Shown here piece by piece: positions 1 through 64,000 of a stretch of 64,000 nucleotides of DNA. The DNA lies in contig DOZJ01000006.1 in the NCBI GenBank assembly GCA_003518055.1, forward strand, positions 201,631 through 265,630, given 5' to 3'. Source of the DNA: Candidatus Falkowbacteria bacterium (GTDB lineage: Bacteria; Patescibacteriota; Patescibacteriia; UBA11705). A model generated the notes under the pieces. The model was given only the letters and a program-made list of their open reading frames with translations. It had not been told where the DNA came from and ran no database searches. Positions within the stretch are counted from its first letter, which is position 1; each line of letters begins with the position of its first letter. The position numbers and the translations under genes are program-made.

Positions 1-3
1 GTC

Positions 4-276
4 ATGAATAATATAGATGAAAAAATAAAAATATATATTGATTTTGATATCGCCGGACATGAGGGACGGTATGTTTTTAGTCTGGATGGGATTGGTGAGG
101 TGCCGTTTGAAATGTATCACAAATTGGGTGATCAGCTTGGATTCGGCTGGACGATTGAACATCGCGGTACCAGTTTGGAGATATTTAATGAGATGGAGGG
201 TTATCGGGATGATAATTTTATTTGTAATTGTATTAATAAAATAATCGGCGAAGAGTTTGTCTTTGAGGCTATTTAG
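4..276 (+). CDS. hypothetical protein (90 aa)
   Basis: Intact ORF followed by a hairpin plus T-run terminator at 305-329. No recognisable motif. Confidence 0.4.
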   Translation: MNNIDEKIKIYIDFDIAGHEGRYVFSLDGIGEVPFEMYHKLGDQLGFGWTIEHRGTSLEIFNEMEGYRDDNFICNCINKIIGEEFVFEAI

Positions 277-304
277 TGATAATTGATCGAGAAGAAAAAG
301 AAAA

Positions 305-329
305 AGACCGATTGGGGTCTGTTTTTTTA
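305..329 (+). terminator. rho-independent terminator (AGACCGattggGGTCT + T7)
   Basis: Perfect 6-bp stem followed by TTTTTTT immediately after the stop of the 4-276 ORF. Confidence 0.6.
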
Positions 330-430
330 TTAGTTAATGATTTTGTAAAATTTAGGTTAATATTTTTTTACCCGGGTCGGCATGATATTTTTAGTTTAAT
401 TTATGACAAAATTGTTGGGGATAACTTTGG

Positions 431-459
431 TTGACCGGGTATGGTTAGCGGTATATAAT
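431..459 (+). promoter_or_regulatory. sigma70-like promoter of the mraZ operon (TTGACC-N17-TATAAT)
   Basis: TTGACC at 431-436 and TATAAT at 454-459 with a 17-nt spacer, ~150 nt upstream of mraZ. Confidence 0.6.
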
Positions 460-477
460 GGGGTTGTAAGGTGTTAC

Positions 478-497
478 GTGGGGAAATGTGGGGAAAT
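478..497 (+). promoter_or_regulatory. putative MraZ operator: tandem GTGGGGAAAT x2
   Basis: Direct 10-bp repeats containing the GTGGG core immediately downstream of the -10. MraZ is known to bind tandem GTGGG-type repeats in its own promoter. Confidence 0.5.
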
Positions 498-606
498 TGT
501 TTAACCAGGTGTTAAATGATTGCCCCGCTTTTAATACAGCAAGTTTGAAGATTTAAGAGAATGAGTAATTGAGAGAATTAAGTTTTAAACTTGTTGATAA
601 ATAATT

Positions 607-1038
607 ATGTTCATCGGCGAATACACACATTCAATTGATGAAAAAGGTCGTTTGGCGATTCCAGTAAAGTTTCGAGCCAAATTGCTAAAAGGGGCAGTTG
701 TCACACGCGGTTTAGACAACTGTTTGTTTTTGTATAGTAAGGATGAGTGGAGTAAGTTGGCGGAAAAGTTGGTTCAGCTGCCAATCAGCCAAGCTAATAC
801 ACGCGCGTTCTCACGTCTGATGCTCGCCGGAGCCATGGACGTGGATTTGGATAAACAGGGAAGGATCACCTTGCCTGATTATCTAAGAAAATTTGGTACA
901 TTAAAGAAAAAGGTCGTGGTCGCCGGATTGTATAATCGGTTGGAAATCTGGGATGAAAAAGCTTGGAGCGAATATAATCAGGTGACCCAAAAAGACGCTA
1001 ATAATATCGCCGAAAAACTCGGCGAGTTGGGAGTTTGA
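607..1038 (+). CDS. mraZ: transcriptional regulator MraZ
   Basis: 143 aa with two tandem MraZ/SpoVT-AbrB-like halves (DEKGRLAIP, DKQGRITLP). Directly precedes rsmH. Confidence 0.9.
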   Translation: MFIGEYTHSIDEKGRLAIPVKFRAKLLKGAVVTRGLDNCLFLYSKDEWSKLAEKLVQLPISQANTRAFSRLMLAGAMDVDLDKQGRITLPDYLRKFGTLKKKVVVAGLYNRLEIWDEKAWSEYNQVTQKDANNIAEKLGELGV

Positions 1039-1042
1039 GATT

Positions 1043-1972
1043 ATGACTATACATGATCCGGTTTTATTAAACGAAGTTATAGAAATCTTAAATCCTGAAG
1101 CCAATCAGGATTTTATTGACGGAACGCTCGGCGGCGGCGGGCACGCGGAAAAGATTGTTGAACGGATTTTGCCTTCAGGCCGGTTGTTGGGCTTTGATTG
1201 GGACGGTGGCGCGGTTTCAGCGGTTAAGGAGCGGCTGAATAATTATAAAAAAAATGTTGTTTTGATCAATGATAGCTACATTACAATAAAGAAACATGCT
1301 TATGAAAACGGATTTGATGCAGTTGACGGTATTCTCCTTGATTTGGGCTTATCACTGGATCAGCTCAAAACCTCTGGTCGAGGCTTTACCTTTGAGAAGG
1401 ACGAGCCGCTAGACATGAGATATTCCCTTGAAGGGGAAATGATGGCGGCGGATATTATCAACACATATTCACAGCGCGAGTTGGAGTCAATTTTTCGAGA
1501 ATATGGTGAGGAGAAGCAGGCGGGAGCAATCGCCAAAGCGATTATTCAACAGAGAGGAGAGACACGAATTACCAGAACCGGTGAGTTGGTTGAATTGGTG
1601 AAGGCGGTAAAAGGGGTAAATCCAAGATTGAGAACCAATCCGGCGACAAAGGTTTTTCAGGCTTTGCGAATTGAAGTTAACCGTGAGTTTGATAATGTGA
1701 GGTTTGTAATTAGTGAGGCGATAGATTTGTTGAAGTCTGGCGGCCGGTTAGCAATAATCACGTTTCATTCGCTCGAAGACGCAATCGTGAAAGATTGTTT
1801 CAAGGCCGAAAGCGCCGGCTGTGTTTGTCCCAAGGAACTGCCGGTATGTGTGTGTCATCACGAGGCCAGAGTCAAATTGGTGACCAAAAAACCAATGGTC
1901 CCGAGTGAAGCAGAATTGAACCGAAATAGACGATCCAGATCGGCAAAGCTGCGAGTGGTGGAAAAACTTTGA
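1043..1972 (+). CDS. rsmH: 16S rRNA (cytosine1402-N4)-methyltransferase RsmH (MraW)
   Basis: 309 aa with a GTLGGGGHA SAM-binding motif and FHSLED motif, placed in the conserved mraZ-rsmH pair. C-terminal CxCP..PxCxC insertion. Confidence 0.9.
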   Translation: MTIHDPVLLNEVIEILNPEANQDFIDGTLGGGGHAEKIVERILPSGRLLGFDWDGGAVSAVKERLNNYKKNVVLINDSYITIKKHAYENGFDAVDGILLDLGLSLDQLKTSGRGFTFEKDEPLDMRYSLEGEMMAADIINTYSQRELESIFREYGEEKQAGAIAKAIIQQRGETRITRTGELVELVKAVKGVNPRLRTNPATKVFQALRIEVNREFDNVRFVISEAIDLLKSGGRLAIITFHSLEDAIVKDCFKAESAGCVCPKELPVCVCHHEARVKLVTKKPMVPSEAELNRNRRSRSAKLRVVEKL

Positions 1973-1995
1973 GTGGAAATTTTAAGGTGAAATAT

Positions 1996-2148
1996 ATGTC
2001 AGCGATAAAAATACAACGGCAGAAATGCGAAGTTTATACCAGGGTTGTCGGATATCTCAGTCCGGTGCACCGCTGGAATAGGGGTAAACAGCAGGAGTTC
2101 CGTGATCGGCGGATGTTTGATGCTAGGCAGATCGAAATTCGAGGGTGA
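1996..2148 (+). CDS. small ORF (50 aa) resembling the NrdD C-terminal glycyl-radical domain
   Basis: AAGGTG Shine-Dalgarno 7 nt before the ATG. The peptide EVYTRVVGYLSPVHRWNRGKQQEFRDRRMF matches the class III RNR (NrdD) C-terminal signature TRRVCGYLGSP...NAGKQEEVKRRVKH, with the radical-site RVxGY motif conserved. Below the 60-aa cutoff of the ORF track. Confidence 0.4.
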   Translation: MSAIKIQRQKCEVYTRVVGYLSPVHRWNRGKQQEFRDRRMFDARQIEIRG

Positions 2149-2207
2149 AATATTAAAACGATTTTGATGAAAATACTTTTCGTTTAAATAAAAATAAAAA
2201 TAAAAAC

Positions 2208-2567
2208 ATGACCCGCTATTCAACCTCAATGAAGTCGAAAATGGCTAAGAATCAAAGCCGGAAGCAGATAAGTTTATTTAAATTATTCAAATCAAAATTG
2301 ATCGGAGCTTTGATTGTCGTGGTGGTTTTGGCTTCAGCCCTGCTATATCTTTTTGAAATAAACAATATGGCGGTAACCGGTTATCAAATAAGAGAGTTGG
2401 AAAAGCAAGTCGCGGCAGTGAAGGCGGAAAACGAACATCTTGAATTGAAAACGGTTGAGTTGCAGTCGATGAAACATTTGCGCGAACGCGTGGGTGAGTA
2501 TAATTTTGTGGAGGCAGCTCAGATCAATTATGTTTCATGGCATGATACGTCGTTTGTACAGCGGTAA
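2208..2567 (+). CDS. ftsL: cell division protein FtsL/DivIC-like (single TM plus coiled coil)
   Basis: 119 aa with a basic N-terminus, one TM helix and a leucine-zipper-like coiled coil. Sits after rsmH in the dcw position. Confidence 0.6.
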   Translation: MTRYSTSMKSKMAKNQSRKQISLFKLFKSKLIGALIVVVVLASALLYLFEINNMAVTGYQIRELEKQVAAVKAENEHLELKTVELQSMKHLRERVGEYNFVEAAQINYVSWHDTSFVQR

Positions 2568-2866
2568 ATCGGGGTGAAATTCAAGGCTAAAGTTTACAGT
2601 GATTGCCGGTCGGTATTTGGCGGAAACACGATTCCCGCTAAAAGCTGACCGATAATGAAAGAAATTGTTTGTTCTTTCTATTTTACGAAAAGACCATGGC
2701 TCATTTGCCGTGGTTTTTTCGTTGTATAATGCGATTATTAATGTGAAAATTATAAACAGACCGAAAAATGGTTGGAACAAGGTTTTTTTTGTGCTATTAT
2801 GGCATTAGATTAGGTTGTTAACTTAACTAATTTCAGTTGGGTAATTAACCATAGACCATAAATAAA

Positions 2867-3904
2867 ATGTTTGGATTTTTCAAAACAAAAATTAAGGTGG
2901 CCATCGTAGCTCCGCCATTTGGTGATACAGGCGGTCCGGAAGTGGTGGCGCAAATTTTGGCTGAATCCTTGCTGGATTTGGGCGTTGAGGTGACTCTTTT
3001 TGCTCCCGCTGACTGGAAAACCAAAGCAGCGCATATTCCGACGTTGGACAAAAGTATTTGGAATATGATAAATCTCAAGGGGATGGATAGCGGAATTCTA
3101 AGAAATTTTGTGACGGCCAGTCAGGTAAAAATCATTGATTATCAAGATGATTTTGACATAATCCATTTGCATTCGCAGACATATGCCTACGCTATCGCCA
3201 AAAATCTGCGAAAACCATGTGTTTTGTCGCTGCACAACCGGTTTACCAGAGGATTTTTGAAGCAAATAAAACAAGCTGGAATATACCCGGTCGCCTTGTC
3301 GAGATCGCAAAGAGGTCAACAAAGAGTTTCGGCGGTGATTATGAACGGAGTGCCGACAGCGGATATCACATATTCAGTTGAGCGTGGGCAGTATTTGATT
3401 TTTGTTGGTCGTTTGACCGACCAGAAGGGGGTTGATACAGCAATTCAGATTGCGTTGAAAGCAAAAAAGAAATTGTTGATTTTTGGCCGGATTGGTAATT
3501 CGGAAAAGCGCCAAAGATTTTATCAGAAAAAAATTGCGCCATATTTGAATAAAAGGGTTATTTATAAGGGTGAGGTTGGGCATAATGAAATTTATGAATA
3601 TTTGCGCGGGGCGGAAGCATTGCTTTTCCCAATTAGACGACCTGAGGTGTGTCCGATGGTGATGGCGGAGGCGTGGGCGTGTGGTACGCCGGTTATTGGG
3701 AGCAAAGTTGATCCTTTGCCCGAGATGGTTAAAAATAAAAAAGTTGCTTTTTTGTCTGATAATTTTAATGATTTGGTAGCGGCGGTAAAGAATCTTGATC
3801 AATTTGACCGGCTGGAATGTCGAAACTACGCTGAAACTTATTTTGATAGCAAAGTAATGGCGGGGAGATATTTGGAGTTGTATAAAAAGATTTTGAAGAA
3901 ATAA
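2867..3904 (+). CDS. glycosyltransferase family 4 (GT-B, EX7E motif)
   Basis: 345 aa with a typical GT4 C-terminal domain (EVCPMVMAEAWACGTPVIGSKVDPLPEMV). Confidence 0.75.
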   Translation: MFGFFKTKIKVAIVAPPFGDTGGPEVVAQILAESLLDLGVEVTLFAPADWKTKAAHIPTLDKSIWNMINLKGMDSGILRNFVTASQVKIIDYQDDFDIIHLHSQTYAYAIAKNLRKPCVLSLHNRFTRGFLKQIKQAGIYPVALSRSQRGQQRVSAVIMNGVPTADITYSVERGQYLIFVGRLTDQKGVDTAIQIALKAKKKLLIFGRIGNSEKRQRFYQKKIAPYLNKRVIYKGEVGHNEIYEYLRGAEALLFPIRRPEVCPMVMAEAWACGTPVIGSKVDPLPEMVKNKKVAFLSDNFNDLVAAVKNLDQFDRLECRNYAETYFDSKVMAGRYLELYKKILKK

Positions 3905-3909
3905 TTAAT

Positions 3910-5076
3910 ATGTCTTATAGACGATTGAAACAATCAAAATCATCAAAGGCGCGGCGAGGTCAGCTGACAACGCGACGCGGAGTATTGGAAACGCCGTTTT
4001 TTATGCCGATCGCGACCAAAGCAGCGGTTAAAAGTTTGACTTATGAAGATTTGCAAGCGCTCGAGGCGCAAATTGTGCTCAGCAATACATATCATTTGAT
4101 GCTCAAGCCGGGAAATTCATTGATAAAAAAAGTTGGAGGATTGCATCACTTTATGAATTGGGATAAACCGATTTTAACCGATAGCGGCGGTTTTCAGGTG
4201 TTTTCATTATCCAAAATCAGAAAGATTACCGAAGAAGGGGTTGAATTTCGGTCACACATTGATGGCAGCAAACACTTTATAAAACCGGAAGATTCAATTC
4301 AGATTCAGTTGGATTTGGGGTCGGATATTGTCATGGCTTTTGATGAATGTGTGGAATTGCCGGCGAAAAAAGAATATCTGGAGAAATCCGTGGAGTTGAC
4401 AACGAGATGGGCGAAGCGGTGTCAAGAGTATTTCGTTTCAAATTTACGAAAGGTTACGAATAATACGAAAACAAGACAGCCATTATTGTTTGGGATTGTG
4501 CAGGGAGGGTTGGATAAGGGGTTGCGCAAAAAAAGTGCTCAGGATTTGGTGAGTATTGGTTTCGACGGTTATGCGATTGGAGGCTTGTCCGTGGGAGAGT
4601 CGGAAAAAGAAATGTATAAAGTGTTGGATTATATCACTGATGAATTACCGGAAGATAAGCCCAGATACCTCATGGGTGTTGGCCGACCGGAAAACATCAT
4701 AAACGCGGTTAAAAGAGGTGTGGATATGTTTGATTGCGTGATTCCGACCAGAGAGGCGAGGCATGGGCGGCTCTACCTGTGGCGTGATGGGTTACGAAAT
4801 TACAAAAGGTTGCGAAAGGTTACAAAAACTAAACAGCTAAATATTTTAAATAATCCGAAGAGTTGTTATAAAACAATCAACATCACGTCGGAAAAGTATT
4901 CAAAGAAGTTTGAGCCGATAAACGCGGAATCGAAATTTCCGGTGTTGAGGAATTATACCAAAGCGTATTTGAGGCACTTGTTTTCTGTTAACGAACCTTT
5001 GGCCATCAGATTGGCGACTTTGAACAATTTGGAGTTTTATTTGGGATTGATGGAGAAAATTAGGCGGGCGATATAA
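3910..5076 (+). CDS. tgt: queuine tRNA-ribosyltransferase Tgt (divergent, zinc-site cysteines absent)
   Basis: TIM-barrel Tgt motifs are present (LTDSGGFQV, FDCVIPTR, GVGRPE). The region that normally carries CxCxxC is replaced by a lysine-rich insertion, and a second small insertion lies at 4441-4470. Confidence 0.85.
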   Translation: MSYRRLKQSKSSKARRGQLTTRRGVLETPFFMPIATKAAVKSLTYEDLQALEAQIVLSNTYHLMLKPGNSLIKKVGGLHHFMNWDKPILTDSGGFQVFSLSKIRKITEEGVEFRSHIDGSKHFIKPEDSIQIQLDLGSDIVMAFDECVELPAKKEYLEKSVELTTRWAKRCQEYFVSNLRKVTNNTKTRQPLLFGIVQGGLDKGLRKKSAQDLVSIGFDGYAIGGLSVGESEKEMYKVLDYITDELPEDKPRYLMGVGRPENIINAVKRGVDMFDCVIPTREARHGRLYLWRDGLRNYKRLRKVTKTKQLNILNNPKSCYKTINITSEKYSKKFEPINAESKFPVLRNYTKAYLRHLFSVNEPLAIRLATLNNLEFYLGLMEKIRRAI

Positions 5077-5143
5077 GGGGTGTTTGGAGAACAACGATTT
5101 TTGCGATGAAGGCGAATTTTGAAACAGGGTGGAGGTTTCTTCG

Positions 5144-5313
5144 TTTGACAGTTGACGGAGGCTGTCACGCCTGCCTGCCGGCAGGCAGGGCGCTACTTCG
5201 TACGCCTCGCAGCAAGAAAGAGAGGATTTTTTGCGAGGAAGGTACGACGAAGCAAACTACGATTGGCTGCTAATGGAGGCTGCTGCGTCGGTACTGCGTA
5301 CTCCTCGCAGCAA
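5144..5313. repeat. repeat family R1 (two units plus spacer; the first unit carries the R2 palindrome) upstream of the GIY-YIG gene
   Basis: Consensus unit TTGACAGCTAA(T/C)GGAGGCTGC(C/T)GCGTCGTTACTGCGTACTCCTCGCAGCAA. Units lie at 5144-5216 and 5265-5313, joined by the spacer TTTGCGAGGA(A)GGTACGACGAAGCAAACTACGA. Confidence 0.8.
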
Positions 5314-5326
5314 CAAACGTTTATCT

Positions 5327-5647
5327 ATGGGAGGGTTTGTATATATAATAACAAATAAATATAACACAGCTTTGTATGTAGGATCGGCAACTGATCTGCT
5401 GTTTAGAATTCAACAGCATAAGAACAAGGCATATAAGAGTTCATTTTCGGCTAGATATAATATTTCAAAATTGGTTTATTTTGAATGTTTTAATAGCAGA
5501 TATGAGGCATATCAACGAGAATATCAAATAAAGTCAGGATCAAGGGCTAAAAAGATTGCGTTAATAATAAAAGCGAATCCAGATTTTGATGATCTTTATG
5601 ATGATATTGTTTTAAATGGGATTGAAAAAAGTATATATAATAAATAG
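5327..5647 (+). CDS. GIY-YIG nuclease superfamily protein (YhbQ/UPF0213-like, ~106 aa)
   Basis: GFVYIITNKYNTALYVGSATDLLFRIQQH matches the GIY-YIG core of the short stand-alone family. The ATG at 5327 was chosen because the upstream part of the listed ORF is repeat sequence. Confidence 0.7.
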   Translation: MGGFVYIITNKYNTALYVGSATDLLFRIQQHKNKAYKSSFSARYNISKLVYFECFNSRYEAYQREYQIKSGSRAKKIALIIKANPDFDDLYDDIVLNGIEKSIYNK

Positions 5648-5686
5648 TGTAGCGTGAATTACGGAGCTGGTTGGAGACTGCTAAGA

Positions 5687-5922
5687 TTGACAGCTAATGG
5701 AGGCTGCTTCGTCGTAACTGGGTTGATGTGGAGTTCGAAACCGGGTGGAGCTGCTACATCTGTCAGCTAACGGAGGCTGCCACGGCGTTACTGCGTACGC
5801 CTCGCAGCAAAAGAAAGAGATGATATTTGCGAGGAGGTACGACGAAGCAAACTACGAACAAGCTGCCGTGTTTGCCTACTGATGGAGGCTGCTTCGTCGT
5901 TACTACGTACTCCTCGCAGCAA
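5687..5922. repeat. repeat family R1 (three units plus spacer) downstream of the GIY-YIG gene
   Basis: Units at 5687-5720 (truncated), 5758-5810 and 5876-5922. The same spacer as upstream lies at 5826-5857. Confidence 0.8.
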
Positions 5923-5948
5923 TAAAAAGGGGTTATGTTCAAAATAAT

Positions 5949-6680
5949 ATGTCTGCAAGCGATGTTGTAAAAGAATTAAAAGCTTTAAAAGATCCGAAAA
6001 AAGCCAATAATTTGGCTTGGTTTTTTAAAACAGGGAAGGGTGAATACGGCGAAGGTGATAAGTTTCTGGGAATCGTGATGGGTGATTTGCGGCAAATAGC
6101 GAAAAAATATTGTGACTTGCCGTTAACTGAAGTTCAAAAATTGGTTGTTAATCCTTACCACGAAATAAGAATGGCCGCGTTGTTGGTTCTGGTTTATAAA
6201 GTTACGGATTTACAGAAATTACGAATATTACGAACACGAGAAATTGATTCTTTGAAACAAATTTACGATTTTTATTTGAAAAATACTAAATATATTAATA
6301 ATTGGGATTTGGTGGATGTGACAACGCCGCAAATCGTAGGGAATTATTTGGTCAATCGAGACCGGAAGATATTATACAAATTAGCCAAGTCAAAGAGCTT
6401 GTGGGAAAAAAGAATCGCTGTCTTGGCGACCTTTTCGTTTATTAAAAATAGGGATTTTCATGATGCCTTGAAAATAGCTGAAGTTTTACTTAATGATAAT
6501 CATGACTTGATTCATAAGGCGGTAGGATGGATGCTCCGGGAGGTGGGTAAACGAGATCCGGCGGAGGAAAGAGCTTTTCTTGATAAACATGGTTTAAATA
6601 TGCCGAGGACGATGTTGCGATATGCGATTGAAAAGTTTCCGGAGCCAATGAGACAGAAGTATTTGAAAAGAAAATCCTAA
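5949..6680 (+). CDS. DNA alkylation repair enzyme (AlkD/AlkC HEAT-like repeat family)
   Basis: 243 aa with N-terminal KANNLAWFFKTGKGEYGEGDKFLG and a HEAT-repeat architecture typical of PF08713. Confidence 0.7.
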   Translation: MSASDVVKELKALKDPKKANNLAWFFKTGKGEYGEGDKFLGIVMGDLRQIAKKYCDLPLTEVQKLVVNPYHEIRMAALLVLVYKVTDLQKLRILRTREIDSLKQIYDFYLKNTKYINNWDLVDVTTPQIVGNYLVNRDRKILYKLAKSKSLWEKRIAVLATFSFIKNRDFHDALKIAEVLLNDNHDLIHKAVGWMLREVGKRDPAEERAFLDKHGLNMPRTMLRYAIEKFPEPMRQKYLKRKS

Positions 6681-6749
6681 TAACATAGGGATCAATCTAA
6701 ATGATACGAATTAAAAAAAATTGACGTTGATTAGCGTCTGATTTTTTTA

Positions 6750-7049
6750 TCACGGATTACTGTTTTTAGAAGTCTTGTCGCCAGTTAGTAGTTGAAATTT
6801 TTGGAATTTTTTGTAAAATACGATATAGGTGGAGACGTAGTTCAACGTGAGGGAGAGGCAAAACCACAGCAGCGGAGAAATATTAAAGGTCAAGAGATGA
6901 TTAACCAGCCAGAGATAAAATAGATTGACTGTAAGCCAGCAAATGGCGTATGGCCATGTGGATATATAATCGAACGTCAAGTGGAAAATTTGTTCATAAT
7001 AAGCGTTGGTTTTGGTGGTCATGTTGATTCTCCTTTGGTGATGGTTCAC
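6750..7049 (-). CDS. hypothetical small membrane protein
   Basis: 99 aa with 2-3 predicted TM helices. AAAGGAG RBS upstream. Confidence 0.4.
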   Translation of the reverse strand: MNHHQRRINMTTKTNAYYEQIFHLTFDYISTWPYAICWLTVNLFYLWLVNHLLTFNISPLLWFCLSLTLNYVSTYIVFYKKFQKFQLLTGDKTSKNSNP

Positions 7050-7089
7050 GATATCATTTATTTATAATTTTGTCAATATTATTTGATTT

Positions 7090-7563
7090 ATGAAGATTAC
7101 TATTTGTTTGAGCATTTTATTCTATCCGGAGATGTTGGCGATAAAAGAAGCGCTTGAAAATTCTGGTCATGAAGTTTTGGTGCCGCCGAGCGAAGTGGCG
7201 GATGGCGAGGGAAAAATGATTCCGGTGGCTGAATATTACAAATTGCGGCACGCGGATGAAGTGGGTGAAGATTGGGTTTGGGAAAGAAAAAAAGAAGCCA
7301 TGAGATGGCATTTTGACAAGGTGGCGGCGGCGAACGCGGTGTTGATTTTGAATTTTGATAAACATGGCATAAAAAATTATATAGGCGCGAATACTTTACT
7401 TGAGATGGGGCTGGCGTTTCATTTGGGTAAACCGATATATTTGTGGAATCCGATACCGGAGGGAATGAGCTATTTGGAAGAAATTAAGGGGATGATGCCG
7501 GTGGTGATAAATAATGATTTAAGTAAAATAATCCTCCGCCAAAGGACGCCTGCCTGCCGGTAG
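7090..7563 (+). CDS. nucleoside 2-deoxyribosyltransferase-like protein (putative); 3' end supplied by the R2 palindromic element
   Basis: 157 aa. The central LILNFDKHG...GANTLLEMGLAFHLGKPIYLW resembles the Rossmann-like deoxyribosyltransferase/DUF4406 fold. The last 9 codons and the stop lie inside repeat R2. Confidence 0.4.
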   Translation: MKITICLSILFYPEMLAIKEALENSGHEVLVPPSEVADGEGKMIPVAEYYKLRHADEVGEDWVWERKKEAMRWHFDKVAAANAVLILNFDKHGIKNYIGANTLLEMGLAFHLGKPIYLWNPIPEGMSYLEEIKGMMPVVINNDLSKIILRQRTPACR

Positions 7564-7577
7564 GCAGGGACGCGTCC
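7544..7577. repeat. repeat family R2: palindrome GGACGCCTGCCTGCCGGTAGGCAGGGACGCGTCC
   Basis: Near-perfect 34-bp inverted repeat. The same core CCTGCCTGCCGG(C/T)AGGCAGG also occurs at 5170-5189, 20367-20399 and 43374-43416. Confidence 0.85.
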
Positions 7578-7726
7578 TCCGGCGCGGAATAGAAAGCGGC
7601 AATCCGAATAATCCGAATGAGAAATTTGAGTTTTGCGTTAATCAGATAAAATTACACTAGTTGACAAAGAAGCATATATAAGGTAATTTAAGGGAAGTAG
7701 CAACCACAACCTCAGGGAGGTGGCCG

Positions 7727-8914
7727 ATGGTGCTTAATTTCCGGTTGTTTGAAAATTCAACTGATATGGTTGTGTCTGCGGCTAGTTTACAGCTCGAAAC
7801 AAATTTTGGCGTTAAGTTGATCAAGGTGCCCGGGTTGGTTCAAGTGATCAATACCTTGTTTAGAGAAGTCGTTCGGGTGAAAACCGACCGAGGTGAATTG
7901 CTGACAGGGGTTGATATCGGTTGGGACAATGTGGCGTGGATGCGTTTGCTTGATACCAATGACAAGGGATTTGAAGTTTTGTTGGAAGGCATTCAGGCGA
8001 CGCCGAAATATGATGAATCGAATTTGTTATTCTTGAAAGATCTCGGTGCTATGGCAGAATTGGTCAGGGCTTTGCACAGTCTCTGTCATTCGATTGTAGG
8101 TTTTTCTTCGAATCGAGTGGCTTTCGCGCTGCCCGATTGCGCGGTTATGACGAAGTATTTTTCCTTTGACGCGGCTGAGAGCGATAACCTGGAAGTTCTG
8201 GTTAAAAGACGGTTTGAGGAAACCTTTCCGTTCGCACCGGAGCATTTTATCTGGGGGTGGCGGGAATCAGCGCGAGTTGATGGTTGTATTTTTGTCATGG
8301 CGTCAGCGGTGAAGAAAGATCTTTATAATGGATATTTGGCGGTATTGACTCAAGCGGGTTTGGACCCAGTGGTCATGACGACTCGAGCTGAGGTTTATAG
8401 TTTGACTCACAGCATTCAAGAGAGCGCTCGAAGGGGTGAAAACGCGGTGGTGATTGATCTTGGTCGAGCGGATTTTTCCGTTTACTCGTATCAATCCGGC
8501 CGGTTGTGTTTTGACCGTTATGTGGCCCCAAGTGAAACAGGTGAAGTGTCGCTGGGACAGCTGTGGCGGACGATTAATTATGAAAGGTTGGTTGCCCTTC
8601 ATAGAATTGATCGGTTTTTTATTACCGGTATCGGAGCAGATGATCCGGAATTGGCTGAAAAGTTTCATCATACAGCCTGTGAAGTTTCAGCCCGGCATGA
8701 TCATTTGCCCGGTTTGTCTCTTGACGAAGACGAGCCGTCAACCGTAACTATAACCAATTCAGTTGCACCAAAGACTGAACCGGAAAGAATTGTGTTTGAA
8801 AAGCTGGAGGTGTTTGATCCAACGCTGGAAGTGTTTGATCCAACATTGAATAGCGCGATCCGTTTCGAGCCGGAAATGAGTCTGGCAGCGGCACTTGCCA
8901 GTATTAAGGGTTAA
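7727..8914 (+). CDS. hypothetical protein, possibly actin-like ATPase fold (PilM/FtsA-like)
   Basis: 395 aa with GVDIGWDNVAWMRLL (phosphate-1-like) and VIDLGRADFSV (phosphate-2-like). Internal tandem duplication LEVFDPT x2. Locally higher GC (~50%). Confidence 0.3.
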   Translation: MVLNFRLFENSTDMVVSAASLQLETNFGVKLIKVPGLVQVINTLFREVVRVKTDRGELLTGVDIGWDNVAWMRLLDTNDKGFEVLLEGIQATPKYDESNLLFLKDLGAMAELVRALHSLCHSIVGFSSNRVAFALPDCAVMTKYFSFDAAESDNLEVLVKRRFEETFPFAPEHFIWGWRESARVDGCIFVMASAVKKDLYNGYLAVLTQAGLDPVVMTTRAEVYSLTHSIQESARRGENAVVIDLGRADFSVYSYQSGRLCFDRYVAPSETGEVSLGQLWRTINYERLVALHRIDRFFITGIGADDPELAEKFHHTACEVSARHDHLPGLSLDEDEPSTVTITNSVAPKTEPERIVFEKLEVFDPTLEVFDPTLNSAIRFEPEMSLAAALASIKG

Positions 8915-8940
8915 GAACGTTATCAAGACGTTCTTTTTTA
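8915..8940 (+). terminator. rho-independent terminator (GAACGTtatcaagACGTTC + T-run)
   Basis: Stem-loop plus TTTTTT right after the stop of 7727-8914. Confidence 0.6.
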
Positions 8941-8997
8941 TTATCGTGAGGTGGTTGGTGGAGGCTCATTCATCTGTCGGTTAATGAGGCTGCCGCG

Positions 8998-9048
8998 CTT
9001 GACAGCTAATGGAGGCTGTCGCGTCGTTACTGCGTACTCCTCGCAGCG
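8998..9048. repeat. repeat family R1, solo unit (a degenerate partial unit lies at 8951-8997)
   Basis: CTTGACAGCTAATGGAGGCTGTCGCGTCGTTACTGCGTACTCCTCGCAGCGA. Confidence 0.8.
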
Positions 9049-9124
9049 AGGGAAAGGGATGATTTTTACATAGTTTTTATTTTGGTATATAATATGGATG
9101 TAAAAGATAAATAATTGGAAATTT

Positions 9125-10147
9125 ATGACTATGGAATTTGCGGCCGCGGCCATGAATAAACAGCCGAATATTAATGATTTGAGGTCTGAGTTTGATGAAG
9201 AAAGTATTGATCGAGCCAAACGGTCTATTGAAAAAGGAAAGGGTGATATGAAATTAAAAGAGTTGTTGGCTGATCCTGACAGCGCAGCCTATTTGGAAGC
9301 GTTACGGCGAAATTTGGTGGGTTTGGATAAAAGACGCCGGAAATCAGAACGGTTGGTCGAGAGAGAAAAACAAGGGCGAGTCGCAAAAGCGGAAAATACG
9401 ATTATGCTTTTGGCGGGGAGGGGAATGATTTATTCAAATGACGCGCAGACTTTGGAAGGAGCTCTGTCCGTGGTAAAAGGGGCTCCCGAGGCTACGCGGG
9501 AAGAATTTTCAGCCAAGTGGAATGAGATGTTTTTTTCAAGGATGACTGAATTGACCGATCGAATGGAAAATCCGCTGGAACAAAAATTGGAAACATTACG
9601 GGAATTGATGGGATTAGCCTATGATTGGCTCAGAGCCAGACAGCGTAAATATTTTGAGGGCGGCGCAGCTTTTGCCGGCAATAAAAGCAAAAGCAATTTT
9701 GTGGATATGACAATTTTTACTGCCGGGCCGTTGATCAAAGCGTTGCGGGATAATTTGGGAGACGGATTTGCAAAAAAAATGGCGGTGTTGAATGAATTGA
9801 ATGATTCTCCCGGATCATACGGCCGGTTTATTGGTGATTTGAATCGCTTTGTGAAAAAATTTGAGGTTTTAAAGAGGGAGGCTGTCATGATGTCAAATGG
9901 TGATGATCGTCAAGAACGGACTCGAGGAGATAAACTCCAAAAAAAAATGGTCGCGTTGGAATCTTTGGATGATAAACATGCCCATGAAGTATTCGCGGCT
10001 TTGGCGGAGAATCTAAATTTGATTGATGAGGGCGATGAAGCGGTAATAATGACTCCGGGGAAGGTTTGGGACAGTCCGCAGATGACGATGAGAAAATTGC
10101 AGGCTGTAGATGAGTCCGTAACCGCCGCTTTGGCAAAAAAAGAATAA
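9125..10147 (+). CDS. hypothetical protein (340 aa, soluble, charged or coiled-coil rich)
   Basis: Intact ORF with its own -10 region and a terminator at 10163-10190. Confidence 0.45.
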   Translation: MTMEFAAAAMNKQPNINDLRSEFDEESIDRAKRSIEKGKGDMKLKELLADPDSAAYLEALRRNLVGLDKRRRKSERLVEREKQGRVAKAENTIMLLAGRGMIYSNDAQTLEGALSVVKGAPEATREEFSAKWNEMFFSRMTELTDRMENPLEQKLETLRELMGLAYDWLRARQRKYFEGGAAFAGNKSKSNFVDMTIFTAGPLIKALRDNLGDGFAKKMAVLNELNDSPGSYGRFIGDLNRFVKKFEVLKREAVMMSNGDDRQERTRGDKLQKKMVALESLDDKHAHEVFAALAENLNLIDEGDEAVIMTPGKVWDSPQMTMRKLQAVDESVTAALAKKE

Positions 10148-10217
10148 ACAAAAGAAATAAAATAGACGTCAGATGAGCGTCTATTTTCTTGTAAAAAAAA
10201 GAGAAGTTATCTCTTTG

Positions 10218-10445
10218 TTAACGAAATTTGTCACCGCTGTACATGGGATTGGCCAGATAATCATTGGTTGGCTGATGGCCGGAATCAAAATTGATTTCAA
10301 TTGAAAATATTTCAGGATGTTCGCGGATTAGTTTACCGGCGGCGGCGTCAGCGCTGAGCGACGATTTGGCCGTGGTGGCCGGTGAATTTGAGGGAAAGGC
10401 AATGAACCAGACACTATCCCGGCGGATAAAAATTTTTGGTGGCAT
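10218..10445 (-). CDS. hypothetical protein (75 aa)
   Basis: AGGAGG RBS upstream. Shares a bidirectional terminator with the convergent upstream gene. Confidence 0.35.
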   Translation of the reverse strand: MPPKIFIRRDSVWFIAFPSNSPATTAKSSLSADAAAGKLIREHPEIFSIEINFDSGHQPTNDYLANPMYSGDKFR

Positions 10446-10564
10446 TTGTCCTCCTTGGTTGATTGAATCATAATGACATTGACAGGGAAGTTTGTCAACT
10501 TTACGGACCGAGAAGAAATCAGCTATAATAAAATTATATTTGCGAAATAAATAATCATAAAAAT

Positions 10565-11596
10565 ATGAAAAAACAATGGCGGTATTTGGGCGGGATTCTG
10601 AGTGTTTTATTACTGATGGTATTATTGACCGGCTGCACCAAAACGCCGGAGTCCGTGGTGGATAAAATGATCGCTAAAATGGCGGCGGTAAAAACTTACC
10701 AATTTGATGCCACCGTTGGTTTGAAGGGGACGATGGCGGCCTTGGAGCAGGGGCTTCAGCTCAGTAACGAGAGTAGCGAAACCAAAATTAAGGCTAAGGG
10801 GCAGGTTGATATGAGAAATGATGATAATGTAAAATATGTCGCGAATCTGGATGTGGCTTTTCAGGCTGAAGGTACGGCCCTTACGCTGAAGGCGGATTTG
10901 TTGACTACCAGCCAGGCGACATATATCAAGGTGAATGAAGCACCCCAGATCGCTTTGATGGATTTTTCACAGTTGAAAGATACGTGGTATAAATTCCAGG
11001 CTGCGGATGGAACAGCGGAGTCGGGTGAAGAGCCGCTGTCAGCTTCTCAGGTCAGAAAAATCAAGAAGTTATTTCAAAATACAGATTTTTTCACGGTCGC
11101 TGAAGATTATGGCACCGAAGATTTGAATGGTATAAAAACATATCATTATCGGGTAAAATTGAACGGCGATGAGCTGAAACGATTTTTTGTCGAGATGAAA
11201 ACCATTGTTGATGAACAGGAACCGACAACGCAAGAGTTTGAAGAGATTCAGGCAAATTTGGCTAAATGGTCTGGTATGGAAGGTGATGTTTGGATCGGAA
11301 CAAACGATTATTATTTGTATCAGGTTAATGTTGGCGCTAACATTGAAGAAGAAAATAGCGATCTCGAAAGGATGGATTTGTCATTGTCGATGTCTGCGTA
11401 TAATGAGCCGGTTACGATTGACATACCTGCGAACGCCAAGATAATGGATTGGGCGGAAATAATGGGAGTGAATGACGCGACAATTCCAGCTGGAACAGAT
11501 CAGAATTTGACCAAACAACTTGAAGATTTGAATTTGTCAGACGAAGAAATGGCCGTGTTTCAAAAACAGCTTGAGGCGTTGGAAGCCGGACAATAA
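10565..11596 (+). CDS. lipoprotein, hypothetical (signal peptide plus LTGC lipobox)
   Basis: N-terminal MKKQWRYLGGILSVLLLMVLLTGCTK is a canonical lipoprotein signal. 343 aa acidic mature domain. Confidence 0.6.
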   Translation: MKKQWRYLGGILSVLLLMVLLTGCTKTPESVVDKMIAKMAAVKTYQFDATVGLKGTMAALEQGLQLSNESSETKIKAKGQVDMRNDDNVKYVANLDVAFQAEGTALTLKADLLTTSQATYIKVNEAPQIALMDFSQLKDTWYKFQAADGTAESGEEPLSASQVRKIKKLFQNTDFFTVAEDYGTEDLNGIKTYHYRVKLNGDELKRFFVEMKTIVDEQEPTTQEFEEIQANLAKWSGMEGDVWIGTNDYYLYQVNVGANIEEENSDLERMDLSLSMSAYNEPVTIDIPANAKIMDWAEIMGVNDATIPAGTDQNLTKQLEDLNLSDEEMAVFQKQLEALEAGQ

Positions 11597-11630
11597 AATA
11601 GGCGCGAAATAATTATTAAATCAAAAAAGT

Positions 11631-12371
11631 ATGTGGTATGTAATCGGTTTTGTGGTGCTGGTGTTGTTGATCAGTTTGCGCCAAATCAATGAGTATGAAC
11701 GCGGGGTGATGTTTACCACGGGAAAATATAGCGGGACCAAGAAACCCGGCTGGAGATTGGTGGTACCGGTTTTTCAACAGATGAGGAAAATCGATTTGCG
11801 GGTCAAGGCGGTAGACGTGCCGGACCAAAAAGCCATTACCAAAGATAATATTTCCGTGACGGTAAACGCAGTGATTTATTATAAAATCAGCATGGCGGAA
11901 AAAGCGGTGCTGGAAGTTGAGAATTTTTTCTTTGCCATGAGCCAATTGGCGCAGACAACGATGAGAAACGCCGTTGGTGAGGTGGAATTGGACCAGCTTC
12001 TTAGCTCGCGCGAAAACGTATCGGAGAGGATTCGCGCAGTCATCGATAAAGCGTCAGATCCATGGGGCATTAAAGTCGAGAATGTGGAGTTGAAAGATAT
12101 TTCTTTGCCGGAAGATATGGAACGAACCATCGCTAAACAGGCTGAAGCGGAACGCGAAAAGCGAGCGGTAATTATTCGCGCCGAGGGTGAAGTAGTGGCC
12201 GCGGAAAATATGGCGAAGGCGGCAACTATGTTGTCAGCAGCGCCCGGGGCTTTGCATTTGCGTACTTTGCAGTCAATCAATGATATCAGTTCAGATCAAT
12301 CAAATACGGTAGTTTTTGCGATGCCGATTGAGGTGTTGAGAGCGCTGGAAAGGGTGGGGACGAAGGAGTAA
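11631..12371 (+). CDS. SPFH/band-7 (stomatin/prohibitin-like) membrane protein
   Basis: N-terminal TM followed by an SPFH domain (YERGVMFTTGKYSGTKKPGWRLVVPVFQQM...) and a C-terminal coiled coil. Confidence 0.85.
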   Translation: MWYVIGFVVLVLLISLRQINEYERGVMFTTGKYSGTKKPGWRLVVPVFQQMRKIDLRVKAVDVPDQKAITKDNISVTVNAVIYYKISMAEKAVLEVENFFFAMSQLAQTTMRNAVGEVELDQLLSSRENVSERIRAVIDKASDPWGIKVENVELKDISLPEDMERTIAKQAEAEREKRAVIIRAEGEVVAAENMAKAATMLSAAPGALHLRTLQSINDISSDQSNTVVFAMPIEVLRALERVGTKE

Positions 12372-12385
12372 AGCGAGTAAAGTAA

Positions 12386-12423
12386 AGAGAGATTAAGAGA
12401 ATTAAGAGATTTAGAGATTAGAG
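12386..12423. repeat. repeat family R3, solo copy (AGAGATTAAGAGAATTAAGAGATT)
   Basis: Matches the inverted repeats that flank the four-helix-bundle gene at 20544-20584 and 20977-21015. Confidence 0.7.
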
Positions 12424-12567
12424 TAAAAAAATAAAAAAAGAGGCTCGAGAGGGCTTCTTTTTTTGAACAAAAAAAGATACAATAAATGGAAAATTGGAAT
12501 GTGGTTGACAATGATGATGTTTTGAGCTAAGATTATCAACCGAATCATCCACGGACAGGAGGCGCGG

Positions 12568-13077
12568 ATGGATAAGGGAAAACCACTGAGTTTTGGTGGA
12601 ATGGAATTGCGGGAATTGCTGCTCGGAGGATTTTATTTGTGGAGCGGAGTGCCGGAACCGATGGAGGGGGTGGTGGTTCTAAATGTTTTTGTTCGCGGTG
12701 ATGATCTGCATCTGGAAATGGTGGATAATGATGTTCGTTGTCCCTGTGAGATTCCAATGGATTTGGTGGTCCGTCGATTTAAAACTGATCCGACAATTGA
12801 TGTTTTTTGTCCGGCTAAGCGGTTGGTTGATCCTGATCCTTTTGGGATGTCGACGGCGTTAAATGTGTTTGTTTTTTCTCTGTCATTTACACTTTCGGTT
12901 TCCCCCATGCTTTTGGGGCTGCGGTTTCTGATTGGGGCAACCAATAAGATTCGAGGATACAGTCAGTATGGTGCGGAGTTTCTTTATCGGTTGAAGGGGC
13001 AGGTGAGCGAGGATGTTTTTGAAACGGTAAAGCAAGCGCTCCGAAATTATTACCGCGAAGGTCCGGTTCTGGTTTGA
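12568..13077 (+). CDS. hypothetical protein (169 aa)
   Basis: Preceded by a TTGACA-N17-TAAGAT promoter and an AGGAGG RBS, and followed by a terminator at 13077-13103. GC ~47%. Confidence 0.45.
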   Translation: MDKGKPLSFGGMELRELLLGGFYLWSGVPEPMEGVVVLNVFVRGDDLHLEMVDNDVRCPCEIPMDLVVRRFKTDPTIDVFCPAKRLVDPDPFGMSTALNVFVFSLSFTLSVSPMLLGLRFLIGATNKIRGYSQYGAEFLYRLKGQVSEDVFETVKQALRNYYREGPVLV

Positions 13078-13103
13078 GAGTCATAATGGTGACTCTTTTT
13101 TGT
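13077..13103 (+). terminator. rho-independent terminator (AGAGTCAtaatggTGACTCT + T6)
   Basis: Perfect 7-bp stem plus TTTTTT at the end of the 12568-13077 ORF. Confidence 0.65.
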
Positions 13104-13193
13104 TGGGTGATAATGGCATTAATAAAATGGGAGACTTGACATTGTTTTATTATTATGATATTATTTTAAGTTCAAACAACAAAAGGGGGAATT

Positions 13194-13799
13194 ATGAGCT
13201 TAAGTGATCATGATTTGGCTAAATTGTCTTCGGTTTTGGAATCGGCGGGATATGGCGTTCAGGGAGCTTTAATTAGATTAAAAATAGTTTGTTTGCGACT
13301 TAATATCTCTGATCTTGAACGGTTGACGTCAGTTTATCATAGACATTTGGAATTGATGAAGGATTTATTGCGCAAAATGGAAGATAAATGGAATGATTTT
13401 GCGGTGAACTGTTTTACTGATTTTGAATTAGCTTGTATTGACGCCCTGTATCCGCTGGGTGATAAACCTACGCCTGTGAGTAATGTTCCGGAAATTTTGA
13501 AGACGGAAGAAAAGTATACTCAAGCAGCATTTATCAGAATGGAAATTAATCATCATCGTCGGAGGCTGGCGGCTATCAATTGGATGAATGATTTACTTCC
13601 TGTTGAATATGCAAGTTCAGCAAAACATTTGGCGAATCAAGAGTGGCTGTGGGCAGAATTGACGAGAGGATTGCCGGTGGAGGTTATTCAGGCCATTGAT
13701 GATCTGTATCCGCTGGTTAATCCGGAGCCAATAACGAAAGCTATGGCTAGACAAATTTTTATGACCAGATTAAGCCTAGTATTCAATAGCGAGCATTAA
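13194..13799 (+). CDS. hypothetical protein, paralog 1 of a tandem pair
   Basis: 201 aa. Own TTGACA-N17-TATTAT promoter at ~13128-13157 and a terminator at 13791-13816. Shares ELACIDxLYPL, VPEILKT and LYPLVxPEP blocks with 13988-14581. Confidence 0.5.
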   Translation: MSLSDHDLAKLSSVLESAGYGVQGALIRLKIVCLRLNISDLERLTSVYHRHLELMKDLLRKMEDKWNDFAVNCFTDFELACIDALYPLGDKPTPVSNVPEILKTEEKYTQAAFIRMEINHHRRRLAAINWMNDLLPVEYASSAKHLANQEWLWAELTRGLPVEVIQAIDDLYPLVNPEPITKAMARQIFMTRLSLVFNSEH

Positions 13800-13987
13800 T
13801 AGATGCTCTTTTTTGTTGAAAAAAATACTAGGCTTAGAACAAATCATATAAAATATGAGTAATTAAGGCTGGTGGCGGGATATTTTAGCGGTGGATGGTT
13901 AGATTCAAGGGTGAATAAAATGGATGATTTGACAGTTTTTATTCGATGTGTTATATTATATAGTCACTTCACACACGAGGGGGAAGC

Positions 13988-14581
13988 ATGAAACTTAGAG
14001 ATTTTGATTCTTATAAGCTAAGTACAGTTTTTGACTCTGCCGGCTATGGTAGTCATGGAGCTTTGATTAGGCTAAGAATAAATTTTGGGCGGCGGCATAT
14101 CGCGGATCTTGAATGGTTGAAAGATGTTTATCAGGTATATTTCGTATATTTGAAAGCATTTTTGCGTCAACAGGAAGATAAATGGAATGTTTTTACTGGC
14201 TTTTTTACTGCTTTTGAATTGGCTTGTATTGACGAGCTGTATCCACTTGATGATAAGCATAAGTCCGTGAGTGGTGTCCCTGAAATTCTGAAGACAGCAC
14301 AAATCGGCCCACAGGTAGCGTTTCGCCGAATGAAAATTAATTATCGGCGCCAGATGGTCGCGGCCATGGATTGGATGAAGGATCTGTTCCCCGATGAATA
14401 TGAAAATTCAGTACTAGAATTGGAGTCATCTGAACAGATGTGGGTAAGGTTGACTGAAAGTTTGTCGGTCGAGGTACTTCGTGCAGTTGATGATTTATAT
14501 CCGCTGGTTCATCCGGAGCCAATGACAAAAGATAAGGCTAGGCAAATGATCATTGATCAAAATCTTCTCGAGATTAATTAG
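13988..14581 (+). CDS. hypothetical protein, paralog 2 of a tandem pair
   Basis: 197 aa, clearly homologous to 13194-13799. Own TTGACA-N17-TATATT promoter and a terminator at 14582-14610. Confidence 0.5.
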   Translation: MKLRDFDSYKLSTVFDSAGYGSHGALIRLRINFGRRHIADLEWLKDVYQVYFVYLKAFLRQQEDKWNVFTGFFTAFELACIDELYPLDDKHKSVSGVPEILKTAQIGPQVAFRRMKINYRRQMVAAMDWMKDLFPDEYENSVLELESSEQMWVRLTESLSVEVLRAVDDLYPLVHPEPMTKDKARQMIIDQNLLEIN

Positions 14582-14677
14582 AGAGCATGAATAAGGTGCT
14601 CTTTTTTGTTGGAGTGGATGTGAATATTAAAGGGGGTAATTTTGTGGTATAATAAAGTTGAATAAAGGAGAGGCTTT

Positions 14678-16609
14678 ATGTCTTTTTTAATAAAAAAAAC
14701 CAAAATACGCAAAGTCAAAAAGTACGGTTATTCTTTCACGCAGAATAAAAGCGTGAAAATTGAACCGTCAAATCGTCGAATTAAAATTTTGATGGTATTT
14801 TTTACGTTGGTGACAATTGCGATTGTTTTTCGGCTGACGCGGCTGCAGATTTTCGATGGTGGTTATTATTACGCCTTGGCCAATGATCAGCATGAAATTT
14901 TTCAGCAGTTGTATCCGCAGCGAGGGACGATTTATGTTCAAGACAAATCAATAAGCGGTGAGGAAAAATTGTATCCAATCGCCACCAATCGGGAACTGAC
15001 TTTTATTTACGCCATCCCCTCGGTGATCACCGATCCGGAGGCGGTTTTGACGGCCTTGATGGAAGTACTTGATTTTGACGATGAGATCGGTAAACTAAAA
15101 AAAGATTTGCCGCCGATGGCGATGTCAGAGGAACTAACAGCGGAAGAGGTTGAAAAAGAAAAAAAACGATTGGAAGGATTGGCCCGGTCGGAAGCCCTTG
15201 ATTTATTTAAGGCCAAAACTCTCGAGCGTCTGAGTAAAAATGATGACCCGTATGAACCAATACAACATCGGGTGACTGATGACAGAGTCCAAAAGTTAAA
15301 AGAATATAATTTGGAGGGAATACGTTTTGTGGCTGAGGATGCTCGTTATTACCCCGAGGGGAATGTCGGGAGTGTTTTGCTTGGATTTGTCGGACATACA
15401 AGTGAGAATAATATGCTGAAAGGATATTACGGCATTGAGGGGAATTTTAATGAATACTTGGCGGGAGAGGCTGGTTTTATTCGCTCGGAGTCTGATGTGG
15501 CCGGACGATGGATCGCTTTGGCCGGTAAAGAGTTTAAGCAAGCCAAGGACGGATCGGACGTGGTTTTGACGATTGATAAAACTATTCAATATTACGCGTG
15601 CGATGAGTTGAATAATGGATTGAGCAAATATGGCGCCGATAGCGGTTCAATCATCGTTATGAATCCAAAAACAGGAGCGATTATCGCTATGTGTTCCGCT
15701 CCTGATTATAACCCGAATGATTACAACAAAGTTGATGACGTTTCAGTCTATAATAATCAGTCATTGATTACAGCGTATGAGCCGGGTTCGGTATTCAAGG
15801 CGGTTACCATGGCAATCGCTCTTGATTATGGTAAGGTGACGCCATTTACCACTTACAACGATACCGGGGTGGAAAAAATCGCGGAATACAGTATTCGAAA
15901 TTCAGATTTGAAAGCTCATGGAATCAGAACTATGACGCAAGTGTTGGAAGAGTCATTGAATACAGGCACGATTTTTGCCGCGAGGCAGGTGGGGATTGAT
16001 GTGTTTGCCGATTATGTCAAACGGTTTGGGTTCGGCCGGCAGACAGATTTTGATTTGACGCCGGAAGCTGCGGGGGACTTGAGTAATTTGGATAAAAAAC
16101 ATGATTTGTATTTGGCTACCGCTTCTTTTGGGCAGGGAATAACCGTCACTCCGATGCAAATGGTTCGCGCTTATGCCGCGATTGCCAATGAAGGTAAATT
16201 GATGCGGCCGTTTGTGGTAGAAAAGGTTAACGGTTTGGATCAGAGTAAAATTACAGAACCGAAGACGGTCGGACAGATAATTTCCAAGGAAACTGCGAAA
16301 CAACTTGGGAGTATGCTGGTGTCCGTGGTGCAAAATGGTCATGCCAAAGGCGCTCAGGTTTCGGGATATTTGGTCGCCGGTAAAACCGGCACAGCTCAGG
16401 TGCCTGATTTGGAACGTGGCGGCTATTCCGATAAAACGATTCATACGTTTGTTGGATATGCGCCTTATGATGACCCGGCGTTTGTCATTTTGGTTAAGTT
16501 CGATAATGTGAGAAACGGTCGGTTTGCTGAGTCCTCGGCTGTGCCCTCGTTTCAAAAAATTGCCAAATTTATTCTTGATTATTATGAAATTCCGCCGAGT
16601 GTAAGGTAG
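14678..16609 (+). CDS. ftsI: peptidoglycan D,D-transpeptidase FtsI/PBP2 (class B PBP)
   Basis: 643 aa with an N-terminal TM, a PBP dimerisation domain and a transpeptidase domain carrying SVFK and KTG motifs. Confidence 0.85.
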   Translation: MSFLIKKTKIRKVKKYGYSFTQNKSVKIEPSNRRIKILMVFFTLVTIAIVFRLTRLQIFDGGYYYALANDQHEIFQQLYPQRGTIYVQDKSISGEEKLYPIATNRELTFIYAIPSVITDPEAVLTALMEVLDFDDEIGKLKKDLPPMAMSEELTAEEVEKEKKRLEGLARSEALDLFKAKTLERLSKNDDPYEPIQHRVTDDRVQKLKEYNLEGIRFVAEDARYYPEGNVGSVLLGFVGHTSENNMLKGYYGIEGNFNEYLAGEAGFIRSESDVAGRWIALAGKEFKQAKDGSDVVLTIDKTIQYYACDELNNGLSKYGADSGSIIVMNPKTGAIIAMCSAPDYNPNDYNKVDDVSVYNNQSLITAYEPGSVFKAVTMAIALDYGKVTPFTTYNDTGVEKIAEYSIRNSDLKAHGIRTMTQVLEESLNTGTIFAARQVGIDVFADYVKRFGFGRQTDFDLTPEAAGDLSNLDKKHDLYLATASFGQGITVTPMQMVRAYAAIANEGKLMRPFVVEKVNGLDQSKITEPKTVGQIISKETAKQLGSMLVSVVQNGHAKGAQVSGYLVAGKTGTAQVPDLERGGYSDKTIHTFVGYAPYDDPAFVILVKFDNVRNGRFAESSAVPSFQKIAKFILDYYEIPPSVR

Positions 16610-16654
16610 GTCATCGATAGATAATTCGGAATGGAATCGGTAGATGTTGCTTCG

Positions 16655-16706
16655 TTTGACAGCTAACGGAGGCTGCCGCGTCGTTACTGCGTACTCCTCG
16701 CAGCAA
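16655..16706. repeat. repeat family R1, solo unit between ftsI and murF
   Basis: TTTGACAGCTAACGGAGGCTGCCGCGTCGTTACTGCGTACTCCTCGCAGCAA. Confidence 0.8.
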
Positions 16707-16774
16707 TAAAAGTTTAATGTCGGGAGTTGAAATTCTTGTGAAATTGATATATAATGAATATTATTCATTGAAAA

Positions 16775-18061
16775 ATGAAAGCAATTATGAAGAAATTACT
16801 GCAAAAAATATTGGCTTATTATTCAAAAAAAATATTGCTCAAATATAAACCAAGGGTGATTGGAATCACCGGTTCAATTGGAAAAACTTCGACCAAGGAA
16901 GCGGTTTTTGCCGTGGTGAAAACAAAGTTCCGGGCGCGGCAAAATATTAAAAACTATAATAATGAAATTGGGGTGCCGCTCACGGTAATTGGAGCTGAAA
17001 CAGGCGGACGGTCAATTGGCGGTTGGTGGCGAGTGTGGCGGCAGGCGATTAAGCTGTTGACTTCAACCGATGATAATTATCCGGAAATTTTGGTTTTGGA
17101 GATGGGCGCGGATAAACCGGGTGATATCGAGTATCTGGTTGATGTGGCGTCTTGTGATATTGGGGTGGTAACAAAAGTGGCGCCGGCTCACGTGGAGTTT
17201 TTCGGTTCAATCGAGGAAATCGCCAAAGAAAAAAAGAAAATTGTCACTCATATTGATAAAGATGGATTTGCTGTGTTGAATTTTGATGATAATCGAGTGA
17301 AAAACATGGCTAAACAGGTAAAGGCCAAAGTGGTGTCTTATGGTTTCGCTCCCGAGGCGGCGGTCCGAGCGATTGAGCTGACCAGTCAGGGGCAGGGAAT
17401 TAATTTATCAGGATTACAATTTAAACTATCTTATGGCGGAAGTTCGGTGCCGGTTTCAATTCCGGGTGTGATCGGCGGTCATCAGATATACGCGGCCTTG
17501 GCGGCGGCGGCTGTCGGCGTCTGTCTTGGGTTAAATATTCTGGAGATTTCCGATGGGTTGAAAAATTATCAGGCGCCGAAAGGCCGAATGCGGCTTTTGC
17601 CCGGAATAAATGGTTCTCTGCTGGTTGATGATACATATAACTCTTCACCCGAAGCAGCTAAAGCGGCGGTCGAGGCGGTCGGAAAGATTGAGACCGTCGG
17701 ATCGAGGGTGGCCGTGCTGGGTGATATGCTGGAATTGGGTGAAATATCAAATGAAGAACATCAGAATTTGGGCCGAGAAATCGCTGTTAATGGTTTTGAT
17801 GTTTTGGCGGCGGTGGGAAAATATCGACAAGAAATAATTAAGGGAGCCAAAGCAAGCGGTTTTGGCGGCTTGATTTTGGACTTTGAGCAATCAGATGGAG
17901 TGTCTGAGGAACTTGTTCATGGGTTAAAATCAGGCGATGTGGTTTTGGTGAAGGGTTCTCAGGGGTCAAGAATGGAGAAAGTGGTTCGAGGCTTGCTGGC
18001 TGATCCGAGCCGCGCGAGTGAGTGGCTGGTTCGGCAGGACGGAAAGTGGCTAAAAAATTAA
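16775..18061 (+). CDS. murF: UDP-N-acetylmuramoyl-tripeptide--D-alanyl-D-alanine ligase MurF
   Basis: 428 aa Mur ligase with a GITGSIGKTSTKE P-loop and a C-terminal Mur ligase domain. Its position after ftsI fits murF. Confidence 0.8.
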   Translation: MKAIMKKLLQKILAYYSKKILLKYKPRVIGITGSIGKTSTKEAVFAVVKTKFRARQNIKNYNNEIGVPLTVIGAETGGRSIGGWWRVWRQAIKLLTSTDDNYPEILVLEMGADKPGDIEYLVDVASCDIGVVTKVAPAHVEFFGSIEEIAKEKKKIVTHIDKDGFAVLNFDDNRVKNMAKQVKAKVVSYGFAPEAAVRAIELTSQGQGINLSGLQFKLSYGGSSVPVSIPGVIGGHQIYAALAAAAVGVCLGLNILEISDGLKNYQAPKGRMRLLPGINGSLLVDDTYNSSPEAAKAAVEAVGKIETVGSRVAVLGDMLELGEISNEEHQNLGREIAVNGFDVLAAVGKYRQEIIKGAKASGFGGLILDFEQSDGVSEELVHGLKSGDVVLVKGSQGSRMEKVVRGLLADPSRASEWLVRQDGKWLKN

Positions 18062-18107
18062 TCATTTAATTTTGTAAAATATTGACAATGTAAACAAGGG
18101 GGGATCA

Positions 18108-18404
18108 ATGCCCGGGTTCAACGAAGCACGGGTAAGAAAATTTTTTAAGCAGGTTTTGGGGCGGAATTTTTTGAAAATAATGTTCGATGAAATTGATTCA
18201 ACCTTGACGATTGAGTTTGAGGCATTCAATGATGTTATTGATTTTTCGCTAAAAAGGTATTTGATGGTGCAAAAAGTTTTTGGCGCTGAAGATGTGTTGG
18301 GAACGGTAAAATTGATGGAATATCCCAAGACGTCACGTCATTCGGCGACGAGATGTAAGAGAGTGATCATCTCGGTGTTGAAAGTTTCCTCTTGGCCCGA
18401 ATGA
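18108..18404 (+). CDS. hypothetical protein (98 aa)
   Basis: Intact ORF with a terminator hairpin at 18404-18440. Confidence 0.35.
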   Translation: MPGFNEARVRKFFKQVLGRNFLKIMFDEIDSTLTIEFEAFNDVIDFSLKRYLMVQKVFGAEDVLGTVKLMEYPKTSRHSATRCKRVIISVLKVSSWPE

Positions 18405-18497
18405 TCTCCTGATAATGTCAGGAGATTTTTAATTTTTAGTTGATTGACGAAAGGAAAAAATGATGATAGAATATTTTTGTTATTTCTTGTTTTTTTT

Positions 18498-18572
18498 GCC
18501 TCCATCGTCTAGCGGTTAGGACATCGCCTTCTCACGGCGGAAACCGGGGTTCGATTCCCCGTGGAGGTACCA
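18498..18572 (+). tRNA. tRNA-Glu (anticodon CUC)
   Basis: 75-nt cloverleaf with acceptor GCCTCCA/TGGAGGT, a CTC anticodon in the loop cTTCTCAc, a GGTTCGATTCC T-arm and an encoded CCA end. Preceded by a TTGACG-N17-TAGAAT promoter at ~18446-18475. Confidence 0.85.
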
Positions 18573-18592
18573 GCCTACGCTCTTACTGCGTA

Positions 18593-18690
18593 GAGCTTCG
18601 GCTGGCACGGCCAGTACTATAGCTTTTTAAATGAGCTTCGGCTGGCACGGCCAGTACTATAGCTTTTTAAATGAGCTTCGGCTGGCGAGC
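18593..18690 (+). repeat. 40-bp tandem repeat x2.5 (GAGCTTCGGCTGGCACGGCCAGTACTATAGCTTTTTAAAT) immediately 3' of tRNA-Glu
   Basis: Two perfect copies and one partial copy. Each unit contains a CTGGC-acg-GCCAG hairpin followed by a T-run. Confidence 0.85.
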
Positions 18691-18714
18691 CAATATTGGC
18701 GAGATAAGGGGGAA

Positions 18715-18745
18715 AGAGAATTGAGAGATTAAGAGAATTAAGAAA
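18715..18745. repeat. repeat family R3, solo copy
   Basis: AGAGAATTGAGAGATTAAGAGAATTAAGAAA. Confidence 0.7.
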
Positions 18746-18814
18746 TGTAATTTGTAGAAATAGTAAAAAGTAAAAATACTGAAATATACATAAATAAAAG
18801 CGCGTGATGGCGTG

Positions 18815-18852
18815 TTTTTTTTGTACGAAAAAACCTGAACGATGTCAGGTTT
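18815..18852 (-). terminator. rho-independent terminator of the GC-rich cassette A (minus strand)
   Basis: AAACCTGAacgatgTCAGGTTT hairpin, followed on the minus strand by a T-run. Confidence 0.6.
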
Positions 18853-18883
18853 GGGGAAGTTGAGGCGGGAAAGAACTGGTGGG

Positions 18884-19429
18884 CTAGAGGTGGAAGTCGG
18901 TGCAGATGATGGATTCGAGCATGTTGTAGGAGTCGTCCCATTCGGGATGCTCGGGGTCGTGGCAGCGGAGGTCGGGCAGGTCGTCGGCGAAGGTGCCTTG
19001 GGTGACGGTGCCGGCGGGAACGGTGCGTCTGGTGCGGATGGCGACCGTGAGCTCGGCCACGGTCTGCAGCGCGATGATGTCGGGGTGGGTCGGGTCTCCG
19101 GTTTCGCGCAGGATCTCGATGGCGCGTCGGGCGTGATTCGGGCCGTAGTAGAAGTTGTACTGGCCCGTCTCGATCTTCCCGTGCTTCTTCACGTCGCCGA
19201 AGTCGATCACGAAGCGCTTGCCGCCGGCCCAGTCGATGTAGAAGCGGCTGGTGGCGTGTTCGAGCAGAATGGCGAGCGCCCCCACGTCGTCGATGATGTT
19301 GGGGGTGGGGTCGGCGGCGCTGACGCCGAACTTGACGCCGGCGTTGTACAGAGCCGCCAGAATATCTTCCTCGACGAGTCCTTGAACGTCCACGATGCTG
19401 TCGTGGGTGCAGGTGCGATCGAATGGCAT
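18884..19429 (-). CDS. hypothetical protein encoded in GC-rich island A (181 aa)
   Basis: Body ~65% GC against ~40% in the flanks. AAGGAGGAGG RBS and the shared TTGACT-N17-TATAAT promoter immediately upstream, with a terminator downstream. The overlapping plus-strand ORF is regarded as a GC artefact. Confidence 0.55.
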   Translation of the reverse strand: MPFDRTCTHDSIVDVQGLVEEDILAALYNAGVKFGVSAADPTPNIIDDVGALAILLEHATSRFYIDWAGGKRFVIDFGDVKKHGKIETGQYNFYYGPNHARRAIEILRETGDPTHPDIIALQTVAELTVAIRTRRTVPAGTVTQGTFADDLPDLRCHDPEHPEWDDSYNMLESIICTDFHL

Positions 19430-19490
19430 GGTTTTCTCCTCCTCCTTAAAGCGGCCGTTGAGAGCGAAGGAACAGTTGAATTAACTTTAA

Positions 19491-19519
19491 ATTATATCAT
19501 ATATTTATCAAAAAGTCAA
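19491..19519 (-). promoter_or_regulatory. shared promoter module, copy A (TTGACTTTTT-N-TATGATATAAT)
   Basis: Minus-strand -35 TTGACT and -10 TATAAT with a 17-nt spacer. A near-identical 35-nt module recurs at 50097-50128 and 55685-55716. Confidence 0.7.
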
Positions 19520-19753
19520 TAGGCTGGGGGGCGGTTATTGTTTAAACGATATGAGCAGCCTTTATTTGGCTTAAAATGGACGATATTTGTCCTTGGTGGA
19601 ATTGTGTATTATTAATGAACCATGAAGAGCATTTTTTTTGTTGTGAAAAAAAGGAATATTGGGTATAATTTATGGCAGAAGTATAATTGACGTCGGAGAA
19701 ATAAAGCTTAAAAGGATTATAAAAAATAAGTTTATAAATTTAATTTTAATTAT

Positions 19754-19987
19754 ATGGGATTTTTTGATGTGTTCAAACCTAAAGTTGAGCCAGTTCAATC
19801 AGCAGTGGTTGAAAAGCCGAATCTAGATCGAGATACAGCCGTGGCGACAGAGGCTGTGGTTTTGGCGACGGCGCGGGAAACCGTGGGGGAAAACGGACGT
19901 TTGATTGTTGAATTGTTGGATCAGTCAACTCAGTATTTTGCTAATAGCGATCGGGTGCCTGAGCACCAAGAAGGTGAAGCTGCTTAA
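19754..19987 (+). CDS. hypothetical protein (77 aa)
   Basis: ORF with an extended -10 (TGgGTATAAT) upstream. Confidence 0.35.
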   Translation: MGFFDVFKPKVEPVQSAVVEKPNLDRDTAVATEAVVLATARETVGENGRLIVELLDQSTQYFANSDRVPEHQEGEAA

Positions 19988-20016
19988 CAAGCATAATTTA
20001 AAATAAAATTAAAAAT

Positions 20017-20307
20017 ATGGATCGAGACGAAAAATTCAATAAAGTCGTGGAAATGATGAATCGCGCTGAAACCGATCCGAGGCAGCAGGAGCATTTGAGA
20101 GTGTTTTTGTTTCAAATGATTGAGAAACCGGAATTTGATCGGTTGGTGGAGTTGTTTGATAAAAATCATGAATTATTTGATAAGTTTGTTCGTATTTTTG
20201 AATTAAAGTTGAAGTTTTTTGAATTCGGTGATGATGAGGCTTCATGGAATCATCTGATGGACGAAGAAAAAGAGGCGGTGTTGATGGCGGAGAAGTCGGC
20301 AAATTAA
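20017..20307 (+). CDS. hypothetical protein (96 aa, acidic, helical)
   Basis: Intact ORF with an R2 palindrome ~55 nt downstream. Confidence 0.35.
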   Translation: MDRDEKFNKVVEMMNRAETDPRQQEHLRVFLFQMIEKPEFDRLVELFDKNHELFDKFVRIFELKLKFFEFGDDEASWNHLMDEEKEAVLMAEKSAN

Positions 20308-20357
20308 TGGAAATTGATCCCGCTCCTTACGAGGCGTGGGATTGATGGAAATAAATA

Positions 20358-20409
20358 TCCGCCAAAGGACGCCTGCCTGCCGGTAGGCAGGGATGCGCCT
20401 CTGGCGCAG
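20358..20409. repeat. repeat family R2 (extended copy, identical in its outer arms to the 7533-7588 copy)
   Basis: ATCCGCCAAAGGACGCCTGCCTGCCGGTAGGCAGGGATGCGCCTCTGGCGCAG. Confidence 0.85.
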
Positions 20410-20543
20410 AAATTACTAGGCAGGTAAAAATATAAGCCGCTTCGGGGAAGCGGTTTTTGGTTTATCCACAGGTGGGTTTTGACGTTCGGTTTTTGTTTGG
20501 GTATAGTGGAGGTAGGCGAACAAGAAGCGAACAGAAGAAAGAT

Positions 20544-20584
20544 AATTGAGAGATTAAGAGAATTAAGAGATTGAGAGAGTGAGT
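20544..20584. repeat. R3 left inverted repeat flanking the four-helix-bundle gene
   Basis: AATTGAGAGATTAAGAGAATTAAGAGATTGAGAGAGTGAG, the reverse complement of the right-hand repeat at 20977-21015. Confidence 0.75.
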
Positions 20585-20609
20585 TAAAAAAAAGACAAAA
20601 TATTATTTT

Positions 20610-20981
20610 ATGCCTACTTCATATCGAGAATTAAGAATTTGGAAGAAAGGATACGATCTTCTTTTGGAGGTTTATGAAATAACGAGTCATTATCCAAATG
20701 GTGAAAAATTTGGCTTGGTTTCTGATACTAGACGTTCGGCTAATTCGATTATCGCCAATATTGCGGAAAGCCATGGGCGTTATTACTTTCTGGATAAAAT
20801 TAGGGTTTTATATATTGCTAGGGGTGAAGTTGAGGAAGTGAGAAGTCATTTAGAAGTGGCTTTTGGGGTGAATTATTTAACACAAGAAGTTTATAAAAAA
20901 TTAGATTTAGAGTATCAAGGTTTATTAATTGGTTTAAATGAATACATAAACAGCATTTTTAAAGAAAAAAATAAAACTTAA
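20610..20981 (+). CDS. four-helix-bundle protein (23S rRNA intervening-sequence protein / Avd-like family)
   Basis: 123 aa. YRELRIWKKGYDLLLEVYEITSHYP...GLVSDTRRSANSIIANIAESHGR matches the PF05635/TIGR02436 signature. Confidence 0.8.
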   Translation: MPTSYRELRIWKKGYDLLLEVYEITSHYPNGEKFGLVSDTRRSANSIIANIAESHGRYYFLDKIRVLYIARGEVEEVRSHLEVAFGVNYLTQEVYKKLDLEYQGLLIGLNEYINSIFKEKNKT

Positions 20982-21015
20982 TTCTCTTAATCTCTTTTTA
21001 TTCACTTAATTCTCT
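20977..21015. repeat. R3 right inverted repeat flanking the four-helix-bundle gene
   Basis: CTTAATTCTCTTAATCTCTTTTTATTCACTTAATTCTCT. Confidence 0.75.
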
Positions 21016-21023
21016 AAAAACAT

Positions 21024-21626
21024 ATGACTTTAAGCAAGCGTCAAAGTGAAATTCTCAGTTTTATAAAAGAATTTGTCCGTGATTATGATTATTCGCCGAG
21101 TTATCGCGAGATCGGGGAAGCCATGGGAATTTCTTCGCCGGCGACGATTCATCAGCATATGCAGACGCTCAAGGCCAAGGGATATCTGGATATTGATCCG
21201 AACGCGCCGCGGTCATTGCAGCTAACTAGCAAGGTGATGAAATTGGGCAAGAGCATTGAGCTGCCCCTTCAGGGGTTGATTGCCGCGGGTGAGCCGATTG
21301 AGGCGGTGATGCAGAATGAAACTATCGCGGTGCCGGTTGATTTTGTCACCAACGACAATTCTTACGTTTTGAAGGTCAAGGGGTTATCGATGATTGATGA
21401 GGGAATTTGGGATGGCGATTATGTGGTGGTGGAATACAACCCATCACCTAAAAATGGGGATGTGGTTGTGGCCTTGCTTGATAATGCTTATGTGACATTG
21501 AAAAAGTTTTTTCGGGAAAAGACTCGCATTCGATTACAGCCGGCCAATGCCAGCATGAAACCGATTTACTGTAAGGATGTGATTATTCGGGGTGTGGTCA
21601 AGGCGATTATAAGAAAGTTCGCGTGA
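21024..21626 (+). CDS. lexA: LexA repressor (S24 peptidase)
   Basis: 200 aa with an N-terminal wHTH, an AAGEP cleavage region, and a catalytic Ser (GLSMIDEGI) and Lys (VTLKKF). Confidence 0.85.
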   Translation: MTLSKRQSEILSFIKEFVRDYDYSPSYREIGEAMGISSPATIHQHMQTLKAKGYLDIDPNAPRSLQLTSKVMKLGKSIELPLQGLIAAGEPIEAVMQNETIAVPVDFVTNDNSYVLKVKGLSMIDEGIWDGDYVVVEYNPSPKNGDVVVALLDNAYVTLKKFFREKTRIRLQPANASMKPIYCKDVIIRGVVKAIIRKFA

Positions 21627-21918
21627 TGATTAAAAAGAATGGAGGCAGGATGAATCAAGTTCAGAGTTTGGCTACTGGTAGGAGATGCTGAAACGAGTTC
21701 AGCATGACGATAATTCAGGTTTGGTCATTCTGAACTTGCTAATAGATGTAATAAAAATAAATAAATAAATAACTAACTAAGGGGGCTCGTTTATTGGGTA
21801 ATTTACAAGCATGGTTATCCAACAGCGTTTCCCCCGCCAAAACAAAAATGTATGTCAAAAAGAAAAGTCCGGTCGTTTTATCGACGTTATTTCAAGGCGT
21901 ATTTTGAAGCATTAACAA

Positions 21919-22179
21919 TTGAAGTTTAATTCTATGTACAGCAAAATAAACGAAAAAATTGAAGTCTTGTGCGCTTACGTCAAAAATAAATCTTTGCCGC
22001 TGTATTTCCGCTGGGGTGAGAAAAAATATAAGGTTGATAAAGTTAATTTGGTTCATTCGATGAGGCGCGGTCGTGATAAGCTGTATTTTTATTCAGTCAG
22101 TAACAAAGATAATTTTTTTAAGTTATGTTTTGATACGGAAAAAAATCAGTGGATGCTGGTGGAAAGATTTTGCCAATAG
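21919..22179 (+). CDS. hypothetical protein (86 aa)
   Basis: ORF only. Confidence 0.3.
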   Translation: MKFNSMYSKINEKIEVLCAYVKNKSLPLYFRWGEKKYKVDKVNLVHSMRRGRDKLYFYSVSNKDNFFKLCFDTEKNQWMLVERFCQ

Positions 22180-22196
22180 AAATAAAATATTAATTT

Positions 22197-22643
22197 ATGC
22201 CTGATAGACACAGCCTGATTCACGCTTCCTACTTGGTTTTAATTAAGGATAATAAAGTGCTTTTGGCTCGAAGAATCAATACTGGTTATGAAGACGGGAA
22301 TTATTCTCTGATAGCCGGTCATGTGGAGCGGAGTGAAACTTTCACTGAATGTGTAATCAGGGAATCCATGGAGGAGGGGCGGATTATAATTAAAGCTGAG
22401 GATTTGCGAGTGGTTCATGTAATGCAGAGAAATTCTAAAGAAAAAGTAGCTAATGAACGGCTCGATGTGTTTTTCGTCGCGGAAAAGTGGTCCGGCGAGC
22501 CGATGATTAATGAACCACATAAGTGCGATTATATGGGTTGGTTTGACATGGATCATTTACCTGAGAATATCATTCCATATATCAAACACGCTTTGGAACA
22601 GATTCAACGCCGGAATTTTTACAGCGAGTATGGCTGGCATTAA
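22197..22643 (+). CDS. NUDIX hydrolase
   Basis: Nudix box GHVERSETFTECVIRESMEEGRI (GX5EX7REUXEEXGU). Confidence 0.8.
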   Translation: MPDRHSLIHASYLVLIKDNKVLLARRINTGYEDGNYSLIAGHVERSETFTECVIRESMEEGRIIIKAEDLRVVHVMQRNSKEKVANERLDVFFVAEKWSGEPMINEPHKCDYMGWFDMDHLPENIIPYIKHALEQIQRRNFYSEYGWH

Positions 22644-22764
22644 TTAGTGTAGAAAGTTTTTGTTAATAGAACGTGAAATTTATTTATGAATACTTTTGTT
22701 CTTGAATAAAAAAGACAATCCGATTGGGGATTGTTTTTATAATTTTGTCAGGAGTAGTTACTTC

Positions 22765-23082
22765 TTATCTGTAGCTATAATACTGCGGCTCGTCGGGCTG
22801 CGCATTTTTGTACAATTTTACCCCACCATAAGTAAAACCAATTATGCCGCAGCTGGTAATGATAGCAAGTGCGATACTTGCCCCGATTTGTTTCATGATT
22901 GGAATCAGAGTGGGGTCAATGATCGCGGTAATGACGCCAATGACGTAGCTTATTGGGAGGCCTAGGAAGTAGAGAATTAGCCCTGAGCCAAAGAATCCGA
23001 TTGCACAGCCGATTAGCGCCCAAAACAGAAACTCCATAGTTATCCAGACCCAGCGATTAATATGGTTTTTGGCAGCTTCCAT
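22765..23082 (-). CDS. small membrane protein (glycine-zipper rich), member 3 of a tandem trio
   Basis: 105 aa with 2-3 TM helices and GxxxG motifs, paralogous in character to the two upstream genes. Confidence 0.45.
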   Translation of the reverse strand: MEAAKNHINRWVWITMEFLFWALIGCAIGFFGSGLILYFLGLPISYVIGVITAIIDPTLIPIMKQIGASIALAIITSCGIIGFTYGGVKLYKNAQPDEPQYYSYR

Positions 23083-23155
23083 TTCAGAACCTTCCCTTGT
23101 TGCGGTGATCGGAGACTAAATGAGATTGTTTTTGTTCTGGATGAAGATTCGATTT

Positions 23156-23467
23156 TTAGGCCGGAAGTGATTTCTTGTAGGCTTTTTTGCTAAAATCGAG
23201 GCCAAATAGAACGAAGCCAATGGAGCCTCCGACCCAAATCCCTATGGGATAAATCCACTGGAAGAAAAATATCACGGTATCATGCAGAGATGTGGTGGAA
23301 AAAAGAAAGCTATACGCGGGTGAAAGAAGGTAGGCAGCAAAGAAAATTCCGATAAGGGCTATTGCTGTAATTAGGCCTCCAATAATAGCACCCCCGATAC
23401 CGCCGCCAATGAAACCGCTAATTGACCAGAGAAAGGCTGAGAATTTTTTGGTTTTGAATTGGTTCAT
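23156..23467 (-). CDS. small membrane protein (glycine-zipper rich), member 2 of a tandem trio
   Basis: 103 aa with a GGGIGGAIIGGLITAIALIG glycine-zipper TM. Confidence 0.45.
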   Translation of the reverse strand: MNQFKTKKFSAFLWSISGFIGGGIGGAIIGGLITAIALIGIFFAAYLLSPAYSFLFSTTSLHDTVIFFFQWIYPIGIWVGGSIGFVLFGLDFSKKAYKKSLPA

Positions 23468-23515
23468 GTTGAATCCTTTCTTTGGCGATGGGTTTTATGA
23501 TTAAAATGTCTCTGA

Positions 23516-23812
23516 TTAATCTTTTTTCAAATCCCAGTATACACCGTCTAGGGCACAGTATACTCCACCCCAGATTAGTCCAATGGCAATGCCCATGATA
23601 TAGCAGATATATCTAAGAGTTATTCCGAATTGTTGAACTGCTGGAATGGATTCAGGGCTAAAAGTTTGAATAAACGCATAGGCGATATTGCTGATAATGA
23701 CAGCCAAGACGAGTGCGATAGCGAATCCGCAGATAGCTCCGAAAGCGCCGCCGGCAAGAAACCAGCTGGTAGCGATTCCTGCATTTCGAATTGTGGCCAT
23801 GGTTCTTGTCAT
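23516..23812 (-). CDS. small membrane protein (glycine-zipper rich), member 1 of a tandem trio
   Basis: 98 aa. Strong TTGACA-N17-TAATAT promoter at 23850-23878 (minus) and an AAAGGAGG RBS. Confidence 0.5.
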   Translation of the reverse strand: MTRTMATIRNAGIATSWFLAGGAFGAICGFAIALVLAVIISNIAYAFIQTFSPESIPAVQQFGITLRYICYIMGIAIGLIWGGVYCALDGVYWDLKKD

Positions 23813-23849
23813 GTTGGTCCTCCTTTTGTGTGGGCTGGCGGAATAGTGA

Positions 23850-23878
23850 ATATTAACCTTTTAAAAATAAGTTGTCAA
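23850..23878 (-). promoter_or_regulatory. promoter of the small-membrane-protein operon (divergent from dinB)
   Basis: On the minus strand, TTGACA (plus 23873-23878) with a 17-nt spacer and TAATAT (plus 23850-23855). Confidence 0.55.
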
Positions 23879-23945
23879 TCCTGTCTCTCGTCCCGATTTT
23901 CGCGAAGGGCGGGATGGCGAGAAGCGGGATCAATGTTTTTGAGAT

Positions 23946-25157
23946 ATGCAGCGGATTATTTTTCACATTGACATGGATTCGTATTTTGCCACGCTGGAGC
24001 AGCAGGCTAATCCGTTTTTGCGCGGCAAACCGGTCGGTGTCAGCGGCAAGGAGGATTCCCGAACGGTGATTGTGGCGGCGTCGCGTGAAGCCAAGCAATT
24101 TGGCGTGAAAACAGCAATGAGTTTGTTTGAGGCGCGAAAATTGTGTCCACAGATGTATTTGGTTGAAGGTGATGGGCCGAAATATCGGTTTGTAACCGAT
24201 GAGTTTATTAAAATTTTTAAACGCGTGTCATCACAAGTTGAAATTTATAGCATTGATGAAGCGTTTTTGGATTTGACCGGGTATGTCAATGATTTTAAGG
24301 CGGCGAGAATTAGGGCGCTTTGGATCAAGGAGCAGTTGAAAATCAAGGCGGGTGAGTGGGTCACATGCTCCATTGGGATCGCCAAAAATAAATTGCTGGC
24401 CAAAGTGGCCTCAGATTTGAATAAACCAAATGGATTGGTGGTGATTAACGATACAAATTTATTTAATATTATTGATAAGTTGAAACTAACGGATTTTTGG
24501 GGGCTCGGACCGCGGATCAATCGGCGGCTGGAAGCAATGGGAATTGAAACGGTGAAGAAACTTCGAGCTTATCCGGTTGCCGAGTTGATAAAAGAGTTTG
24601 GGTTGTTTTACGGTCGCAAATTGCATGATATGGTTAGAGGCGAAGATGTCGGATCGGTGGTATCTGACTACAATGAACCAGCGGTGAAGTCTGTTAGCCG
24701 GGCCTATACTTTGGATCGTGATACTTGGGACAAAGGAGAAATTTTTCAGGTGCTGGCGCATTTGTGTTATAAATGCGGTCGAGAACTCAGGCGGAAAAAA
24801 ATCGCCGGCCGAACTTTGGAATATTATTGGCGTTATGATGATTTTACTCATGCCGGTTTTAGATTCACATTAAAAAAGAAGATTGATGATGGGTTGGAGT
24901 TATTCAAAATCGGGCAGGTAAAATTAATCAGATATGATTTGGCCAAAGCGGTGCGTTTGGTTGGCGTTAGGGTAGCCAATTTGGAGCCGGTTAGCGGTCA
25001 GCAGTTATTGTTTACCAATGAACGTAAATGGCAGCGGCTGGGGCCGTTTTTGGACCAAATTAATGACACTTATGGGGAATTAACGATAAAATCAGCTTAT
25101 TTGGTAAAAAAGTCTAGATTAAGAAATAAAATAGGCGGGTTTAAGTATGGAGATTGA
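23946..25157 (+). CDS. dinB: DNA polymerase IV (DinB, Y-family)
   Basis: 403 aa with an N-terminal IFHIDMDSYFATLE motif and Y-family palm, fingers and little-finger organisation. Confidence 0.85.
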   Translation: MQRIIFHIDMDSYFATLEQQANPFLRGKPVGVSGKEDSRTVIVAASREAKQFGVKTAMSLFEARKLCPQMYLVEGDGPKYRFVTDEFIKIFKRVSSQVEIYSIDEAFLDLTGYVNDFKAARIRALWIKEQLKIKAGEWVTCSIGIAKNKLLAKVASDLNKPNGLVVINDTNLFNIIDKLKLTDFWGLGPRINRRLEAMGIETVKKLRAYPVAELIKEFGLFYGRKLHDMVRGEDVGSVVSDYNEPAVKSVSRAYTLDRDTWDKGEIFQVLAHLCYKCGRELRRKKIAGRTLEYYWRYDDFTHAGFRFTLKKKIDDGLELFKIGQVKLIRYDLAKAVRLVGVRVANLEPVSGQQLLFTNERKWQRLGPFLDQINDTYGELTIKSAYLVKKSRLRNKIGGFKYGD

Positions 25158-25162
25158 CAAAA

Positions 25163-25192
25163 ATGGCCAAATTTGTTACAATTTATGGTGCG
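25163..25192 (+). promoter_or_regulatory. promoter TTGACA-N17-TACAAT of the Cys-rich secreted protein gene
   Basis: Consensus -35 and near-consensus -10 hexamers, followed by a GGGGGAGG RBS. Confidence 0.55.
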
Positions 25193-25249
25193 TTTGAACC
25201 TTGAAAAAGACCAACAAAGACAGCAACCCATAAGCCGGGGGAGGCTAAG

Positions 25250-25831
25250 ATGATGCGGAGAGTTGCGATGTCGGTGTTTTTTGCTGTTTTAGTTTTTGTT
25301 ACTTTGTGTGGTAACCGCAGCTGTGTTCCGGTAGAGCCTGAGCAGGTGGTTGGGATTCCTTGTGAGATTAATGATGATTGTGATGATAATAATGAGTGCA
25401 CGGTGGAAACTTGCGTTGCCGGCGAATGTGTTTATGATCTGACGGTCATGGATGGAGAGGTGTGGTTTGGTTCATCACCCTCGATGGGTTTTTACAAAAT
25501 TTGCTGGAATGGCCGCTATGCTGGTTACAACGGTTATTGTCATGTGGGTGAAGATGCGGCGATTTGTTCGGATACAACCATGGAGCTTTACAATTCTGAT
25601 ACGGGTCATTATGAATATTTGTGGGGTGTAGATTATTGTGTCGCTGATGAAGCCGGCAGAGGTTGGTGTCAGGAGTGCCAGCCAGGCACAGCTCTAGATG
25701 ATGGTGTTGATGCCGGGTGTTCGCTGGATTTTCCTCGGTGCACTACGGAAATGATTAGTTTGAACGGTCTTTGGGAGGAAAGCGCTACAGGAACAATATA
25801 CCGGCCTAGGTGGTTTTGCTCTGGTATCTAA
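25250..25831 (+). CDS. secreted cysteine-rich protein (signal peptide)
   Basis: 193 aa with the N-terminal signal MMRRVAMSVFFAVLVFVTLCG and more than 20 Cys in the mature part (CEINDDCDDNNECTVETCVAGECV). GC ~50%. Confidence 0.55.
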   Translation: MMRRVAMSVFFAVLVFVTLCGNRSCVPVEPEQVVGIPCEINDDCDDNNECTVETCVAGECVYDLTVMDGEVWFGSSPSMGFYKICWNGRYAGYNGYCHVGEDAAICSDTTMELYNSDTGHYEYLWGVDYCVADEAGRGWCQECQPGTALDDGVDAGCSLDFPRCTTEMISLNGLWEESATGTIYRPRWFCSGI

Positions 25832-25897
25832 AATATAGAAGTCTAAATCGGCTTCTTTTTTATATGAAAAAACCAGCGTATTACTGGTTTGGGAAAT

Positions 25898-26764
25898 TTA
25901 TTTTTCGAGTTGTTTCTTGGTTCTCATCAAGTGATCACGAAGTTTTTCTAGAGCGGATCTCTGTTCCGGATCACTGGCAGACGAGGTTGGGGGCAGGGTA
26001 ATGTCGGTTACTTCATTCGGGTAGCGAAGCCGCATGGCGACTTGGGTGTCGATTGGCTTAAGTGGAATATTCAGTTGTGGGTGGCGTCCGGGCTGCATGA
26101 ATAATTCGAAATCGCCGTTCGCGTGTTCATAATACCAGAATAGCGGCTGGCCATCCGGAGTGAAGAGTCTCAGATTTGGGTTTAGCTCTACGGTTTCGAT
26201 GGTAATTGGCGGCCGGCTAACCATTTCTTTGGATCGGTTCAGGCTTTTGATTTCAGCTGGGTCGCGAATGACAGGATTACCGGTTTGGGGATCAATTTCC
26301 CACTCGCATGGGACTTCGACATAACTGTCAAGGCGAGCGCTGAAGCATTTTTTCGGTTCTCCGGTTTCGGGATCAAAGAGCAGATTAGCGTCAGCGTAAT
26401 ACATGAAACCGCAAAAGGCCAAATAGGCGGAGCTGCCCAGAATGATGCCAATCAGACGTTTACGTCGGCGGAAAGAAAGTATCATGCCTACGCTGATCAC
26501 GAACAGAATGGCTGGCAGAATGGCGATCATTTTGGCCAGCCATGGATTAAGTGCGGCATGAAGTTCCAAATATTCGGAGATCCACGGAAATACCAAGAAA
26601 AAGGCAATTAGACTGCCGAATTTAAACAGGCTGAATAGCATCAATAGTCCAAAGACAAATAAAATAATACCCCAAATGAGTTTTTTTCGGCTGCGTTTGA
26701 TCTTTGGTGGTTCATCTCGGTTGGATTCGGATTTGATTTCACCAAATGGCTGTGTCATGATCAT
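25898..26764 (-). CDS. membrane protein, family M (cytoplasmic N-terminus, TM helices, extracytoplasmic C-domain)
   Basis: 288 aa, paralogous to the disrupted copy at 34676-35466 (same LIWGxILxxFGLLMLFSLFKFGS and VPCxWEIDPQTGNPVI blocks). Confidence 0.6.
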   Translation of the reverse strand: MIMTQPFGEIKSESNRDEPPKIKRSRKKLIWGIILFVFGLLMLFSLFKFGSLIAFFLVFPWISEYLELHAALNPWLAKMIAILPAILFVISVGMILSFRRRKRLIGIILGSSAYLAFCGFMYYADANLLFDPETGEPKKCFSARLDSYVEVPCEWEIDPQTGNPVIRDPAEIKSLNRSKEMVSRPPITIETVELNPNLRLFTPDGQPLFWYYEHANGDFELFMQPGRHPQLNIPLKPIDTQVAMRLRYPNEVTDITLPPTSSASDPEQRSALEKLRDHLMRTKKQLEK

Positions 26765-26779
26765 CTCCTTGCTGGTGGT

Positions 26780-27175
26780 TTGGAAACGAACAGGTTATGT
26801 ATCATTGTGTGGTTTATGGCGCAATTTGTCAAGTCGCTTTTGACAAGAAGGGTCATTTTTGGTAGGTTAAGGGCAAGGAATCATAGTTTAATCGAGACCT
26901 CAAAATTGAGGGAAAGGGAGGCTCAGATGCTGAGAGTATTGCTCATTGTAGCAGTGGTGGTCTTGATCGCCATCATCTTGGCCGGTGTCGCGTTGATCAG
27001 GGATTATTGGCGGCCGTTGAAGGATAGCAATGGCCAGCCGGTTGAACTTGATTCAAAGCAAAAGTCAAGATTGAAAATTATGATGGGCGCGGCGGCGATC
27101 GCGTTGTTCACGATTTTTCTTTCATCCAAGCATAATTGGGTGAAAAAAATGAAGCGGTCAATGGGCCGAGCGTAA
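26780..27175 (+). CDS. small membrane protein, hypothetical
   Basis: 131 aa with 2 TM helices and a terminator at 27185-27208. Confidence 0.35.
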   Translation: METNRLCIIVWFMAQFVKSLLTRRVIFGRLRARNHSLIETSKLREREAQMLRVLLIVAVVVLIAIILAGVALIRDYWRPLKDSNGQPVELDSKQKSRLKIMMGAAAIALFTIFLSSKHNWVKKMKRSMGRA

Positions 27176-27217
27176 TTATTGTCCAGCAAACTAACAGTTT
27201 GCTTTTTTGATTAAAAA

Positions 27218-27240
27218 AAACTAACAGGTGCTGTTAGTTG
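27218..27240 (-). terminator. terminator family AACTAACA-N-TGTTAGTT (copy for L1)
   Basis: AACTAACAGgtgCTGTTAGTT followed by a T-run on the minus strand. Related hairpins lie at 28542-28567, 30580-30603 and 35545-35568. Confidence 0.6.
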
Positions 27241-27253
27241 TTGTTTTATTCGG

Positions 27254-28465
27254 TCATCGCTTGAAAGGAACCAATGGTAATGCATGAGTCGGACAATGTT
27301 CGGTGGCGCAGTTTCCTTTGAAATCCACATCAGAAATAATAGTTTGGTAGTCACATCTGATGTTTGGGCAAAAACAGTATTTTTTTTGATTTTCTTCTTT
27401 CCATGCTTTCCATTCTGCGACCGATGCAGCCGCTTTTTCTTCTTCTTGGCGTTTTTTTTCTGCCGCCACCTTTATAAACAGTACTGCTAGTTCCAATTGG
27501 CGTATAAATTGTTCTTTGGCTACTCTTTGTCTTTCTAATTCTGCTTCACGCCTTTTTTCATCTTCGATCTGTTTCAAACGTTCAAATTCGATTTGCCGTT
27601 GTCGTTCTTGTTCGATTTGTTTCTGTTTGGCCAGTTCTATTTCATGGAGTTGTGTTTCCGCTTTCTTTTTTTCCAATATACGTAACCTACGGGATTTTTG
27701 GCGGCGTTGTTCGAGTAATTCAGCCCTTTTCTGTTTCTCAAGTTCTTTCTTTTGTTTTAATTCTTCTTCCTGTTTAGATTTAAGCAACTTCTCTTGTACT
27801 TTTTTCTTTTCTTCTGCAAAGATGTATTGATCATAAATTTCATCAAGTTCTTTGAGGTCTGCCTCTTTGGGAGGCGGCAAAATCAGCTTTTGAGTTCGGG
27901 GTTGATATTGGGTTATGACCAGATCCAAACGATCAAGTAGTCGGTCAATTTCCGCGTCTTCCATGCTGTCGAGAAGAATAATGTCTAAATCAAGCTGCTT
28001 TTCCACCCCGACCAGTTCAATTTCACCGGCTTCGGTTTTTTGTGCCGCTTCGATCACGATTTGTTTATATCCATGGGCTTTTTGTATCGCTTCAAGACAA
28101 TTTCTAATCCGCTGATTTTTAATACTTTCATCAAACCCCTGTTGACCAGTATAGCTTTTTTCCTCTTGAATTTCTTTGACGTTTCTTTGAATTTCTGATT
28201 CAAATTTGACGACTGTGCCGCGTAGCGTTTGGGCTTTGGCCGCCAGTTCGGCTTTTAGAGCTTTGACTGTTTGAAGTTTTTCTTCTGAGAGCTGCTTTTT
28301 ACTTTTGGCGTCATGTTGTTGAATATCTTTTGTAGTTTTGTGTACGCCAATTTGTTTCCGATTTGGATTTTTGTTCGGGCTTTCTGATTGTTGATGAGAG
28401 CAGGAAGCAATTATCAGCCATAGAACAGCAATGATTGTAATGCCAAGGTATTGACGGTGGAGCAT
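27254..28465 (-). CDS. lipoprotein L1 of a paralogous family (conserved N-domain, KE/QR-rich coiled coil, Cys-rich C-terminus)
   Basis: 403 aa with an IIASC lipobox. Shares the N-terminal ~200-aa domain (…CLEAIQ…LDLVITxYQP…) with 28562-30505, 30603-32915 and 35568-37634. Its C-terminal CxCPN…HCPTHALPL is shared with L3. Confidence 0.65.
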   Translation of the reverse strand: MLHRQYLGITIIAVLWLIIASCSHQQSESPNKNPNRKQIGVHKTTKDIQQHDAKSKKQLSEEKLQTVKALKAELAAKAQTLRGTVVKFESEIQRNVKEIQEEKSYTGQQGFDESIKNQRIRNCLEAIQKAHGYKQIVIEAAQKTEAGEIELVGVEKQLDLDIILLDSMEDAEIDRLLDRLDLVITQYQPRTQKLILPPPKEADLKELDEIYDQYIFAEEKKKVQEKLLKSKQEEELKQKKELEKQKRAELLEQRRQKSRRLRILEKKKAETQLHEIELAKQKQIEQERQRQIEFERLKQIEDEKRREAELERQRVAKEQFIRQLELAVLFIKVAAEKKRQEEEKAAASVAEWKAWKEENQKKYCFCPNIRCDYQTIISDVDFKGNCATEHCPTHALPLVPFKR

Positions 28466-28541
28466 GGTTCCTCCTTGGGTGTAGTTGTAAATGAACTTTT
28501 CATGATATTTTATATCAAAACTTCTAATTTGTCAATGAAAA

Positions 28542-28567
28542 AACTAACATCGGGTTAAATGTTAGTT
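28542..28567 (-). terminator. terminator family AACTAACA-N-TGTTAGTT (copy for L2; contains the stop codon)
   Basis: AACTAACATcgggttaaATGTTAGTT. On the minus strand it is followed by TTTTTTCATTGACAA, which runs directly into the promoter of L1. Confidence 0.6.
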
Positions 28568-30505
28568 GAGTTGCCGCATATCCCAAATGCAAAATCTCCA
28601 GCCGTCAGATCTCGCGAGAAGGTAACGGCCATCATGACTCCAGTCAAAGTTGGTTTGAATAAGAGGGCCGCCGCAAAGTAAGGCGGCAACAGTTTTTTGA
28701 GTTGAGTAATCTTTTACGTAGTATACGCCATGAGCTTTGGCCATGTTCGCGCTGAGAGCGGGATTTTCGGTGGTGGGATTGAGAAAATAGAGTGGATTGG
28801 TTGGCGACCAAAATTTGAGATCGACAGAATGTTCAGGCAAGGACATGGGTAAAGTTAATGGCGTTTGGGTGTTTTTTTCCGGATCCAAGACAATAATCTT
28901 ATCACCGTTGGCAATCAGTAATTGCTGGCCATGCCACCACATGTGAGTTTTCGCGGTAACAAGCGGTAGACGACTGAGGAGGCTGTTGGTAACCGTATTC
29001 CAGACAGACACTCTGAGGCCTGTTTGATCCTTGACCAGCGTGGCCAATCGATGGTTGGCGTAGTTTAAGCGAACGATTTGGACTTTATTGCATTCAGTGG
29101 CAAACAAAGTCGGATCCGAGGCGTCCGGACATTCATTGAGCTCAACCATGACGGTATTGGTCGTGAAATCAAGCAATCTGATTTTTCCTGATTCTCCGTA
29201 GTAAAAAGATTTTGAATCTTTATCGCATGAAGAATTGGCTCGAAATGAAATTGAAAGATTAGATGCAAATGCCTTACTGTAACCCAGTCTTGAATAACAA
29301 GAGTCAGGAGAAATGCATGATCCCTGATGAACAACATACCCATGGTCTGTCCAGCTGATTAATTTATTCCTGGCGTCAGCGCAGCTTACAGATTCATAAG
29401 CTGTGAAAATGGTTTCCCCAGATTCAATTGCCCAAATCCGAAATGTAGATCTGACTGTATCTGTAGCTGAACATGCCACCTGATCGATAATGGCCAGTCT
29501 TTGATCATCGGTTGACCAGACAACGTCAGTAAGATTTCCGATATAACGTTCTTGAAAAGAGGTGATTATATTTTCAGTGCCGGTTTCGTTAATCAGAATT
29601 TGTGTCGTTGAACTGCCATTGATTAATGCGATATACTTTCCAGAGTAAGAAAATCTGGCGAATCTAAAATGGCCGCCTAGCTGTTCGATGGTGATGTGGA
29701 AAGCCGGCCGAACGACCTTGATCCGCGACAGATCGGCTTGAACTCGTTTTTCTTGTTCGATTCTTCTTTGTTCCTCGAGCTCTTTTTGACGCTGTAAGGC
29801 GGTTTGTTGGTCTTGGAGGTCTTTTTGCCGTTGCAATTCCAATTGGCGTTGTTGGTCTTTGGCCGCTTCTTCCGGTCGAATATAATGGTCGTAGATTTCA
29901 GACAATGGTTTTAGGTCGGTTTTTTCATCGGTGAGGACCAACCTGTTGGAGTCGGGTTGGATGCGAGTGATGACCAAGTCAAGATCAGCCAGAATATTAT
30001 TGATTTCGTCTTCATCCAAGCTATTAAACATGATGGCGTCAAGTCTTAATTTTTTTTCCAAGGTACTGAGTTCAACGGTGCCCGCTTGGGTCAGATGGAT
30101 ATGTTTGTTCACAATTTGAATGTAGGCATTAGCTGTTTGGATCGCTTCGAGACAACCTCGGATTTTTTCATCCTTGATCGCTTGATCAAAACCAATCAAA
30201 CCGGTTCGGCTTTTCTCCGTCTTAATTTCGATAACATTAGCGTTGATTTCAGCATCAATTTGGGTCAGGGTAGCGGCAAGGGTGGTTTCTTTTTGTTGAA
30301 GCACGGATTTGAGCGTTTGAACTTCTTGTAGTTTTTCCGTGGTTAATTCTTGCTTGCTTTTTGTCGCTTTAGCCGCGGGGACAATTTTGACACTTTCGGT
30401 TGGCTTCATTTCGTCGGAATGGTTGGGGTTGGAATTACAGGCGAGGCCGGTCATGATGATTAAAATTCCAAACGCTAGCGTCTCAAAGAAATTTGATGAT
30501 TTCAT
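28562..30505 (-). CDS. lipoprotein L2 (conserved N-domain, coiled coil, PD40/TolB-like beta-propeller repeats)
   Basis: 647 aa with a signal peptide and a Cys at ~22. The N-domain is homologous to L1, L3 and L4. C-terminal repeats of the WSTDDQRLAIID / WSHDGRYLLARSDG type match PD40/WD40-like blades. Confidence 0.65.
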   Translation of the reverse strand: MKSSNFFETLAFGILIIMTGLACNSNPNHSDEMKPTESVKIVPAAKATKSKQELTTEKLQEVQTLKSVLQQKETTLAATLTQIDAEINANVIEIKTEKSRTGLIGFDQAIKDEKIRGCLEAIQTANAYIQIVNKHIHLTQAGTVELSTLEKKLRLDAIMFNSLDEDEINNILADLDLVITRIQPDSNRLVLTDEKTDLKPLSEIYDHYIRPEEAAKDQQRQLELQRQKDLQDQQTALQRQKELEEQRRIEQEKRVQADLSRIKVVRPAFHITIEQLGGHFRFARFSYSGKYIALINGSSTTQILINETGTENIITSFQERYIGNLTDVVWSTDDQRLAIIDQVACSATDTVRSTFRIWAIESGETIFTAYESVSCADARNKLISWTDHGYVVHQGSCISPDSCYSRLGYSKAFASNLSISFRANSSCDKDSKSFYYGESGKIRLLDFTTNTVMVELNECPDASDPTLFATECNKVQIVRLNYANHRLATLVKDQTGLRVSVWNTVTNSLLSRLPLVTAKTHMWWHGQQLLIANGDKIIVLDPEKNTQTPLTLPMSLPEHSVDLKFWSPTNPLYFLNPTTENPALSANMAKAHGVYYVKDYSTQKTVAALLCGGPLIQTNFDWSHDGRYLLARSDGWRFCIWDMRQLN

Positions 30506-30579
30506 GGGTGGTCTCCTGTTTGGTTGTCAAGGGTCATTCAATTAAAGCTACCTCTAATCGCACTCTTTGTCAATGAAAA

Positions 30580-30603
30580 AACTAACATTGGTTGATGTTA
30601 GTT
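30580..30603 (-). terminator. terminator family AACTAACA-N-TGTTAGTT (copy for L3)
   Basis: AACTAACATtggttgATGTTAGTT plus a T-run on the minus strand. Confidence 0.6.
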
Positions 30604-32915
30604 TAGTAAACCATGATTGTTAGAGGAAGGTGATGCTTGGGGCATTTTTTTCTAGAGCACGGAAGAGTTCTCGAGGCATCTCTTGCGAAATCACAACTCT
30701 CATTCGGACAAGTGCAATAATCCCTGTTGTTTGGGTCATCAGGCTCCATTTCACTGTAGTTATTTTCATAATCATCTTTTGTATAACTTTTTTTTGCGTA
30801 TTTCAGGTATTCAGAATATTGTTTTTCATTAAGAAGTGGGATTCCATGCTCTAAACAAGTTTGTTTTGAACACGTATCGAACTTTTTAATATACACAGTG
30901 GTAGCTTCAATTGGACAATAACAGTGAGAACCTTCGGGAATTTTAACTTCTACATATCGTGGTGATGATAATTGAGGATCGACTGGAGTAACTTCTAGGG
31001 GCGGGGTGGTCGGTGCGGTTTCAATTTCAACTTCGGGTTCTTTTGGTTTTTGGGGTGGTGGTGTGAAAGGTGGTGAGTATGGTGGTGAGTAAGTCACATT
31101 CCACAAACAATAATTCCATCCGTTAGTTAATCCGATGATGTGTTTCCCATCTGGACTCCACGATATTTCCCCAGCAATTCTTTGATTGCAGAGTAGAGCG
31201 GCGATGGTGCTTTCTGATTCTATGTCTTTAATATAGTACTTCCCATAAGCCGCCGCTATTTTTTTCGCTAGACCAGTGACTTCTGTCGTCGGACTTAGAA
31301 ATACATAGGGATCTCGAGGCGACCAAGAAATATCGGCGGTAACAAAGAAGCTGGTTTTTTTTAATTCCCATTTTTGGGAGCCCAGTTTGTAGATCTCGCC
31401 ACCGGTGACAATTACAAGAGCATCGCCCCACCACCAGAATTGGGTGTCGGGAACGAGTTTAATCATGGAGTTGATCTTTTCTTTGGTCGTGGTGTCCCAG
31501 ACTGATAGTCTGTATCCTTTTTTGTCTTGAACAAAGGTTACAAGGCGATCGCGTTCATATAGCATCTGGAGCACAACGACTGAACTGCATTCTGTTTTAA
31601 ACAGATTTGGATCTGATTTATCAGGACATTCATTAACTTCAACGGTTTCTTGGCCGGTGTTTAAGTCATACAACTTTACTTTTCCGTCTTTACTATAATA
31701 AAAAGAATGATCATCTTTCCAAAACGTGGAAGAAGCTCGGAATGAATGTTTGCCGATTCTTTCTCCAGTATCGCTAAGAATGTTCACATGACAATTGTAA
31801 CCAGCACTATCTCCATAAATTACAATGTTTATTTTATTCCAACCAAGAAGCTGGGGAGTACAACCGGAATAGTCAAGCGAAACGTTAACGGAAGTATAAT
31901 CACGTTGATCCACCGACCAAACTCTAAATGTTTGATCTACACAATTTCCTGATAATACGGCGATGGTTTTGTCATCCGGAGACCAAGCGACATCATATAA
32001 GGCGTGAAGTTTATGAGCCCTTTCTGCTGGCACAGGGATAGGGATTTCGGTTGTTTCGGGTGGATCTTTGCTAAAATCTTCAATATAGAGTTTTCTTTGG
32101 TCATTACTTGTACCATATAGTAAGACTAGTGGTTTTGAGTGTGCCCATAGAACACGAGTCACTGCAGCATCCGCACCTTGAATCGTTTTGTATAAAGTGG
32201 GTTCAATTATCGGCATTTCTTGAAGTTGTTGCTTGGATTCTTCTTGGTGTTCAAGTTCTACTTGTCTTTGTCGCTCTTTTCCTCGTTCTTCTCGCCCAAT
32301 ATATTGTTCATAAATATCAGGCAGTGGCTGGCGGTCAATATCTTCCTCGGTAACGATTGATTCCACAGCATTTGGGCCTACGCGATCGATAACTAGATTT
32401 AGATCGGTGATGAGATCATCGAGTTTGGCTTCTTCCAGCCCTTCGAGATAGATAACGCCAAGTTCAGTTTGTTTCTCTTCTCCTTTTAAGTCTACTAACC
32501 CAGCTTCGGTGATTTGGGCGTGTTTGGTATAAGATTGTTTGTAGGCGTGGGCTGTCTGTATGGCTTCAAGGCAGTGACTAATAGAGACTTGTTGCATGGA
32601 CTGTTCAAAGCCGGTAATGCCGGCGCGGCTTTGTTCAGTTTTGATTTCAGCTACGTTAGCGGTGATTTTCGCATCAAACTTAGCAAGTGTGGTTTGTAAA
32701 ACGGTTTTTTTCTGTTGCAGTGCAACGGAGAGATCTTTTATTGCCTGTAGTTTTTCTTGATACAAGAGAACTTTGCTTTTTTTATCAATGGGTTTCGGAG
32801 TGTAGCGAATTACTACTTCATCCGGAGGCGGAGGTACCGGAGTTTCAGTCTTGTTGCAGGCGGCAAAAATCATGATGGTAGCTAGGAAAAAACAAAAGAT
32901 GGGTTTAGATCTCAT
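30603..32915 (-). CDS. lipoprotein L3 (conserved N-domain, beta-propeller, Pro-rich linker, Cys-rich C-terminus)
   Basis: 770 aa with an IFAAC lipobox. PD40-like WSPDDKTIAVLSG / WSPDGKHIIGLTNG blades, a PPYSPPFTPPPQKPKEPE linker, and a C-terminal CxC…HHLPL module related to the L1 C-terminus. Confidence 0.65.
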   Translation of the reverse strand: MRSKPIFCFFLATIMIFAACNKTETPVPPPPDEVVIRYTPKPIDKKSKVLLYQEKLQAIKDLSVALQQKKTVLQTTLAKFDAKITANVAEIKTEQSRAGITGFEQSMQQVSISHCLEAIQTAHAYKQSYTKHAQITEAGLVDLKGEEKQTELGVIYLEGLEEAKLDDLITDLNLVIDRVGPNAVESIVTEEDIDRQPLPDIYEQYIGREERGKERQRQVELEHQEESKQQLQEMPIIEPTLYKTIQGADAAVTRVLWAHSKPLVLLYGTSNDQRKLYIEDFSKDPPETTEIPIPVPAERAHKLHALYDVAWSPDDKTIAVLSGNCVDQTFRVWSVDQRDYTSVNVSLDYSGCTPQLLGWNKINIVIYGDSAGYNCHVNILSDTGERIGKHSFRASSTFWKDDHSFYYSKDGKVKLYDLNTGQETVEVNECPDKSDPNLFKTECSSVVVLQMLYERDRLVTFVQDKKGYRLSVWDTTTKEKINSMIKLVPDTQFWWWGDALVIVTGGEIYKLGSQKWELKKTSFFVTADISWSPRDPYVFLSPTTEVTGLAKKIAAAYGKYYIKDIESESTIAALLCNQRIAGEISWSPDGKHIIGLTNGWNYCLWNVTYSPPYSPPFTPPPQKPKEPEVEIETAPTTPPLEVTPVDPQLSSPRYVEVKIPEGSHCYCPIEATTVYIKKFDTCSKQTCLEHGIPLLNEKQYSEYLKYAKKSYTKDDYENNYSEMEPDDPNNRDYCTCPNESCDFARDASRTLPCSRKKCPKHHLPLTIMVY

Positions 32916-33198
32916 GGATTTTCTCCTGTTGGGGTTGTCAAAGGGCTTTCAATTAAGGGTAGTGGTTATGGGGTGTTTTGTCAATCAAAAAACAGGTTTC
33001 TTTGTTGGTTGAAGTAATTAATTATAAATACATAATATTGATCTAAAAATTTGTTTATATGGTTGACGGAAAAATAAGTTTGTGTTAATGTATTCTGTCA
33101 AACATAAACGGAGGGTGCGTGAGAGCGAATTTTGTTTTTGCGTTTGAAATTGTCCGGGTAAAAACCAATCAACTTCAAATTCAACCAAGGAGGGCAGC

Positions 33199-33684
33199 AT
33201 GAGGCTGATGGTTAAATTTCAGCAGGCGGTTGGATGTGAGGCGGCTCAGCAGATTCTGGCGCCGTTTATGGCTCGGTTGGCTTTGATTGAGTCAAAGACG
33301 TATCAACTATTGATGTTTAATGAAGTCTCAGTGGAAGAATTGCTACGAATGTTTTTTTCTCAGATGAAGCAGTCAGAATCAAAGGTGCATTTTTTCCCCA
33401 GTTCAAAAAGTGTTATTCTGTCGGCCAAGAATCAGGCTCCTGATGTGGTGGTTACCACGATTATTAGCGAATTGACTGAGCAGCAGCTGCTTTTGCTTAA
33501 AGTTGTTTATGATTTGTACCAGTTGAATCAAGATGAAAAGGTTTTTCTCGTTTTTGTTAACGCCTTGAGCGATTTTTGGCGAGCCAAAGGAGATGGCGGT
33601 TTTTATCAGATGATTGGGGTGGATGCGGATGATGTGTGGCGCTTTTGGCAGGAATTTAGAGACCGGCAAATGCGAATGAGGTAA
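33199..33684 (+). CDS. hypothetical protein (161 aa)
   Basis: AAGGAGG RBS, a TTGACG promoter-like element upstream, and a terminator at 33755-33778. Confidence 0.4.
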   Translation: MRLMVKFQQAVGCEAAQQILAPFMARLALIESKTYQLLMFNEVSVEELLRMFFSQMKQSESKVHFFPSSKSVILSAKNQAPDVVVTTIISELTEQQLLLLKVVYDLYQLNQDEKVFLVFVNALSDFWRAKGDGGFYQMIGVDADDVWRFWQEFRDRQMRMR

Positions 33685-33893
33685 AGAATTTATGGTGGAA
33701 AAAAATAATGAAAGTATCAGTCAATTGAGTTGGTTTGAATTGATAATAATCCGTAAGAGCTAAACAAGCTCTTTTTTGGTGGGAAAAAAGTGCGAGATAA
33801 AAATTGAAAGAAGTATCAACTGGTAATAAAACGTGCTTGACAAAAATAACGCTTATTGATAGTATAAACACATAATATTCATTTGAAACTTAT

Positions 33894-34010
33894 ATGCATA
33901 AAATTAGACCGAGTGAACGCGCAAGCAAATTTCTCAATCCGGTAAAGAAGGACAAAAAGTCCAAAAAGGCGAAAATCAGGGACCGGAAGAAAAAGACTAA
34001 AATGCGATAA
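33894..34010 (+). CDS. possible small lysine-rich peptide (38 aa), or an untranslated short transcript
   Basis: A TTGACA-N17-TAGTAT promoter at ~33837-33866 and a terminator CAGCTGaaaaGCTG plus T8 at 34019-34040 bracket a ~170-nt unit. No SD in front of the ATG, so translation is uncertain. Confidence 0.2.
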   Translation: MHKIRPSERASKFLNPVKKDKKSKKAKIRDRKKKTKMR

Positions 34011-34159
34011 AAAAAATTCAGCTGAAAAGCTGTTTTTTTGTTTTTAGCCAAAAATTTCAGGCTTTCAACTGATGCGAGGTACTGTTTATGGTTTATGCCC
34101 AACGGTTTTTACAAAAAGGAAAAAATTTTGTATAATTTATCCATAATATATTAAAGATT

Positions 34160-34633
34160 ATGACTATACTTTTTAAGGAGAGGCAGCTGATGCAGCCGAT
34201 TTTTACGGTTGTTAATCTCGGGGTCATCGGGTTCCTGTTGTATTCCATTTTAGTTTACAATGAACAGTACAGTCGAGGTTCGTTGATTTTTTTGGCGGCC
34301 GCGCTATGCGTCTTATCGTTTACCATGATTAATTTCGCGGTCTTAAACATTAGAGTGACGGAAACAGCGTTGGATTTTGGTTTTGGATTATTCAAACGAT
34401 CATTTTTTATCAAAAATTTGGTCGAGGTGGAAATCCAGAAATACGAATTTCGTCGTTTTGGCGGTTATGGTATCCGAAAATCATTAACCGGCGAAACCGG
34501 TTTTGTCGCTCGCGGCGGAAGCGGAGTATATTTTCGCGATACTAATTCCGGAAAAAAAGTCTATCTCAGCAGCGATAAACCGGAAGAATTGTATACCAAA
34601 TTGATTGAAAATGGTGCGATGGAAAAAAGGTAG
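34160..34633 (+). CDS. membrane protein with a putative bacterial PH-like (bPH/YdbT-like) domain
   Basis: 157 aa with two N-terminal TM helices then a ~90-aa soluble domain. Assignment is by architecture only. Confidence 0.3.
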   Translation: MTILFKERQLMQPIFTVVNLGVIGFLLYSILVYNEQYSRGSLIFLAAALCVLSFTMINFAVLNIRVTETALDFGFGLFKRSFFIKNLVEVEIQKYEFRRFGGYGIRKSLTGETGFVARGGSGVYFRDTNSGKKVYLSSDKPEELYTKLIENGAMEKR

Positions 34634-34675
34634 TCTTTATATAAAAAGTAAAAGACCGCATTGTTATGCTGTTTT

Positions 34676-35466
34676 TTAATAGGGGCCATGTTTGACTTCT
34701 TGTTGTTTAATTTGCCAATAATTGCGAAGGTCTTCTAACGCCGTGCCATACTCTGAACAGGGACCTGCTTCGGCTTGTTCGGGATCAGGTGGCGAGAATG
34801 TGGCTTTGGGCAGTTTCTTGTATCTTTCCGGAAAGTAAATGCGTTTAACGATTTCGGGTGTGATTGGTTTTAGTTCAATTTGAAATTGAGGATCAAACCC
34901 CGGTTCGCTCGCAAAGTAAAAATCATCGGTTGCTCGTTCTGAATACCAGATTAGTGGTTGGCCGTCATTACCAAAATAGCGGGTGTTTTGAGTTGTTTTG
35001 ATTGACACGATTTCGTGTGATACGGGTTTTTTAAACTGTTGCGCTCTGGCAATTGTTTTGATGTTATCAGGATCTTTGATAACAGGATTGCCGGTCTGAG
35101 GATCAATTTCCCACGAGCAAGGAACTTCGATATAACCGACACTACCCATAATGACACAGATCAGGTGTTTACGTCGGCGAAGGAGAAAATCATGCCTACG
35201 CTGATGATAAAAAAGATAGCCGGCAGAAAAGCGATGATTTTGGCTAGCCAAGTATTGATTGCGGCATGAACTTCCATGTATTCAGCGAACCAAGGGAAGA
35301 CCAAGAAGAAAGCGATAATACTGCCGAATTTAAACAGGCTGAATAACATCAGGAGGCCAAAGGCTACTAAAATAAAACCCCAAATGAGTTTTTTCCGATT
35401 GTGCTTGGTCACCGGTGTTTCAGTTTTGTTGGATTCGGATTTGATCGCAGCAAATGGTTTTGTCAT
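34676..35466 (-). pseudogene. disrupted paralog of membrane protein family M (frameshift plus internal deletion)
   Basis: Two overlapping ORFs (35161-35466 and 34676-35251) together align with 25898-26764. About 37 codons are missing relative to the intact copy and the frame changes near 35160-35250. The 5' region, including the upstream motif, is duplicated. Confidence 0.6.
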
Positions 35467-35544
35467 GATCAGCTCCTCGCCGGAGGTTTGGAAATGAACA
35501 GGTTATATATCGTTGTACATTGTTTTGTGTCTAATGTCAACAAA

Positions 35545-35568
35545 AAACTAACATCTTTGGTGTTAGTT
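35545..35568 (-). terminator. terminator family AACTAACA-N-TGTTAGTT (copy for L4)
   Basis: AACTAACATctttggtGTTAGTT hairpin plus a T-run on the minus strand. Confidence 0.55.
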
Positions 35569-37634
35569 TAATCGAGTAACGAGGTGTCCCAAACAGCAAC
35601 TTTTAGTTCGCGGTTAATTCCTATCAGGTAGCGGTTGGTTGGATCCCAGTGGAAGTTGACGGCATCATCTTTGATAAATCCATCGGGGAAAAAGTCAAAT
35701 GGAGCTTTCAAAACAGCTAAGAATTGTTTTGGTTGCAAGTGATCTTTGAAGAGCCTATAAGTTTTACAAATATACGTTGGAGTTGGTTCAAGCTGTAGTC
35801 CTGAAGATTTGACAGGTGTCGTTTTTTTATAAGGTGGTTGCTCGAGAACAACAAAATAATTTTTTGACGGACGTGAAGTAATCCGGCCACTATTATATAA
35901 CATCCACCAGATGTCAATAATATTTACAACCGGTGCGTCTGTAGTAAATGAAGTTTGCGTTTTATCGCTCCAGTTCCAAAAAGATATTCTGTACGTTGTT
36001 TTAGAGAAGTCATCATTTTTGGATTCAGATAAAACTACCAAGGTTCCGTTGTCATACATAATTTGGCTAATATGCAAAAGATCTTGGCACTGTTTGAATA
36101 AATTTTTGGGATCTGACTTCCAAGGGCATTCATCGAATCCAACTTCCTTTCGTGTTGCGAGGTTGTACTCATAAAAATTATTTGCTCCAACGTGATAAAT
36201 AATTGTACCATTACCCGTTGCAACAGTCTGGTCCACATTGGTTAAATATGCTTTTCGTCGGAAGGCATACTCGTGAGATTCAGAAACATCTATGATATGT
36301 ATGGGGAAATCATTAAAAAACTTACCACCAGAAGCGCCAAATCGGTGTATTACGATTGTATCATTGGTCCAGTTAATGATGTGTTGCGCCTTAAAACAGC
36401 AGTTTGGGTCCCACCAGCAATCACGCTCACTTTGTTGGACGTTAACTCCCTTTAATATTTCACGAAAAGTTGCCTCTCTTTGAGTAAACGACCAAACCTT
36501 GAGACTGCTTTCACAATCATCATCCTTATGTTCAGTTAATATGGCAAGACCGGTATTGTCTGGTGACCACATAACATCTTTATATGATTCTGCTCTTGGA
36601 GTTAAACGGCTGAAAGGGCTATAAGCTTTTTTTTCGGCTGCATCATAAATAAAAATTCTGATAGGGGAAAAAAAAGCAAAGAGACTTGGTTTCCCGGACC
36701 AAATAACCTTGAACTCAGATAAGAATTCTTTGGCGTTACTTTCGGGGAATGGTTTATTGAGTTCAAATGTATACAGCGGTTGCAGACACAAAAAGTCGAA
36801 ATCAGGGTCTTTTGTCGTGAATTTAGCTTTTAATTGCTGTAGTACTTGTTTTTTATATTCAGCCTTTCTGGCCTCATCTTGCTGTTTTTGTTCCTGAGAT
36901 TTTTTTTGTTCCTGTTGTCTTTTTTCTTCTTCAGTCCGGATATACTTTTGGTAGATTTCATCAAGACTTTTGGTTTTGGCGTCTTGCGGGCGTGGCAACT
37001 TCAGCATTTCAGCTTGGGGTTGATATTCGGTGATGACAATATTCAGTTTGGCGATTAGATCGTCAACGCTGTCAACGTCCATTGAGTCCAAGAGTTCAAT
37101 ATCCAGTTTTAGTCTTTTTTCCAGACCATTCAATTCACTTCGTCCAAGTTCAGTTTGGCTTAGCGCTTCGGTTACGATTTGGATGTAGGCATCGGCCACG
37201 CTAATGGTTTCAAGGCAAAATTGAATATCTTTGTTAGCGATTGTTTTTTCAAGTACGGTTTGTGAGGTTTCACTTTTTTTTGCCATAATTTCATTGACAT
37301 TGGTTTGAATGTCATCAGTGAATTTTTGGATTTTTTGGCGCAATTCCGTGGCGCGATCGGATAGGCTTGCTTTCAGAAGTTGAACCTCAGATAATTTTTG
37401 ACGAGTCAAGTCCTGTTTGCTTTTAATTTCTTTGGTGGGCGCCGGTGGACTGATGACAATTACTTTTTGCGGTTGATTGGTTGGAGTTGGTGAGTTTGAA
37501 TGTTGATTGCAAGAACAGAAGGTCAGGATAATGATCGTCAGCAAGGCAAATTTTCGGTGTTTCATGGTTGGTCTCCTAGTTTGGTTGTCAATGGGCATTC
37601 CTTTATGTTTACATCGAATTGATAATTTTGTCAA
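35568..37634 (-). CDS. lipoprotein L4 (conserved N-domain, coiled coil, beta-propeller-like C-domain)
   Basis: 688 aa with signal peptide LLTIIILTFCSC. The N-domain is homologous to L1-L3, followed by a KE/Q-rich segment and C-terminal MWSPDNTGLAILTEH-type blades. Confidence 0.65.
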   Translation of the reverse strand: MTKLSIRCKHKGMPIDNQTRRPTMKHRKFALLTIIILTFCSCNQHSNSPTPTNQPQKVIVISPPAPTKEIKSKQDLTRQKLSEVQLLKASLSDRATELRQKIQKFTDDIQTNVNEIMAKKSETSQTVLEKTIANKDIQFCLETISVADAYIQIVTEALSQTELGRSELNGLEKRLKLDIELLDSMDVDSVDDLIAKLNIVITEYQPQAEMLKLPRPQDAKTKSLDEIYQKYIRTEEEKRQQEQKKSQEQKQQDEARKAEYKKQVLQQLKAKFTTKDPDFDFLCLQPLYTFELNKPFPESNAKEFLSEFKVIWSGKPSLFAFFSPIRIFIYDAAEKKAYSPFSRLTPRAESYKDVMWSPDNTGLAILTEHKDDDCESSLKVWSFTQREATFREILKGVNVQQSERDCWWDPNCCFKAQHIINWTNDTIVIHRFGASGGKFFNDFPIHIIDVSESHEYAFRRKAYLTNVDQTVATGNGTIIYHVGANNFYEYNLATRKEVGFDECPWKSDPKNLFKQCQDLLHISQIMYDNGTLVVLSESKNDDFSKTTYRISFWNWSDKTQTSFTTDAPVVNIIDIWWMLYNSGRITSRPSKNYFVVLEQPPYKKTTPVKSSGLQLEPTPTYICKTYRLFKDHLQPKQFLAVLKAPFDFFPDGFIKDDAVNFHWDPTNRYLIGINRELKVAVWDTSLLD

Positions 37635-37718
37635 ATGATCAGGGATGAAAAGTCTGTAGGGATTGTATTTACCTTACTCGAATAAATATGCTATAATTAT
37701 GAATGAATTAAAATCATT

Positions 37719-38909
37719 TTGGTTATGAAATTACGTTCAATCAAAGAAATAAGAAGCTTGGCGGGGAAAACGGTTTTGGTCCGGGTTGATTTTAATGTTG
37801 ACATAAAAAATGGCCGAGTGTCAGAGAAATTTCGGTTAAAACAAGCGGTGGAAACCGTCAAATATTTATTAAAACACGATTGCCGGGTGATTGTCATGGC
37901 TCATTTGGGGCGTCCCGGAGGAAAGTTGAACCATGATTATAGTTTGGCGCCGTTGGTAAAAGAATGGCGGCAGCTGATCTCTCCGTTTGGGGTGAAGTTT
38001 TATCCCGGGAAAATCGATGCCGGTTTGGTTGGGCGGGTTAGTGCTGATAAGTCACGATTGATAATGTTGGATAATTTGCGGTTTAATGCCGGTGAAGAAA
38101 AAAATGATCGGAAGTTTGCTGAAATGTTGGCGTCGATGGTGGATTTTTATGTTAATGAGGCATTTTCGGTTAGTCATCGAGAGGCGGCGTCGGTCGTGGC
38201 TATTACCAAATTATTGCCCAGTTACGCTGGATTAAATCTGATGGATGAAGTTAATTTTTTAAGCCGGGCCGCTGATCCAAAGAAGCCGGCAATGGCTTTG
38301 ATCGGTGGAATTAAGATCGGGTCTAAATTTGGCGTGATTGATACATTTGTGAAAAAGTACGATGTGGTGGCGGTCGGCGGCGGGATTGCCAATACGTTTT
38401 TTTACGCTCAAGGTTGTTCCGTCGGCAAGTCAGTGGTTGATAAAAAATGTTTGGGGAAAATTAAAAAATTAAGCAAGAAAAAAATATTGCTGCCGCTGGA
38501 TGTGATTGTAACCGACGTCAAGACAAAAACCAAAAAAAGATATCATAAGTTGAGCTGGGGAAAAGATATTTGCGAGCCGGACGAAATGATCGCTGATGTA
38601 GGTCCGGAAACCATCCAAATGATTACAAAGATTTTAGCCGGAAAAAAGAGCATTGTTTGGAGCGGAGTTTTTGGCGATACATCAATTCCGGAATTCAAAA
38701 AAGGGTCTAAACAAATTATGACTGCCGTGGCCGATCAGGTGAAAAAAAAGAATGTGGTCGGGGTAATCGGCGGTGGTTCGATGATTGATTTGGTGTTCGA
38801 AATGAAAAAAAATACCAGTTTGGATTTTATTTCCACCGGCGGCGGGGCGATGCTGGAATTTTTGGAGCAAAAAACTTTGGTCGGGTTAAAATCGTTGATA
38901 AAAAAATAA
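37719..38909 (+). CDS. pgk: phosphoglycerate kinase
   Basis: 396 aa with RVDFNVDIKNGRVSE…MAHLGRPGG N-domain motifs and a C-terminal nucleotide-binding domain. Confidence 0.9.
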   Translation: MVMKLRSIKEIRSLAGKTVLVRVDFNVDIKNGRVSEKFRLKQAVETVKYLLKHDCRVIVMAHLGRPGGKLNHDYSLAPLVKEWRQLISPFGVKFYPGKIDAGLVGRVSADKSRLIMLDNLRFNAGEEKNDRKFAEMLASMVDFYVNEAFSVSHREAASVVAITKLLPSYAGLNLMDEVNFLSRAADPKKPAMALIGGIKIGSKFGVIDTFVKKYDVVAVGGGIANTFFYAQGCSVGKSVVDKKCLGKIKKLSKKKILLPLDVIVTDVKTKTKKRYHKLSWGKDICEPDEMIADVGPETIQMITKILAGKKSIVWSGVFGDTSIPEFKKGSKQIMTAVADQVKKKNVVGVIGGGSMIDLVFEMKKNTSLDFISTGGGAMLEFLEQKTLVGLKSLIKK

Positions 38910-39015
38910 ACAAATATAAAAATTAATGGCGGGTGCGGTTGATTGACGCGGATAGCGATGCAGGCTTCGGCCCTTTGTCGTTCATCTCGTTAATCGGCTA
39001 AACCCGTGAAATAGT

Positions 39016-39801
39016 ATGGAAAACAAATCTATGAGCGGGCAATGTTGCGGCTCAGCTCATTTGTGGAAAATGGTGTTGATGACCGTGGGCGTGGTGTTTT
39101 TGTCGCTGTTTTTGATCTTTTTAACTCGTAATGCTTGGAAACAGTATGATTATATCGGCCGGTCAGCTGAGGTCAGAGATACTATTAGTATGACTGGTGA
39201 AGGTAAAGTTGTAGTCGTTCCTGATATTGCCAAGGTCTCGCTTGGGCTTGAAACCAAGAATTTTGATGTAGCCAAAGCGCAAAAAGAAAATTCCGATCGA
39301 ATGAATCAAGTGATCGGAGATTTGAAGGCGCTCGATGTGGCAAAGGAAGATATCAAGACCACGAATTACAATATTTATCCGAATTATGATTGGACATCCG
39401 GCAGTCAAACTTTGCTGAATTACAGCGTGACTCAGACGGTGGAAATAAAAATTCGCGATTTGAACAAAGTTAGTCAGGTTTTGGCTTTGGCCGGAAAATA
39501 TAACTTGAACCAGGTCGGCGGGCTGCAATTCTCGGTTGACAATATTGAAGCGGTGAGAGAAGAAGCGCGGATTAAAGCGTTTGATCAAGCTAAGTCAAAA
39601 GCCAAGGTGTTGGCTGAGGCCGCGGGAGTTAAACTCGGTAATGTCGTGTCTTTTTATGAAAATAACGGCGGATCATATTATTACAGTGATGATGTTTATG
39701 GTTTGGGTGGATCTCCGGAGGCTTCATATAAAGAGCCAACCATTGAAACCGGTAGTCAGGATGTAATTGTTAATGTGACAATCGATTACGAAATTTTGTA
39801 G
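39016..39801 (+). CDS. SIMPL domain protein (DUF541; periplasmic/immunogenic protein family)
   Basis: 261 aa with an N-terminal TM then GEGKVVVVPDIAKVSLGLETK…, typical of PF04402. Confidence 0.7.
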   Translation: MENKSMSGQCCGSAHLWKMVLMTVGVVFLSLFLIFLTRNAWKQYDYIGRSAEVRDTISMTGEGKVVVVPDIAKVSLGLETKNFDVAKAQKENSDRMNQVIGDLKALDVAKEDIKTTNYNIYPNYDWTSGSQTLLNYSVTQTVEIKIRDLNKVSQVLALAGKYNLNQVGGLQFSVDNIEAVREEARIKAFDQAKSKAKVLAEAAGVKLGNVVSFYENNGGSYYYSDDVYGLGGSPEASYKEPTIETGSQDVIVNVTIDYEIL

Positions 39802-39892
39802 CGAAAAATTTTGTTAAAATCGGGCAAGTCGGCGTGATGTTGGCTTGCCTTCATTTTTACGAAATTGATTTTAAGTATGTTGCTGGTAAATT

Positions 39893-40654
39893 ATGGTAGA
39901 AGAAATTAAAACAAGAACAGAAGTGAATGATAAGCCATGGATGTATTTTGCTGATTCAAAAGTTAGAGAGCAATTCAAAAAAAGAATTGAGCAGTTAATA
40001 CTTGAAGTGTCAGATCGACAGCCTCGAGCGTTAATCTTCATTGATCGGGCGGCGAGACCATTGGCTTGGGCTCTAAAAGCGGCGTGGGAGAAACAGTCTC
40101 AGGGATCATTGCCGCCAATAAAGTTTTTTAATTTGGCCGCGGTGAAAGAAAAAATCTTTCCTTTGATTAAGAAAGATTCCAATATGGCTTTGCGCGAGGG
40201 CGGTGAATATACGACGCAGAGAGCTCCGTGGTCGGAGCTGCAGATTGATACAGAAAAAGCGAAAGCAGTGTGGCGGACGGTGGGATCGGACAAGGAACTG
40301 TTGGCGATGATGCCAGATTTGTATAGTTCAAGTGGACCGGTATTGGTGATTGATGATTACCGCGGTCAAGGATCAACAATGAAAGTGGCGAGGAGTTTTT
40401 TGGAGTTTCAGTTTCCTGAAATTGATTTCGAAGAGTATACGGTTTTCTCGGAAATGGACGCGGTTAATTTCCGACCGCCAAAAGGATTGAGCTGGATTGG
40501 CCCGTGGCTGCCATGGAATAGTGATAAGGATTTGACTGGGGTTGAGTCTCGGGAAAATGACAAAGAAGTAATTTCAAAGAGACAGGATTCGCCCGAAGCA
40601 AGACAGAAAATGAAACGACTGAGAGAAGAAATAAATAGACTTTTTGCTGATTAA
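39893..40654 (+). CDS. hypothetical protein with a phosphoribosyltransferase-like motif
   Basis: 253 aa. VLVIDDYRGQGSTMKVA resembles the PRTase PRPP-binding loop. Confidence 0.3.
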   Translation: MVEEIKTRTEVNDKPWMYFADSKVREQFKKRIEQLILEVSDRQPRALIFIDRAARPLAWALKAAWEKQSQGSLPPIKFFNLAAVKEKIFPLIKKDSNMALREGGEYTTQRAPWSELQIDTEKAKAVWRTVGSDKELLAMMPDLYSSSGPVLVIDDYRGQGSTMKVARSFLEFQFPEIDFEEYTVFSEMDAVNFRPPKGLSWIGPWLPWNSDKDLTGVESRENDKEVISKRQDSPEARQKMKRLREEINRLFAD

Positions 40655-40675
40655 AAAAACATCCAGTTTTGGATG

Positions 40676-41305
40676 TTATGAAGCGCAAAGAGTGAGTTTG
40701 TCGGCAATAAATACCAGATGGACCTTGGCAGTTAAAGGAATTGGTGCGGTTATGCAGTGCTGTTTGAGATTAGCGGCAAAAACACTGAATTCCGCGATGA
40801 AAGTTTCGGGTTTGGTTAGATTGAATTCCCTTGTTCCTGCAGAGACCAAAGAAGTTTGCCAGGCTTCGGCGAGGTCACTCGGAATATCACATTCAGGCAT
40901 AGCGTAGTTGTTCAAGGTAAAAGAAGTATTACGTCGTCTATGGAGCAGAAGAAGAAATTCCCGCCATTGACTAACAATGTTTTCGGTACAAGTAAGCACA
41001 TTCTCATTGAGGATTTCAGCGTCAACCGGGTCGGAGCTGTCAAACGGTTTTTCCATGATATCGATTAATTCTTCTGCTTGAACCCTTGCTCGGGTATTCA
41101 TTTCAGAGCATTCCCTTCGCATTTGCGCAATTTCATCAGAGCTTGGGGTAGCGGCTTGGGCCTCTGCAAGAAAAGCTTTTTTCATGTGTTCTTCAGGGAA
41201 AAGACCGATAAGAATATGAATCGCTTGACTACGAGCTTGAGTGGCTAATCGGACTTGAGCCATGTTATGAACCGGAAGGTCTGGAATCGGGCTTTTGGGC
41301 TCCAT
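40676..41305 (-). CDS. hypothetical protein, paralog pair member A
   Basis: 209 aa. Its C-terminal block (FAANLKQHCITAPIPLTAKVHLVFIADKLTL) is related to the C-terminus of 41412-41990. Terminator hairpin ACATCCAgttttGGATGT at its 3' end. Confidence 0.4.
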   Translation of the reverse strand: MEPKSPIPDLPVHNMAQVRLATQARSQAIHILIGLFPEEHMKKAFLAEAQAATPSSDEIAQMRRECSEMNTRARVQAEELIDIMEKPFDSSDPVDAEILNENVLTCTENIVSQWREFLLLLHRRRNTSFTLNNYAMPECDIPSDLAEAWQTSLVSAGTREFNLTKPETFIAEFSVFAANLKQHCITAPIPLTAKVHLVFIADKLTLCAS

Positions 41306-41411
41306 GTGTCCTCCTGTTGGTGTTAAAGTATCAACTTATAATTATAGTAAAAATAAATCATTTTGTCAAGTATTATGAAGATTAAAAAAACATCCAAATG
41401 ATTTTGGATGT

Positions 41412-41990
41412 CTATTTCCGGGCAGTCACGGTGAGTTCTTCGTTGACTAGCTTTAGATGAAATCTATCGGTTAAGCAAAGTGGTTCGTTCGTGGTCTGAA
41501 GATGTGTTCTGAGATTGGTGGCGAAAGTCTGGAAAAATGGTACTTCCATACCGGGCTGATAGGTCGTAACTGTGTTGAAGATTACAGCAATAGTTATTTC
41601 CCATGTGTCTTGGACATTGGTGGGAATTGGAGCCATTGACAAGGCATGGTCATTCAATTTCATTTCATTTGTATGGGGTGTCTGTATAGTAGTCAAAATA
41701 ATAAAGTTCAACCAGTTGTTAGTGAACATTTCGAGAAGCCATTGTTCAATGTTTTGAGATGGCGTTTGCGCTTGTTTCGACTGTGACGTTTCATTTGATT
41801 GAGTGGCGGGCTGCGTAGCCGAATCGGCAACCGAAGATGTGTGATTTAATTCGGCTAGAAGCCACTCTTGAGCAAGCGGTTTGAGTGTTGCGACTGTTTC
41901 GATATTTTCTTTCCCAACAATTTTTCGTAGAAAATCGGTGATCATGGTAATCGGAAAGAGTGATTTCAGTGTTGCGTCACAATGGAGCAT
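41412..41990 (-). CDS. hypothetical protein, paralog pair member B
   Basis: 192 aa whose C-terminus (FATNLRTHLQTTNEPLCLTDRFHLKLVNEELTV) is homologous to that of 40676-41305. The same ACATCCA…TGGATGT hairpin follows it. Confidence 0.4.
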   Translation of the reverse strand: MLHCDATLKSLFPITMITDFLRKIVGKENIETVATLKPLAQEWLLAELNHTSSVADSATQPATQSNETSQSKQAQTPSQNIEQWLLEMFTNNWLNFIILTTIQTPHTNEMKLNDHALSMAPIPTNVQDTWEITIAVIFNTVTTYQPGMEVPFFQTFATNLRTHLQTTNEPLCLTDRFHLKLVNEELTVTARK

Positions 41991-42050
41991 GTTCCCTCCG
42001 TTTGTTGTGGAAAAATAAATGAAAATTGATTATAACAAATATAACATTTT

Positions 42051-43319
42051 TTGTCAATCAGTATGAAAATCAAAAAAATTACAGCTCGTGAAATCCTCGA
42101 CTCCCGCGGCAATCCGACCGTGGAAGCTTTAGTTGAGCTTGAAAATGGCATCAAAGCCAAAGCATCGGTGCCGAGTGGCGCGTCAACAGGAGAACACGAA
42201 TCGTTAGAGTTAAGAGATGGGGATAAAAAAAGGTATTTGGGCCGTGGCGTGCTTAAAGCGATAAAAAATGTGAATCAGAAAATCGCGCCGAAATTGAAAG
42301 GCATGGATGTAACGAAGCAAACGGATTTGGATCAAATGATGCTTGAGCTTGACGGCACAGAAAATAAATCAAAACTTGGGGCGAATGCGATTTTGGCGGT
42401 TTCAATGGCCGTGGCCCGAGTCGGAGCTCTAGCTACGAATAAACCGTTATATAAATATATTCGTGAAACTTTCGGTTTTAAGGAGAAGGGTTGGAGGCTG
42501 CCGATTCCAACTATGAACATTATCAATGGAGGCAAGCACGCGGATAATTCTTTGACCGTGCAGGAATTTATGGTGGTGCCATTGGCGTCAAAGTTTGCCA
42601 CCCGTGTTCGAATCGGGTCGGAAGTGTTTCATCATTTGAAAAAATTGTTAAAGGAAGCAGGGTATCAGACTTTGGTCGGAGATGAAGGCGGTTTCGCGCC
42701 GAATTTGAAAAGAAATGAGGACGCTCTGGAGTTTATTGTCAAGGCGATAAAAAAAGCCGGATATACTCCGGGCAAAGACGCGGTTTTGGCGGTGGATTTG
42801 GCGTTGTCGGAGTATTACAGCGGCGGCAAGTACGCGATGAATGATAAAACAGGAAAAATAAAAATTTCCGCCGACCAGGTGATCAAAACTTTGGACAAGT
42901 GGGTGGCTAAATATCCGATCGTGTCACTCGAAGATCCTTTGGCTGAGGATGATTGGGAAAATTGGGCCAAGATGACGGATTTTCTTGGCCATAAAGTATT
43001 GTTCGTCGGCGATGATTTGTTTGTGACAAACGCCGAGCGGTTGCAACAGGGAATCGATACCGGTGTGGCCAATGCGATTTTGATTAAACTTAATCAGATA
43101 GGAACATTGTCGGAAACAATGGAAACTATTTATCTGGCGAAAAAGAATGGCTATAAAATCAGCGTTTCTCATCGTTCCGGTGAGACAGCCGATACATTTA
43201 TCGCTGATTTGGCGGTGGCGGTCAACGCGGATTTTATCAAAACTGGGTCATTGTCGCGGTCGGAACGAGTGGAGAAATATAACCGGCTCATGGAGATTGA
43301 AGGGGAAGTAAAAGCATAA
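42051..43319 (+). CDS. eno: enolase
   Basis: 422 aa with canonical enolase N- and C-domains ([17 protein letters not shown]…, …SHRSGETEDT-like [10 protein letters not shown]). Confidence 0.95.
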
Positions 43320-43373
43320 ATAATCAATGTGGATCGAGTTCGATAAATCGACGTCGAGATAATTTAATTTTGT

Positions 43374-43416
43374 CATGCTGAGCCTGCCTGCCGGTAGGCA
43401 GGGCCCTCGAAGCATG
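43374..43416. repeat. repeat family R2 (43-bp palindrome CATGCTGAGCCTGCCTGCCGGTAGGCAGGGCCCTCGAAGCATG)
   Basis: Same core as the other R2 copies, sitting between eno and gpmI. It is followed at 43436-43462 by a second hairpin GTCACCCttcaagagcctcaGGGTGAC. Confidence 0.85.
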
Positions 43417-43470
43417 GCAACTCAATTTTATGACCGTCACCCTTCAAGAGCCTCAGGGTGACAGAATGCT

Positions 43471-45045
43471 ATGCAAAAAAAACCAATAGTCTTGCTAATC
43501 CTCGACGGCTGGGGTTTGGCCCCGAAGTCAAAATTTAACGCGGTGGAGCAGGCCAAAAAGCCTAATTTCGACAAGTTGTGGAAAAAATATCCGCATACTT
43601 CGTTATCCGCGAGCGGGGATGGTGTCGGTTTGCCGGCGCGGCAGCCGGGAAATTCAGAAGCCGGTCATATGAACATCGGCGCTGGGCGTTTGGTGTTACA
43701 GGACACGATGATTATCAACCGCTCCATTGATGATAGAACTTTTTTTGGCAATACAGCGTTTTTGCACGCGTTTGATCATATAAAGGCCAACAAGTCGCGG
43801 CTGCATTTGATGGGTTTGGTCTCGGTTAACGGCAGCCCGCATAGTGATTTGAGGCATCTTTTTGCTTTGATTGAGTTGGCTAATGCGCAAAAACAACAAA
43901 AGATTTTTTTGCACCTTTTTACCGATGGCCGTGATTCGCCGCAGCATTCAATTTCTTCAATTATAAAAAAAATAAGATCACACGTACAAAAAATAAATGT
44001 TACCGGTGATATTGATGTTCAGATTGTAACTTTGATGGGTCGGTTTTACGCGATGGATCGGGGTAAAAATTGGAATCGAACCAAGGCGGCGTACGATTGT
44101 TTGGTTGAAAGTCGCTGCCGGCGTTTTCCTTCGGTTGAAGCGGCAATTGAGCACTCATATAACGCTGGTAATACGGATGAATATTTTGAGCCGTCAATTG
44201 TTGAAGATGATGATAATAAGGAACAGACACGGGTCAAAAAAAATGATGCAATTATATTTTTTAATTTGAGATCAGATCGAGCGCGGCAAATAGCGAAGGT
44301 GTTTGCGCAAAATGATTTTACCAAAAAAAACAACAAATCATTTACTCGGTCAAAGGTGGTGAAAAACGTTTTGTTTTGCGCCTTGACGGATTTTGGTCCG
44401 GATTTATCGAGTAATTTGGTCACTGCTTTTCCCGGTGATGATTTGATCGGCACGATGCCGTTTATCATGAATCGATATAAACAATTGTATATCGCTGAAA
44501 CGGAAAAATTTGCCCATGTAACATACTTTATCAACGGCGGTCATGCTGATCCGGTTTTTGCTGAGCAGCGCGTAAAGATTGATTCACCGAAAATACGCAG
44601 TTATGCGCAAAAACCGGAAATGTCAGTTTACAAAATTACCGATTATATAGTAAAAAGTATACAGAAGGGGACGGCAAATTTTATTGTGGCGAATTTTGCT
44701 AATCCTGATATGGTTGGGCATACCGGTGATTTTGAAGCCACGAAGGCGGCCATCTCGCATGTTGATAATTGTCTTGGGATGGTGGTGGCGGCGGTTCATG
44801 AACAGGAAGGAACATTGTTTGTTACCGCTGATCATGGTAACGCGGAAAAAATGATGGATGCCAATGGGGAAATTAATGTCCAGCATACGACCAACCCGGT
44901 GCCGTTCATTGTGGCTAACCATGATAAATCCATCCGGCTACGAAAAGGAATCTTGGGTGATATCGCGCCGACAATATACGATTATTTTGATATTATTAAG
45001 CCGGATTATGTGACTGGTAAGTCATTAATAACAAATCACAAATAA
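43471..45045 (+). CDS. gpmI: 2,3-bisphosphoglycerate-independent phosphoglycerate mutase, copy 1
   Basis: 524 aa with an LILDGWG N-terminus, a GNSEAGHMNIGAGR phosphoserine loop and an HTGDFEA metal-site motif. Confidence 0.85.
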   Translation: MQKKPIVLLILDGWGLAPKSKFNAVEQAKKPNFDKLWKKYPHTSLSASGDGVGLPARQPGNSEAGHMNIGAGRLVLQDTMIINRSIDDRTFFGNTAFLHAFDHIKANKSRLHLMGLVSVNGSPHSDLRHLFALIELANAQKQQKIFLHLFTDGRDSPQHSISSIIKKIRSHVQKINVTGDIDVQIVTLMGRFYAMDRGKNWNRTKAAYDCLVESRCRRFPSVEAAIEHSYNAGNTDEYFEPSIVEDDDNKEQTRVKKNDAIIFFNLRSDRARQIAKVFAQNDFTKKNNKSFTRSKVVKNVLFCALTDFGPDLSSNLVTAFPGDDLIGTMPFIMNRYKQLYIAETEKFAHVTYFINGGHADPVFAEQRVKIDSPKIRSYAQKPEMSVYKITDYIVKSIQKGTANFIVANFANPDMVGHTGDFEATKAAISHVDNCLGMVVAAVHEQEGTLFVTADHGNAEKMMDANGEINVQHTTNPVPFIVANHDKSIRLRKGILGDIAPTIYDYFDIIKPDYVTGKSLITNHK

Positions 45046-45090
45046 TAAATCATAAAAATTAAAATAGCTAGTTTAGAATTTATATATTAT

Positions 45091-46668
45091 ATGGCTCAAA
45101 AAAAACCGTTTGCTTTGATTGTCATGGATGGCTGGGGCGTTGCTCCGGCTTGCGATAGTAATGGCGTGACTTTGGCCAAAACGCCTAACTTTAACAATTA
45201 TATCTCGAATTTTCCCACATATACGTTATTGGCTTCAGGCGAAGCGGTGGGCTTGTCGTGGGGGGAAATCGGTAACTCGGAAGTCGGCCATTTAAATTTG
45301 GGGGTTGGGAAAATTATGTTTCAGAATTTGCCGCGAATCGATCGTGAAATCAATGACGGTAGTTTTTTTTCCAATGAAAGCTTTTTGAAGGCACTGGAAC
45401 ACGTAAAGAAAAATCGAAGCCGCTTGCACTTGATTGGTCTCATGAGTGATGGCAAGGTTCATTCAACCATAACGCATTTTTACGCTTTTTTGGATTTAGC
45501 CAAAAAAAATAAAGTGAAAGACGTATATATTCATGGGTTTTTGGATGGACGAGATACTCTGTACAACGGCGGCAAGGGTTATGTTCAAGAAATGCTAAAT
45601 AAAATGAAAGAAATCGGGGTCGGTGAATTGGCGACTTTGAGTGGTCGTTATTATGCCATGGATCGGGATAATCATTGGGAAAGAGTTGAAAAAACATATA
45701 AAGCGATGACTGAGGGCGTTAGCGATGAGTATTTTGATGATCCGGGTGAGGCGGTTGAAGCTTCTTACGCCAAAAAAGTGTATGATGAAGAGTTTATTCC
45801 GGTGGTTATTGGTAAACAAGGAAAACCAACAGCTGTAGTTGAGGCCGGTGATGCGTGTATTTTTATTAATTATCGCTCTGATCGGGCACGGCAGCTGACC
45901 AAGGCTTTTGTGGCGGATGATTTCAACAAGTTTAATCGAACGAAGATTGATAATTTGGTTTTTGTGACCATGACCGAATATGAAAAGGGCTTGCCGGTTG
46001 ACGTGGCGATGTCAAGGGACGACGCGGAGACCTGTTTGGCGCGGGTCGCCAGCGAGTCAGGGGTAAGTCAGTATCATATCGCGGAAACGGAAAAGTACGC
46101 GCATGTTACGTTCTTTTTTAATGGAGGCAAGGAAGATGTTTTTAAAAATGAAGATCGTGATGTGATTCCATCGCCCCGCGTGGCCAGTTTTGCTGATAAG
46201 CCGGAAATGTCCGCGCTTGATGTTACTCAGAAATTATCAAAAGTAATGTTGCAGGAGAAACATGATTTTTATGTGGTTAATTATGCCAATCCGGATATGG
46301 TTGGTCATACCGGCGATATTAACGCGGTGATCAAGGCGGTTCAAACAACCGATTATTGTGTGGGACAGATTGTTGATTTGATTTTGTCCAAAGGCGGCAG
46401 CTGTATTTTGACGGCTGATCATGGCAACTGCGAGGAGCTGCGGAATTTGCAGACCGGGGAAATCAGCAAGGATCACTCAACCAATCCGGTGCCGTGCGTT
46501 GTTATCGGTGAAAAGTATCGCGGCAAAACCAACCCTGATTCTCAGGTTATTGGCGGTGATTTGAGTTTACTCCGGCCGGTGGGGTTGCTGTCCGATGTTT
46601 CGGCCACAGCGTTGAAAATGATGGATTTGGAGATTCCCAAGTACTTGAGTGGGAGACCGTTGATATAA
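45091..46668 (+). CDS. gpmI: 2,3-bisphosphoglycerate-independent phosphoglycerate mutase, copy 2 (tandem paralog)
   Basis: 525 aa with IVMDGWG, GNSEVGHLNLGVGK and HTGDINA. Divergent from copy 1 (~35-40% identity by eye). Confidence 0.85.
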   Translation: MAQKKPFALIVMDGWGVAPACDSNGVTLAKTPNFNNYISNFPTYTLLASGEAVGLSWGEIGNSEVGHLNLGVGKIMFQNLPRIDREINDGSFFSNESFLKALEHVKKNRSRLHLIGLMSDGKVHSTITHFYAFLDLAKKNKVKDVYIHGFLDGRDTLYNGGKGYVQEMLNKMKEIGVGELATLSGRYYAMDRDNHWERVEKTYKAMTEGVSDEYFDDPGEAVEASYAKKVYDEEFIPVVIGKQGKPTAVVEAGDACIFINYRSDRARQLTKAFVADDFNKFNRTKIDNLVFVTMTEYEKGLPVDVAMSRDDAETCLARVASESGVSQYHIAETEKYAHVTFFFNGGKEDVFKNEDRDVIPSPRVASFADKPEMSALDVTQKLSKVMLQEKHDFYVVNYANPDMVGHTGDINAVIKAVQTTDYCVGQIVDLILSKGGSCILTADHGNCEELRNLQTGEISKDHSTNPVPCVVIGEKYRGKTNPDSQVIGGDLSLLRPVGLLSDVSATALKMMDLEIPKYLSGRPLI

Positions 46669-46729
46669 AATTCTAAATCATAAATTATAAATTCTAAAAC
46701 ATTTAGGATTTATAATTTATTTTGTAAAT

Positions 46730-47599
46730 ATGCCTGAGCTGCCAGAGGTTGAAACCGTCCGGAGTGATTTGGAACGGTTTGTGACCGGGAAAAAAGTGAT
46801 AAAAATCACGATTAAACAAGATTTTGTTAAAAAAATTCAGCCATCAGCGGCGGAATTTGTTTCAAGTCTTGAAAATGAAAGATTGGCAGGAATATACAGG
46901 CGAGGGAAAATGCTGGTGTTTGATTTTGGGCCAAATAAAAAGGTGCTGGCCCATCTCAAAATGACCGGCCAGTTTGTATTTGTTTCGCCGCGCAACGAAT
47001 TAACCGCCGGCGGTCATCCTATTGATCAAGAAGCGGGAAAACCAATGAAGTTTAACAAAGTTCACTTTGATTTTGGGTCGGCTGGGGATTTGTTTTTTAA
47101 TGATATGCGGAAATTCGGTTATTTCAAATTGGTTGGTGATGAAGAAGCGGAAAGAGAAATGATAAGATTTGGTCTTGAACCTCACACTAGAAGTTTTACC
47201 ATAAAGAAATTTGAGGGTATTTTAGAGCGACGCCCAAGGTGGGAAATAAAAAAATTCCTGCTGGCACAGGATTTAATCGCTGGTGTGGGGAATATTTACG
47301 CGGATGAATGTTTGTTCGCGGCTGGAATCCGAGGTGATCGGCCGGTAGCGAGTTTGGCTGGAGACGAAATTGAAAAGTTGTTTGCAGCCCTGAAACGGAT
47401 TATGGCTAAGGCCATTAAATATCGCGGCACGTCGGTCAGTGATTATGTTGACGGCCGAGGCAACAAGGGAGGCTATGCTCGGTTTCTCAATGTTTATAAA
47501 CAAGCAGGGAAAATTTGTCACCGCTGCGGCCGCGGGCAGATTCAAAAAACCAAGTTGGCCGGCAGAGGAACGAGTTATTGTCCCGTGTGTCAGAAGTGA
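46730..47599 (+). CDS. mutM: formamidopyrimidine-DNA glycosylase (Fpg/MutM)
   Basis: An N-terminal PELPEVE catalytic proline, an H2TH domain and a C-terminal CHRCG…CPVCQ zinc finger. Confidence 0.9.
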   Translation: MPELPEVETVRSDLERFVTGKKVIKITIKQDFVKKIQPSAAEFVSSLENERLAGIYRRGKMLVFDFGPNKKVLAHLKMTGQFVFVSPRNELTAGGHPIDQEAGKPMKFNKVHFDFGSAGDLFFNDMRKFGYFKLVGDEEAEREMIRFGLEPHTRSFTIKKFEGILERRPRWEIKKFLLAQDLIAGVGNIYADECLFAAGIRGDRPVASLAGDEIEKLFAALKRIMAKAIKYRGTSVSDYVDGRGNKGGYARFLNVYKQAGKICHRCGRGQIQKTKLAGRGTSYCPVCQK

Positions 47600-47662
47600 A
47601 CTTTATAGAGTATTTTTTCAGGTTGTGGTAACTGATAACGTAAAGAACAGTTAGTTGACAGA

Positions 47663-48094
47663 TTAACCGAGAAATAAAATATATAAAGCGGTGATTAGCA
47701 AGCCGACAACCATACCGGCAAAGACTTCGAGGTAGGTGTGGCCGACTCGTTCATTAAGATATTGATATTGGTAATTTTTATCGTGTGGCAGCCGGCTGAT
47801 TTGCAAATTAATGGTCTGCGCGTGGAGACCGATTTGGCGGCGGAAGCCGACGGCGTCGCGCAGGACGATCAGAGAGAAAACGATGGCCAAAGCAAAGATA
47901 GCTGAATCCCAGCCGTCATAATAACCGGCGGCAGCGCTGAGAGATATAACCATTGCTGTGTGAGAAGATGGCATCCCGCCATAACTGTTGAATTCTTTCC
48001 ATGAAAATTGGCGCTTGGAGAGAAAAATTATTATTTTGATGATTTGGGCCACGATGGCGGCAGTAAGCGGGATGATCAAAAGGGTGTAGTTCAT
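47663..48094 (-). CDS. divergent PAP2 family membrane protein (YuiD/DUF212-like)
   Basis: 143 aa with 4 TM helices and a GGMPSSHTAMV motif. Confidence 0.7.
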   Translation of the reverse strand: MNYTLLIIPLTAAIVAQIIKIIIFLSKRQFSWKEFNSYGGMPSSHTAMVISLSAAAGYYDGWDSAIFALAIVFSLIVLRDAVGFRRQIGLHAQTINLQISRLPHDKNYQYQYLNERVGHTYLEVFAGMVVGLLITALYILFLG

Positions 48095-48176
48095 ATGGGA
48101 TTTTATGTATAATAGAATATATTAACTATGACGGTTGAAAGTTTGGCGTGTTGGTTTTAAATATTAATAATGTATT

Positions 48177-48986
48177 ATGATAATTATTTACGCGACATTT
48201 TTTGCCTTGGTTCAAGCGGTAACGGAATTTTGGCCCGTGTCGAGTTCCGGACACTTGGTTTTGCTGCACGAATTGCTCCAGATGCAGGTGATAGATGATT
48301 TAACTTTTGATGTGGCCTTGCATTTAGGTACAGCATTAGCTTTGATTTGGTATTTTTGGGTTGATATCAAGCGGTATGCCAAAGCTTTTTTTTCTATCTT
48401 TCGTGGAGTGAACTTGGGCAGTGAAGATCAGAAAACTGTATTTAATTTAATGCTGGCAACCGTGCCGGCTGTGTTGGTTGGAATCTTTTTGGAAAGTACG
48501 ATTGAGGTGGTGTTTCGCAGTGTCATCATTGTAGCGATAAATCTTATAGTCGGCGGATTGATTATTTTTGCCGTAGAGCGCTGGGGGCAGAAAAAACGAG
48601 ATTTTGAGAATTTGTCACTGATTGAATCGTTTGGGATCGGCTGCGCTCAAGCTTTGGCGTTGATTCCCGGCGTGTCGCGGTCCGGCAGTACCATTATAAC
48701 AGGAATGATTTTAAAATTGAAACGACCGGAAGCGGCGAGATTTTCTTTTTTACTCAGCATCCCGATTGTGCTTGGCGCCGCGGCCAAAAAATTATTTGAA
48801 ATTTCATGGAATTTGGTCAGTGCCAAAGAATTATACATTTTTTTGTATAGCGTTATTCTGACCTTTGTCATCGGCTATTTCATTATCAAATATTTTTTGC
48901 GCTTTTTGCAAAATCGGTCATTAAATATTTTCGGCTGGTACCGGATTTTGTTGGGATTGATTATTTTGGCGGTGTATTATTTATAG
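48177..48986 (+). CDS. uppP: undecaprenyl-diphosphatase UppP (BacA)
   Basis: 269 aa polytopic membrane protein with the conserved VTEFWPVSSSGHL N-terminal motif. Confidence 0.9.
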   Translation: MIIIYATFFALVQAVTEFWPVSSSGHLVLLHELLQMQVIDDLTFDVALHLGTALALIWYFWVDIKRYAKAFFSIFRGVNLGSEDQKTVFNLMLATVPAVLVGIFLESTIEVVFRSVIIVAINLIVGGLIIFAVERWGQKKRDFENLSLIESFGIGCAQALALIPGVSRSGSTIITGMILKLKRPEAARFSFLLSIPIVLGAAAKKLFEISWNLVSAKELYIFLYSVILTFVIGYFIIKYFLRFLQNRSLNIFGWYRILLGLIILAVYYL

Positions 48987-49002
48987 CGATTGCATGTTTG
49001 GC

Positions 49003-49034
49003 CAAACGAAAAAGACTCCAGGTTTGAAGTCTTT
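49003..49034 (-). terminator. terminator of GC-rich cassette B (AAAGACTccaggtttgaAGTCTTT), bidirectional with uppP
   Basis: 7-bp stem. On the minus strand it is followed by TTTTTCGTTT. Confidence 0.55.
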
Positions 49035-49067
49035 TCTCAATGTTGTGAGATTTGTTCGATCAGTGGG

Positions 49068-49622
49068 TTAGTAGCGGAATGCTTCATCTTCGAGTGGGAG
49101 GCCGAGCGCGGAGCCCAGCCGGTGAAGGCCGAGCCAGATCAGGGCGATGAGGCTCACGACGTAGCCGATGGCCATGAACGGCCAGACGAACGACATCAGA
49201 CCGATGTACGTGCCGCGTTCGCCGACGATGTTGGTCCCGAAGGATAGCTTTTCCGGGATTTCGACATCGTTAATGTTGCTATCTCGGTCGAGAAACGCTG
49301 GCAGGAGTGACGGGAACAGGATGAAGTGGTACCAGCGGATGTGGTCGAGCCGGAAGAAGATCCGGCTGACATCCCTGCTGGGAAGCTTGTAATGCCCCAA
49401 GAGAGTCAGTCTGAACTGGTATCCTTTGTTGGCCTCGTGCCACCGGATCCAGCCGTAGATCAGGCCGAATGCGAAGTAGCCGAGCGGAATCATGACGAAC
49501 CAAGTCCACAGGAACGCGTGAGCGGCTTCCATGTATTTCTCTTTCCGGTCAGCATTGGCTGACTGAATTGACGTTGTTTGAGCTTCAGGCACGCTCGAAG
49601 GACAGGTTTTCTTGGCCGTCAT
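49068..49622 (-). CDS. membrane protein encoded in GC-rich island B, distal gene (real start probably MEAAHAF… near 49532)
   Basis: ~62-65% GC with 3-4 TM helices. Lies downstream of and slightly overlapping the 145-aa ORF. The listed start overlaps the upstream gene. Confidence 0.45.
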   Translation of the reverse strand: MTAKKTCPSSVPEAQTTSIQSANADRKEKYMEAAHAFLWTWFVMIPLGYFAFGLIYGWIRWHEANKGYQFRLTLLGHYKLPSRDVSRIFFRLDHIRWYHFILFPSLLPAFLDRDSNINDVEIPEKLSFGTNIVGERGTYIGLMSFVWPFMAIGYVVSLIALIWLGLHRLGSALGLPLEDEAFRY

Positions 49623-50022
49623 CGTCGATGTAGTAGTTGAATACTTCTCCGTTGTATTCGGCTTTGAGCGCTCGGGCGAAGTAGATTCGGGTGGCGGACT
49701 GTTCGATGTATATGGTGATGTAGAACGTCGATCCTGACGGGAAGCTGATCGAGGCTAGGATATGCCAGTCCCAGCCGGCGCCGTTGTGGAATTCCTTCAG
49801 ATCAGGATTGAAGAGAGTGGTGGCGACCGGATTGCCGAAGTTGGCCTGGAGAATTGCGGCATATGCGTTCAGCACGGCGATCGTTTTGAGATCGATACGT
49901 GTCAGTGTCAGCTTCGTGCCGGATTTACGGCACTTGTCCGAGATGCTCCTTGAGACAAATCCGGGCAGCGTCGGATCGATACCCAGAAACAGCCGAGCCA
50001 TGTCACGACCATGAGCGTTCAT
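49585..50022 (-). CDS. hypothetical protein encoded in GC-rich island B, proximal gene (145 aa)
   Basis: ~65% GC. GGGAGGGAAACC RBS, a structured 5' UTR and shared promoter module copy B immediately upstream. Confidence 0.5.
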   Translation of the reverse strand: MNAHGRDMARLFLGIDPTLPGFVSRSISDKCRKSGTKLTLTRIDLKTIAVLNAYAAILQANFGNPVATTLFNPDLKEFHNGAGWDWHILASISFPSGSTFYITIYIEQSATRIYFARALKAEYNGEVFNYYIDDDGQENLSFERA

Positions 50023-50096
50023 GGTTTCCCTCCCGGAGCCTTGAGCTCCAATGTGTCCCTCTTGAAGGGACGGGTGAAAAGAACTATATAGTAGAT

Positions 50097-50128
50097 ATTA
50101 TATCATACTTTGAATAAAAAGTCAATAG
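50097..50128 (-). promoter_or_regulatory. shared promoter module, copy B (TTGACTTTTTATTCAAAGTATGATATAAT)
   Basis: Minus-strand TTGACT-N17-TATAAT, near-identical to copies A and C. Confidence 0.7.
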
Positions 50129-50291
50129 TAGTGGCTAGAATTAGGTGAAAATAGGCGATAATTGTTATAATTTTGCTAATTAATCTAATTATTTTGATAA
50201 TTGTTCTTATTTAGAGCAATTAGAATAATTAGGACTTAGAATAATTTTTAATGATTTTTTGTTTTTTAGATTTATGCTACAGTAGTTTTAT

Positions 50292-51371
50292 ATGAAATTA
50301 GTGATCATGGCCGGAGGCGGCGGGACTCGATTGTGGCCGCTCAGCCGCGAGGCCAAACCAAAACAATTCAGCCGAATTGTCGGCAACAAAACCATGTTCG
50401 AGGAAACAGTGGCCAGATTTATGGCGGATTTTAGTTTCAACGATATTTACGTGGTTTTGAATGAACAGCTGTTGGCTCAAGCGCGGGAATTGGTCCCGGA
50501 AATCCCGCGACAAAATTATATCGTGGAACCGGAAAAACGTGATACAGCGCCGGCGATGGGTTTTGTCGCGGCCACGTTGTATGATCAAATGCCGGATGAG
50601 CCGATCGCTTTTATTCCGTCCGATCATTATATCGCTGATACTGGTAAATTTATTCGGATGATCAAAATGGCTGAGGCGATAATTCGCAATCAAGGCAAAA
50701 TGGTTGATATCGCCATTCATCCGACTTTTCCCAGCACAGTGCTCGGCTATACCAAAGTCGGTCAATGTTTAAGCTGCGACGATGTTGAAATATATGAATT
50801 TCTTGGCCATACGGAAAAACCCAAATTCGAAACGGCCAAACAATACCTTGAAGACGGTAGTTATTTGTGGCACGCCAGCTATTATATGTGGACACCGCGG
50901 AAAATGCTCGAGGCTTTTAGCAAACACAGCCCAAGCCACGGCGACAAATTGCATCAAATAGTCGAAGCGTTAAAAATAAATAATCAAGAATTGGTGAAAA
51001 TGGCTTTTAATCAGATGGAAAAGATTTCGTTTGACTACGCGGTGACGGAAAAGATTGATCCGAGTGAAGTTTTGATTATGAAAGGTGATTTTGGCTGGAG
51101 CGATGTGGGTGCGTTTGATGTGCTGCACGAGGCGCAAAAGCATTTGATGGATGAAAATTCCAATGTGGTAAAAGCCAACCATATTCATCGTGATTCTTCC
51201 GACAATTTGATATACACGACCAAGGATAAATTGGTGGCGACGGTCGGTTTGAATGATTACGCGGTGATTGATACTGATGATGTTCTCTTGATTTGTCCGA
51301 AAAGCAAATCGCAGGAAGTAAAAAAAATTGTCGAGCAATTAAAAAATAACGGGCAGGATAAATATTTATGA
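50292..51371 (+). CDS. mannose-1-phosphate guanylyltransferase (NTP-transferase family)
   Basis: 359 aa with an N-terminal LVIMAGGGGTRLWPLS nucleotidyltransferase motif. Confidence 0.8.
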   Translation: MKLVIMAGGGGTRLWPLSREAKPKQFSRIVGNKTMFEETVARFMADFSFNDIYVVLNEQLLAQARELVPEIPRQNYIVEPEKRDTAPAMGFVAATLYDQMPDEPIAFIPSDHYIADTGKFIRMIKMAEAIIRNQGKMVDIAIHPTFPSTVLGYTKVGQCLSCDDVEIYEFLGHTEKPKFETAKQYLEDGSYLWHASYYMWTPRKMLEAFSKHSPSHGDKLHQIVEALKINNQELVKMAFNQMEKISFDYAVTEKIDPSEVLIMKGDFGWSDVGAFDVLHEAQKHLMDENSNVVKANHIHRDSSDNLIYTTKDKLVATVGLNDYAVIDTDDVLLICPKSKSQEVKKIVEQLKNNGQDKYL

Positions 51372-52372
51372 ATGTGGCAGTGAAAATCATTCTAGGTTTA
51401 CTCGCAGTGTTTGTGGTTTTTTGGTTTGGGTTGAATATTATGATCGAAGCGCCGAATAATAATCCTTTCGGATCAAAAAAACTTATTGTCGATGAGGGAA
51501 TGGGTGTCGGTGACATCGCTGAAAGATTAAAAAATGAGGGTTTCACAAAAAAAGATTTTATTTTCAAAACCTATGTGTTATTGAGAGGGCTGCGGGCTGA
51601 ATTTCATCCGGGTGAATATCAACTTGAGACCAACATGAATTTGAAAGAAATCATTACCATTTTAACTGATGAGAGAACGGTCCGTGATGAAGTGTCAATA
51701 ACGATAATCGAGGGGTGGAAAAACGTAGAGATCGCCGAGTATTTGGAAAGTAAGGTTTTGTTTTCGGCTGAGGATTTTTTACACGTGGCAAATGAAACGC
51801 CAAATTTTGATTATAATTTTTTGGGATTTAAGCCGCGAACGGTTGGTTTGGAGGGATTTCTTTATCCTGATACATATGTTGTCTACACGGATTCAACGCC
51901 CGAAGACGTGATAATAAAAATGTTGGATAATTTTGAGAGAAAACTTGATGCTGAGGTGATGAAAGAGATTGGGCGTCAGAAAAGAGACCTGTATGAGGTT
52001 TTAACTTTGGCCAGTATCGTGGAAAAAGAGATGTTTGGGTATGAGAATCGGCAAATCGTCGCCGGGATTTTTTGGGAAAGGTTAGGCGACAATTATCCTT
52101 TGCAATCGGACGCGACCGTAAATTACATCACTCGAAAGGGGACAACCAGACCCAGCCTTGATGACACAAAAATTGAAAATCCCTATAATACATATCAGGT
52201 GATAGGGCTGCCGCCAACTCCGATATGTAATCCCAGCATTGAGGCGATTAGAGCGGTGGTTTACCCCAAAGAAACTGATTATTACTTTTTTCTCACTACG
52301 CCGAATAATAAAATAATATTCAGCCGAAATCATGAGGAACACATCGCGAATAGAATAAAATATTTGGATTAA
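51368..52372 (+). CDS. mltG: endolytic murein transglycosylase MltG (YceG-like)
   Basis: 334 aa with an N-terminal TM and a YceG domain (LTLASIVEKE…, QSDATVNY). Confidence 0.8.
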   Translation: MNVAVKIILGLLAVFVVFWFGLNIMIEAPNNNPFGSKKLIVDEGMGVGDIAERLKNEGFTKKDFIFKTYVLLRGLRAEFHPGEYQLETNMNLKEIITILTDERTVRDEVSITIIEGWKNVEIAEYLESKVLFSAEDFLHVANETPNFDYNFLGFKPRTVGLEGFLYPDTYVVYTDSTPEDVIIKMLDNFERKLDAEVMKEIGRQKRDLYEVLTLASIVEKEMFGYENRQIVAGIFWERLGDNYPLQSDATVNYITRKGTTRPSLDDTKIENPYNTYQVIGLPPTPICNPSIEAIRAVVYPKETDYYFFLTTPNNKIIFSRNHEEHIANRIKYLD

Positions 52373-52404
52373 ATAAAAATCATTACTATTATATTGAAAT
52401 AAGT

Positions 52405-52977
52405 ATGCTCAATCAAAATTTTTGGAAGAAAATCAATGATGATCAGGCTGAATATGATCAATCTCGACGGATTATTATCGGTCAATCGAGCAAGGCCTTG
52501 CATCTGGCAAAACAGACTATTTTCGCGCTTCATCGGAATAACCTTGATGAGGCGAGGACGAAGCTGGAAGAAAGTGAGCAATTTTTGAAAGCTTTGGAAA
52601 AGGATTTCGCCAAGAACCAGAAGCTTCGATTCGAGGGCAGCTGGTGTGCGGCGGTCGAGGAGTATGTGGAGGCCAGATTATTTTTTATGTATGTGAATGG
52701 CGATGAGGTCGGTGAAATTACCGGTTTGCATATTGAGCCGCAAGAATATTTGGGCGGATTTTCAGATTTTACCGGCGAGCTTTTGCGCCGAGCGGTGTTG
52801 CTTTCCGCCGAAGAAAAGTTTGATGAGGTGAAAAAGATTGCTCAGGAAATATCTGATGCGATTGATATCTTGTTGGCTTACAATTTGAGCGGCTTGCTCA
52901 GAACAAAGTTTGATCAGGCCAAGAATAATTTGAATAAAATTGAACATGTGTTGTACGATATTAGCATGAGAAGATAA
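52405..52977 (+). CDS. hypothetical protein (190 aa, helical)
   Basis: ORF only. No confident family assignment. Confidence 0.4.
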   Translation: MLNQNFWKKINDDQAEYDQSRRIIIGQSSKALHLAKQTIFALHRNNLDEARTKLEESEQFLKALEKDFAKNQKLRFEGSWCAAVEEYVEARLFFMYVNGDEVGEITGLHIEPQEYLGGFSDFTGELLRRAVLLSAEEKFDEVKKIAQEISDAIDILLAYNLSGLLRTKFDQAKNNLNKIEHVLYDISMRR

Positions 52978-52980
52978 CTT

Positions 52981-53655
52981 ATGATCGAAAATAATGATTA
53001 CAATCAAGAGGATCGGTATGCTGACGAACTGCATGAACGGCGAGAAGAAAAAAGAGGCCGGATTCCAGAGCCACATGATCGGCCGGAGAAAAAGAAACGT
53101 TTGAGCTTGTCATGCGGCGTGTTATTGGCGGTTATATTGGGTTTATCTTTTTATTTAATTTATTTTGTTTGGTCACAGCTCAGTGGTCCGCTCAAGGATG
53201 AATGGGCTAAAAGAAAAGTTGATTGGGAAAAATTGCCGCAGACAATTGAACAATTAAAAATCGACGCACAGAAACAAGCGGAGGAAGGCAAAGAGGTTTT
53301 GGATCAGCCCAATAATTCAAATAACGACGGGGGCGAAATTGACAATACGTTGCCTCTTTGGATGTCCAAGATGATTTTGAATGATGATAATTACGCGCCC
53401 AGTGTCAGGTGTGATTATTTGGGCGAGAAATATTATATCGGGTTTAATCGGGAGGTCGATTGCCGTGATTGTTATACCGATCAAGTTTATAACAGAGATG
53501 GTGTGGCTTTTTGTTCGACCGGCGGAGGATTGAGCGGCCGCGGCGATGGGGGCTGTCCTGACTTCGATTCAATGGCGGGAAACTGTCAGATTTGGAATGG
53601 CGAGCGGTGGGAAAAGACGATTTGGAGCGGGGCAATGAAAAATAAGGTGCCGTGA
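52981..53655 (+). CDS. hypothetical membrane-anchored protein with a Cys-rich C-terminal domain
   Basis: 224 aa with a charged N-terminus, one TM helix and a C-terminal domain containing 8 Cys. Confidence 0.4.
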   Translation: MIENNDYNQEDRYADELHERREEKRGRIPEPHDRPEKKKRLSLSCGVLLAVILGLSFYLIYFVWSQLSGPLKDEWAKRKVDWEKLPQTIEQLKIDAQKQAEEGKEVLDQPNNSNNDGGEIDNTLPLWMSKMILNDDNYAPSVRCDYLGEKYYIGFNREVDCRDCYTDQVYNRDGVAFCSTGGGLSGRGDGGCPDFDSMAGNCQIWNGERWEKTIWSGAMKNKVP

Positions 53656-53718
53656 GATCAATTGAAGCCTGATGAAAATTTAATTTTCAATAATTTTAAA
53701 TTAGTTTGATGTTTATAT

Positions 53719-53749
53719 AGAAAAAATCGGGTTGTCCCGATTTTTTTTG
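53719..53749. terminator. bidirectional terminator (AATCGGGttgtCCCGATT flanked by an A-run and a T-run)
   Basis: Perfect 7-bp stem between convergent genes. Confidence 0.65.
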
Positions 53750-54358
53750 TTATAAATATTTTTTGATTTGATCACAGGCGATTTTGCGATGATTGATTTG
53801 GGCGTGTTCTTTTTCCGTCAGCGATGAATATGGTTTGGCAAATTCTTTAACTATGAACAAAGCTCTAAATGGGAAGCCGGGCGTGTATTCAGCAATAACG
53901 TGATCAGCGATTGATCCTTCGATTGATTCAGCAATAAATACGGGTTCTTGATTTGGTTTAATAAAGCATAGCGTCATGGTCAGTCGGGCGGTTCTTTTTT
54001 CATTTGGAACTTTTCGTAGTCGAAATAATGTATATTCAATAATTTCTTCGTCTGTCATTTCGACTTCTGGTAGTCCCTCAGCTCGGCTTTTCCAGCGGCG
54101 GCTATAAACTCCGGGTTCTCCGTTTAGGGCATCAATCTCAATCCCGCCATCATCAGCCAGGGTGGGTAAGCCGGTTAATGCAAAAAAGTGTCTGGCTTTG
54201 AGTTCGGCGTTGGCTCTGAAAGTTTGACCGGTTTCTTTGATATCAGCTTCAAGCCCCAATTCAGCTGGAGACACAATTTCATAACCGATATCAGCCATGA
54301 ATTTTTTAAAATCAGAGATTTTGGCTTGGTTGTTGGAAGCGATGAGTAGTCTTTTCAT
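53750..54358 (-). CDS. rdgB: non-canonical purine NTP pyrophosphatase (RdgB/Ham1/ITPase)
   Basis: 202 aa. LIASNNQAKISDFK…TGQTFRANAELKA…ADDGGIEIDALNGEPGVYSRR is a typical Ham1 pattern. Confidence 0.85.
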   Translation of the reverse strand: MKRLLIASNNQAKISDFKKFMADIGYEIVSPAELGLEADIKETGQTFRANAELKARHFFALTGLPTLADDGGIEIDALNGEPGVYSRRWKSRAEGLPEVEMTDEEIIEYTLFRLRKVPNEKRTARLTMTLCFIKPNQEPVFIAESIEGSIADHVIAEYTPGFPFRALFIVKEFAKPYSSLTEKEHAQINHRKIACDQIKKYL

Positions 54359-54484
54359 AGTTTTACAAAAATTTGTTAGTCGGTTACTGGTTTCTGATTT
54401 GTTTTTACAAAAGTATAACAGTAACTGCGAAAGTTTGGCTGCGTGTGATTGGTTTTTACTCGTCCTATGGCGGACAAAAATTTG

Positions 54485-55372
54485 TTAGTCAGCTACTGAT
54501 TTCAGATCTTTGTTTACTGTTAACTGTAATCTTTTGTGGGACAGAATATAAAACTTTTTATCGATTTCAAAACCAATATATTTTCGGTTCAGTTTTTTGG
54601 CCACGGCAGCCGTTGTTCCTGAGCCGAGAAATGGGTCAAGAATAATATCACCTGTATTTGATGATGCCATGATTAAACGTTCAATGAGTTTTTCCGGTTT
54701 TTGGGTTGGGTGTTCGGTATTTTCCGGCATGGACCAAAAGGGGACGATTAAATCTGTCCAAATGTTTGAGGGATGAGTATAGCGAAATTTTTGGCCGTTT
54801 TCTTCAAACCAGTCTTTGGGCCGGCCGAGCGAGTCGATATACGGTGCTTTGACCGCGCGTTTTTCTTTGACGGCGTCGAGATTGAAGGTGTACTCAGGAC
54901 TTTTGGTGGCAAACCAGATGTCTTCCATGTTGTTTTTCCAGTTGGATTTTGAACCGCGGCCTTTGTCGCGTTTCCAGGTAATACGGTTTTGGATAATCAA
55001 ATATTTTTCCAAGATGTTTTGAAACAAACATGAGCTGGGCCAGTCAATACATAGATACAAACTGCCGGTTGGTTTTAAAATTCGGCTTGATTGTTCAATC
55101 CAAGCCAGGTTCCAATTGTAGTATTCGTTTTTGCTCAAATTGACATTGCCGGCGCCAAAATTTTTACGCAGATTAAAATATGGTGGGTCGGCAATGATTA
55201 AATCAACGGATTCTGATGGAAGTTTTTTTAGCGCGATGATGGAATTTTCCAGATAAATTTTATTTTGGAGAGTCGTTATGTTTTTAATTTCATCAGGTAA
55301 ACGCAAAAAATGACTGAAAGATTTCAGGTCAAGATCAGAAACTGATAAGGTTTTATTTCTTGATGACGGCAT
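54485..55372 (-). CDS. DNA methyltransferase (N6-adenine/N4-cytosine, beta class; orphan in this window)
   Basis: 295 aa with motif IV IIADPPYFNL preceding motif I ILDPFLGSGTTAAVA (PF01555-like order). No adjacent restriction endonuclease is recognisable. Confidence 0.8.
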   Translation of the reverse strand: MPSSRNKTLSVSDLDLKSFSHFLRLPDEIKNITTLQNKIYLENSIIALKKLPSESVDLIIADPPYFNLRKNFGAGNVNLSKNEYYNWNLAWIEQSSRILKPTGSLYLCIDWPSSCLFQNILEKYLIIQNRITWKRDKGRGSKSNWKNNMEDIWFATKSPEYTFNLDAVKEKRAVKAPYIDSLGRPKDWFEENGQKFRYTHPSNIWTDLIVPFWSMPENTEHPTQKPEKLIERLIMASSNTGDIILDPFLGSGTTAAVAKKLNRKYIGFEIDKKFYILSHKRLQLTVNKDLKSVAD

Positions 55373-55439
55373 TAGAATGTAGGTAACGGTTTCAAATCAT
55401 CGCGTGTGATATAAAATAGTATAGCAGATGAATTGATTT

Positions 55440-55684
55440 TTAAAAGGTTATTTAAAATATTAAACCGCCGGGCGCTTGCGCTCGGCGGTGTCGAACTGGT
55501 TTGAATTGTAGGCTCTTGCGGCCCCATAACCGTTGAAAGAGCGGATCTCTTCGGCTCGGGGTGGTTGGCTCGCAAGGGGCAGTTTGCCCGCGCCCATGAT
55601 CACTGCTCCATTCCTTGTTTCGGGTCATTTCACGTATCGTGAATCTCCTAGAGCTGCGCCGTTGCAGCTCATATGGGCATATAT
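55440..55684 (-). promoter_or_regulatory. GC-rich (~63%) structured leader/small-RNA-like segment between shared promoter copy C and the methyltransferase gene
   Basis: Contains perfect hairpins GAGCTGCaacggcGCAGCTC and TTCACGataCGTGAA, and ends in CCGCCGagcgcaagcgccCGGCGG plus TTTAATATTTT, which is terminator-like. It could encode a 45-aa peptide (MGAGKLPLASQ…) instead. Confidence 0.35.
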
Positions 55685-55716
55685 ATTATATCATGTTTGT
55701 ATAAAAAGTCAATAGG
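55685..55716 (-). promoter_or_regulatory. shared promoter module, copy C (TTGACTTTTTATACAAACATGATATAAT)
   Basis: Near-identical to copies A and B. Oriented toward the GC-rich leader and the methyltransferase. Confidence 0.7.
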
Positions 55717-55837
55717 AATTACAATTATTATGAAAAAAAGGCTAAAATATGTGTGTCTGTACGCTTTTGAGATTCAAATTGTTGACATGTTTGATAAATT
55801 GTGATAATATTTAAAGTCTCAAACAAGGAGGAGACAC

Positions 55838-56578
55838 ATGGAACACATGGATCGGTTGCGAGCGTTTGAAAATGGATTAACGCGATTTTTCCATGGTGTT
55901 TCAAATTTGAGGGCGAGTGTCTCAGCGCAGAGTTTTACTTTTAACATGAAAAAGCCTAACGGCTGTTTGGTATTGCAATATAATCAGCGTTTGGTTGATT
56001 ATTTGCTTGAGCAGTTTGGCACCGCCAAGATGTTGATTTCAATTTCAAGCGTCAGTAGTGTTGGTCTAGTGGGATTGAGCTCACAAGTATTTCCAATGCG
56101 TGATAATTGCGGAATTATGGGGCAGGTTGAACTTCGGGATGCAGACGTGTCGCAAATTTTGGGCACAGAGTTGCCGCCGGCTAGGAATCTGAAGCTGATT
56201 GAGATTTATGAAAGACTCGCATCAGTCGAACATGTTTTCGCGACTGCCACACTGGATTTGGCTAGAGCAAAGGATTCCACGCGGGTAGCGAGTGGATGGA
56301 GAGCCTCGGAAATTAATCAGGAACTGAACGTGGTGTTGTGTCCTGAGCTCTTGGAGTCAGTCCGTCAATTCGGGTATTCCAGGTTGGAGCTGGAATTTGA
56401 TCCAAGCGTTGAGCGTACTGATGCCGATCCTATGTGGGCAGATTATAATTTCTGGGTTAAGTATCAATACGTGGCGTTGCATAAATTAAAAGTAGGTAAA
56501 TCACCTTCTTTTTTATTGGTAATATTGACAAATGCTATTATGCAATGTACAGTGATACATTCAAATCTGTTTTGTTGA
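55838..56578 (+). CDS. hypothetical protein (246 aa)
   Basis: TTGACA-N17-TAATAT promoter and an AAGGAGG RBS. GC ~48%. Confidence 0.45.
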   Translation: MEHMDRLRAFENGLTRFFHGVSNLRASVSAQSFTFNMKKPNGCLVLQYNQRLVDYLLEQFGTAKMLISISSVSSVGLVGLSSQVFPMRDNCGIMGQVELRDADVSQILGTELPPARNLKLIEIYERLASVEHVFATATLDLARAKDSTRVASGWRASEINQELNVVLCPELLESVRQFGYSRLELEFDPSVERTDADPMWADYNFWVKYQYVALHKLKVGKSPSFLLVILTNAIMQCTVIHSNLFC

Positions 56579-56601
56579 ACTAACCACCAAGGAGGGGATA
56601 G

Positions 56602-57048
56602 GTGGCAGCTAAAAAGATCGAAACATTTGAAGAATTGTGTTCTTTGCCAATTGGTACTCTGATTTTGAATATGAGAATCAACTCTATATTTCATCCGGCG
56701 AGTACAAAGCCGTGTGTCGGGGTAACGATGATTGTGGATCAGGCAAGATATGATCGCGTTTCGAATAAAGGCGGTGGGTATGTGTTTACAGGTATTGCCG
56801 ATAAAAAGTTTTTCAGAGCGTTGTATTTATCAGATGAGGCGCAAAAAGAAATGGCGGATGATATTAACGCGGAAACTTTTAGTGAATGTGAATTGTATGT
56901 ATTGGGTCCTGAAGCTTTGGCGGATTTTTGGCTTCATTATTGTCAGCAGGCGGAAGATTTTATTGAAATGCAAAGTCGTGTAAGCGAAAAAGTCAAGCAG
57001 GCGAAATATACCACGTTTCAGAGATTGCGTGAAAGATCCGGATCATAA
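56602..57048 (+). CDS. hypothetical protein (148 aa)
   Basis: AAGGAGGGG RBS. Co-oriented with, and immediately after, 55838-56578. Confidence 0.45.
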   Translation: MAAKKIETFEELCSLPIGTLILNMRINSIFHPASTKPCVGVTMIVDQARYDRVSNKGGGYVFTGIADKKFFRALYLSDEAQKEMADDINAETFSECELYVLGPEALADFWLHYCQQAEDFIEMQSRVSEKVKQAKYTTFQRLRERSGS

Positions 57049-57139
57049 ATTCGGTCAAAAAAGGTCAGTTACATAGAGTCTAACAAGGCTCTTTTATGTT
57101 TTTATAATCAAAAAATGCTGGTGTTACAGCATTTAATAA

Positions 57140-57361
57140 TCAGCCGCGGCGTTTTTGATTGTGCCGGATGGCTTTCGAATCACCATGTCTTTTCCCGTAA
57201 AAGCGTTTGGCTCGGCCCTTGTGACCATCAGAGTCTCGGCTCGCAGGCAGCGGAAGCACCGAGTGTGGTTCGCTTCGCAAATGAGTAAATAGAAAGCTTG
57301 GAAGACGCTTGATCTTGTCAATGGTTCGACGGAAGAAATGGGCAAGGCTTGCTCGAATCAT
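57140..57361 (-). CDS. small basic protein, hypothetical (73 aa)
   Basis: A GGAGG RBS 6 nt upstream, 12 nt after the stop of 57374-57892. Terminator hairpin at 57114-57133. Confidence 0.35.
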   Translation of the reverse strand: MIRASLAHFFRRTIDKIKRLPSFLFTHLRSEPHSVLPLPASRDSDGHKGRAKRFYGKRHGDSKAIRHNQKRRG

Positions 57362-57373
57362 CGGCCGCCTCCA

Positions 57374-57892
57374 TTACCATGTTTTGTTGGCCGCGATTTT
57401 TTCGGCGAATCTGGGATGATTCTTGTCATACCCCAGACAGTTAATTACCCATTGCTCCAGCAGAAAATCAACTTGAAGGCGATCGACAACGGCTTTGAGC
57501 GTATCCGTGTGCCGTTCGAAATTAAAGTGCAGTCCAGCCTTCAAGTGAGGCTCAAGAAATTCGCGATAACAGGCGGTCAATTTGCAGAACCAACTGATGA
57601 TAAGGTTAGTATCGATGGTGACGTTGACCGGTTTGGTTTTCGGCCAGTGGCTTTCAATATGCCGGTTCATTCCCACAATTCCGAATTCAACCAAGCGATC
57701 CATCAAGTCGTAAAGAAAATGATTAGGCGTCAGATCTGGGAAATTGGCCACGAGACTTTGCAGTCTTTTCTGGATGTCTGTCCACGTGAAAATAACGAGA
57801 GGCCTTTCACCTTCAAGTTCAGATCGGTGGTTTTCCAGAAGCGCGGAGAAATCTTCGGCGGCGATAATAAAGTCGCGCGGGAGTGGCTTCAT
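57374..57892 (-). CDS. hypothetical protein (172 aa)
   Basis: AGGAG RBS. Part of a minus-strand operon running 59241 to 57140. Confidence 0.45.
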   Translation of the reverse strand: MKPLPRDFIIAAEDFSALLENHRSELEGERPLVIFTWTDIQKRLQSLVANFPDLTPNHFLYDLMDRLVEFGIVGMNRHIESHWPKTKPVNVTIDTNLIISWFCKLTACYREFLEPHLKAGLHFNFERHTDTLKAVVDRLQVDFLLEQWVINCLGYDKNHPRFAEKIAANKTW

Positions 57893-57918
57893 GATGTGTT
57901 CTCCTAGCTGTCGGGGTG

Positions 57919-58431
57919 TTAATTGTGAATAAATGTATGAATTTTTTTTACCGTATCAAGCCGGTTCAGCTTACACTTGGCAATATAAATCAAAACATTT
58001 AACACGTCTAGCCAGAGCCAGCTGATCAGCCAAAAGGTAATGATAAGGTTTCGAAATTGTTCCGTTGAATCCGGTGCGCCACGAGTCATAGCCGGCGCCA
58101 GATAAAGCGCTATCAGGACGATAATGAAAGATATAATGCTTACTAATTCTGCAATCGGCGGGTTATTCAGTTTCGTGACCATGAATATTTTGACCACAGC
58201 GGAAAAACTCATGAAATTTGCCAGCGCCCAGCTAGCGATCAATACTTCAGTTGAAAATTGAGACGGGTTATATTTTGGTTCGTATTCAACCATATAAAGG
58301 AAGAGCATACCAATCGTACCAATTATGAGCATGTATATACCGGTGGTGCGTTTGTAGGTGTCAAGTTTCAGGAGAAATAAACCAAGAGCATTTAACAGCT
58401 CGTTGAGGCTGCGTCGAAGCGTGGTCAGCAT
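57919..58431 (-). CDS. hypothetical membrane protein (170 aa, ~4 TM helices)
   Basis: ORF with multiple hydrophobic helices, in an operon with the flanking hypothetical genes. Confidence 0.45.
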   Translation of the reverse strand: MLTTLRRSLNELLNALGLFLLKLDTYKRTTGIYMLIIGTIGMLFLYMVEYEPKYNPSQFSTEVLIASWALANFMSFSAVVKIFMVTKLNNPPIAELVSIISFIIVLIALYLAPAMTRGAPDSTEQFRNLIITFWLISWLWLDVLNVLIYIAKCKLNRLDTVKKIHTFIHN

Positions 58432-58494
58432 GTGATGGTCTCCTTTGTCGGTGAAGTTAAAATTTGACTCGCATTCAGTTCAGCTAGGCGGGAT

Positions 58495-58755
58495 CTATTT
58501 TGTCAGACCAAACGCTTTGGCCAGTTCCTCCGCTTTGTCTCTGACAGCAGCATGAAACGCCAAACAATCTTCTTGATAGCTGGAATCAGGATCACAATAG
58601 TCAAGATCAATTCCGAGTGATCGGACTTGAATCGCGACGCAATCATCATCACCGAGAAGAATCTCATATTTCGTTTCCCAATCAGCGGTTGATTCCATAA
58701 TATTCGCAGTGGTGATGGCGAGTTCAAGAAAGGAGATCAATTTTTTTTCGGTCAT
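58495..58755 (-). CDS. hypothetical acidic protein (86 aa)
   Basis: ORF only, in the operon. Confidence 0.35.
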   Translation of the reverse strand: MTEKKLISFLELAITTANIMESTADWETKYEILLGDDDCVAIQVRSLGIDLDYCDPDSSYQEDCLAFHAAVRDKAEELAKAFGLTK

Positions 58756-58815
58756 TGATTCCTCACTTCGGCCGTTGAAGTTGTTGCGAATAGTTGTCAG
58801 CAGGTGAATGCCGCT

Positions 58816-59241
58816 TTAGACTTTGGTGTTAAGAACTTGAACCAGATCTCGATAATTCACCTGAACCAACACCGTCTCACCCTCATAATCAAACCGGCAA
58901 CATCCGGTAAGATCGATAATGTTTTCAATTTTTGATCGCTCAAAAACAGTTAGAAATCGACTCACGTAATAATCCGGCGAGTTGAAGTACTGGCGCAGCG
59001 CGACGAAGTCAGGATTGGCCACCAGCCATAGACAAAGGTCAGCCGGAGTTTCGGTGAATGATTGATTTACTCGTTGGTTATTGGGGTCAAATTCATCATC
59101 CATAATATACGGTCCGGTATGCTCAATGGTAGTATTTCCGGCGGCATCTTCGGAGATATTTTTGATATCATCAACAGCAAAAAGCCATGGGAGTTCTTCG
59201 CCTTGGCCGGCATAGATTTCCAGAATGATTTTGTGGCTCAT
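58816..59241 (-). CDS. hypothetical protein (141 aa)
   Basis: First gene of the minus-strand operon, divergent from rsmI. Confidence 0.4.
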   Translation of the reverse strand: MSHKIILEIYAGQGEELPWLFAVDDIKNISEDAAGNTTIEHTGPYIMDDEFDPNNQRVNQSFTETPADLCLWLVANPDFVALRQYFNSPDYYVSRFLTVFERSKIENIIDLTGCCRFDYEGETVLVQVNYRDLVQVLNTKV

Positions 59242-59359
59242 TGTTTGCTCCTGTATGTGGGACGAGTCGAACGCTGAATATTATCATAAAACTAATTATT
59301 TGTCAATGGGTTGTGACTTTACTGATAGTTGCGAAATGATTCAACTTCTGGTATAGTTT

Positions 59360-60040
59360 TTGTATATGAATAAGGGAAATTTATACATCGTAGCCACACC
59401 GATTGGAAATCTCGGGGATATGACGTTTAGAGCGGTGGAGATATTGAAATCGGTCGAGATTATCTGGTGTGAAGATACGCGTGAAACCGCAAAGTTGCTC
59501 GCTCATTTTGATATTAAGAAAAAAACGACTGGTTTGCACCAGCATTCCGATGACAGCAAGATTATTAAAATGATCGAACAATATTTGGGCGAGGGGCAGG
59601 ACGTGGCTTATGTCAGTGATGCCGGTACCCCTGGAATATCGGATCCGGGCGGCAAGGTAGCGCAGCTGGCGATTGAAAGGGGAGTGAATATAATTCCGAT
59701 CCCTGGTGCCAGCGCGGTGACGGCGATTCTGAGTGTGTCGGGGTTCCCAACCGATAAATTTTTGTTTCTCGGCTTCATGCCGCACAAAGGCAAGGGTAAA
59801 TATTTTGATCAAATCAATGAATCAAAAATTACGACCGTTTTTTATGAATCACCTCACCGAATAATCAAAACATTAGAGCAGATGTTGGCGGTTGTAGAGT
59901 CTGAAAGAGAAGTCGTAGTTGGCCGCGAGTTAACAAAAATGTTTGAGACGATTTATCGCGGAAAATTGTCAGAAGTGATTGAAACGGTTAAGGAAAAGGT
60001 AAAGGGTGAGTTCGTGGTCGTGGTTAGGGGGAATCAATAA
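59360..60040 (+). CDS. rsmI: 16S rRNA (cytidine1402-2'-O)-methyltransferase RsmI
   Basis: 226 aa tetrapyrrole-methylase-fold protein. LYIVATPIGNLGDMTFRAVEILKSVEIIWCEDTR is the RsmI N-terminal signature. Confidence 0.85.
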   Translation: MYMNKGNLYIVATPIGNLGDMTFRAVEILKSVEIIWCEDTRETAKLLAHFDIKKKTTGLHQHSDDSKIIKMIEQYLGEGQDVAYVSDAGTPGISDPGGKVAQLAIERGVNIIPIPGASAVTAILSVSGFPTDKFLFLGFMPHKGKGKYFDQINESKITTVFYESPHRIIKTLEQMLAVVESEREVVVGRELTKMFETIYRGKLSEVIETVKEKVKGEFVVVVRGNQ

Positions 60041-60140
60041 TGTGATACAAAAGACACAAAACGTTACAAAAGGTTACAAAAATAAAAAATTGTGATACAA
60101 AAGTTACGAAAGGTTACAAGGGGTTACAAAAATAAAAATT
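60041..60140 (+). repeat. R4 tandem repeat (2 x ~49 bp, rich in GTTACAAAAGGTTACAAAA) upstream of the GxxExxY gene
   Basis: TGTGATACAAAAG…GTTACAAAAGGTTACAAAAATAAAAAAT x2. An inverted partner lies at 60532-60568, and related in-frame copies lie inside tgt at 4441-4470 and 4791-4830. Confidence 0.75.
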
Positions 60141-60515
60141 ATGGTCACTGTGTATTATAAGGATTTGAGTTATGAATTGAATGGTTTAGCATTTGAAATG
60201 TTTAAGTATCATGGCTACGGACAAAGAGAAAAAACATATTGTGATTATTATTGCTCATTGTTAGATGAGAAAAATTTGAAGTATAAAAGGGAAAGATATA
60301 TCCCTGCACTTTGTCACAATGAAAAAATATTAAAACGCTACGCAGATATTATTGTTGAAGATTTGGTGGTGATTGAAATGAAAGTGGGTAAGCGTCTTCG
60401 AAAAGTAAGTTTTGATCAAACTTTAGAGTATCTGAAATTATTAGATAAAAAATTGGGATTATTAATTTGGATTTCTCCCAATGGGGCTCAAGTTTATAGA
60501 GTTCTGAATGGTTAA
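60141..60515 (+). CDS. GxxExxY family protein (PDDEXK_3 nuclease-fold family)
   Basis: 124 aa. LNGLAFEMFKYHGYGQREKTYCDYY matches the GxxExxY motif region of PF13366. Flanked by inverted R4 repeats. Confidence 0.65.
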   Translation: MVTVYYKDLSYELNGLAFEMFKYHGYGQREKTYCDYYCSLLDEKNLKYKRERYIPALCHNEKILKRYADIIVEDLVVIEMKVGKRLRKVSFDQTLEYLKLLDKKLGLLIWISPNGAQVYRVLNG

Positions 60516-60531
60516 ATAAATATTATTTGAA

Positions 60532-60568
60532 TTTTGTAAGGTTTTGTATTGTTTTGTAATTTTGTAAC
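60532..60568 (-). repeat. R4 inverted copy downstream of the GxxExxY gene
   Basis: TTTTGTAAGGTTTTGTATTGTTTTGTAATTTTGTAAC, the reverse complement of GTTACAAAATTACAAAACAATACAAAACCTTACAAAA. Confidence 0.7.
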
Positions 60569-60576
60569 AAATATAT

Positions 60577-62103
60577 ATGCAAAAATTTTATATTACCACT
60601 CCAATTTATTACGTGAATGACAAGCCGCACCTCGGACACGCGTACACGACAATCGCAGGCGATGTTTTAGCGCGGTATTACCGGCAAAAACTCGGTCCGG
60701 ATAATGTTTGGTTTCTGACCGGCACCGATGAACACGGCGTCAAAGTGTCACAGACAGCGGAAAAGTTTGATAAAACACCGCAGGCATACGCGGATGAAAT
60801 TTCTGCGAAGTTTCAGTTTGCTTGGGATCAGTTGAATATTTCCTATAACGATTTCATCCGTACCACTCAGACGCGGCATGAGGAGAACGTTGAATTTTTT
60901 GTCAGCAAATTAAAAGAAGCGGTTGGTCCCGATGGTCAGTCGGTAATTTATAAAGGAACATACGAAGGTTTGTATTGCTACGGCTGCGAGGCGTATAAGA
61001 CTGAAAACGATTTGGTCGATGGCAAGTGTTTGGATCACCCGAATATTGAGCCGGCGTATCTAAAGGAAGAAAATTGGTTTTTTCGATTGTCCGCTTTTGC
61101 CGATCATATAAAAGAGGTGATTGAGCGTGGTGATTTTATTGTTGCGCCGGAATCGCGCAAGAATGAGGTACTGCGATTTATCACTGATGGGCTCGACGAT
61201 ATAGCTATCAGCCGCGCCAATGTTGATTGGGGGATAAAAGTGCCGTTTGATCAGGATCAAACCATATACGTTTGGGTTGACGCGCTTTTGAATTATATTT
61301 CCGCGTTGGGGTACAAAGACAATGACGAAAAATTTAAAACTTTTTGGCCGGCCAATGTGCAGCTTTTGGCCAAAGATATTTTGAAGTTTCACGCGATAAT
61401 TTGGCCGGCGATACTAATGGCTGGCGGGCTGGACTTGCCCCGCGTTTGTTTTGCTCATGGTTTTTTTACTGTTGACGGCCAGAAAATGAGCAAGACGATT
61501 GGCAACGTGATCGATCCGAATAATTTGGTGGCTGAATTCGGTTCGGACGGCGCTCGGTATCTGATTTTATCTCAATATCCTTTTGGTAATGACGGTGATA
61601 TCAAAGCCGATGATTTTGTGATTAAATACAACGCTGATTTGGCCAATGGCATCGGTAATTTGGTCAGCCGCGTTCTTGGAATGATAGAAAAATATTTTGG
61701 CGGATTGGTGCCCCAGGGCAAATATGGAGCTGAATACAATTTAAAAGATTTTTGGGGCAACCTTGATCAGGGATATGCGGATTTGAAATTGTATGAAAAT
61801 TTGAAGTCAATGATTGATTTGGTTTCTTGGTGTGATAATTACATTGATCAAACAAAACCGTGGGAGCTCGCGAAAAATGATCAAGACAAATTGGAAAAAG
61901 TATTATATAATCTAATTGAAATTGTTCGACATTTATCAATCGCGGTTTATCCGTATTTACCGGAAACAGCGGAAGCGATTTGGGATAAACTGAATATTTC
62001 ACAGGTGATGGTGGAAACAAAATTTGAGGATTTACAAAAAATCGGTTTAATGGAACCGGGGTTGAAAGTGACGAAGGGTGATGCGTTGTTTGCGCGAAAA
62101 TAA
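60577..62103 (+). CDS. metG: methionyl-tRNA synthetase (short form)
   Basis: 508 aa with PHLGHAYTTIAGD (HIGH-type) and KMSKT motifs and a zinc-knuckle CxxC…C region. Confidence 0.9.
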   Translation: MQKFYITTPIYYVNDKPHLGHAYTTIAGDVLARYYRQKLGPDNVWFLTGTDEHGVKVSQTAEKFDKTPQAYADEISAKFQFAWDQLNISYNDFIRTTQTRHEENVEFFVSKLKEAVGPDGQSVIYKGTYEGLYCYGCEAYKTENDLVDGKCLDHPNIEPAYLKEENWFFRLSAFADHIKEVIERGDFIVAPESRKNEVLRFITDGLDDIAISRANVDWGIKVPFDQDQTIYVWVDALLNYISALGYKDNDEKFKTFWPANVQLLAKDILKFHAIIWPAILMAGGLDLPRVCFAHGFFTVDGQKMSKTIGNVIDPNNLVAEFGSDGARYLILSQYPFGNDGDIKADDFVIKYNADLANGIGNLVSRVLGMIEKYFGGLVPQGKYGAEYNLKDFWGNLDQGYADLKLYENLKSMIDLVSWCDNYIDQTKPWELAKNDQDKLEKVLYNLIEIVRHLSIAVYPYLPETAEAIWDKLNISQVMVETKFEDLQKIGLMEPGLKVTKGDALFARK

Positions 62104-62121
62104 AAATAGAAAAAATAAAAT

Positions 62122-62619
62122 ATGAATCCATTGGATTACATCCTTCTTGGCACAATGATTTTATTTTTGCTTTGGGGGGCTAAAAAAGGTTTTTTGCAGG
62201 CGGTTGGCAGTATTGTCGGAATTGTTATTGCCACGGTGGTCGCGGGTCAATTTTACGAATGGCTGGCCGAGTTTTTTGGTCAGTCCAATTTGTCGCTATT
62301 TATTGCGTTTATAGTCTTGTTTTCAGTCGTGCTGAAAATCGTTGGTTTGGTATTCTGGGGTTTGGGCAAGGTGTTTCAACTGATTTCTCTCGTGCCGTTT
62401 TTGCGGACTTTTGATCGTGTCCTTGGTTCGGTTTTGGGGTTGGTCTCCGGAATTTTATCTTTGGCAGTTGTGGTTTATTTTACCAACAAATTTCCTTTTA
62501 ATGACTGGGTGGCACTGCAATTAAAAGATTCTGTGGTTGCTCCGGTATTGCTTATGGTTTCGTATATCTTTTTACCGTTAATGCCGGAGGCGCTGAAAAG
62601 GATGAAGGCAGTAATTTAG
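62122..62619 (+). CDS. cvpA: CvpA family membrane protein (colicin V production protein-like)
   Basis: 165 aa with 4 TM helices. The N-terminal DYILLGTMILFLLWGAKKGFL is typical of CvpA. Confidence 0.7.
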   Translation: MNPLDYILLGTMILFLLWGAKKGFLQAVGSIVGIVIATVVAGQFYEWLAEFFGQSNLSLFIAFIVLFSVVLKIVGLVFWGLGKVFQLISLVPFLRTFDRVLGSVLGLVSGILSLAVVVYFTNKFPFNDWVALQLKDSVVAPVLLMVSYIFLPLMPEALKRMKAVI

Positions 62620-62675
62620 TGTGTTGGTTAACTAGTTAATTAGTTAACTGGTTAATTTATTTTATAATTTATAAT

Positions 62676-63518
62676 ATGCTTTTCGACACCCATGCCCATG
62701 TAAATTTTAATGACTTCAAAGATGATCATGAAGATGTTTTGACGCGGGCTAGAGAAAAAAATGTCGTGATGATTAATGTTGGTTCTCAGATATCCACAAG
62801 TGAACGTGCGGCGGAAATGGCGGTGAAGTATGCAAAAACATTTGCCGCGGTCGGTTTGCATCCAATTCATTTGCAGTCATTTGAGGTCAAAGAAGAGGGT
62901 TTGACGTTTATGTCTCGCGCCGAGGATTTTGATGTCGAAGCATATGCCCTGCTCGCGGCCAAGGATCAGGTGGTGGCAATTGGCGAGTGTGGGTTGGATT
63001 ATTACCATATTGATTTGAATGGTGATCTTGATTTGATTAAACAAAAGCAAAAACAAGTATTAAATCTGCAAATTGATTTGGCGAACCAGCACGAATTGCC
63101 GCTGATATTGCATTGCCGCGGCAGCAAAATGAATCCCCAAGACGCTTATAAAGATTTACTGCGGGAATTGAAAAAAAATTTACCGCGCAAGCGAGGTGTG
63201 CTTCATTGTTTTGGTTCGAATTGGGAAGTGGCACAAGAGTTTTTGGAATTGGGTTTTTATCTCGGATTCACCGGCGTGATTACATTTGATAAAACCGGAA
63301 ATTTGGCTGAGGTAGTCCGCAATGTGCCTGAGGCGCAAATGCTGGTTGAAACCGATTGTCCGTATTTGACGCCTGATCCATATCGAGGCAAAAGAAATGA
63401 ACCCATATATGTGGAGTATGTAGTCAAAAAAATAGCTGAATTACGTAATTTATCTTTTGAACAAGCGGCGGAGATAACCACGCGTAATGCGAAGAATTTA
63501 TTTAATGTTGTGGTCTAA
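62676..63518 (+). CDS. tatD: TatD family metal-dependent hydrolase/DNase
   Basis: 280 aa with FDTHAHV at the N-terminus, plus conserved His and Asp metal ligands (IGECGLDY, LHCR, VETDCPY). Confidence 0.85.
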   Translation: MLFDTHAHVNFNDFKDDHEDVLTRAREKNVVMINVGSQISTSERAAEMAVKYAKTFAAVGLHPIHLQSFEVKEEGLTFMSRAEDFDVEAYALLAAKDQVVAIGECGLDYYHIDLNGDLDLIKQKQKQVLNLQIDLANQHELPLILHCRGSKMNPQDAYKDLLRELKKNLPRKRGVLHCFGSNWEVAQEFLELGFYLGFTGVITFDKTGNLAEVVRNVPEAQMLVETDCPYLTPDPYRGKRNEPIYVEYVVKKIAELRNLSFEQAAEITTRNAKNLFNVVV

Positions 63519-63618
63519 TTTTGAGTTAAATTAAATAAAAAGTAGCCATTGTGGTTGACTTTTTTTATATTTTGTTATATAATCGATTGTTGCGTTCCAC
63601 TCACGCGGGAGGATGAAG

Positions 63619-64000
63619 ATGGCTAATGTTGTTGGAATTTTGTTTTTTCTGGTAATTATCATCACTCCTTTGGTAGTGTTTTTCCGGATCGTTTGGTGGA
63701 TTGGGCGGATAACTATCGGATCAAAAATGTTTTCGCATACGGGATGTTTGGTTGGCTATCATTTGGTTCGGCCGATCGGTGATGATTTGGAAGGAGACTA
63801 TTTTCTGCGACGAACGATTTATTTGTATCTCCAGAAGGGCAAAGACAAGCAAAAGGTGCGGTTGGGGACTTTCTTTTGGGATAATGTTCCATCTTTGGAG
63901 CTTCAAAAATTGCTTGGCGAGAATGTCCAAGTTCACGTACCCGGTGTCGGCGCGAAGATTTTTTCGAATCAAAAACCGATGATTTCGCTTGCATCTGCAG
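63619..64000 (+). CDS. hypothetical membrane protein (5' partial; runs off the end of the window)
   Basis: A GGGAGG RBS 7 nt before the ATG at 63619. More than 127 codons are open to the window end, and the N-terminus carries a TM helix. Not in the ORF track because no stop lies within the window. Confidence 0.45.
   Translation, partial: MANVVGILFFLVIIITPLVVFFRIVWWIGRITIGSKMFSHTGCLVGYHLVRPIGDDLEGDYFLRRTIYLYLQKGKDKQKVRLGTFFWDNVPSLELQKLLGENVQVHVPGVGAKIFSNQKPMISLASA

What the first reader, a model, noticed from the sequence alone, without database searches (positions are those of the whole stretch)
7533..7588. R2: perfect 20-bp palindrome CCTGCCTGCCGG(C/T)AGGCAGG in four copies, one of which supplies the last codons and stop of a gene
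Copies lie at 5166-5192 (inside an R1 unit), 7544-7577, 20367-20399 and 43374-43416. All are intergenic or at the 3' end of genes. Two copies share longer identical arms (TCCGCCAAAGGACGCC…). In the 7090-7563 gene the element provides …ILRQRTPACR-stop, which indicates insertion into the 3' end of the coding sequence. This is REP/BIME-like behaviour (terminator, mRNA stabiliser or recombination site) in a small genome where such elements are not expected to be abundant.
Basis: seen in the sequence. Interest (0 to 1): 0.5.

Follow-up and report, generated by a model that had tools for sequence, protein, structure and literature searches.

The report
Tiny 20-base palindrome inserted across bacteria
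The repeated palindrome is a discrete 20-base piece of DNA that has been inserted, letter for letter the same, into hairpins, tRNA gene fragments and even essential protein genes of bacteria from many phyla and of their viruses, which makes it look like an unusually small and widespread piece of selfish DNA that no paper in the searchable library describes.

Summary
CCTGCCTGCCGG(C/T)AGGCAGG occurs four times in the window (none expected), and one copy supplies the last codons and the TAG stop of ORF 7090-7563.

The interpretation needs revision, because R2 has two layers. The outer arms belong to older hairpin families that also exist without the core. The 20-mer is a separate insertion. Each of the four copies has a core-less comparator that differs by a gap of exactly 20 nt, with no target duplication.

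The 20-mer is not specific to this genome. Exact copies lie in at least 120 contigs from many bacterial phyla, including cultured Bacteroidota, and in 47 viral contigs. Three composition-matched control palindromes gave 0 hits.

It also sits in frame, as (G)LPAGRQ, inside TrpRS, ribosomal protein S6, FtsK and RfbB. It is found in loops of tRNA gene fragments and nested inside itself. The C13→T variant is a propagated sub-lineage with its own flank signature.

When a small GIY-YIG nuclease gene is present in a locus, it is usually within 150 nt of a core.

Best reading: an ultra-small palindromic insertion element mobilised in trans. The mobilising enzyme is unknown; an Ssn-like ssDNA nuclease is the leading candidate. 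It is not a canonical terminator and not a lineage-specific REP.

The parts
5170..5189 (.). Core copy 1, the perfect palindrome CCTGCCTGCCGGCAGGCAGG, inserted in an R1 unit 137 nt upstream of a GIY-YIG gene
   Evidence: Alignment A3 shows a gap of exactly 20 columns in the six other R1 units.
5128..5224 (+). R1 repeat unit that hosts core copy 1. Other R1 units start at 5250, 5670, 5743, 5859, 8982 and 16639.
   Evidence: (families D2-D6).
5327..5647 (+). Small single-domain GIY-YIG nuclease gene (106 aa), flanked by two R1 units upstream and three downstream. This is the same layout as Ssn-type nuclease genes.
   Evidence: Pfam PF01541, E 3e-15. R1 positions. Layout compared with PMC11893778.
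7549..7568 (+). Core copy 2 (T13 variant). It supplies codons P-A-C-R and the TAG stop of ORF 7090-7563.
7532..7588 (+). Composite hairpin of copy 2: host hairpin ..CCGCCAAAGGACG / GACG / CGTCCTCCGGCGCGG.. with the core at the 5' edge of its tetraloop
   Evidence: RNA fold -38.2 kcal/mol, z -5.4. The same sequence without the core is in metagenome contig L212.
7090..7563 (+). ORF (157 aa; some sources name homologues nucleoside 2-deoxyribosyltransferase) whose last 9-10 residues and stop codon come from the composite repeat (7531-7563)
20372..20391 (+). Core copy 3 (T13 variant)
   Evidence: Reproduced in independent assemblies of several samples.
20360..20406 (+). Composite hairpin of copy 3, from the same host hairpin family as copy 2
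   Evidence: Fold -31.9 kcal/mol, z -4.0. Core-less equivalents in L225, L253 and L181.
20434..20456 (+). Ordinary hairpin-plus-T-run terminator 40 nt after copy 3. It is not part of the element; it shows that termination here does not need R2.
43383..43402 (+). Core copy 4 (T13 variant) in the enolase-to-iPGM spacer
   Evidence: The orthologous spacer of L176/L178 lacks exactly these 20 nt (alignment A2).
43370..43420 (+). Host hairpin of copy 4 (TTGTCATGCTGAG ... CTCGAAGCATGGCA), which resembles Ssn-related GTCAT hairpins and is present without the core in relatives
   Evidence: Fold -28.4 kcal/mol, z -3.5..

Best explanation
The core of R2 is a discrete 20-bp palindromic insertion element. 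It encodes nothing, and the same unit has been copied into many unrelated sites in bacteria of many phyla and in their viruses.

Shown:
- It enters DNA as a unit of exactly 20 nt (21 nt where a reading frame must be kept), without target-site duplication.
- It has a weak flank preference: a purine before it and G or T after it.
- In this window it entered the loop, or the loop edge, of pre-existing hairpin repeats in copies 2, 3 and 4, and an R1 repeat next to a GIY-YIG gene in copy 1.
- Copies 2 and 3 are two copies of one already-filled composite hairpin.
- It exists as at least two propagated sub-lineages, the perfect form and T13.

Inferred:
- The element is mobilised in trans by an enzyme that recognises the hairpin or cruciform and cuts at its base. 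This would probably act on single-stranded DNA, and host repair or ligation would complete the insertion.
- The best candidate is a small Ssn-like GIY-YIG single-strand DNA nuclease, because such genes lie next to cores far more often than chance allows.

Local consequences look incidental. The insertion adds an 8-bp GC stem to hairpins downstream of genes. In one case, together with its host hairpin, it replaces the C-terminal residues and the stop codon of a gene.
For: Over-representation: 4 copies against 0 expected in the window. 47 viral contigs against 0, 0 and 0 for three composition-matched palindromes.

Clean filled/empty pairs:
- The enolase-iPGM spacer of L176/L178 lacks exactly the 20 nt.
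- Six R1 units lack exactly the 20 nt.
- The arms of copies 2 and 3 occur joined without the core in 74 metagenome contigs, with at least 20 distinct full hairpins.
- The tRNA-Lys 5' fragment in L052 differs from the intact tRNA 260 nt away by exactly the 20-mer.
- TrpRS of L094 has a gap of exactly 7 residues opposite GLPAGRQ when aligned with PDB 2a4m.

In-frame copies lie in FtsK, ribosomal protein S6, RfbB, a histidine kinase and others, always in the LPAGRQ frame. Nested copies occur, with a core inside the CCGG loop of another core, and copies lie in tRNA D, anticodon and variable loops.

Sub-lineage: at positions 13 and 17 only C13 and T13 occur in viral contigs. T13 copies have flanks of purine before and G/T after in 89% of cases, which differs from perfect copies.

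The sequence is real. The same locus appears in independent JGI, ENA and Logan assemblies, and the core is present in cultured isolates.

GIY-YIG link: of 10 GIY-YIG ORFs found in 1.34 Mb of loci, 8 lie within 150 nt of a core, although only about 4% of that sequence is so close. Ssn nucleases are small GIY-YIG proteins that bind hairpin repeats flanking their genes and cut single-stranded DNA (PMC11893778).
Against: - No mobilising enzyme has been identified. The window holds no transposase, RAYT or integrase among 69 ORFs scanned, and no transposase-like family is enriched near cores.
- Most cores (about 95%) have no GIY-YIG gene nearby. The adjacent GIY-YIG proteins fall into two subfamilies that are only 20-50% identical. 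GIY-YIG genes and cores may simply both accumulate in the same non-essential DNA.
- GIY-YIG nucleases cut but do not join DNA.
- Loop targeting is clear in the window but weak overall: 16.9% of reconstructed empty sites place the junction in a hairpin loop, against 12.4% for other positions (p 0.05).
- About 6% of cores have 7-nt direct-repeat flanks, which this model does not explain.
- No presence/absence polymorphism within a single population was found, so recent activity is not shown.
Confidence: 0.7

Rival explanations
1. R2 is a lineage-specific REP/BIME-type repeat of this Patescibacteria genome. It would be spread by a REP-associated tyrosine transposase and serve as a terminator, mRNA 3'-end stabiliser or recombination site.
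For: It consists of extragenic, repeated, GC-rich imperfect palindromes at the 3' ends of genes. The long hairpins are stable (z -3.5 to -5.4). Copies 2 and 3 are a duplicated composite of about 60 nt.
Against: The identical core is present in many phyla and in viruses, whereas REPIN-RAYT systems are described as lineage-specific and vertically inherited (10.1101/2022.05.22.493013). No T run follows any copy, and ordinary terminators are present. The core lies inside coding sequences and tRNA fragments elsewhere. Orientation shows no bias relative to genes. No Y1 transposase is present in the window.
Confidence: 0.08
2. The 20-mer is itself an Ssn-related motif: the cognate recognition hairpin of one subfamily of small GIY-YIG single-strand DNA nucleases. 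It would be kept because the nuclease-hairpin pair has a cellular role, for example restricting incoming single-stranded DNA, as proposed for NTS/SsnA in Neisseria.
For: GIY-YIG genes lie within 150 nt of cores in 8 loci. The window gene is flanked by repeats like ssnA. Ssn-related motifs are 20-50 nt hairpins found across phyla (PMC11893778).
Against: The core does not fit the published degenerate motif HGTCWY..., and the window has no match to that motif at all. Ssn-related motifs have a conserved directional 5' flank, while the core has only a one-base flank preference. NTS repeats are reported to be rarely inside genes (2%), whereas cores sit in frame in essential genes. Identity of all 20 bases across phyla is not expected from co-evolving nuclease-motif pairs with diverse specificities.
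Confidence: 0.15
3. The 20-mer is a leftover or a by-product rather than an element: either the two 10-bp terminal inverted repeats of a larger transposon left after excision, or a sequence generated repeatedly by slippage of CCTG repeats plus fold-back synthesis.
For: The sequence is (CCTG)2CC followed by its reverse complement, so it has low complexity. A 21-nt tandem array exists in viral contig L165. About 6% of cores have 7-nt direct-repeat flanks.
Against: Half-sites never flank a long interior; every stray half-site is part of a degenerate full palindrome. Empty-site comparisons show no target duplication. The boundaries are exact in about 180 copies. A single-base variant with its own flank signature is propagated. 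Composition-matched palindromes are absent.
Confidence: 0.05
4. The 20-mer is a technical artefact, for example an adapter or hairpin oligonucleotide, or an assembly error at palindromes.
For: It is a perfect palindrome found mostly in metagenome-assembled genomes from many laboratories. Logan unitigs break inside it.
Against: It interrupts otherwise colinear sequence by exactly 20 or 21 nt. Reading frames are kept, always as LPAGRQ. It is present in cultured isolates and in a curated complete genome. The same site was recovered by three assembly pipelines from different samples. Degenerate and nested copies exist. It matches no adapter known to me (own knowledge).
Confidence: 0.02

Closest known systems
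Ssn-related motifs (NTS/dRS3 hairpin repeats) with Ssn GIY-YIG single-strand DNA nucleases (Chenal et al. 2025, PMC11893778)
   Same: Both are short hairpin repeats present in many phyla, clustered around and flanking small single-domain GIY-YIG genes. The repeat-gene-repeat layout is seen at window 5128-5940. The host hairpin of copy 4 begins with GTCAT, like NTS.
   Different: The core lacks the GTCWY 5' flank and fails the published motif. It is identical across phyla rather than co-diverging with its nuclease. It inserts inside other hairpins, inside coding sequences and inside itself. No nuclease activity on it has been tested.
REP / REPIN elements mobilised by RAYT tyrosine transposases (PMC3116915, PMC3337134)
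   Same: Both are non-coding palindromic repeats of 20-40 nt, mostly extragenic, thought to move through single-stranded hairpin intermediates without target duplication.
   Different: REP families are specific to a lineage and tied to a single-copy RAYT gene. The mobile unit is a REP doublet. They are not reported in frame inside essential genes. No RAYT is seen here.
Rickettsia palindromic elements (own knowledge of Ogata et al. 2000; mentioned in PMC1779305 and PMC10969869)
   Same: Both are palindromic selfish repeats that insert in frame into protein-coding genes, including conserved ones, and add a tolerated peptide segment.
   Different: Rickettsia palindromic elements are about 100-150 bp and confined to Rickettsia. 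The present unit is 20-21 nt (7 residues) and is spread over many phyla and viral contigs.
Prokaryotic MITEs (review PMC10969869) and mobile GC clusters of yeast mitochondria (own knowledge)
   Same: Both are non-autonomous, structured, GC-rich short insertions that depend on functions supplied in trans.
   Different: MITEs have terminal inverted repeats around an interior, create target duplications and derive from a recognisable IS. The core is nothing but a 2 x 10 nt palindrome, makes no duplication and has no parent element.
Intrinsic (Rho-independent) terminators
   Same: Both are GC-rich hairpins downstream of genes.
   Different: No T run follows any of the four copies. Bona fide terminators with T runs are present nearby. 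The core also occurs in coding DNA and upstream of genes.

Membership tests
REP/BIME (REPIN-RAYT) | The repeat family is specific to a species or genus and inherited vertically | tested here: not met
   The identical 20-mer is in at least 120 contigs of many phyla and in 47 viral contigs.
REP/BIME (REPIN-RAYT) | A cognate RAYT (Y1/HUH transposase) gene is present in the genome, usually flanked by REPs | tested here: inconclusive
   None among 69 ORFs of the 64-kb window. The rest of the genome is not visible.
REP/BIME (REPIN-RAYT) | Extragenic location; imperfect palindrome of 20-40 nt | tested here: met
   All four window copies are intergenic or at a 3' end. However, copies elsewhere lie inside genes.
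Ssn-related motif (SRM/NTS) | Matches HGTCWYN(0-2)YYVSBRHN(0-5)WNVSBRGN(0-2)RNCYNB | tested here: not met
   0 matches in the window on either strand. The core has no GTCWY flank.
Ssn-related motif (SRM/NTS) | Found flanking genes for small single-domain GIY-YIG (cd10448) proteins | tested here: met
   8 of 10 GIY-YIG ORFs in the loci lie within 150 nt of a core. The window gene 5327-5647 has a core 137 nt upstream. Assignment to cd10448 itself was not tested.
Ssn-related motif (SRM/NTS) | Bound as single-stranded DNA and cut nearby by the cognate Ssn nuclease | not testable with these tools
   This needs purified protein and oligonucleotides.
MITE | Terminal inverted repeats around an interior, a target-site duplication, and a related autonomous IS | tested here: not met
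   No interior and no duplication in five filled/empty comparisons. No half-sites flank long DNA.
Rickettsia-palindromic-element-like in-frame selfish repeats | Insertion into protein-coding genes with the reading frame preserved | tested here: met
   TrpRS shows a 7-residue gap opposite GLPAGRQ. S6, FtsK, RfbB, a histidine kinase and two membrane proteins also carry it.
Rickettsia-palindromic-element-like in-frame selfish repeats | Sequence homology to RPE families; about 100-150 bp; Rickettsia | tested here: not met
   The unit is 20-21 nt and occurs in unrelated taxa.
Intrinsic terminator | A GC-rich stem-loop directly followed by a T/U run | tested here: not met
   None of the four hairpins is listed by the terminator scan. 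Real terminator-like sites are listed nearby, for example 20434-20456.
Known structured RNA family (Rfam) | Reaches the gathering score of an Rfam model | tested here: not met
   Only tRNA-Glu at 18498-18569 was found in the window.

The most novel reading that the evidence does not exclude
A previously unrecognised class of mobile DNA: a 20-nt palindrome that is the whole element. It would move between sites and, carried by viruses or other vectors, between bacterial phyla. It would use a widespread host- or cassette-encoded structure-specific single-strand DNA nuclease (Ssn-like GIY-YIG), and it would remodel hairpin repeats, tRNA gene remnants and even essential proteins by adding a GLPAGRQ loop.
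Probability: 0.45. Interest if true: 0.9.

Novelty: new variant of a known kind. Interest (0 to 1): 0.8.

Why it matters
If this is right, it would be the smallest insertion element I know of in bacteria. It would also be a rare case of non-coding DNA that is identical in all 20 bases from Patescibacteria to Bacteroidota, Planctomycetota, Proteobacteria and phage contigs.

It would give a concrete substrate for testing what the very common small GIY-YIG (Ssn-like) nucleases do in cells. It would explain stray C-terminal tails and 7-residue GLPAGRQ inserts in annotated proteins. It would provide a natural marker of DNA exchange between phyla.

In practice, it breaks k-mer assemblies and creates spurious ORF extensions such as the one in ORF 7090-7563.

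Tried and rejected
- Rfam scan of the window: only a tRNA.
- Literature searches for the 20-mer, parts of it and its peptide readings: nothing. The supplement of the Ssn paper is not held.
- Looked for a transposon with these ends: stray half-sites are all parts of degenerate palindromes.
- Clustered all ORFs around 167 loci to find a shared enzyme. Apart from phage genes, only GIY-YIG (6-8 loci) and ParB (4-6 loci, probably coincidental) recur.
- Tested orientation of the T13 variant against neighbouring gene strand (18:12 and 12:11) and against GC skew (34:29): no bias.
- Tested whether flanks are generally complementary. Overall folding energy does not differ from shuffled partners, and only 7-10% have complementary flanks.
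- Tested general loop preference: weak.
- A stop-free-frame test for frame-shifting insertions was too noisy in high-GC contigs to use.
- BLAST of a core dimer against PLSDB plasmids and INPHARED phages: only partial chance matches.
- Inspected ORFs in multi-copy loci: no candidate enzyme.
- L168, the nearest relative of ORF 7090-7563, is not a clean empty site because its downstream DNA is unrelated.

Full report
**1. The observation.** The pattern CCTGCCTGCCGG(C/T)AGGCAGG occurs at window 5170-5189, 7549-7568, 20372-20391 and 43383-43402. Allowing up to 3 mismatches adds no copies, and dinucleotide-preserving shuffles give none. Only the first copy is a perfect palindrome. The other three have T at position 13, on the + strand. 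Copies 2 and 3 share longer arms, 92% identical over 49 nt. ORF 7090-7563 ends ...SKIILRQRTPACR-TAG, and the TAG exists only because of the T13 variant. The protein has 313 database homologues, nearly all 146-151 aa, which end 1-3 residues after the conserved ...KI and cover 94% of the query. The closest relative (98% identical) has identical DNA up to window 7530 and is unrelated afterwards.

**2. R2 has two layers.** Folding shows the core at the tip of long imperfect hairpins for copies 2, 3 and 4 (-38, -32 and -28 kcal/mol; z -5.4, -4.0, -3.5). For every copy there is a comparator that lacks only the core.
- **Copy 4.** The orthologous enolase-to-iPGM spacer of related Patescibacteria contigs (enolase 81% identical, same gene order) aligns with a gap of exactly 20 columns: TTTGTCATGCTGAG[core]GCCCTCGAAGCATGGCA against TTTGTCATGTTGAGGCACTCGAAGCGTAAC.
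- **Copy 1.** The six other R1 units of the window show a 20-column gap.
- **Copies 2 and 3.** The arms joined without the core (CCGCCAAAGGACGGAYGCG) are present in 74 metagenome contigs. At least 20 of these are distinct full hairpins ...CCGCCAAAGGACG-GAYG-CGTCCTnnGGCGCA.... L212 equals window copy 2 minus the core, and L225/L253 equal copy 3 minus the core.

The arms are thus older, independent hairpin families. The 20-mer went into their loop, or the 5' edge of the tetraloop, without any target duplication. Copies 2 and 3 are duplicates of one already-filled hairpin.

**3. The core is not a feature of this genome alone.** The record titles name the following groups:
- Patescibacteria of several classes, including Saccharibacteria and WWE3;
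- Bacteroidota, including the cultured Winogradskyella echinorum, Olivibacter oleidegradans and Flagellimonas yonaguniensis;
- Ignavibacteriaceae, Omnitrophota, Planctomycetota, Nitrospirota and Chloroflexi;
- Gamma- and Deltaproteobacteria, and Bdellovibrionales.

IMG/VR viral contigs hold 47 stretches, while three palindromes of the same composition gave 0 each. A uniform model predicts about one or two hits in 596 Gb (my arithmetic). Flanks are unrelated between loci. Plasmids in PLSDB and isolate phages in INPHARED hold no exact copy. That absence, together with the absence of the sequence and its peptide readings from the paper library, may explain why it has gone unnoticed.

**4. It behaves as an insertion.**
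- **tRNA fragments.** In L052 a 5' fragment of tRNA-Lys reads GGTAGA[core]GCAGCGGC, while the intact tRNA 260 nt away reads GGTAGAGCAGCGGC. Similar fragments with cores in the D loop, anticodon loop or variable loop occur in L093, L162, L021, L044, L151 and L123.
- **Nested copies.** Cores are nested inside other cores at C^CGG, which is inside the tetraloop, in L020, L026, L059 and L109.
- **Coding sequence.** Cores are depleted from open frames: 35% have a read-through frame, against 73% of random positions. Even so, several sit inside conserved proteins, always read as xC CTG CCT GCC GGC AGG CAG Gx, that is (G/N/A)LPAGRQ(G/V/A). The proteins are FtsK (L018), TrpRS (L094), ribosomal protein S6 (L068), RfbB (L032, a nested double of 42 nt), a histidine kinase (L097) and two membrane proteins. 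Aligned to Deinococcus TrpRS II, the L094 enzyme shows a gap of exactly seven residues opposite GLPAGRQ.
- **Frame.** Seven of seven internal copies use the one frame that reads the same on both strands (chance about 5e-4, my arithmetic).
- **Reproducibility.** Copy 3 is recovered identically from JGI, ENA and Logan assemblies of different samples, and Logan unitigs end inside the palindrome. This excludes an artefact.

**5. Lineages and target.** Among 183 non-redundant copies, 120 are perfect and 63 carry T13. Opening positions 13 and 17 to any base returned the same 47 viral stretches, so no other base occurs there. T13 copies have G (76%) or A before the core and G (59%) or T (33%), never A, after it. 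Perfect copies most often have A...T. A variant with its own flank signature implies copying with inheritance, not random decay. It also implies an orientation-specific, weak target of purine^G/T. Other flank features are minor:
- complementary flanks in 7-10% of copies, against 1-3% in controls;
- 7-nt direct repeats in 5.6%, against 1.9% local background;
- the junction of the reconstructed empty site in a hairpin loop in 16.9%, against 12.4% for other positions (p 0.05).

T13 shows no orientation bias relative to genes or to GC skew.

**6. What might move it.** The window has no transposase, RAYT or integrase among 69 ORFs scanned. Its genes are housekeeping, apart from one GIY-YIG gene, one four-helix-bundle (23S IVS) gene and a DNA methylase. 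Clustering all ORFs around the 167 loci found no shared transposase. The one recurrent neighbour is a small GIY-YIG protein. Ten such ORFs were found in 1.34 Mb, and eight lie within 150 nt of a core: the window, L012, L025, L052, L054, L089, L093 and L162. Only about 4% of the sequence is that close to a core. In L052, L093 and L162 the order is [tRNA 5' fragment with core] - GIY-YIG gene - intact tRNA.

Chenal et al. 2025 (PMC11893778) showed three things about small single-domain GIY-YIG proteins, which they named Ssn. They are site-specific single-strand DNA nucleases. Their genes are flanked by hairpin repeats in many phyla. The repeat-gene-repeat layout resembles an insertion sequence. 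The window gene 5327-5647, flanked by two plus three R1 units, has this layout. About seven cores elsewhere sit in loops of GTCAY-type hairpins like NTS.

However, the core fails the published motif, and the window has no strict match at all. Most cores have no GIY-YIG neighbour. The neighbouring proteins belong to two subfamilies. The enzyme assignment is therefore an inference, which I put at roughly 25%.

**7. What it does in the window.** None of the four hairpins is followed by a T run. The genome uses ordinary hairpin-plus-T-run terminators, one of them 40 nt after copy 3. No Rfam family matches. The most economical reading is that the copies are neutral or nearly neutral passengers. They lengthen pre-existing hairpins by an 8-bp GC stem. 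In one case, with the host hairpin, they replace the end of a gene. A stabilising effect on 3' ends is possible but untested.

**8. Comparison and verdict.** The element works like REP/REPIN, Ssn-related motifs and Rickettsia palindromic elements, but it fails a defining feature of each:
- REP/REPIN: lineage specificity and a RAYT gene;
- Ssn-related motifs: the published SRM motif;
- Rickettsia palindromic elements: size and taxon;
- MITEs: terminal repeats with target duplication.

I file it as a new variant of the kind 'non-autonomous palindromic repeats'. It is unusual for its size (the palindrome is the whole element), for its identity across phyla, and for its presence in frame in essential genes. 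Confidence that the core is a discrete, horizontally widespread insertion unit is high (about 0.85). Confidence in the whole explanation, including trans-mobilisation through a hairpin intermediate, is 0.7. The identity of the enzyme remains open.

Noticed in passing
window 5128-5940, 8982-9067, 16639-16724: The R1 repeat family has 7 units, all in the same orientation: two upstream and three downstream of the GIY-YIG gene 5327-5647, plus two solo units. Read on the minus strand, R1 (TTGCTGCGAGGAGTACGCAGTAACGACG...CGAAGCAAC) resembles the widespread GTCATTGCGAGGAGCG...CGACGAAGCAATC hairpin with an extra internal segment of about 24 nt. It does not fit the published SRM motif.
   Followed up: partly
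window 20549-20567 / 20977-20995, around gene 20610-20981: The four-helix-bundle (23S rRNA intervening-sequence / Avd-like) gene is bracketed by perfect 19-bp inverted repeats made of the oligo-repeat AGAGATTAAGAGAATTAAG. The same oligo-repeat recurs at 12387, 18706 and 18723. This looks like a small gene cassette with terminal inverted repeats. In L071 a core lies 7 nt upstream of a homologous gene.
   Followed up: partly
L181-L254 (metagenome contigs), e.g. L212, L220, L225, L253: The host hairpin of copies 2 and 3 (..TCTCCGCCAAAGGACG GAYG CGTCCTnnGGCGCAGAA..) is itself a widespread repeat family in very different metagenome contigs (GC 34-74%). It is often followed by short oligo-repeats such as TTGTCATTTTGATTTTTGATTTTTACATTTT. 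Its nature is unknown.
   Followed up: partly
L052 2100-2480; L093 1400-1832; L162 454-816; L044 3617-3787; L117 about 3028: A recurrent layout: a duplicated 5' fragment of a tRNA gene carrying one or two cores, then a small GIY-YIG gene (subfamily with ...KREKYLKSGxG...), then the intact tRNA. It suggests GIY-YIG cassettes that insert into tRNA genes and restore the 5' part. In L044 the fragment is present without the gene.
   Followed up: partly
L165 3926-4135 (viral contig IMGVR_UViG_3300025106_000007): A tandem array of about ten 21-nt units, CCATGCCTACCGGCAGGCAGG, a variant of the core plus one base.
   Followed up: no
L151 2284 and L123 8616 (viral contigs): The core is inserted in the variable loop of a tRNA-Met-like gene (..CTCATACCCACGAGG[core]TCGCCGGTTCGAATCC..), at the position where class II tRNAs carry their long extra arm. 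The tRNA might remain functional.
   Followed up: no
window 7531 versus L168 1091: A 98% identical copy of ORF 7090-7563 in another sample loses all similarity exactly where the composite repeat begins, and a different gene follows it. The repeat therefore marks a rearrangement breakpoint.
   Followed up: partly
window 43435-43462: A second hairpin (GTCACCCT...AGGGTGAC) lies in the enolase-iPGM spacer and is conserved, with changes, in L176/L178. Two iPGM paralogues follow in tandem (43471-45045 and 45091-46668) in both genomes.
   Followed up: no
window 25898-37634, minus strand: A cluster of large paralogous genes (403-770 aa; weak WD40/beta-propeller hits) has internal repeats. A 300-nt segment is duplicated at 26471-26770 and 35179-35478 (79% identical).
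   Followed up: no
window 1-64000: GC skew is positive in every 2-kb bin (0.07 to 0.32), with no switch. The lowest values are in the minus-strand gene block at 26-38 kb.
   Followed up: no
window 4797-4833, 60051-60137, 60532-60568: Oligo-repeats of the type AAAGGTTACAAAAGGTTACAAAA occur in spacers, once in inverted orientation. Similar short tandem oligo-repeats flank cores in many Bacteroidota, Planctomycetota and Omnitrophota loci.
   Followed up: no
L003 2496, L069 7455-8000, L093 1-1176, L152 1417-3444: ParB/Spo0J-like genes lie directly next to a core in four loci. In L069 the core supplies the C-terminal residues ...KACLPAGREV of ParB.
   Followed up: no
L171 and L172, position 1 (Logan contigs): Logan unitigs begin in the middle of the palindrome (GGCAGGGATGCG...), so this element fragments k-mer assemblies.
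   Followed up: yes

What the first reader, a model, noticed from the sequence alone, without database searches (positions are those of the whole stretch)
18815..19523. GC-rich (~65%) single-gene island A next to tRNA-Glu, driven by a near-consensus promoter module that recurs twice more in the window
The 181-aa minus-strand ORF (18884-19429) has ~65% GC in a ~40% GC genome. It is equipped with a textbook host-like expression context: TTGACT-N17-TATAAT, AAGGAGGAGG 5 nt before the ATG, and a hairpin plus T-run terminator. It lies right after tRNA-Glu, a 2.5x 40-bp tandem repeat and a solo R3 repeat, which is the classic neighbourhood for integration. The same 35-nt promoter module (CTATTGACTTTTT…ATGATATAAT) heads two other GC-rich segments (50097-50128 and 55685-55716). 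This looks like a family of compositionally foreign cargo genes moved or domesticated together with a portable strong promoter. No integrase or transposase is present in the window.
Basis: seen in the sequence. Interest (0 to 1): 0.7.

Follow-up and report, generated by a model that had tools for sequence, protein, structure and literature searches.

The report
Persistently GC-rich, strongly promoted orphan gene
A small gene in a Falkowbacteria (candidate phyla radiation) chromosome is far richer in G+C than its surroundings and has a near-perfect promoter, but it is an old resident from a phage-associated protein family of unknown function rather than a recent import, and public annotation calls it on the wrong strand.

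Summary
ORF 18884-19429(-) is 63.9% GC with GC3 0.885, in a 42% GC window where 57 resident ORFs average GC3 0.44 (maximum 0.56). It has a TTGACT-N17-TGATATAAT promoter, a strong Shine-Dalgarno site and an intrinsic terminator, and lies beside tRNA-Glu(CUC). Similar promoters head two more GC-rich segments.

- The "module" is the generic optimal sigma-70 promoter. The same 23 specified bases occur in more than 117 Bacillota and Patescibacteria loci, mostly before ordinary genes and tRNAs.
- There is no integrase and no att repeat.
- A related Falkowbacteria genome has an ortholog (45% aa) at the same locus, equally GC-rich (GC3 0.84 in a 37.5% GC background). Synonymous sites between the two genomes are saturated (LexA dS about 3).
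- Island B is also syntenic and GC-rich in relatives.
- Island C is probably a small RNA.

The 181-aa protein belongs to a large uncharacterised, phage-associated domain family (about 1000 cluster representatives) with no Pfam or PDB match. GC richness therefore seems actively maintained in a class of small, fast-evolving, head-on, strongly promoted orphan genes. The cause is unresolved. Gene callers record the antisense ORF.

The parts
19491..19522 (-). Promoter of island A: CTA-TTGACT-N17 (T-rich spacer, TG at -15/-14)-TATAAT, a near-perfect extended -10 sigma-70 type site
   Evidence: Sequence; consensus scan 11/12 with TG; exact pattern match; one of only four TTGAC-N-TGnTATAAT sites in the window. 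Activity was not tested.
19430..19484 (-). 5' UTR (about 55 nt) with the Shine-Dalgarno tract AAGGAGGAGGAG ending 6 nt before the ATG
   Evidence: Sequence. Apart from the promoter and Shine-Dalgarno elements, this UTR does not align with the ortholog's UTR in L176.
18884..19429 (-). 181-aa CDS. It belongs to the CPR-specific branch of a widespread, uncharacterised, phage-associated domain family. Family motifs are LAALYNA, D..GK, Y..G..A..I..L..TGD; the branch ends in C-x4-L at the C-terminus.
   Evidence: GC3>GC1>GC2 periodicity. Homologs P0001 at 2.5e-26 and P0002. The profile search finds 999 cluster representatives. AF2 pLDDT is 85. Subfamily alignment A6.
18815..18883 (-). 3' UTR plus intrinsic terminator (hairpin 18832-18851, T-run on the minus strand). 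Unusually conserved compared with the relative.
   Evidence: Sequence. About 90% identical to L176, with 36 of 37 nt identical across the hairpin and T-tract, while the ORF is 67% identical.
18498..18572 (+). tRNA-Glu (anticodon CTC), convergent with island A. It has a promoter of the same class at 18443-18472.
   Evidence: ARAGORN; Rfam 60 bits; promoter pattern.
18593..18686 (+). 40-nt tandem repeat, 2.35 copies at 100% identity, in the tRNA 3' flank. Its GAGCTTCGGCTGGCAC core is present once in the relative L176.
   Evidence: TRF; repeat finder; alignment.
50097..50128 (-). Promoter of island B (CTATTGACTTTTT-N9-ATGATATAAT)
   Evidence: An equivalent promoter, ATATTGACTTTTTAATAAAAATATGATATAAT, sits at the syntenic site of L179.
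49585..50022 (-). Island B gene 1: a 145-aa orphan with GC3 0.685
   Evidence: The only database match is itself (P0003, annotated as a Candidatus Falkowbacteria hypothetical protein). It is weakly similar (19% identity, pairwise E 1e-4) to a GC3 0.88 gene at the syntenic site of L183. It is absent from L179.
49068..49532 (-). Island B gene 2: a 154-aa hydrophobic, probable membrane protein with GC3 0.80
   Evidence: A 37%-identical ortholog (E 2e-30) lies at the syntenic site of L179, with GC3 0.73 in a 39% GC genome.
49003..49036 (-). Terminator of island B (hairpin AGACTTC/GGAGTCT plus T-run). It also lies directly after the stop codon of bacA on the + strand, so it may act in both directions.
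   Evidence: Read from the sequence. No scan was run on this region.
55685..55715 (-). Promoter of island C (CTATTGACTTTTT-N8-ATGATATAAT, 16-nt spacer)
55445..55678 (-). Island C transcript: a GC-rich (55%), structured unit of about 230 nt ending in a terminator hairpin (55462-55487) plus T-run. It is probably a small RNA rather than the 45-aa ORF 55460-55597.
   Evidence: Fold z-score -3.3. No Rfam family matches. Blocks are conserved with L179 but indels of 4, 5, 2 and 3 nt break the frame, and the L179 ORF stops after 10 codons.

Best explanation
Island A is a genuine, self-contained transcription unit in a Candidatus Falkowbacteria chromosome. It consists of an optimal housekeeping-sigma promoter (-35, 17-nt spacer, extended -10), a strong Shine-Dalgarno site, a 181-aa ORF and an intrinsic terminator. 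It is transcribed opposite to its neighbours, and probably head-on to replication.

The protein is the CPR-specific branch of a large uncharacterised domain family. Elsewhere that family sits among small early or accessory genes of phages and other mobile elements.

The unit is not a recent insertion and did not arrive with a portable promoter. It was already at this locus in the common ancestor of at least two Falkowbacteria species. Its protein sequence evolves fast. Its GC richness, spread over the whole transcribed region, has been kept although synonymous sites have turned over completely. So the composition is being actively maintained and is not a fading footprint of transfer.

Island B behaves the same way. 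Similar small GC-rich orphan units with the same promoter occur in other Falkowbacteria and in some other CPR genomes.

Inferred, not shown: these are domesticated, moron-like accessory genes, possibly involved in phage or host conflict. They are expressed at very high constitutive or inducible levels. I think the GC richness is most likely maintained by selection on the transcript, for example mRNA stability, structure or translation.

The shared 'module' is convergence on the promoter optimum.
For: 1. Real coding gene.
- GC3 (0.885) > GC1 > GC2.
- Homologs at E 2.5e-26 and 999 profile hits.
- AF2 pLDDT 85.
- Conserved subfamily motifs, including an invariant Cys and the C-terminal Leu.

2. 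Mobile-element association of the family.
- 16 IMG/VR contigs carry a member, mostly with GC close to that of the contig.
- Streptomyces phage Gilgamesh gp28, Xanthomonas phages and Dulem virus 39 carry it near recombinase, exonuclease, SSB or RecT genes.
- 10 of 60 members match phrog_12532.
- One member lies in an array of small genes next to DUF3846 and Tad4.

3. Old resident.
- L176 has the same gene order (LexA, 23S_rRNA_IVP, orf96-like, orf77-like, GC gene, terminator, tRNA-Glu).
- Its ortholog is 45% identical, 63% GC, with GC3 0.84 in a 37.5% GC background.
- LexA is 91% aa identical with dS about 3.2.
- At 4-fold sites of the GC gene, 25 of 44 are identical against 22 expected at saturation, yet both genes are about 90% G+C there.

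4. Island B is syntenic and GC-rich in L179 and L183.

5. The island genes carry the resident strand skew at 4-fold sites: +0.52, +0.20, +0.14 and +0.33, against +0.29 (sd 0.2) for residents.

6. Generic promoter.
- More than 117 exact hits in other genomes.
- Downstream GC excess of at least 0.10 in 0 of 86 non-CPR hits, 2 of 25 other CPR hits and 2 of 2 Falkowbacteria hits.
- The tRNA-Glu promoter is of the same class.

7. No integration scars.

8. All six other CPR-subfamily or close members examined (P0001, P0002, P0004-P0007) are GC-richer than their surroundings, in differing contexts.
Against: - The reason for the maintained GC richness is not shown.
- Glycolytic genes, which are presumably highly expressed, are not GC-rich (enolase GC3 0.49, PGK 0.47).
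- The fourth perfect promoter in the window drives a normal-GC gene. High expression alone therefore does not produce the effect.
- GC1 and GC2 are also raised, which fits a directional pressure or a foreign origin better than pure codon selection.
- At greater distance the same neighbourhood holds a non-homologous GC-rich gene (L148). Gene 1 of island B comes and goes. Both fit cassette turnover.
- Only one close relative (L176) supports the synteny argument for island A.
- Expression and function are untested.
- That the + strand is the leading strand is inferred from GC skew and gene orientation only.
Confidence: 0.5

Rival explanations
1. Cassette turnover at fixed hot spots. The promoter- and terminator-bounded slots are resident. 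Their ORFs are repeatedly replaced, by recombination or natural transformation, with alleles or unrelated genes from an unsampled GC-rich pool, such as phages, plasmids or the high-GC host bacteria of these episymbionts. The GC richness would then always be young.
For: - A different, non-homologous GC-rich gene (106 aa, GC3 0.85) lies between murF and tRNA-Glu in L148.
- Island B gene 1 is absent in L179 and barely recognisable in L183.
- The 3' UTR and terminator are about 90% conserved while the ORF is 67% identical and the 5' UTR does not align.
- GC3 varies among subfamily members from 0.61 to 0.89, as if they were at different stages of amelioration.
- The wider family occurs in phages of high-GC hosts such as Streptomyces and Xanthomonas.
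- All the island proteins are orphans.
Against: - No GC-rich donor was found. The nearest relatives of the 181-aa protein all sit in low-GC CPR contexts and share a subfamily-specific C-terminal motif.
- IMG/VR holds no close relative of A181, B145 or B154.
- The window and L176 genes are homologous, in the same place and the same orientation.
- The 4-fold skew equals the resident skew.
Confidence: 0.25
2. These are recently acquired foreign cargo genes from a high-GC donor, inserted next to a tRNA and spread together with a portable strong promoter module.
For: - Extreme GC and GC3 deviation.
- Moron-like anatomy of own promoter and terminator.
- Position next to a tRNA.
- Three units share a promoter that is identical in 23 positions.
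Against: - A syntenic, equally GC-rich ortholog exists in a relative at synonymous saturation.
- Island B is syntenic in two relatives.
- There is no integrase, att repeat or transposase.
- The promoter identity is confined to consensus positions, and the same string is common before ordinary genes in other phyla.
- No high-GC donor homologs closer than about 30% identity were found.
Confidence: 0.08
3. GC-biased gene conversion. These loci are recombination hot spots, for example because alleles are exchanged often under diversifying selection, and biased repair of heteroduplexes drives them to high GC.
For: - The proteins diverge fast: 45% and 37% aa identity where LexA and BacA are 91% and 74%.
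- GC1, GC2 and GC3 are all raised.
- G and C are not distinguished beyond the resident skew.
Against: - The GC-rich zone coincides with the transcribed region and stops sharply at the AT-rich promoter and at the terminator.
- The effect (GC3 0.88 against 0.44) is, from my own knowledge, far larger than any gBGC signal reported in bacteria.
- No recombination data are available.
Confidence: 0.1
4. Artefact: either an assembly chimera, or a chance ORF in GC-rich non-coding DNA with the real feature on the other strand.
For: Both strands carry long ORFs (226 aa on +, 181 aa on -). Public gene callers chose the + ORF.
Against: - The same sequence appears in independent assemblies.
- The minus-frame protein has about 1000 homolog clusters and a confident fold.
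- The GC3 periodicity fits the minus frame.
Confidence: 0.02

Closest known systems
Phage morons (independent accessory transcription units in prophages, e.g. HK97 gene 15; Cumby et al. 2012, PMC3594210)
   Same: One or two small genes with their own promoter and terminator and a GC content different from the neighbours. The encoded protein family is otherwise found among phage accessory or early genes.
   Different: It is not inside a prophage. The neighbours are murF, tRNA-Glu, lexA, dinB, bacA and manC. It is not 'more DNA' relative to a related genome, because the ortholog is at the same site. The compositional difference persists over saturated divergence, whereas in morons the GC difference is read as a sign of horizontal transfer (PMC3594210).
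tRNA-adjacent genomic islands and integrative elements
   Same: Atypical composition next to a tRNA gene.
   Different: It has no integrase, no direct repeat of the tRNA 3' end, only 0.7 kb of DNA, and it is conserved in a relative.
phrog_12532 and the unnamed 'LAALYNA' domain family (Streptomyces phage Gilgamesh gp28, Xanthomonas phage Alcala QTZ82577.1, Dulem virus 39 XCD07496.1)
   Same: It shares the core domain of about 100 aa (profile E-values down to 1e-20 for non-CPR members) and the predicted alpha/beta fold. BFVD matches of about 115 aa reach TM 0.65-0.70 normalised to the target.
   Different: The CPR branch has an N-terminal M.FDRT.T motif and a C-terminal extension of about 60 aa ending in C-x4-L. 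It is chromosomal with its own promoter, and it is GC-richer than its genome, whereas phage members mostly match their phage.
Stable-RNA type promoters (consensus -35, 17 nt, extended -10) of Bacillota and Patescibacteria
   Same: Same sequence class as the tRNA-Glu promoter in the window and as promoters in front of tRNAs in many Bacillota MAGs.
   Different: Here it drives small protein-coding orphan genes on the strand opposite to their neighbours.

Membership tests
Phage moron | Own promoter | tested here: met
   TTGACT-N17-TGATATAAT at 19519..19491(-). This is a sequence match only; activity was not tested.
Phage moron | Own terminator | tested here: met
   7-bp G+C-containing hairpin at 18832-18851 followed by a T-run on the minus strand. 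It is conserved in L176.
Phage moron | [quoted passage not shown] | tested here: met
   63.9% against 42.6% (sd 3.5%), z = 6.1.
Phage moron | Located inside a phage or prophage genome | tested here: not met
   The neighbours are MurF, tRNA-Glu, 23S_rRNA_IVP, LexA, NUDIX and DinB. No phage structural or integrase genes were seen among the flanking ORFs examined.
Phage moron | Extra DNA that is absent at the same position in related genomes | tested here: not met
   An ortholog lies at the same position in L176.
tRNA-targeted integrative genomic island | Integrase or recombinase gene | tested here: not met
   There are no ORFs other than the 181-aa gene between the tRNA (18572) and the next gene (19754).
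tRNA-targeted integrative genomic island | Direct repeat of the tRNA 3' end at the distal boundary | tested here: not met
   The 25-nt 3' end of the tRNA occurs once in the window with up to 3 mismatches allowed. No flanking direct repeats were found.
LAALYNA-domain family (phrog_12532-like) | Significant sequence match to the family profile | tested here: met
   A profile built from the window protein plus two homologs retrieves 999 representatives at E<1e-3 and 94 at E<1e-10. L27 and N29 are invariant and Y28, D66, G70, Y91 and G96 nearly invariant across 60 members.
LAALYNA-domain family (phrog_12532-like) | Direct match of the window protein to the PHROG HMM | tested here: not met
   The window protein itself matches no PHROG. 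10 of 60 aligned relatives match phrog_12532, best E 8e-6.
Anti-defence proteins of mobile elements (e.g. Tad-type sponges) | Homology or fold match to a characterised anti-defence protein | tested here: not met
Anti-defence proteins of mobile elements (e.g. Tad-type sponges) | Demonstrated inhibition of a defence system or binding of a signalling nucleotide | not testable with these tools
   Needs biochemistry or genetics.
Known RNA families (for island C) | Rfam covariance-model match | tested here: not met
   Only the tRNA passes gathering thresholds in the window. Nothing better than E 0.5 is found in 55380-55740.

The most novel reading that the evidence does not exclude
Falkowbacteria, and some other CPR bacteria, carry a distinct compositional class of genes. 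These are small, fast-evolving orphan units, partly phage-derived, driven by the strongest promoter type of the cell and oriented against their neighbours. Their high G+C is actively maintained for as long as species diverge, either by selection on the transcript or by a GC-biased molecular process not yet described. Standard gene callers systematically miss these genes or call them on the wrong strand.
Probability: 0.35. Interest if true: 0.75.

Novelty: new variant of a known kind. Interest (0 to 1): 0.55.

Why it matters
Atypical GC is routinely read as a sign of recent horizontal transfer. Here that reading fails: the composition survives complete synonymous turnover between species. Something other than ancestry, whether selection or a biased process, must hold these genes at about 64% GC in about 40% GC genomes.

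If this is general, it defines an overlooked and probably highly expressed part of the CPR proteome. It may be tied to phage or host conflict. It is largely absent from protein databases because gene finders trained on the AT-rich background pick the antisense ORF.

It also flags a domain family of about 1000 clusters, phage-associated, with no Pfam entry and no solved structure, as a candidate for experimental work.

Tried and rejected
Function and fold searches that found nothing:
- Pfam, PHROGs, PADLOC and NCBIfam scans of the island proteins.
- A PDB sequence-profile search.
- BFVD gave only unnamed viral proteins of about 115 aa.
- The afdb50 fold library was unavailable.

RNA searches: Rfam at gathering thresholds and at E<10 for island C found no family.

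Searches for donors or relatives:
- The phage and plasmid BLAST with the window protein itself found nothing. A more typical family member was needed to get hits.
- IMG/VR scans for B145, B154 and the CPR subfamily found no close relatives.
- A search for an att-type repeat of the tRNA 3' end found none.

Explanations considered and rejected:
- Translational selection for optimal codons. Enolase, PGK and PGM genes are not GC-rich, GC1 and GC2 are raised too, and a fourth perfect promoter drives a normal-GC gene.
- Transcription-driven mutation bias, for the same reason.
- A DGR connection, prompted by the neighbouring 23S_rRNA_IVP/bAvd-like gene. I did not pursue it: nothing links it to the island, and I did not screen the window ORFs for a reverse transcriptase.
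- An operator common to the three promoters. None is evident by eye downstream of the -10 elements.
- tRNA-Glu(CUC) as a codon-supply partner. The gene uses GAA and GAG 5:5, so this is unconvincing.

Literature searches found no description of GC-rich mini-islands in CPR genomes.
Full report
**What is there**

The window is a 42.2% GC stretch of a bacterial chromosome. GC skew is strongly positive throughout, and 44 of 57 resident ORFs are on the + strand. The organism is a Candidatus Falkowbacteria bacterium (Patescibacteria/CPR) from groundwater. The 145-aa island B protein is 100% identical to an NCBI TPA entry of that name, and the locus recurs in independent JGI, ENA and Logan assemblies.

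- ORF 18884..19429(-), 181 aa, is 63.9% GC with GC1/2/3 = 0.63/0.41/0.885.
- Resident ORFs average GC 0.426 (sd 0.035) and GC3 0.438 (sd 0.066, maximum 0.559). That gives z = 6.1 and 6.8.
- Upstream lie TTGACT-N17-TATAAT with TG at -15/-14 and AAGGAGGAGGAG ending 6 nt before the ATG.
- Downstream lies a hairpin plus T-run.
- tRNA-Glu(CTC) is at 18498-18572.
- A perfect 40-nt tandem repeat of 2.35 copies is at 18593-18686.
- The string CTATTGACTTTTT-N9-ATGATATAAT is exact at 19491-19522(-) and 50097-50128(-). It recurs with N8 at 55685-55715(-).

**The ORF is a real gene, and it is annotated on the wrong strand**

The order GC3 much greater than GC1, and GC1 greater than GC2, fits the minus frame. 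The protein has homologs at E 2.5e-26. A three-sequence profile retrieves 999 cluster representatives at E<1e-3 from 1.84 billion proteins. AlphaFold2 on a 60-sequence alignment gives pLDDT 85 and pTM 0.74.

The exact 181-aa product is not on record in the public gene catalogues. The antisense 226-aa ORF 18842..19522(+) is on record in five contigs. The same error occurs in the island B regions of relatives, where antisense ORFs were called in L179 and L183. Protein-database counts for such genes are therefore underestimates.

**What the protein is**

The conserved core is about 100 aa. Its consensus reads roughly GLxKAAVLAALYNA...FDYLxGRxxKVDL...YDRxNGxGAAxxxIxxLRxTGD. L27 and N29 are invariant, and Y28, D66, G70, Y91 and G96 nearly so.

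- It has no Pfam, NCBIfam, PADLOC or PDB sequence match.
- In BFVD only unnamed viral proteins of about 115 aa match, at TM 0.65-0.70 normalised to the target.
- Ten of 60 members match phrog_12532, a family of unknown function.
- Members occur in 16 IMG/VR contigs.
- They occur in cultured phages (Streptomyces phage Gilgamesh gp28, seven Xanthomonas phages, one Xylella phage and Dulem virus 39), among small early genes near recombinase, exonuclease, SSB or RecT genes.
- One member sits in an array of small genes next to DUF3846 and Tad4.
- In most phage contigs the gene's GC is close to that of the phage.

The window protein belongs to a CPR-specific branch (P0001, P0004-P0007). That branch has an N-terminal M.FDRT.T motif and a C-terminal extension ending in an invariant Cys and a terminal Leu. 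The function is unknown. An accessory role in conflict with phages or hosts is a guess from neighbourhood only.

**The promoter is not a portable module**

The three copies agree only at the functional positions: CTA, the -35 element, the T-run, and A-TG-A-TATAAT. Their spacers differ.

Most hits are in Bacillota and Patescibacteria and lie upstream of ordinary genes and tRNAs. In the window, the tRNA-Glu promoter is of the same class (ATTGAC...ATGATAgAAT). A fourth perfect TTGAC-N-TGnTATAAT site drives a normal-GC gene. The shared string is therefore the optimum of the housekeeping promoter.

- Three of the four perfect promoters in the window precede the three GC-rich segments.
- Both exact hits in Falkowbacteria RIFOXYC2_FULL_36_12 (L043 and L119) precede small GC-rich ORFs.
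- A downstream GC excess of at least 0.10 occurs in 0 of 86 non-CPR hits, 2 of 25 other CPR hits and 2 of 2 Falkowbacteria hits.

**It is an old resident, not a recent insertion**

There is no integrase, no transposase, and no repeat of the tRNA 3' end.

The decisive comparison is with contig L176, from a related species. LexA there is 91% aa and 79% nt identical to the window's. L176 has the same gene order: LexA, 23S_rRNA_IVP, orf96-like, orf77-like, then the GC gene, terminator and tRNA-Glu. It carries one extra R2K-domain gene in between.
- Its ortholog P0006 is 45% aa identical to the window protein.
- That ortholog is 63% GC with GC3 0.84, in a 37.5% GC background.
- It has its own promoter, CTGTTGACAAATTTTTAAAAGTATGATATAAT.

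Synonymous sites between the two genomes are saturated. LexA dS is about 3.2. In the GC gene, 25 of 44 shared 4-fold sites are identical against 22 expected by composition alone. Yet both copies are about 90% G+C at those sites. A foreign gene left to the resident AT-biased mutation pressure should have ameliorated over that distance.

The island genes also carry the resident replication-strand skew at 4-fold sites: +0.52, +0.20, +0.14 and +0.33, against +0.29 (sd 0.2) for residents.

Island B behaves alike.
- In L179/L180 (BacA 74% identical), the bacA-manC gap holds the promoter ATATTGACTTTTTAATAAAAATATGATATAAT. It also holds a 37%-identical ortholog of the 154-aa membrane protein, with GC3 0.73 in a 39% GC genome. 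Gene 1 is missing there.
- In L183 (BacA 62% identical, 36% GC), the gap holds a 159-aa gene with GC3 0.88 that is only faintly similar to B145.

All six other subfamily or close members examined are GC-richer than their surroundings, in differing contexts. These are L001, L003, L176, L178, L195 and L196.

**Turnover also happens**

In L148 (MurF 52% identical), the murF to tRNA-Glu interval carries a different, non-homologous 106-aa gene. It is on the opposite strand, has GC3 0.85, and has its own TTGACG-N17-TATGAT promoter and Shine-Dalgarno site. Other examples are L153 (65 aa), L028 and L077 (Saccharibacteria), and L043 and L119. All are orphans without Pfam matches.

**Mechanism**

Shown:
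- A self-contained, intact unit.
- Membership of a phage-associated family.
- Long residence at this locus.
- Persistence of GC richness across synonymous saturation.
- A generic promoter.
- Orientation opposite to the neighbours for all three units.

Inferred:
- Very strong constitutive or inducible expression.
- A domesticated moron-like origin.
- Active maintenance of GC.

I favour selection acting on the transcript, for three reasons. The GC-rich zone is co-extensive with the transcribed region. The 5' UTRs of islands B and C contain apparent inverted repeats (seen by eye for B; predicted by folding for C). The probable sRNA of island C shares the promoter and the composition. This is weakly supported.

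High expression alone does not explain the composition. Enolase, PGK and the fourth perfect-promoter gene have normal GC. GC1 and GC2 are raised too.

The main rival is repeated replacement of the ORF from an unsampled GC-rich pool. It would explain the non-homologous occupants and the loss or gain of gene 1. It could also explain why the 3' UTR and terminator are about 90% conserved next to a 67%-identical ORF and an unalignable 5' UTR. GC-biased gene conversion is a third possibility.

**Island C**

The 45-aa ORF is probably not the product. The homologous region in L179 keeps the promoter, the Shine-Dalgarno-like block plus ATGGGCGCGGG, and several internal blocks. But it differs by indels of 4, 5, 2 and 3 nt, and its ORF stops after 10 codons. 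The transcript of about 230 nt folds better than shuffles (z = -3.3) and ends in a terminator. No Rfam family matches.

**Comparison with known systems, and verdict**

The anatomy equals that of a phage moron: own promoter, own terminator, deviant GC (PMC3594210). Two defining features fail. The unit is not in a prophage, and it is not extra DNA relative to a related genome. It is also not a tRNA-integrated island.

I found no description of such units in CPR literature.

I rate it a new variant of a known kind, of moderate to high interest. What would surprise a specialist is not the 'island' itself. It is that its foreign-looking composition is conserved between species, and that the gene is invisible to standard annotation.

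Noticed in passing
window 18842-19522 (+) versus 18884-19429 (-); also L179 11283-11780 and L183 11495-11860: Public gene catalogues record the antisense ORF (226 aa) of island A in five contigs, and the true 181-aa gene is not on record. Antisense calls were also made over the GC-rich genes of relatives. GC-rich genes in these AT-rich genomes seem to be systematically mis-annotated.
   Followed up: yes
window 55445-55715 (-); L179 19140-19445 (-): The third GC-rich segment is probably a small RNA of about 230 nt with a consensus promoter and a terminator. It is conserved in a relative, with indels that break the reading frame. No Rfam family matches.
   Followed up: partly
window 18815-18883 (-); L176 6170-6250: The 3' UTR and terminator of island A are about 90% identical to the relative (36 of 37 nt across the hairpin and T-tract). 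The ORF is 67% identical and the 5' UTR does not align. This could be a functional 3' UTR element, a bidirectional terminator shared with tRNA-Glu, or a recombination handle.
   Followed up: partly
L148 8551-8871 (-), between murF and tRNA-Glu: A more distant relative carries a different, non-homologous 106-aa orphan in the same neighbourhood and in the opposite orientation to murF. It has GC3 0.85 in a 43% GC genome, with its own promoter and Shine-Dalgarno site.
   Followed up: partly
L043 3153-3371 (+) and 5014-5796 (+); L119 about 6290-6500 (+): In Falkowbacteria RIFOXYC2_FULL_36_12 (36% GC) both exact copies of the promoter string precede small GC-rich ORFs of 72 and 70 aa. A further segment of about 64% GC, partly masked by N, lies next to a 23S_rRNA_IVP gene.
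   Followed up: partly
L028 3750-4040 (-); L077 (83-aa ORF after the module); L153 10786-10983 (-): Saccharibacteria and other CPR MAGs also have small GC-rich ORFs (GC3 0.74-0.79 where measured) directly behind the same or a near-identical promoter, each followed by a terminator-like hairpin.
   Followed up: no
window 18884-19429, 49068-50022, 55445-55678 (all on the - strand): All three strongly promoted units lie on the minority strand (13 of 57 resident ORFs). Judging by GC skew, that is head-on to replication, which is unusual for genes with the strongest promoters.
   Followed up: partly
window 18593-18686: A perfect 40-nt tandem repeat of 2.35 copies lies directly after tRNA-Glu. Only its GAGCTTCGGCTGGCAC core is present, once, in the relative L176, so the duplication is recent.
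   Followed up: partly
window 20610-20981 (+) and 60141-60515 (+): These two ORFs are the most AT-rich in the window (31.5% and 30.4% GC). One is a 23S rRNA-intervening-sequence/bAvd-like four-helix-bundle protein and the other a PD-(D/E)XK_3 nuclease-family protein. L176 has two IVP copies flanking lexA.
   Followed up: no
L176 4537-5463 (+): The relative has an extra R2K_3/R2K_2 (ATP-grasp-like) gene between the orf77-like gene and the GC-rich gene. It is absent from the window, so the upstream side of the locus has been rearranged.
   Followed up: no
L197 8001-9351: A non-CPR family member (P0012) lies in a one-directional array of small genes on a 55-kb contig, immediately before a DUF3846 gene and one gene before a Tad4 (Thoeris anti-defence 4) gene. 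This hints that the family belongs to anti-defence gene neighbourhoods.
   Followed up: no
L178 70-986: In another CPR contig the family member (P0004) is preceded, in an apparent operon, by a second GC-rich 106-aa orphan. Both are flanked by AT-rich DNA.
   Followed up: no

What the first reader, a model, noticed from the sequence alone, without database searches (positions are those of the whole stretch)
20536..21020. Free-standing IVS-type cassette: four-helix-bundle (Avd/23S-IVS) protein gene flanked by inverted repeats, with solo repeat copies elsewhere
Gene 20610-20981 belongs to the family usually encoded inside 23S rRNA intervening sequences, and is related to DGR accessory Avd. It is bracketed by inverted copies of AGAGATTAAGAGAATTAAG (20544-20584 and 20977-21015), in the way IVS stems bracket such ORFs. 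Here the cassette sits between protein genes, immediately upstream of lexA. Solo copies of the repeat occur at 12386-12423, 18715-18745 (next to tRNA-Glu and GC island A) and, more diverged, at 554-582 upstream of mraZ. This suggests a small mobile or recombinogenic cassette family. No reverse transcriptase (DGR) or homing endonuclease is present in the window.
Basis: partly seen in the sequence, partly recalled or inferred. Interest (0 to 1): 0.5.

Follow-up and report, generated by a model that had tools for sequence, protein, structure and literature searches.

The report
Hairpin-flanked four-helix-bundle cassette upstream of lexA
A small gene of the kind usually found inside ribosomal-RNA intervening sequences sits here in the leader of the SOS repressor gene lexA, bracketed by inverted arrays of 8-9-base units, and comparison with relatives shows it belongs to a large, apparently undescribed class of cassettes that come and go as units between the genes of operons.

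Summary
A PF05635/TIGR02436 four-helix-bundle gene (20610-20981) is bracketed by a perfect 19-nt inverted repeat. This extends to an imperfect stem of about 38 bp. Exact solo copies lie at 12388 and 18724, and a diverged one at 547-582.

The "repeat" is really a tandem array of 8-9-nt units. The cassette lies in the lexA leader, after a conserved promoter and two SOS-box-like repeats, in a Candidatus Falkowbacteria genome.

In 69 non-redundant related metagenome loci the same layout recurs:
- 87% of the genes have flanking inverted arrays above the 95th percentile of control genes.
- Period 8 dominates.
- Polarity is fixed (55:0).
- Neighbours are co-oriented (105/107), and the arms fill the intergenic gaps.

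The lexA leader carries cassettes of three very different subtypes in six genomes and is empty in three, including close relatives. The gene is compositionally foreign. So gene plus arms behaves as a mobile unit.

The unit motif is conserved, but cassette-specific base pairing is not. Processing of the RNA stem by RNase III, as in 23S IVSs, is therefore plausible but unproven. Protein recognition of the arrays is a serious rival. How the cassette moves, and where the solo arrays come from, remain unknown.

The parts
20479..20507 (+). promoter-like site of the lexA operon (TTGACG-17-TATAGT), preceded by a terminator at 20434-20456
   Evidence: Conserved in six Falkowbacteria loci in alignment A2.
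20484..20532 (+). two SOS-box-like direct repeats: GTTC-N7-GTTT (20484-20498) and GAAC-N7-GAAC (20518-20532). The cassette begins a few nt after the second.
   Evidence: Invariant columns in A2. Calling them a LexA box rests on my own knowledge of the alphaproteobacterial GTTC-N7-GTTC box; this is inference.
20541..20585 (+). left arm: tandem 8-9-nt purine-rich units (AGAGATTA / AGAGAATTA / AGAGATTG / AGAGAGTG). Contains the perfect 19-mer at 20549-20567.
   Evidence: (period 8, 4.8 copies)
20610..20981 (+). four-helix-bundle gene (123 aa), PF05635/TIGR02436. GC 0.31 and GC3 0.23, against about 0.45 and 0.47 in host genes.
   Evidence: AF2 pLDDT 94 with four helices. Foldseek 2GSC TM 0.88-0.96, then 2RLD and Avd 4DWL/8UB7. 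Composition.
20977..21018 (+). right arm: reverse-complement units (CTTAATTCT, 4.2 copies). Overlaps the TAA stop of the gene and ends 6 nt before the lexA ATG.
21024..21626 (+). lexA, the host gene whose leader carries the cassette
   Evidence: 100% to Candidatus Falkowbacteria LexA
12381..12420 (+). solo array (exact 19-mer plus two more units) between the Band_7 stop codon and an intrinsic-terminator hairpin. Lies at the left edge of three strain-specific genes.
   Evidence: (array unpaired; terminator hairpin -17.1 kcal/mol, z -3.0)
18714..18745 (+). solo array sharing 33 nt with the left arm (1 mismatch), in a non-conserved spacer 3' of tRNA-Glu and a 40-nt tandem repeat
547..582 (+). diverged 4-unit array in the mraZ 5' leader, downstream of promoter-like site 431-459
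   Evidence: (E 0.17)

Best explanation
This is a selfish IVS-type cassette. A PF05635 four-helix-bundle gene, together with two inverted arrays of 8-9-nt units, is lodged as one unit in the SOS-controlled leader of lexA in a Candidatus Falkowbacteria genome.

Shown:
- The anatomy described above.
- The same anatomy in nearly all relatives of the gene: arms with period 8, a fixed polarity with the G-rich arm 5' of the gene, co-orientation with both neighbours, and arms that fill the gap from the upstream stop codon to the downstream start codon.
- Gain, loss and replacement of gene plus arms as a unit at one and the same host site.
- Foreign base composition.

Inferred:
- The cassette has no promoter or terminator of its own, so it is transcribed from the lexA promoter together with lexA.
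- In that transcript the arms pair into a stem of about 38 bp (19 bp perfect). This encloses the ORF in a loop and brings the 5' leader next to the lexA start codon.
- As in the 23S rRNA intervening sequences that carry the same gene family, the stem is a likely RNase III substrate. The insert could then be cut out of the host transcript, which would make such insertions tolerable.
- The unit motif, which carries TAA/TAG in both orientations, also stops translation in several frames on both sides.

The solo arrays are most simply orphan or seed arrays of the same units. How the cassette moves is unknown, because it encodes no recognisable nuclease, recombinase or reverse transcriptase.
For: Anatomy.

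Generality (80 loci):
- IR score median 36 against 16 for 92 control genes. 87% exceed the control 95th percentile, MWU p 1e-24.
- Neighbours co-oriented in 105 of 107 cases. Gaps have medians of 51 and 38 nt.
- Period 8 in 37/39 left and 26/34 right arms, about 4 copies each.
- Polarity 55:0.
- Stops in all three frames in 68% and 55% of arms, against 37% and 15% of shuffles.

Unit mobility:
- The lexA leader is occupied in WIN, L056, L112, L113, L115 and L121, and empty in L114, L120 and L122.
- L120 (empty) and L121 (occupied) have 89% identical LexA.
- The IVP of WIN is 34% identical to that of its closest relative L112 (LexA 91%), but 64% identical to that of distant L056 (LexA 72%). The L121 IVP is 22-32% identical to all the others.
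- L112 carries a second cassette exactly between a stop codon and an ATG, where the window has only 'TAAttctATG'.

Foreignness:
- IVP GC3 is 0.23 against about 0.47 in the window.
- In 26 loci that share one host site, IVP GC3 is 0.34 against 0.60 for the host gene. IVP 4-fold sites are also less diverged (0.54 vs 0.39 identity).

IVS precedent: RNase III excision of IVSs that carry this ORF family, and tandem heptamers in the Coxiella IVS arm (PMC4990558). The same family occurs in CPR rRNA insertions (PMC11270868).
Against: - No direct evidence of transcription, stem formation or RNase III cleavage.
- Mismatches in the arms show no significant excess of G.U-compatible over A.C types (96:74, p 0.11), and most are transversions.
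- A left arm is no more complementary to its own right arm than to those of other cassettes of the same unit type (35.7 vs 35.9, p 0.62). What is conserved is therefore the motif and its orientation, not individual base pairs.
- No target-site duplication is visible at the two empty/occupied comparisons.
- Only one cassette occurs in about 73 kb of this genome.
- None of 40 related loci lies in an rRNA gene.
- The origin of the solo arrays is unexplained.
Confidence: 0.6

Rival explanations
1. The arms are not primarily a stem. They are arrays of sequence-specific recognition sites, spaced 8 nt apart and inverted on the two sides, like the subterminal repeats of transposons or like iterons/operators. 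They would be bound by a protein, most economically by the encoded pentameric four-helix-bundle protein itself, on DNA or RNA. The solo arrays would be further binding sites. This partly overlaps with the best explanation.
For: - The core motif (ATTAG at 8-nt spacing, 62 of 84 spacings) is kept in 26 loci whose neighbouring host gene is about 51% identical at synonymous third positions (0.39 at 4-fold sites).
- There is no cassette-specific complementarity and no G.U bias.
- Polarity is fixed at 55:0.
- Two cassettes in one genome (L112a, L112b) have different units and different proteins.
- Solo arrays are 19-33 nt identical to the arm of the only IVP gene in about 73 kb.
- The homologous Avd pentamer is a nucleic-acid-binding scaffold in the DGR RNP (structures 4DWL, 8UB7 retrieved; its function is from my own knowledge).
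Against: - No binding data exist for any PF05635 protein.
- Motif conservation could also result from concerted evolution by slippage.
- Matching of unit type to protein clade is equally expected from simple linkage.
- Solo arm-like copies are rare near cassettes in relatives (4 of 69 loci).
Confidence: 0.3
2. The gene is a domesticated, vertically inherited member of the SOS regulon. It would have a function tied to lexA and the downstream Y-family polymerase, and the arms would be a regulatory leader structure for lexA.
For: - The position after conserved SOS-box-like repeats is shared by six genomes of at least two CPR classes.
- lexA is followed by a small ORF and an IMS/DinB-type polymerase gene in all of them.
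Against: - Proteins at this site fall into three subtypes with 22-34% identity, and these do not follow the LexA tree.
- Close relatives are empty: L114, and L120 compared with L121.
- The same cassette type sits at many unrelated sites, and only one of 80 relatives is next to lexA.
- The composition is foreign.
Confidence: 0.08
3. It is the Avd accessory gene of a diversity-generating retroelement, or a remnant of one.
For: Fold similarity to bAvd (4DWL, 8UB7; TM about 0.77) and weak hits to PF22296 and NF033474.
Against: - Scores are far below both curated cut-offs (22.8 vs 40; 30 vs 80).
- No reverse transcriptase appears among the called genes of 0-31 kb or among the ten further ORFs scanned.
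- The flanking repeats are inverted 8-nt arrays, not a TR/VR pair.
Confidence: 0.02
4. The repeats are chance low-complexity sequence or a general UTR motif unrelated to the gene.
For: - The genome is moderately AT-rich, and short arrays are common in its spacers.
- The 19-mer also occurs by chance inside coding sequence (EIKRIK) in unrelated genomes.
Against: - 5 matches against 0.05 expected.
- Flanking IRs are specific to IVP genes, p 1e-24.
- The motif is absent from 43 kb of the window and from 9.4 kb upstream.
Confidence: 0.01

Closest known systems
23S rRNA intervening sequences carrying an S23p/IVP ORF (Leptospira, Coxiella burnetii, some CPR rRNA insertions)
   Same: Same protein family in the loop. 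Complementary termini form a long stem. Short tandem repeats occur in the 5' arm (Coxiella GACAGAT x3, with variable copy number). Distribution is patchy and selfish-looking (PMC4990558; PMC11270868).
   Different: It is not in an rRNA gene. It sits in an mRNA leader or between operon genes. The arms are regular period-8 arrays with a conserved core and fixed polarity. RNase III cleavage has not been shown here.
DGR accessory protein Avd (Bordetella phage BPP-1; PDB 4DWL, 8UB7)
   Same: Four-helix-bundle fold and distant sequence relationship. Solved relatives are pentamers.
   Different: Scores are below the Avd model cut-offs. There is no RT, TR or VR. The context is a hairpin cassette.
Free-standing homing endonuclease genes (e.g. 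seg/mob genes of T4-like phages)
   Same: A small gene wedged co-directionally between conserved host genes. Presence and absence differ among close relatives, different genes occupy the same spot, and composition differs from the host.
   Different: There is no nuclease motif in the protein, and the cassette has conspicuous inverted arrays. The comparison is from my own knowledge, not tested.
MITEs / REP-BIME elements and transposons with subterminal repeats
   Same: Inverted termini built of repeated short motifs. ORF-less inverted arrays of the same units exist (Flavobacterium L015 and L020, z -5.3 and -4.7). Solo arrays also occur.
   Different: No transposase, no target-site duplication seen, and no multi-copy identical family demonstrated in this genome.

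Membership tests
PF05635 / TIGR02436 four-helix-bundle (23S rRNA IVS protein) family | Profile score above the curated cut-off | tested here: met
   PF05635 102.6 bits vs 33.8; TIGR02436 95.6 vs 24
PF05635 / TIGR02436 four-helix-bundle (23S rRNA IVS protein) family | Four-helix up-down bundle like XCC0516 (2GSC) and BT_0352 (2RLD) | tested here: met
   AF2 pLDDT 94 with helices 9-25, 30-56, 60-86, 92-122. 2GSC TM 0.88-0.96 at rmsd 0.8-0.9; 2RLD TM 0.79. phmmer vs 2GSC 1.1e-11.
PF05635 / TIGR02436 four-helix-bundle (23S rRNA IVS protein) family | Homopentameric toroid | not tested
   Only a monomer was modelled.
23S rRNA intervening sequence (IVS) | Inserted in a helix of the 23S (or 16S) rRNA gene | tested here: not met
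   No rRNA in the window. The cassette lies in the lexA leader. None of 40 related loci is in rRNA.
23S rRNA intervening sequence (IVS) | Complementary termini forming a stable stem around the insert | tested here: met
   19/19 perfect, about 38 bp extended, dG -35.4, z -4.1
23S rRNA intervening sequence (IVS) | Excision by RNase III without religation | not testable with these tools
   Needs RNA mapping or an in vitro assay.
23S rRNA intervening sequence (IVS) | A related IVS present in this genome's own 23S rRNA gene | not testable with these tools
DGR accessory variability determinant (Avd) | Score above the NF033474 / PF22296 cut-off | tested here: not met
   30 vs 80; 22.8 vs 40
DGR accessory variability determinant (Avd) | Adjacent reverse transcriptase and TR/VR repeats | tested here: not met
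   No RVT among called genes of 0-31 kb or among ten further ORFs. The flanking repeats are inverted arrays. The check is not exhaustive for 31-64 kb.
DNA transposon / MITE | Terminal inverted repeats | tested here: met
DNA transposon / MITE | Target-site duplication | tested here: inconclusive
   None evident at L112b vs window or L121 vs L120. The junctions lie in divergent AT-rich spacers.
DNA transposon / MITE | Encoded transposase or recombinase, or multiple near-identical copies in one genome | tested here: not met
   The only ORF is the IVP. There is one cassette in about 73 kb. Near-identical genes in the metagenome set share their flanks, so they are the same locus.

The most novel reading that the evidence does not exclude
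PF05635 cassettes are a distinct, so far undescribed class of mobile elements.

- The encoded pentameric four-helix-bundle protein recognises the period-8 unit arrays at both ends.
- The element spreads horizontally, homing-like, into stop-start junctions and leaders of transcribed operons, always co-oriented. It may use host enzymes or an RNA intermediate.
- The classical 23S rRNA IVSs are merely the subset that landed in rRNA.
- The SOS-controlled lexA leader is a preferred landing site that couples the element's expression to DNA damage.
Probability: 0.25. Interest if true: 0.8.

Novelty: new variant of a known kind. Interest (0 to 1): 0.62.

Why it matters
The function of the IVS-encoded protein family has been unexplained since the first IVS ORFs were described, and PF05635 is among the most common 'hypothetical' families in CPR, Bacteroidota and cyanobacteria.

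A free-standing cassette with a regular, conserved architecture turns the question into concrete experiments. That architecture comprises period-8 inverted arrays, fixed polarity, operon co-orientation, and gain and loss as a unit. The experiments are whether the pentamer binds the arrays, whether RNase III excises the cassette from mRNA, and how it moves.

It also explains why these genes keep turning up between cas genes and in 'defence islands' (PMC3936711, PMC10053308): they may simply be insertions. Finally, it flags a recurrent insertion hotspot under SOS control in CPR bacteria.

Tried and rejected
- **Exact 19-mer in 185,579 species genomes.** 30 hits, but many are chance coding matches (EIKRIK) and none lies near an IVP gene. 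The source genome is not among the representatives, so a genome-wide copy map was not obtained.
- **RNA-strand signature.** The G.U vs A.C mismatch test was not significant. The test of own versus foreign arm complementarity was negative. I therefore do not claim covariation support for the stem.
- **Kuenenbacteria 'ORF-less hairpins' (L018, L026).** Inverted arrays are visible, but folding z-scores are only -0.9 and -1.4, so I do not rely on them.
- **Solo copies as remnants of cassettes.** No IVP pseudogene lies next to them. Orthologous sites in relatives carry no cassette. L118 has a different solo array at the post-Band_7 site and L117 has none. This stays unresolved.
- **Protein search with the 395-aa PilM-like gene** to fetch syntenic relatives returned only the gene itself, so that search was wasted.
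- **Viral contigs.** No relatives found.
- **Rfam.** Only tRNA in the window and in 40 related loci.
- **Literature.** No paper in the held library describes tandem-unit arms around free-standing PF05635 genes. Subscription literature was not searchable.
- **Rejected readings.** DGR and chance explanations are rejected (see rivals).

Full report
**1. The observation**

- The repeat finder reports arms 20549-20567 and 20977-20995 (19 nt, 100% complementary, 409 nt apart), plus several overlapping imperfect pairs.
- Folding 20530-21025 as RNA gives a terminal stem of about 38 bp that encloses the whole ORF.
- The two arms alone form a duplex of -35.4 kcal/mol, against -18.7 +/- 4.0 for shuffled partners.
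- The ORF 20610-20981 matches PF05635 (1.6e-29) and TIGR02436 (2e-27). It scores below the cut-offs for the two Avd models.
- Its AlphaFold model (pLDDT 94, four helices) superposes on XCC0516 (2GSC, TM 0.88-0.96) and BT_0352 (2RLD), and more distantly on the DGR Avd (4DWL, 8UB7).
- The 19-mer recurs exactly at 12388 and 18724, and with three mismatches at 564. That is 5 matches against 0.05 expected.
- A profile of the copies finds nothing else in the window or in the 9.4 kb upstream of it.
- Tandem Repeats Finder shows that each copy is an array of 8-9-nt units (AGAGATTA / AAGAGAATT; right arm CTTAATTCT).

**2. Where it sits**

The window is identical to a groundwater metagenome contig. Its LexA is 100% identical to a Candidatus Falkowbacteria protein.

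Upstream of the cassette lie a terminator (20434-20456) and a promoter-like site (20479-20507). Alignment of six related loci shows an invariant promoter with GTTC-N7-GTT(T/C) in its spacer and GAAC-N7-GAAC just downstream. Similarity ends a few bases after the second repeat, where the cassettes begin. From my own knowledge these resemble the direct-repeat SOS box of Alphaproteobacteria.

The right arm ends 6 nt before the lexA ATG, and there is no terminator in between. So the cassette occupies essentially the whole lexA leader. It should be co-transcribed with lexA under SOS control. This is inference.

**3. The same architecture in relatives**

A metagenome scan with an alignment of homologues returned 80 loci. 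A printout of their flanks shows one layout throughout:
- upstream gene stop;
- 3-14 tandem units (xGATTAAG, xGAATTAG, GTTAATCG, AGAGATT);
- ATG ... gene ... TAA;
- reverse-complement units;
- ATG of the next gene.

In numbers:
- The flank-to-flank inverted-repeat score has a median of 36 for 69 non-redundant IVP genes and 16 for 92 control genes in the same loci. 87% exceed the control 95th percentile (p 1e-24).
- Both neighbours are co-oriented in 105 of 107 cases, with gaps of only 51 and 38 nt (medians).
- The period is 8 in 37/39 left and 26/34 right arms, with about four copies each.
- The G-rich arm is always on the 5' side, 55 loci to 0.
- Because the unit contains TAA/TAG and 8 is not a multiple of 3, arms carry stops in all three frames more often than shuffles do (68% vs 37%; 55% vs 15%).
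- None of 40 loci tested is in rRNA. This subfamily is therefore free-standing as a rule.

**4. Gene plus arms behaves as a mobile unit**

*The lexA leader.*
- It carries an IVP cassette in the window, L056, L112, L113, L115 and the Kuenenbacteria locus L121. It is empty in L114, L120 and L122.
- The proteins do not follow the host. The window's IVP is 34% identical to that of its closest relative L112 (LexA 91%), but 64% identical to that of L056 (LexA 72%).
- The L121 protein is 22-32% identical to all the others. Its host is 89% identical in LexA to the empty L120.
- The arms differ in unit sequence between these cassettes, but each left arm matches its own right arm in unit type.
- In L120 and L114 the leader between the SOS box and the ATG is only 20-23 nt.

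*A second site.* L112 carries a second cassette with different units and a 40%-identical protein. It sits exactly between the stop codon of a small ORF and the ATG of an 81-aa gene, where the window reads 'gaagttTAAttctATG'. I saw no target-site duplication at either comparison.

*Composition.* In the window, IVP GC3 is 0.23 against about 0.47 for host genes.

*A shared host site.*
- In 26 loci that share one host site (upstream of a HAD-like gene), IVP GC3 is 0.34 against 0.60.
- IVP 4-fold sites are less diverged than those of the adjacent gene. Identity is 0.54 vs 0.39, against 0.28 and 0.26 expected from composition. IVP is higher in 152 of 190 pairs.
- This suggests horizontal exchange into the same site.

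*Literature.* Published annotations incidentally show the same wedge layout: F. columnare gmk - four-helix-bundle - nadD with gaps of 35 and 33 nt (PMC5524665), and Pleurocapsa cmr3 - IVP - cmr2 (PMC3936711).

**5. What the arms are for**

The precedent is the 23S IVS. The same ORF family sits in a loop closed by complementary termini that RNase III cuts. This has been shown for Coxiella and reported for Leptospira and Salmonella. The Coxiella arm even contains tandem heptamers of variable number (PMC4990558). A 19-bp perfect duplex within a stem of about 38 bp should be a substrate wherever it is transcribed, so I rate IVS-like processing as the most likely mechanism.

Two tests for selection on pairing as such were negative:
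- G.U-type mismatches do not significantly exceed A.C-type (96:74, p 0.11), and transversions dominate (229).
- Among 35 cassettes with ATTAG-type units, a left arm pairs no better with its own right arm than with foreign ones (35.7 vs 35.9, p 0.62).

By contrast the unit core is strongly conserved. There are 4.2 ATTAG per left arm, 62 of 84 spacings equal 8, and this holds across loci whose neighbouring gene is near saturation at silent sites.

What is maintained is therefore a motif, its period and its polarity. That keeps open the rival in which the arrays are recognition sites for a protein, possibly the encoded pentamer. The two are not exclusive.

**6. The solo copies**

- They are real, but their origin is unresolved. 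No IVP gene or pseudogene lies nearby.
- The 12388 array lies between the Band_7 stop codon and a terminator hairpin. It marks the left edge of three genes (12568-14581) that are absent in L117 and L118, where Band_7 is followed directly by the PBP gene.
- L118 has a different solo array (ATTACGGAT x about 7) at the same post-Band_7 position, and L117 has none.
- The 18724 array shares 33 nt (1 mismatch) with the cassette's left arm. It lies in a spacer that is not conserved in L112.
- The 547-582 array is in the mraZ leader after promoter-like site 431-459.
- All are on the transcribed strand.
- Arm-like solo copies are rare near cassettes in relatives (4 of 69 loci).
- A second type of solo array (GTTAACTA/GTTAATTA) fills the spacer at 62627-62657.

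**7. Comparison with known systems, and novelty**

The protein is a clear member of PF05635/TIGR02436. The element works like an IVS, but it fails the defining feature of residing in rRNA. It is not a DGR: scores are below cut-off, and there is no RT or TR/VR. It lacks a transposase and a visible target-site duplication.

Searches of the held literature found no description of period-8 inverted arrays around free-standing PF05635 genes. Subscription journals could not be searched.

I file it as a new variant of a known kind. It is moderately to highly interesting because it offers a testable handle on a 30-year-old orphan family.

Noticed in passing
window 18842-19522 (ORF 18884-19429, minus strand): A 181-aa ORF with GC 0.64 and GC3 0.88 in a genome of GC 0.42. 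It has no Pfam hit and a 67%-identical counterpart in relative L112. It looks compositionally alien and lies next to tRNA-Glu.
   Followed up: partly
window 18593-18686; L116 6597-6867: A 40-nt tandem repeat (x2.3, 100% identical) lies directly 3' of tRNA-Glu(CTC). The closest relative instead has a 114-nt repeat (x2.4) that contains partial tRNA-Glu copies. The region between tRNA-Glu and the lexA promoter differs in gene content in every relative, which points to an integration hotspot.
   Followed up: partly
window 20484-20498 and 20518-20532: GTTC-N7-GTTT in the promoter spacer and GAAC-N7-GAAC after the -10 element are invariant in six Falkowbacteria/Kuenenbacteria lexA promoters. This would be a direct-repeat SOS box of the alphaproteobacterial type in CPR bacteria.
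   Followed up: partly
window 62627-62657: A second kind of solo period-8 array (GTTAACTA GTTAATTA GTTAACTG GTTAATTT) fills the spacer between an ORF stop (62619) and the ATG at 62676. The same unit type forms cassette arms in other genomes (e.g. L053, L055, L088).
   Followed up: no
window 12568-14581: Three genes (169, 201 and 197 aa, no Pfam hits) lie between Band_7 and the PBP gene. They are absent at this position in L117 and L118, and the solo array at 12388 marks their left edge.
   Followed up: partly
window 5273-5647: A small GIY-YIG domain ORF (PF01541, from the precomputed annotation of the identical contig). No link to the cassette was found.
   Followed up: no
L015 4328-4425, L020 6474-6570 (Flavobacterium); also L021, L024, L025, L030: ORF-less hairpins 'accattaAGAGATTAAGAGAATTAAG ... 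cttaat..cttaatggt' contain the very same 19-mer in their stem (z -5.3 and -4.7). This may be an ORF-less counterpart of the cassette arms in Bacteroidota. No IVP gene lies within 4 kb.
   Followed up: partly
L056 3001-3402: The lexA-leader cassette of this relative has an in-frame TAA after the fifth codon and an extra ORF-less inverted array between the left arm and the ATG. It may be a decaying copy.
   Followed up: no
L118 2517-2577: A solo array of about 7 units of ATTACGGAT lies right after the Band_7 stop codon. This is the same position as the window's 12388 array, but the unit sequence is unrelated. Several similar arrays occur elsewhere in that locus.
   Followed up: partly
L120 2477-2500, L114 3981-4000, L121 2482-2500: The short native lexA leader in empty sites, and the stretch retained 3' of the L121 cassette, share '(A)ATTAAC(C)A.CA.AT'. 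This resembles one cassette unit (reverse complement GTTAATT). It could be a target motif, a scar, or chance in AT-rich sequence.
   Followed up: no
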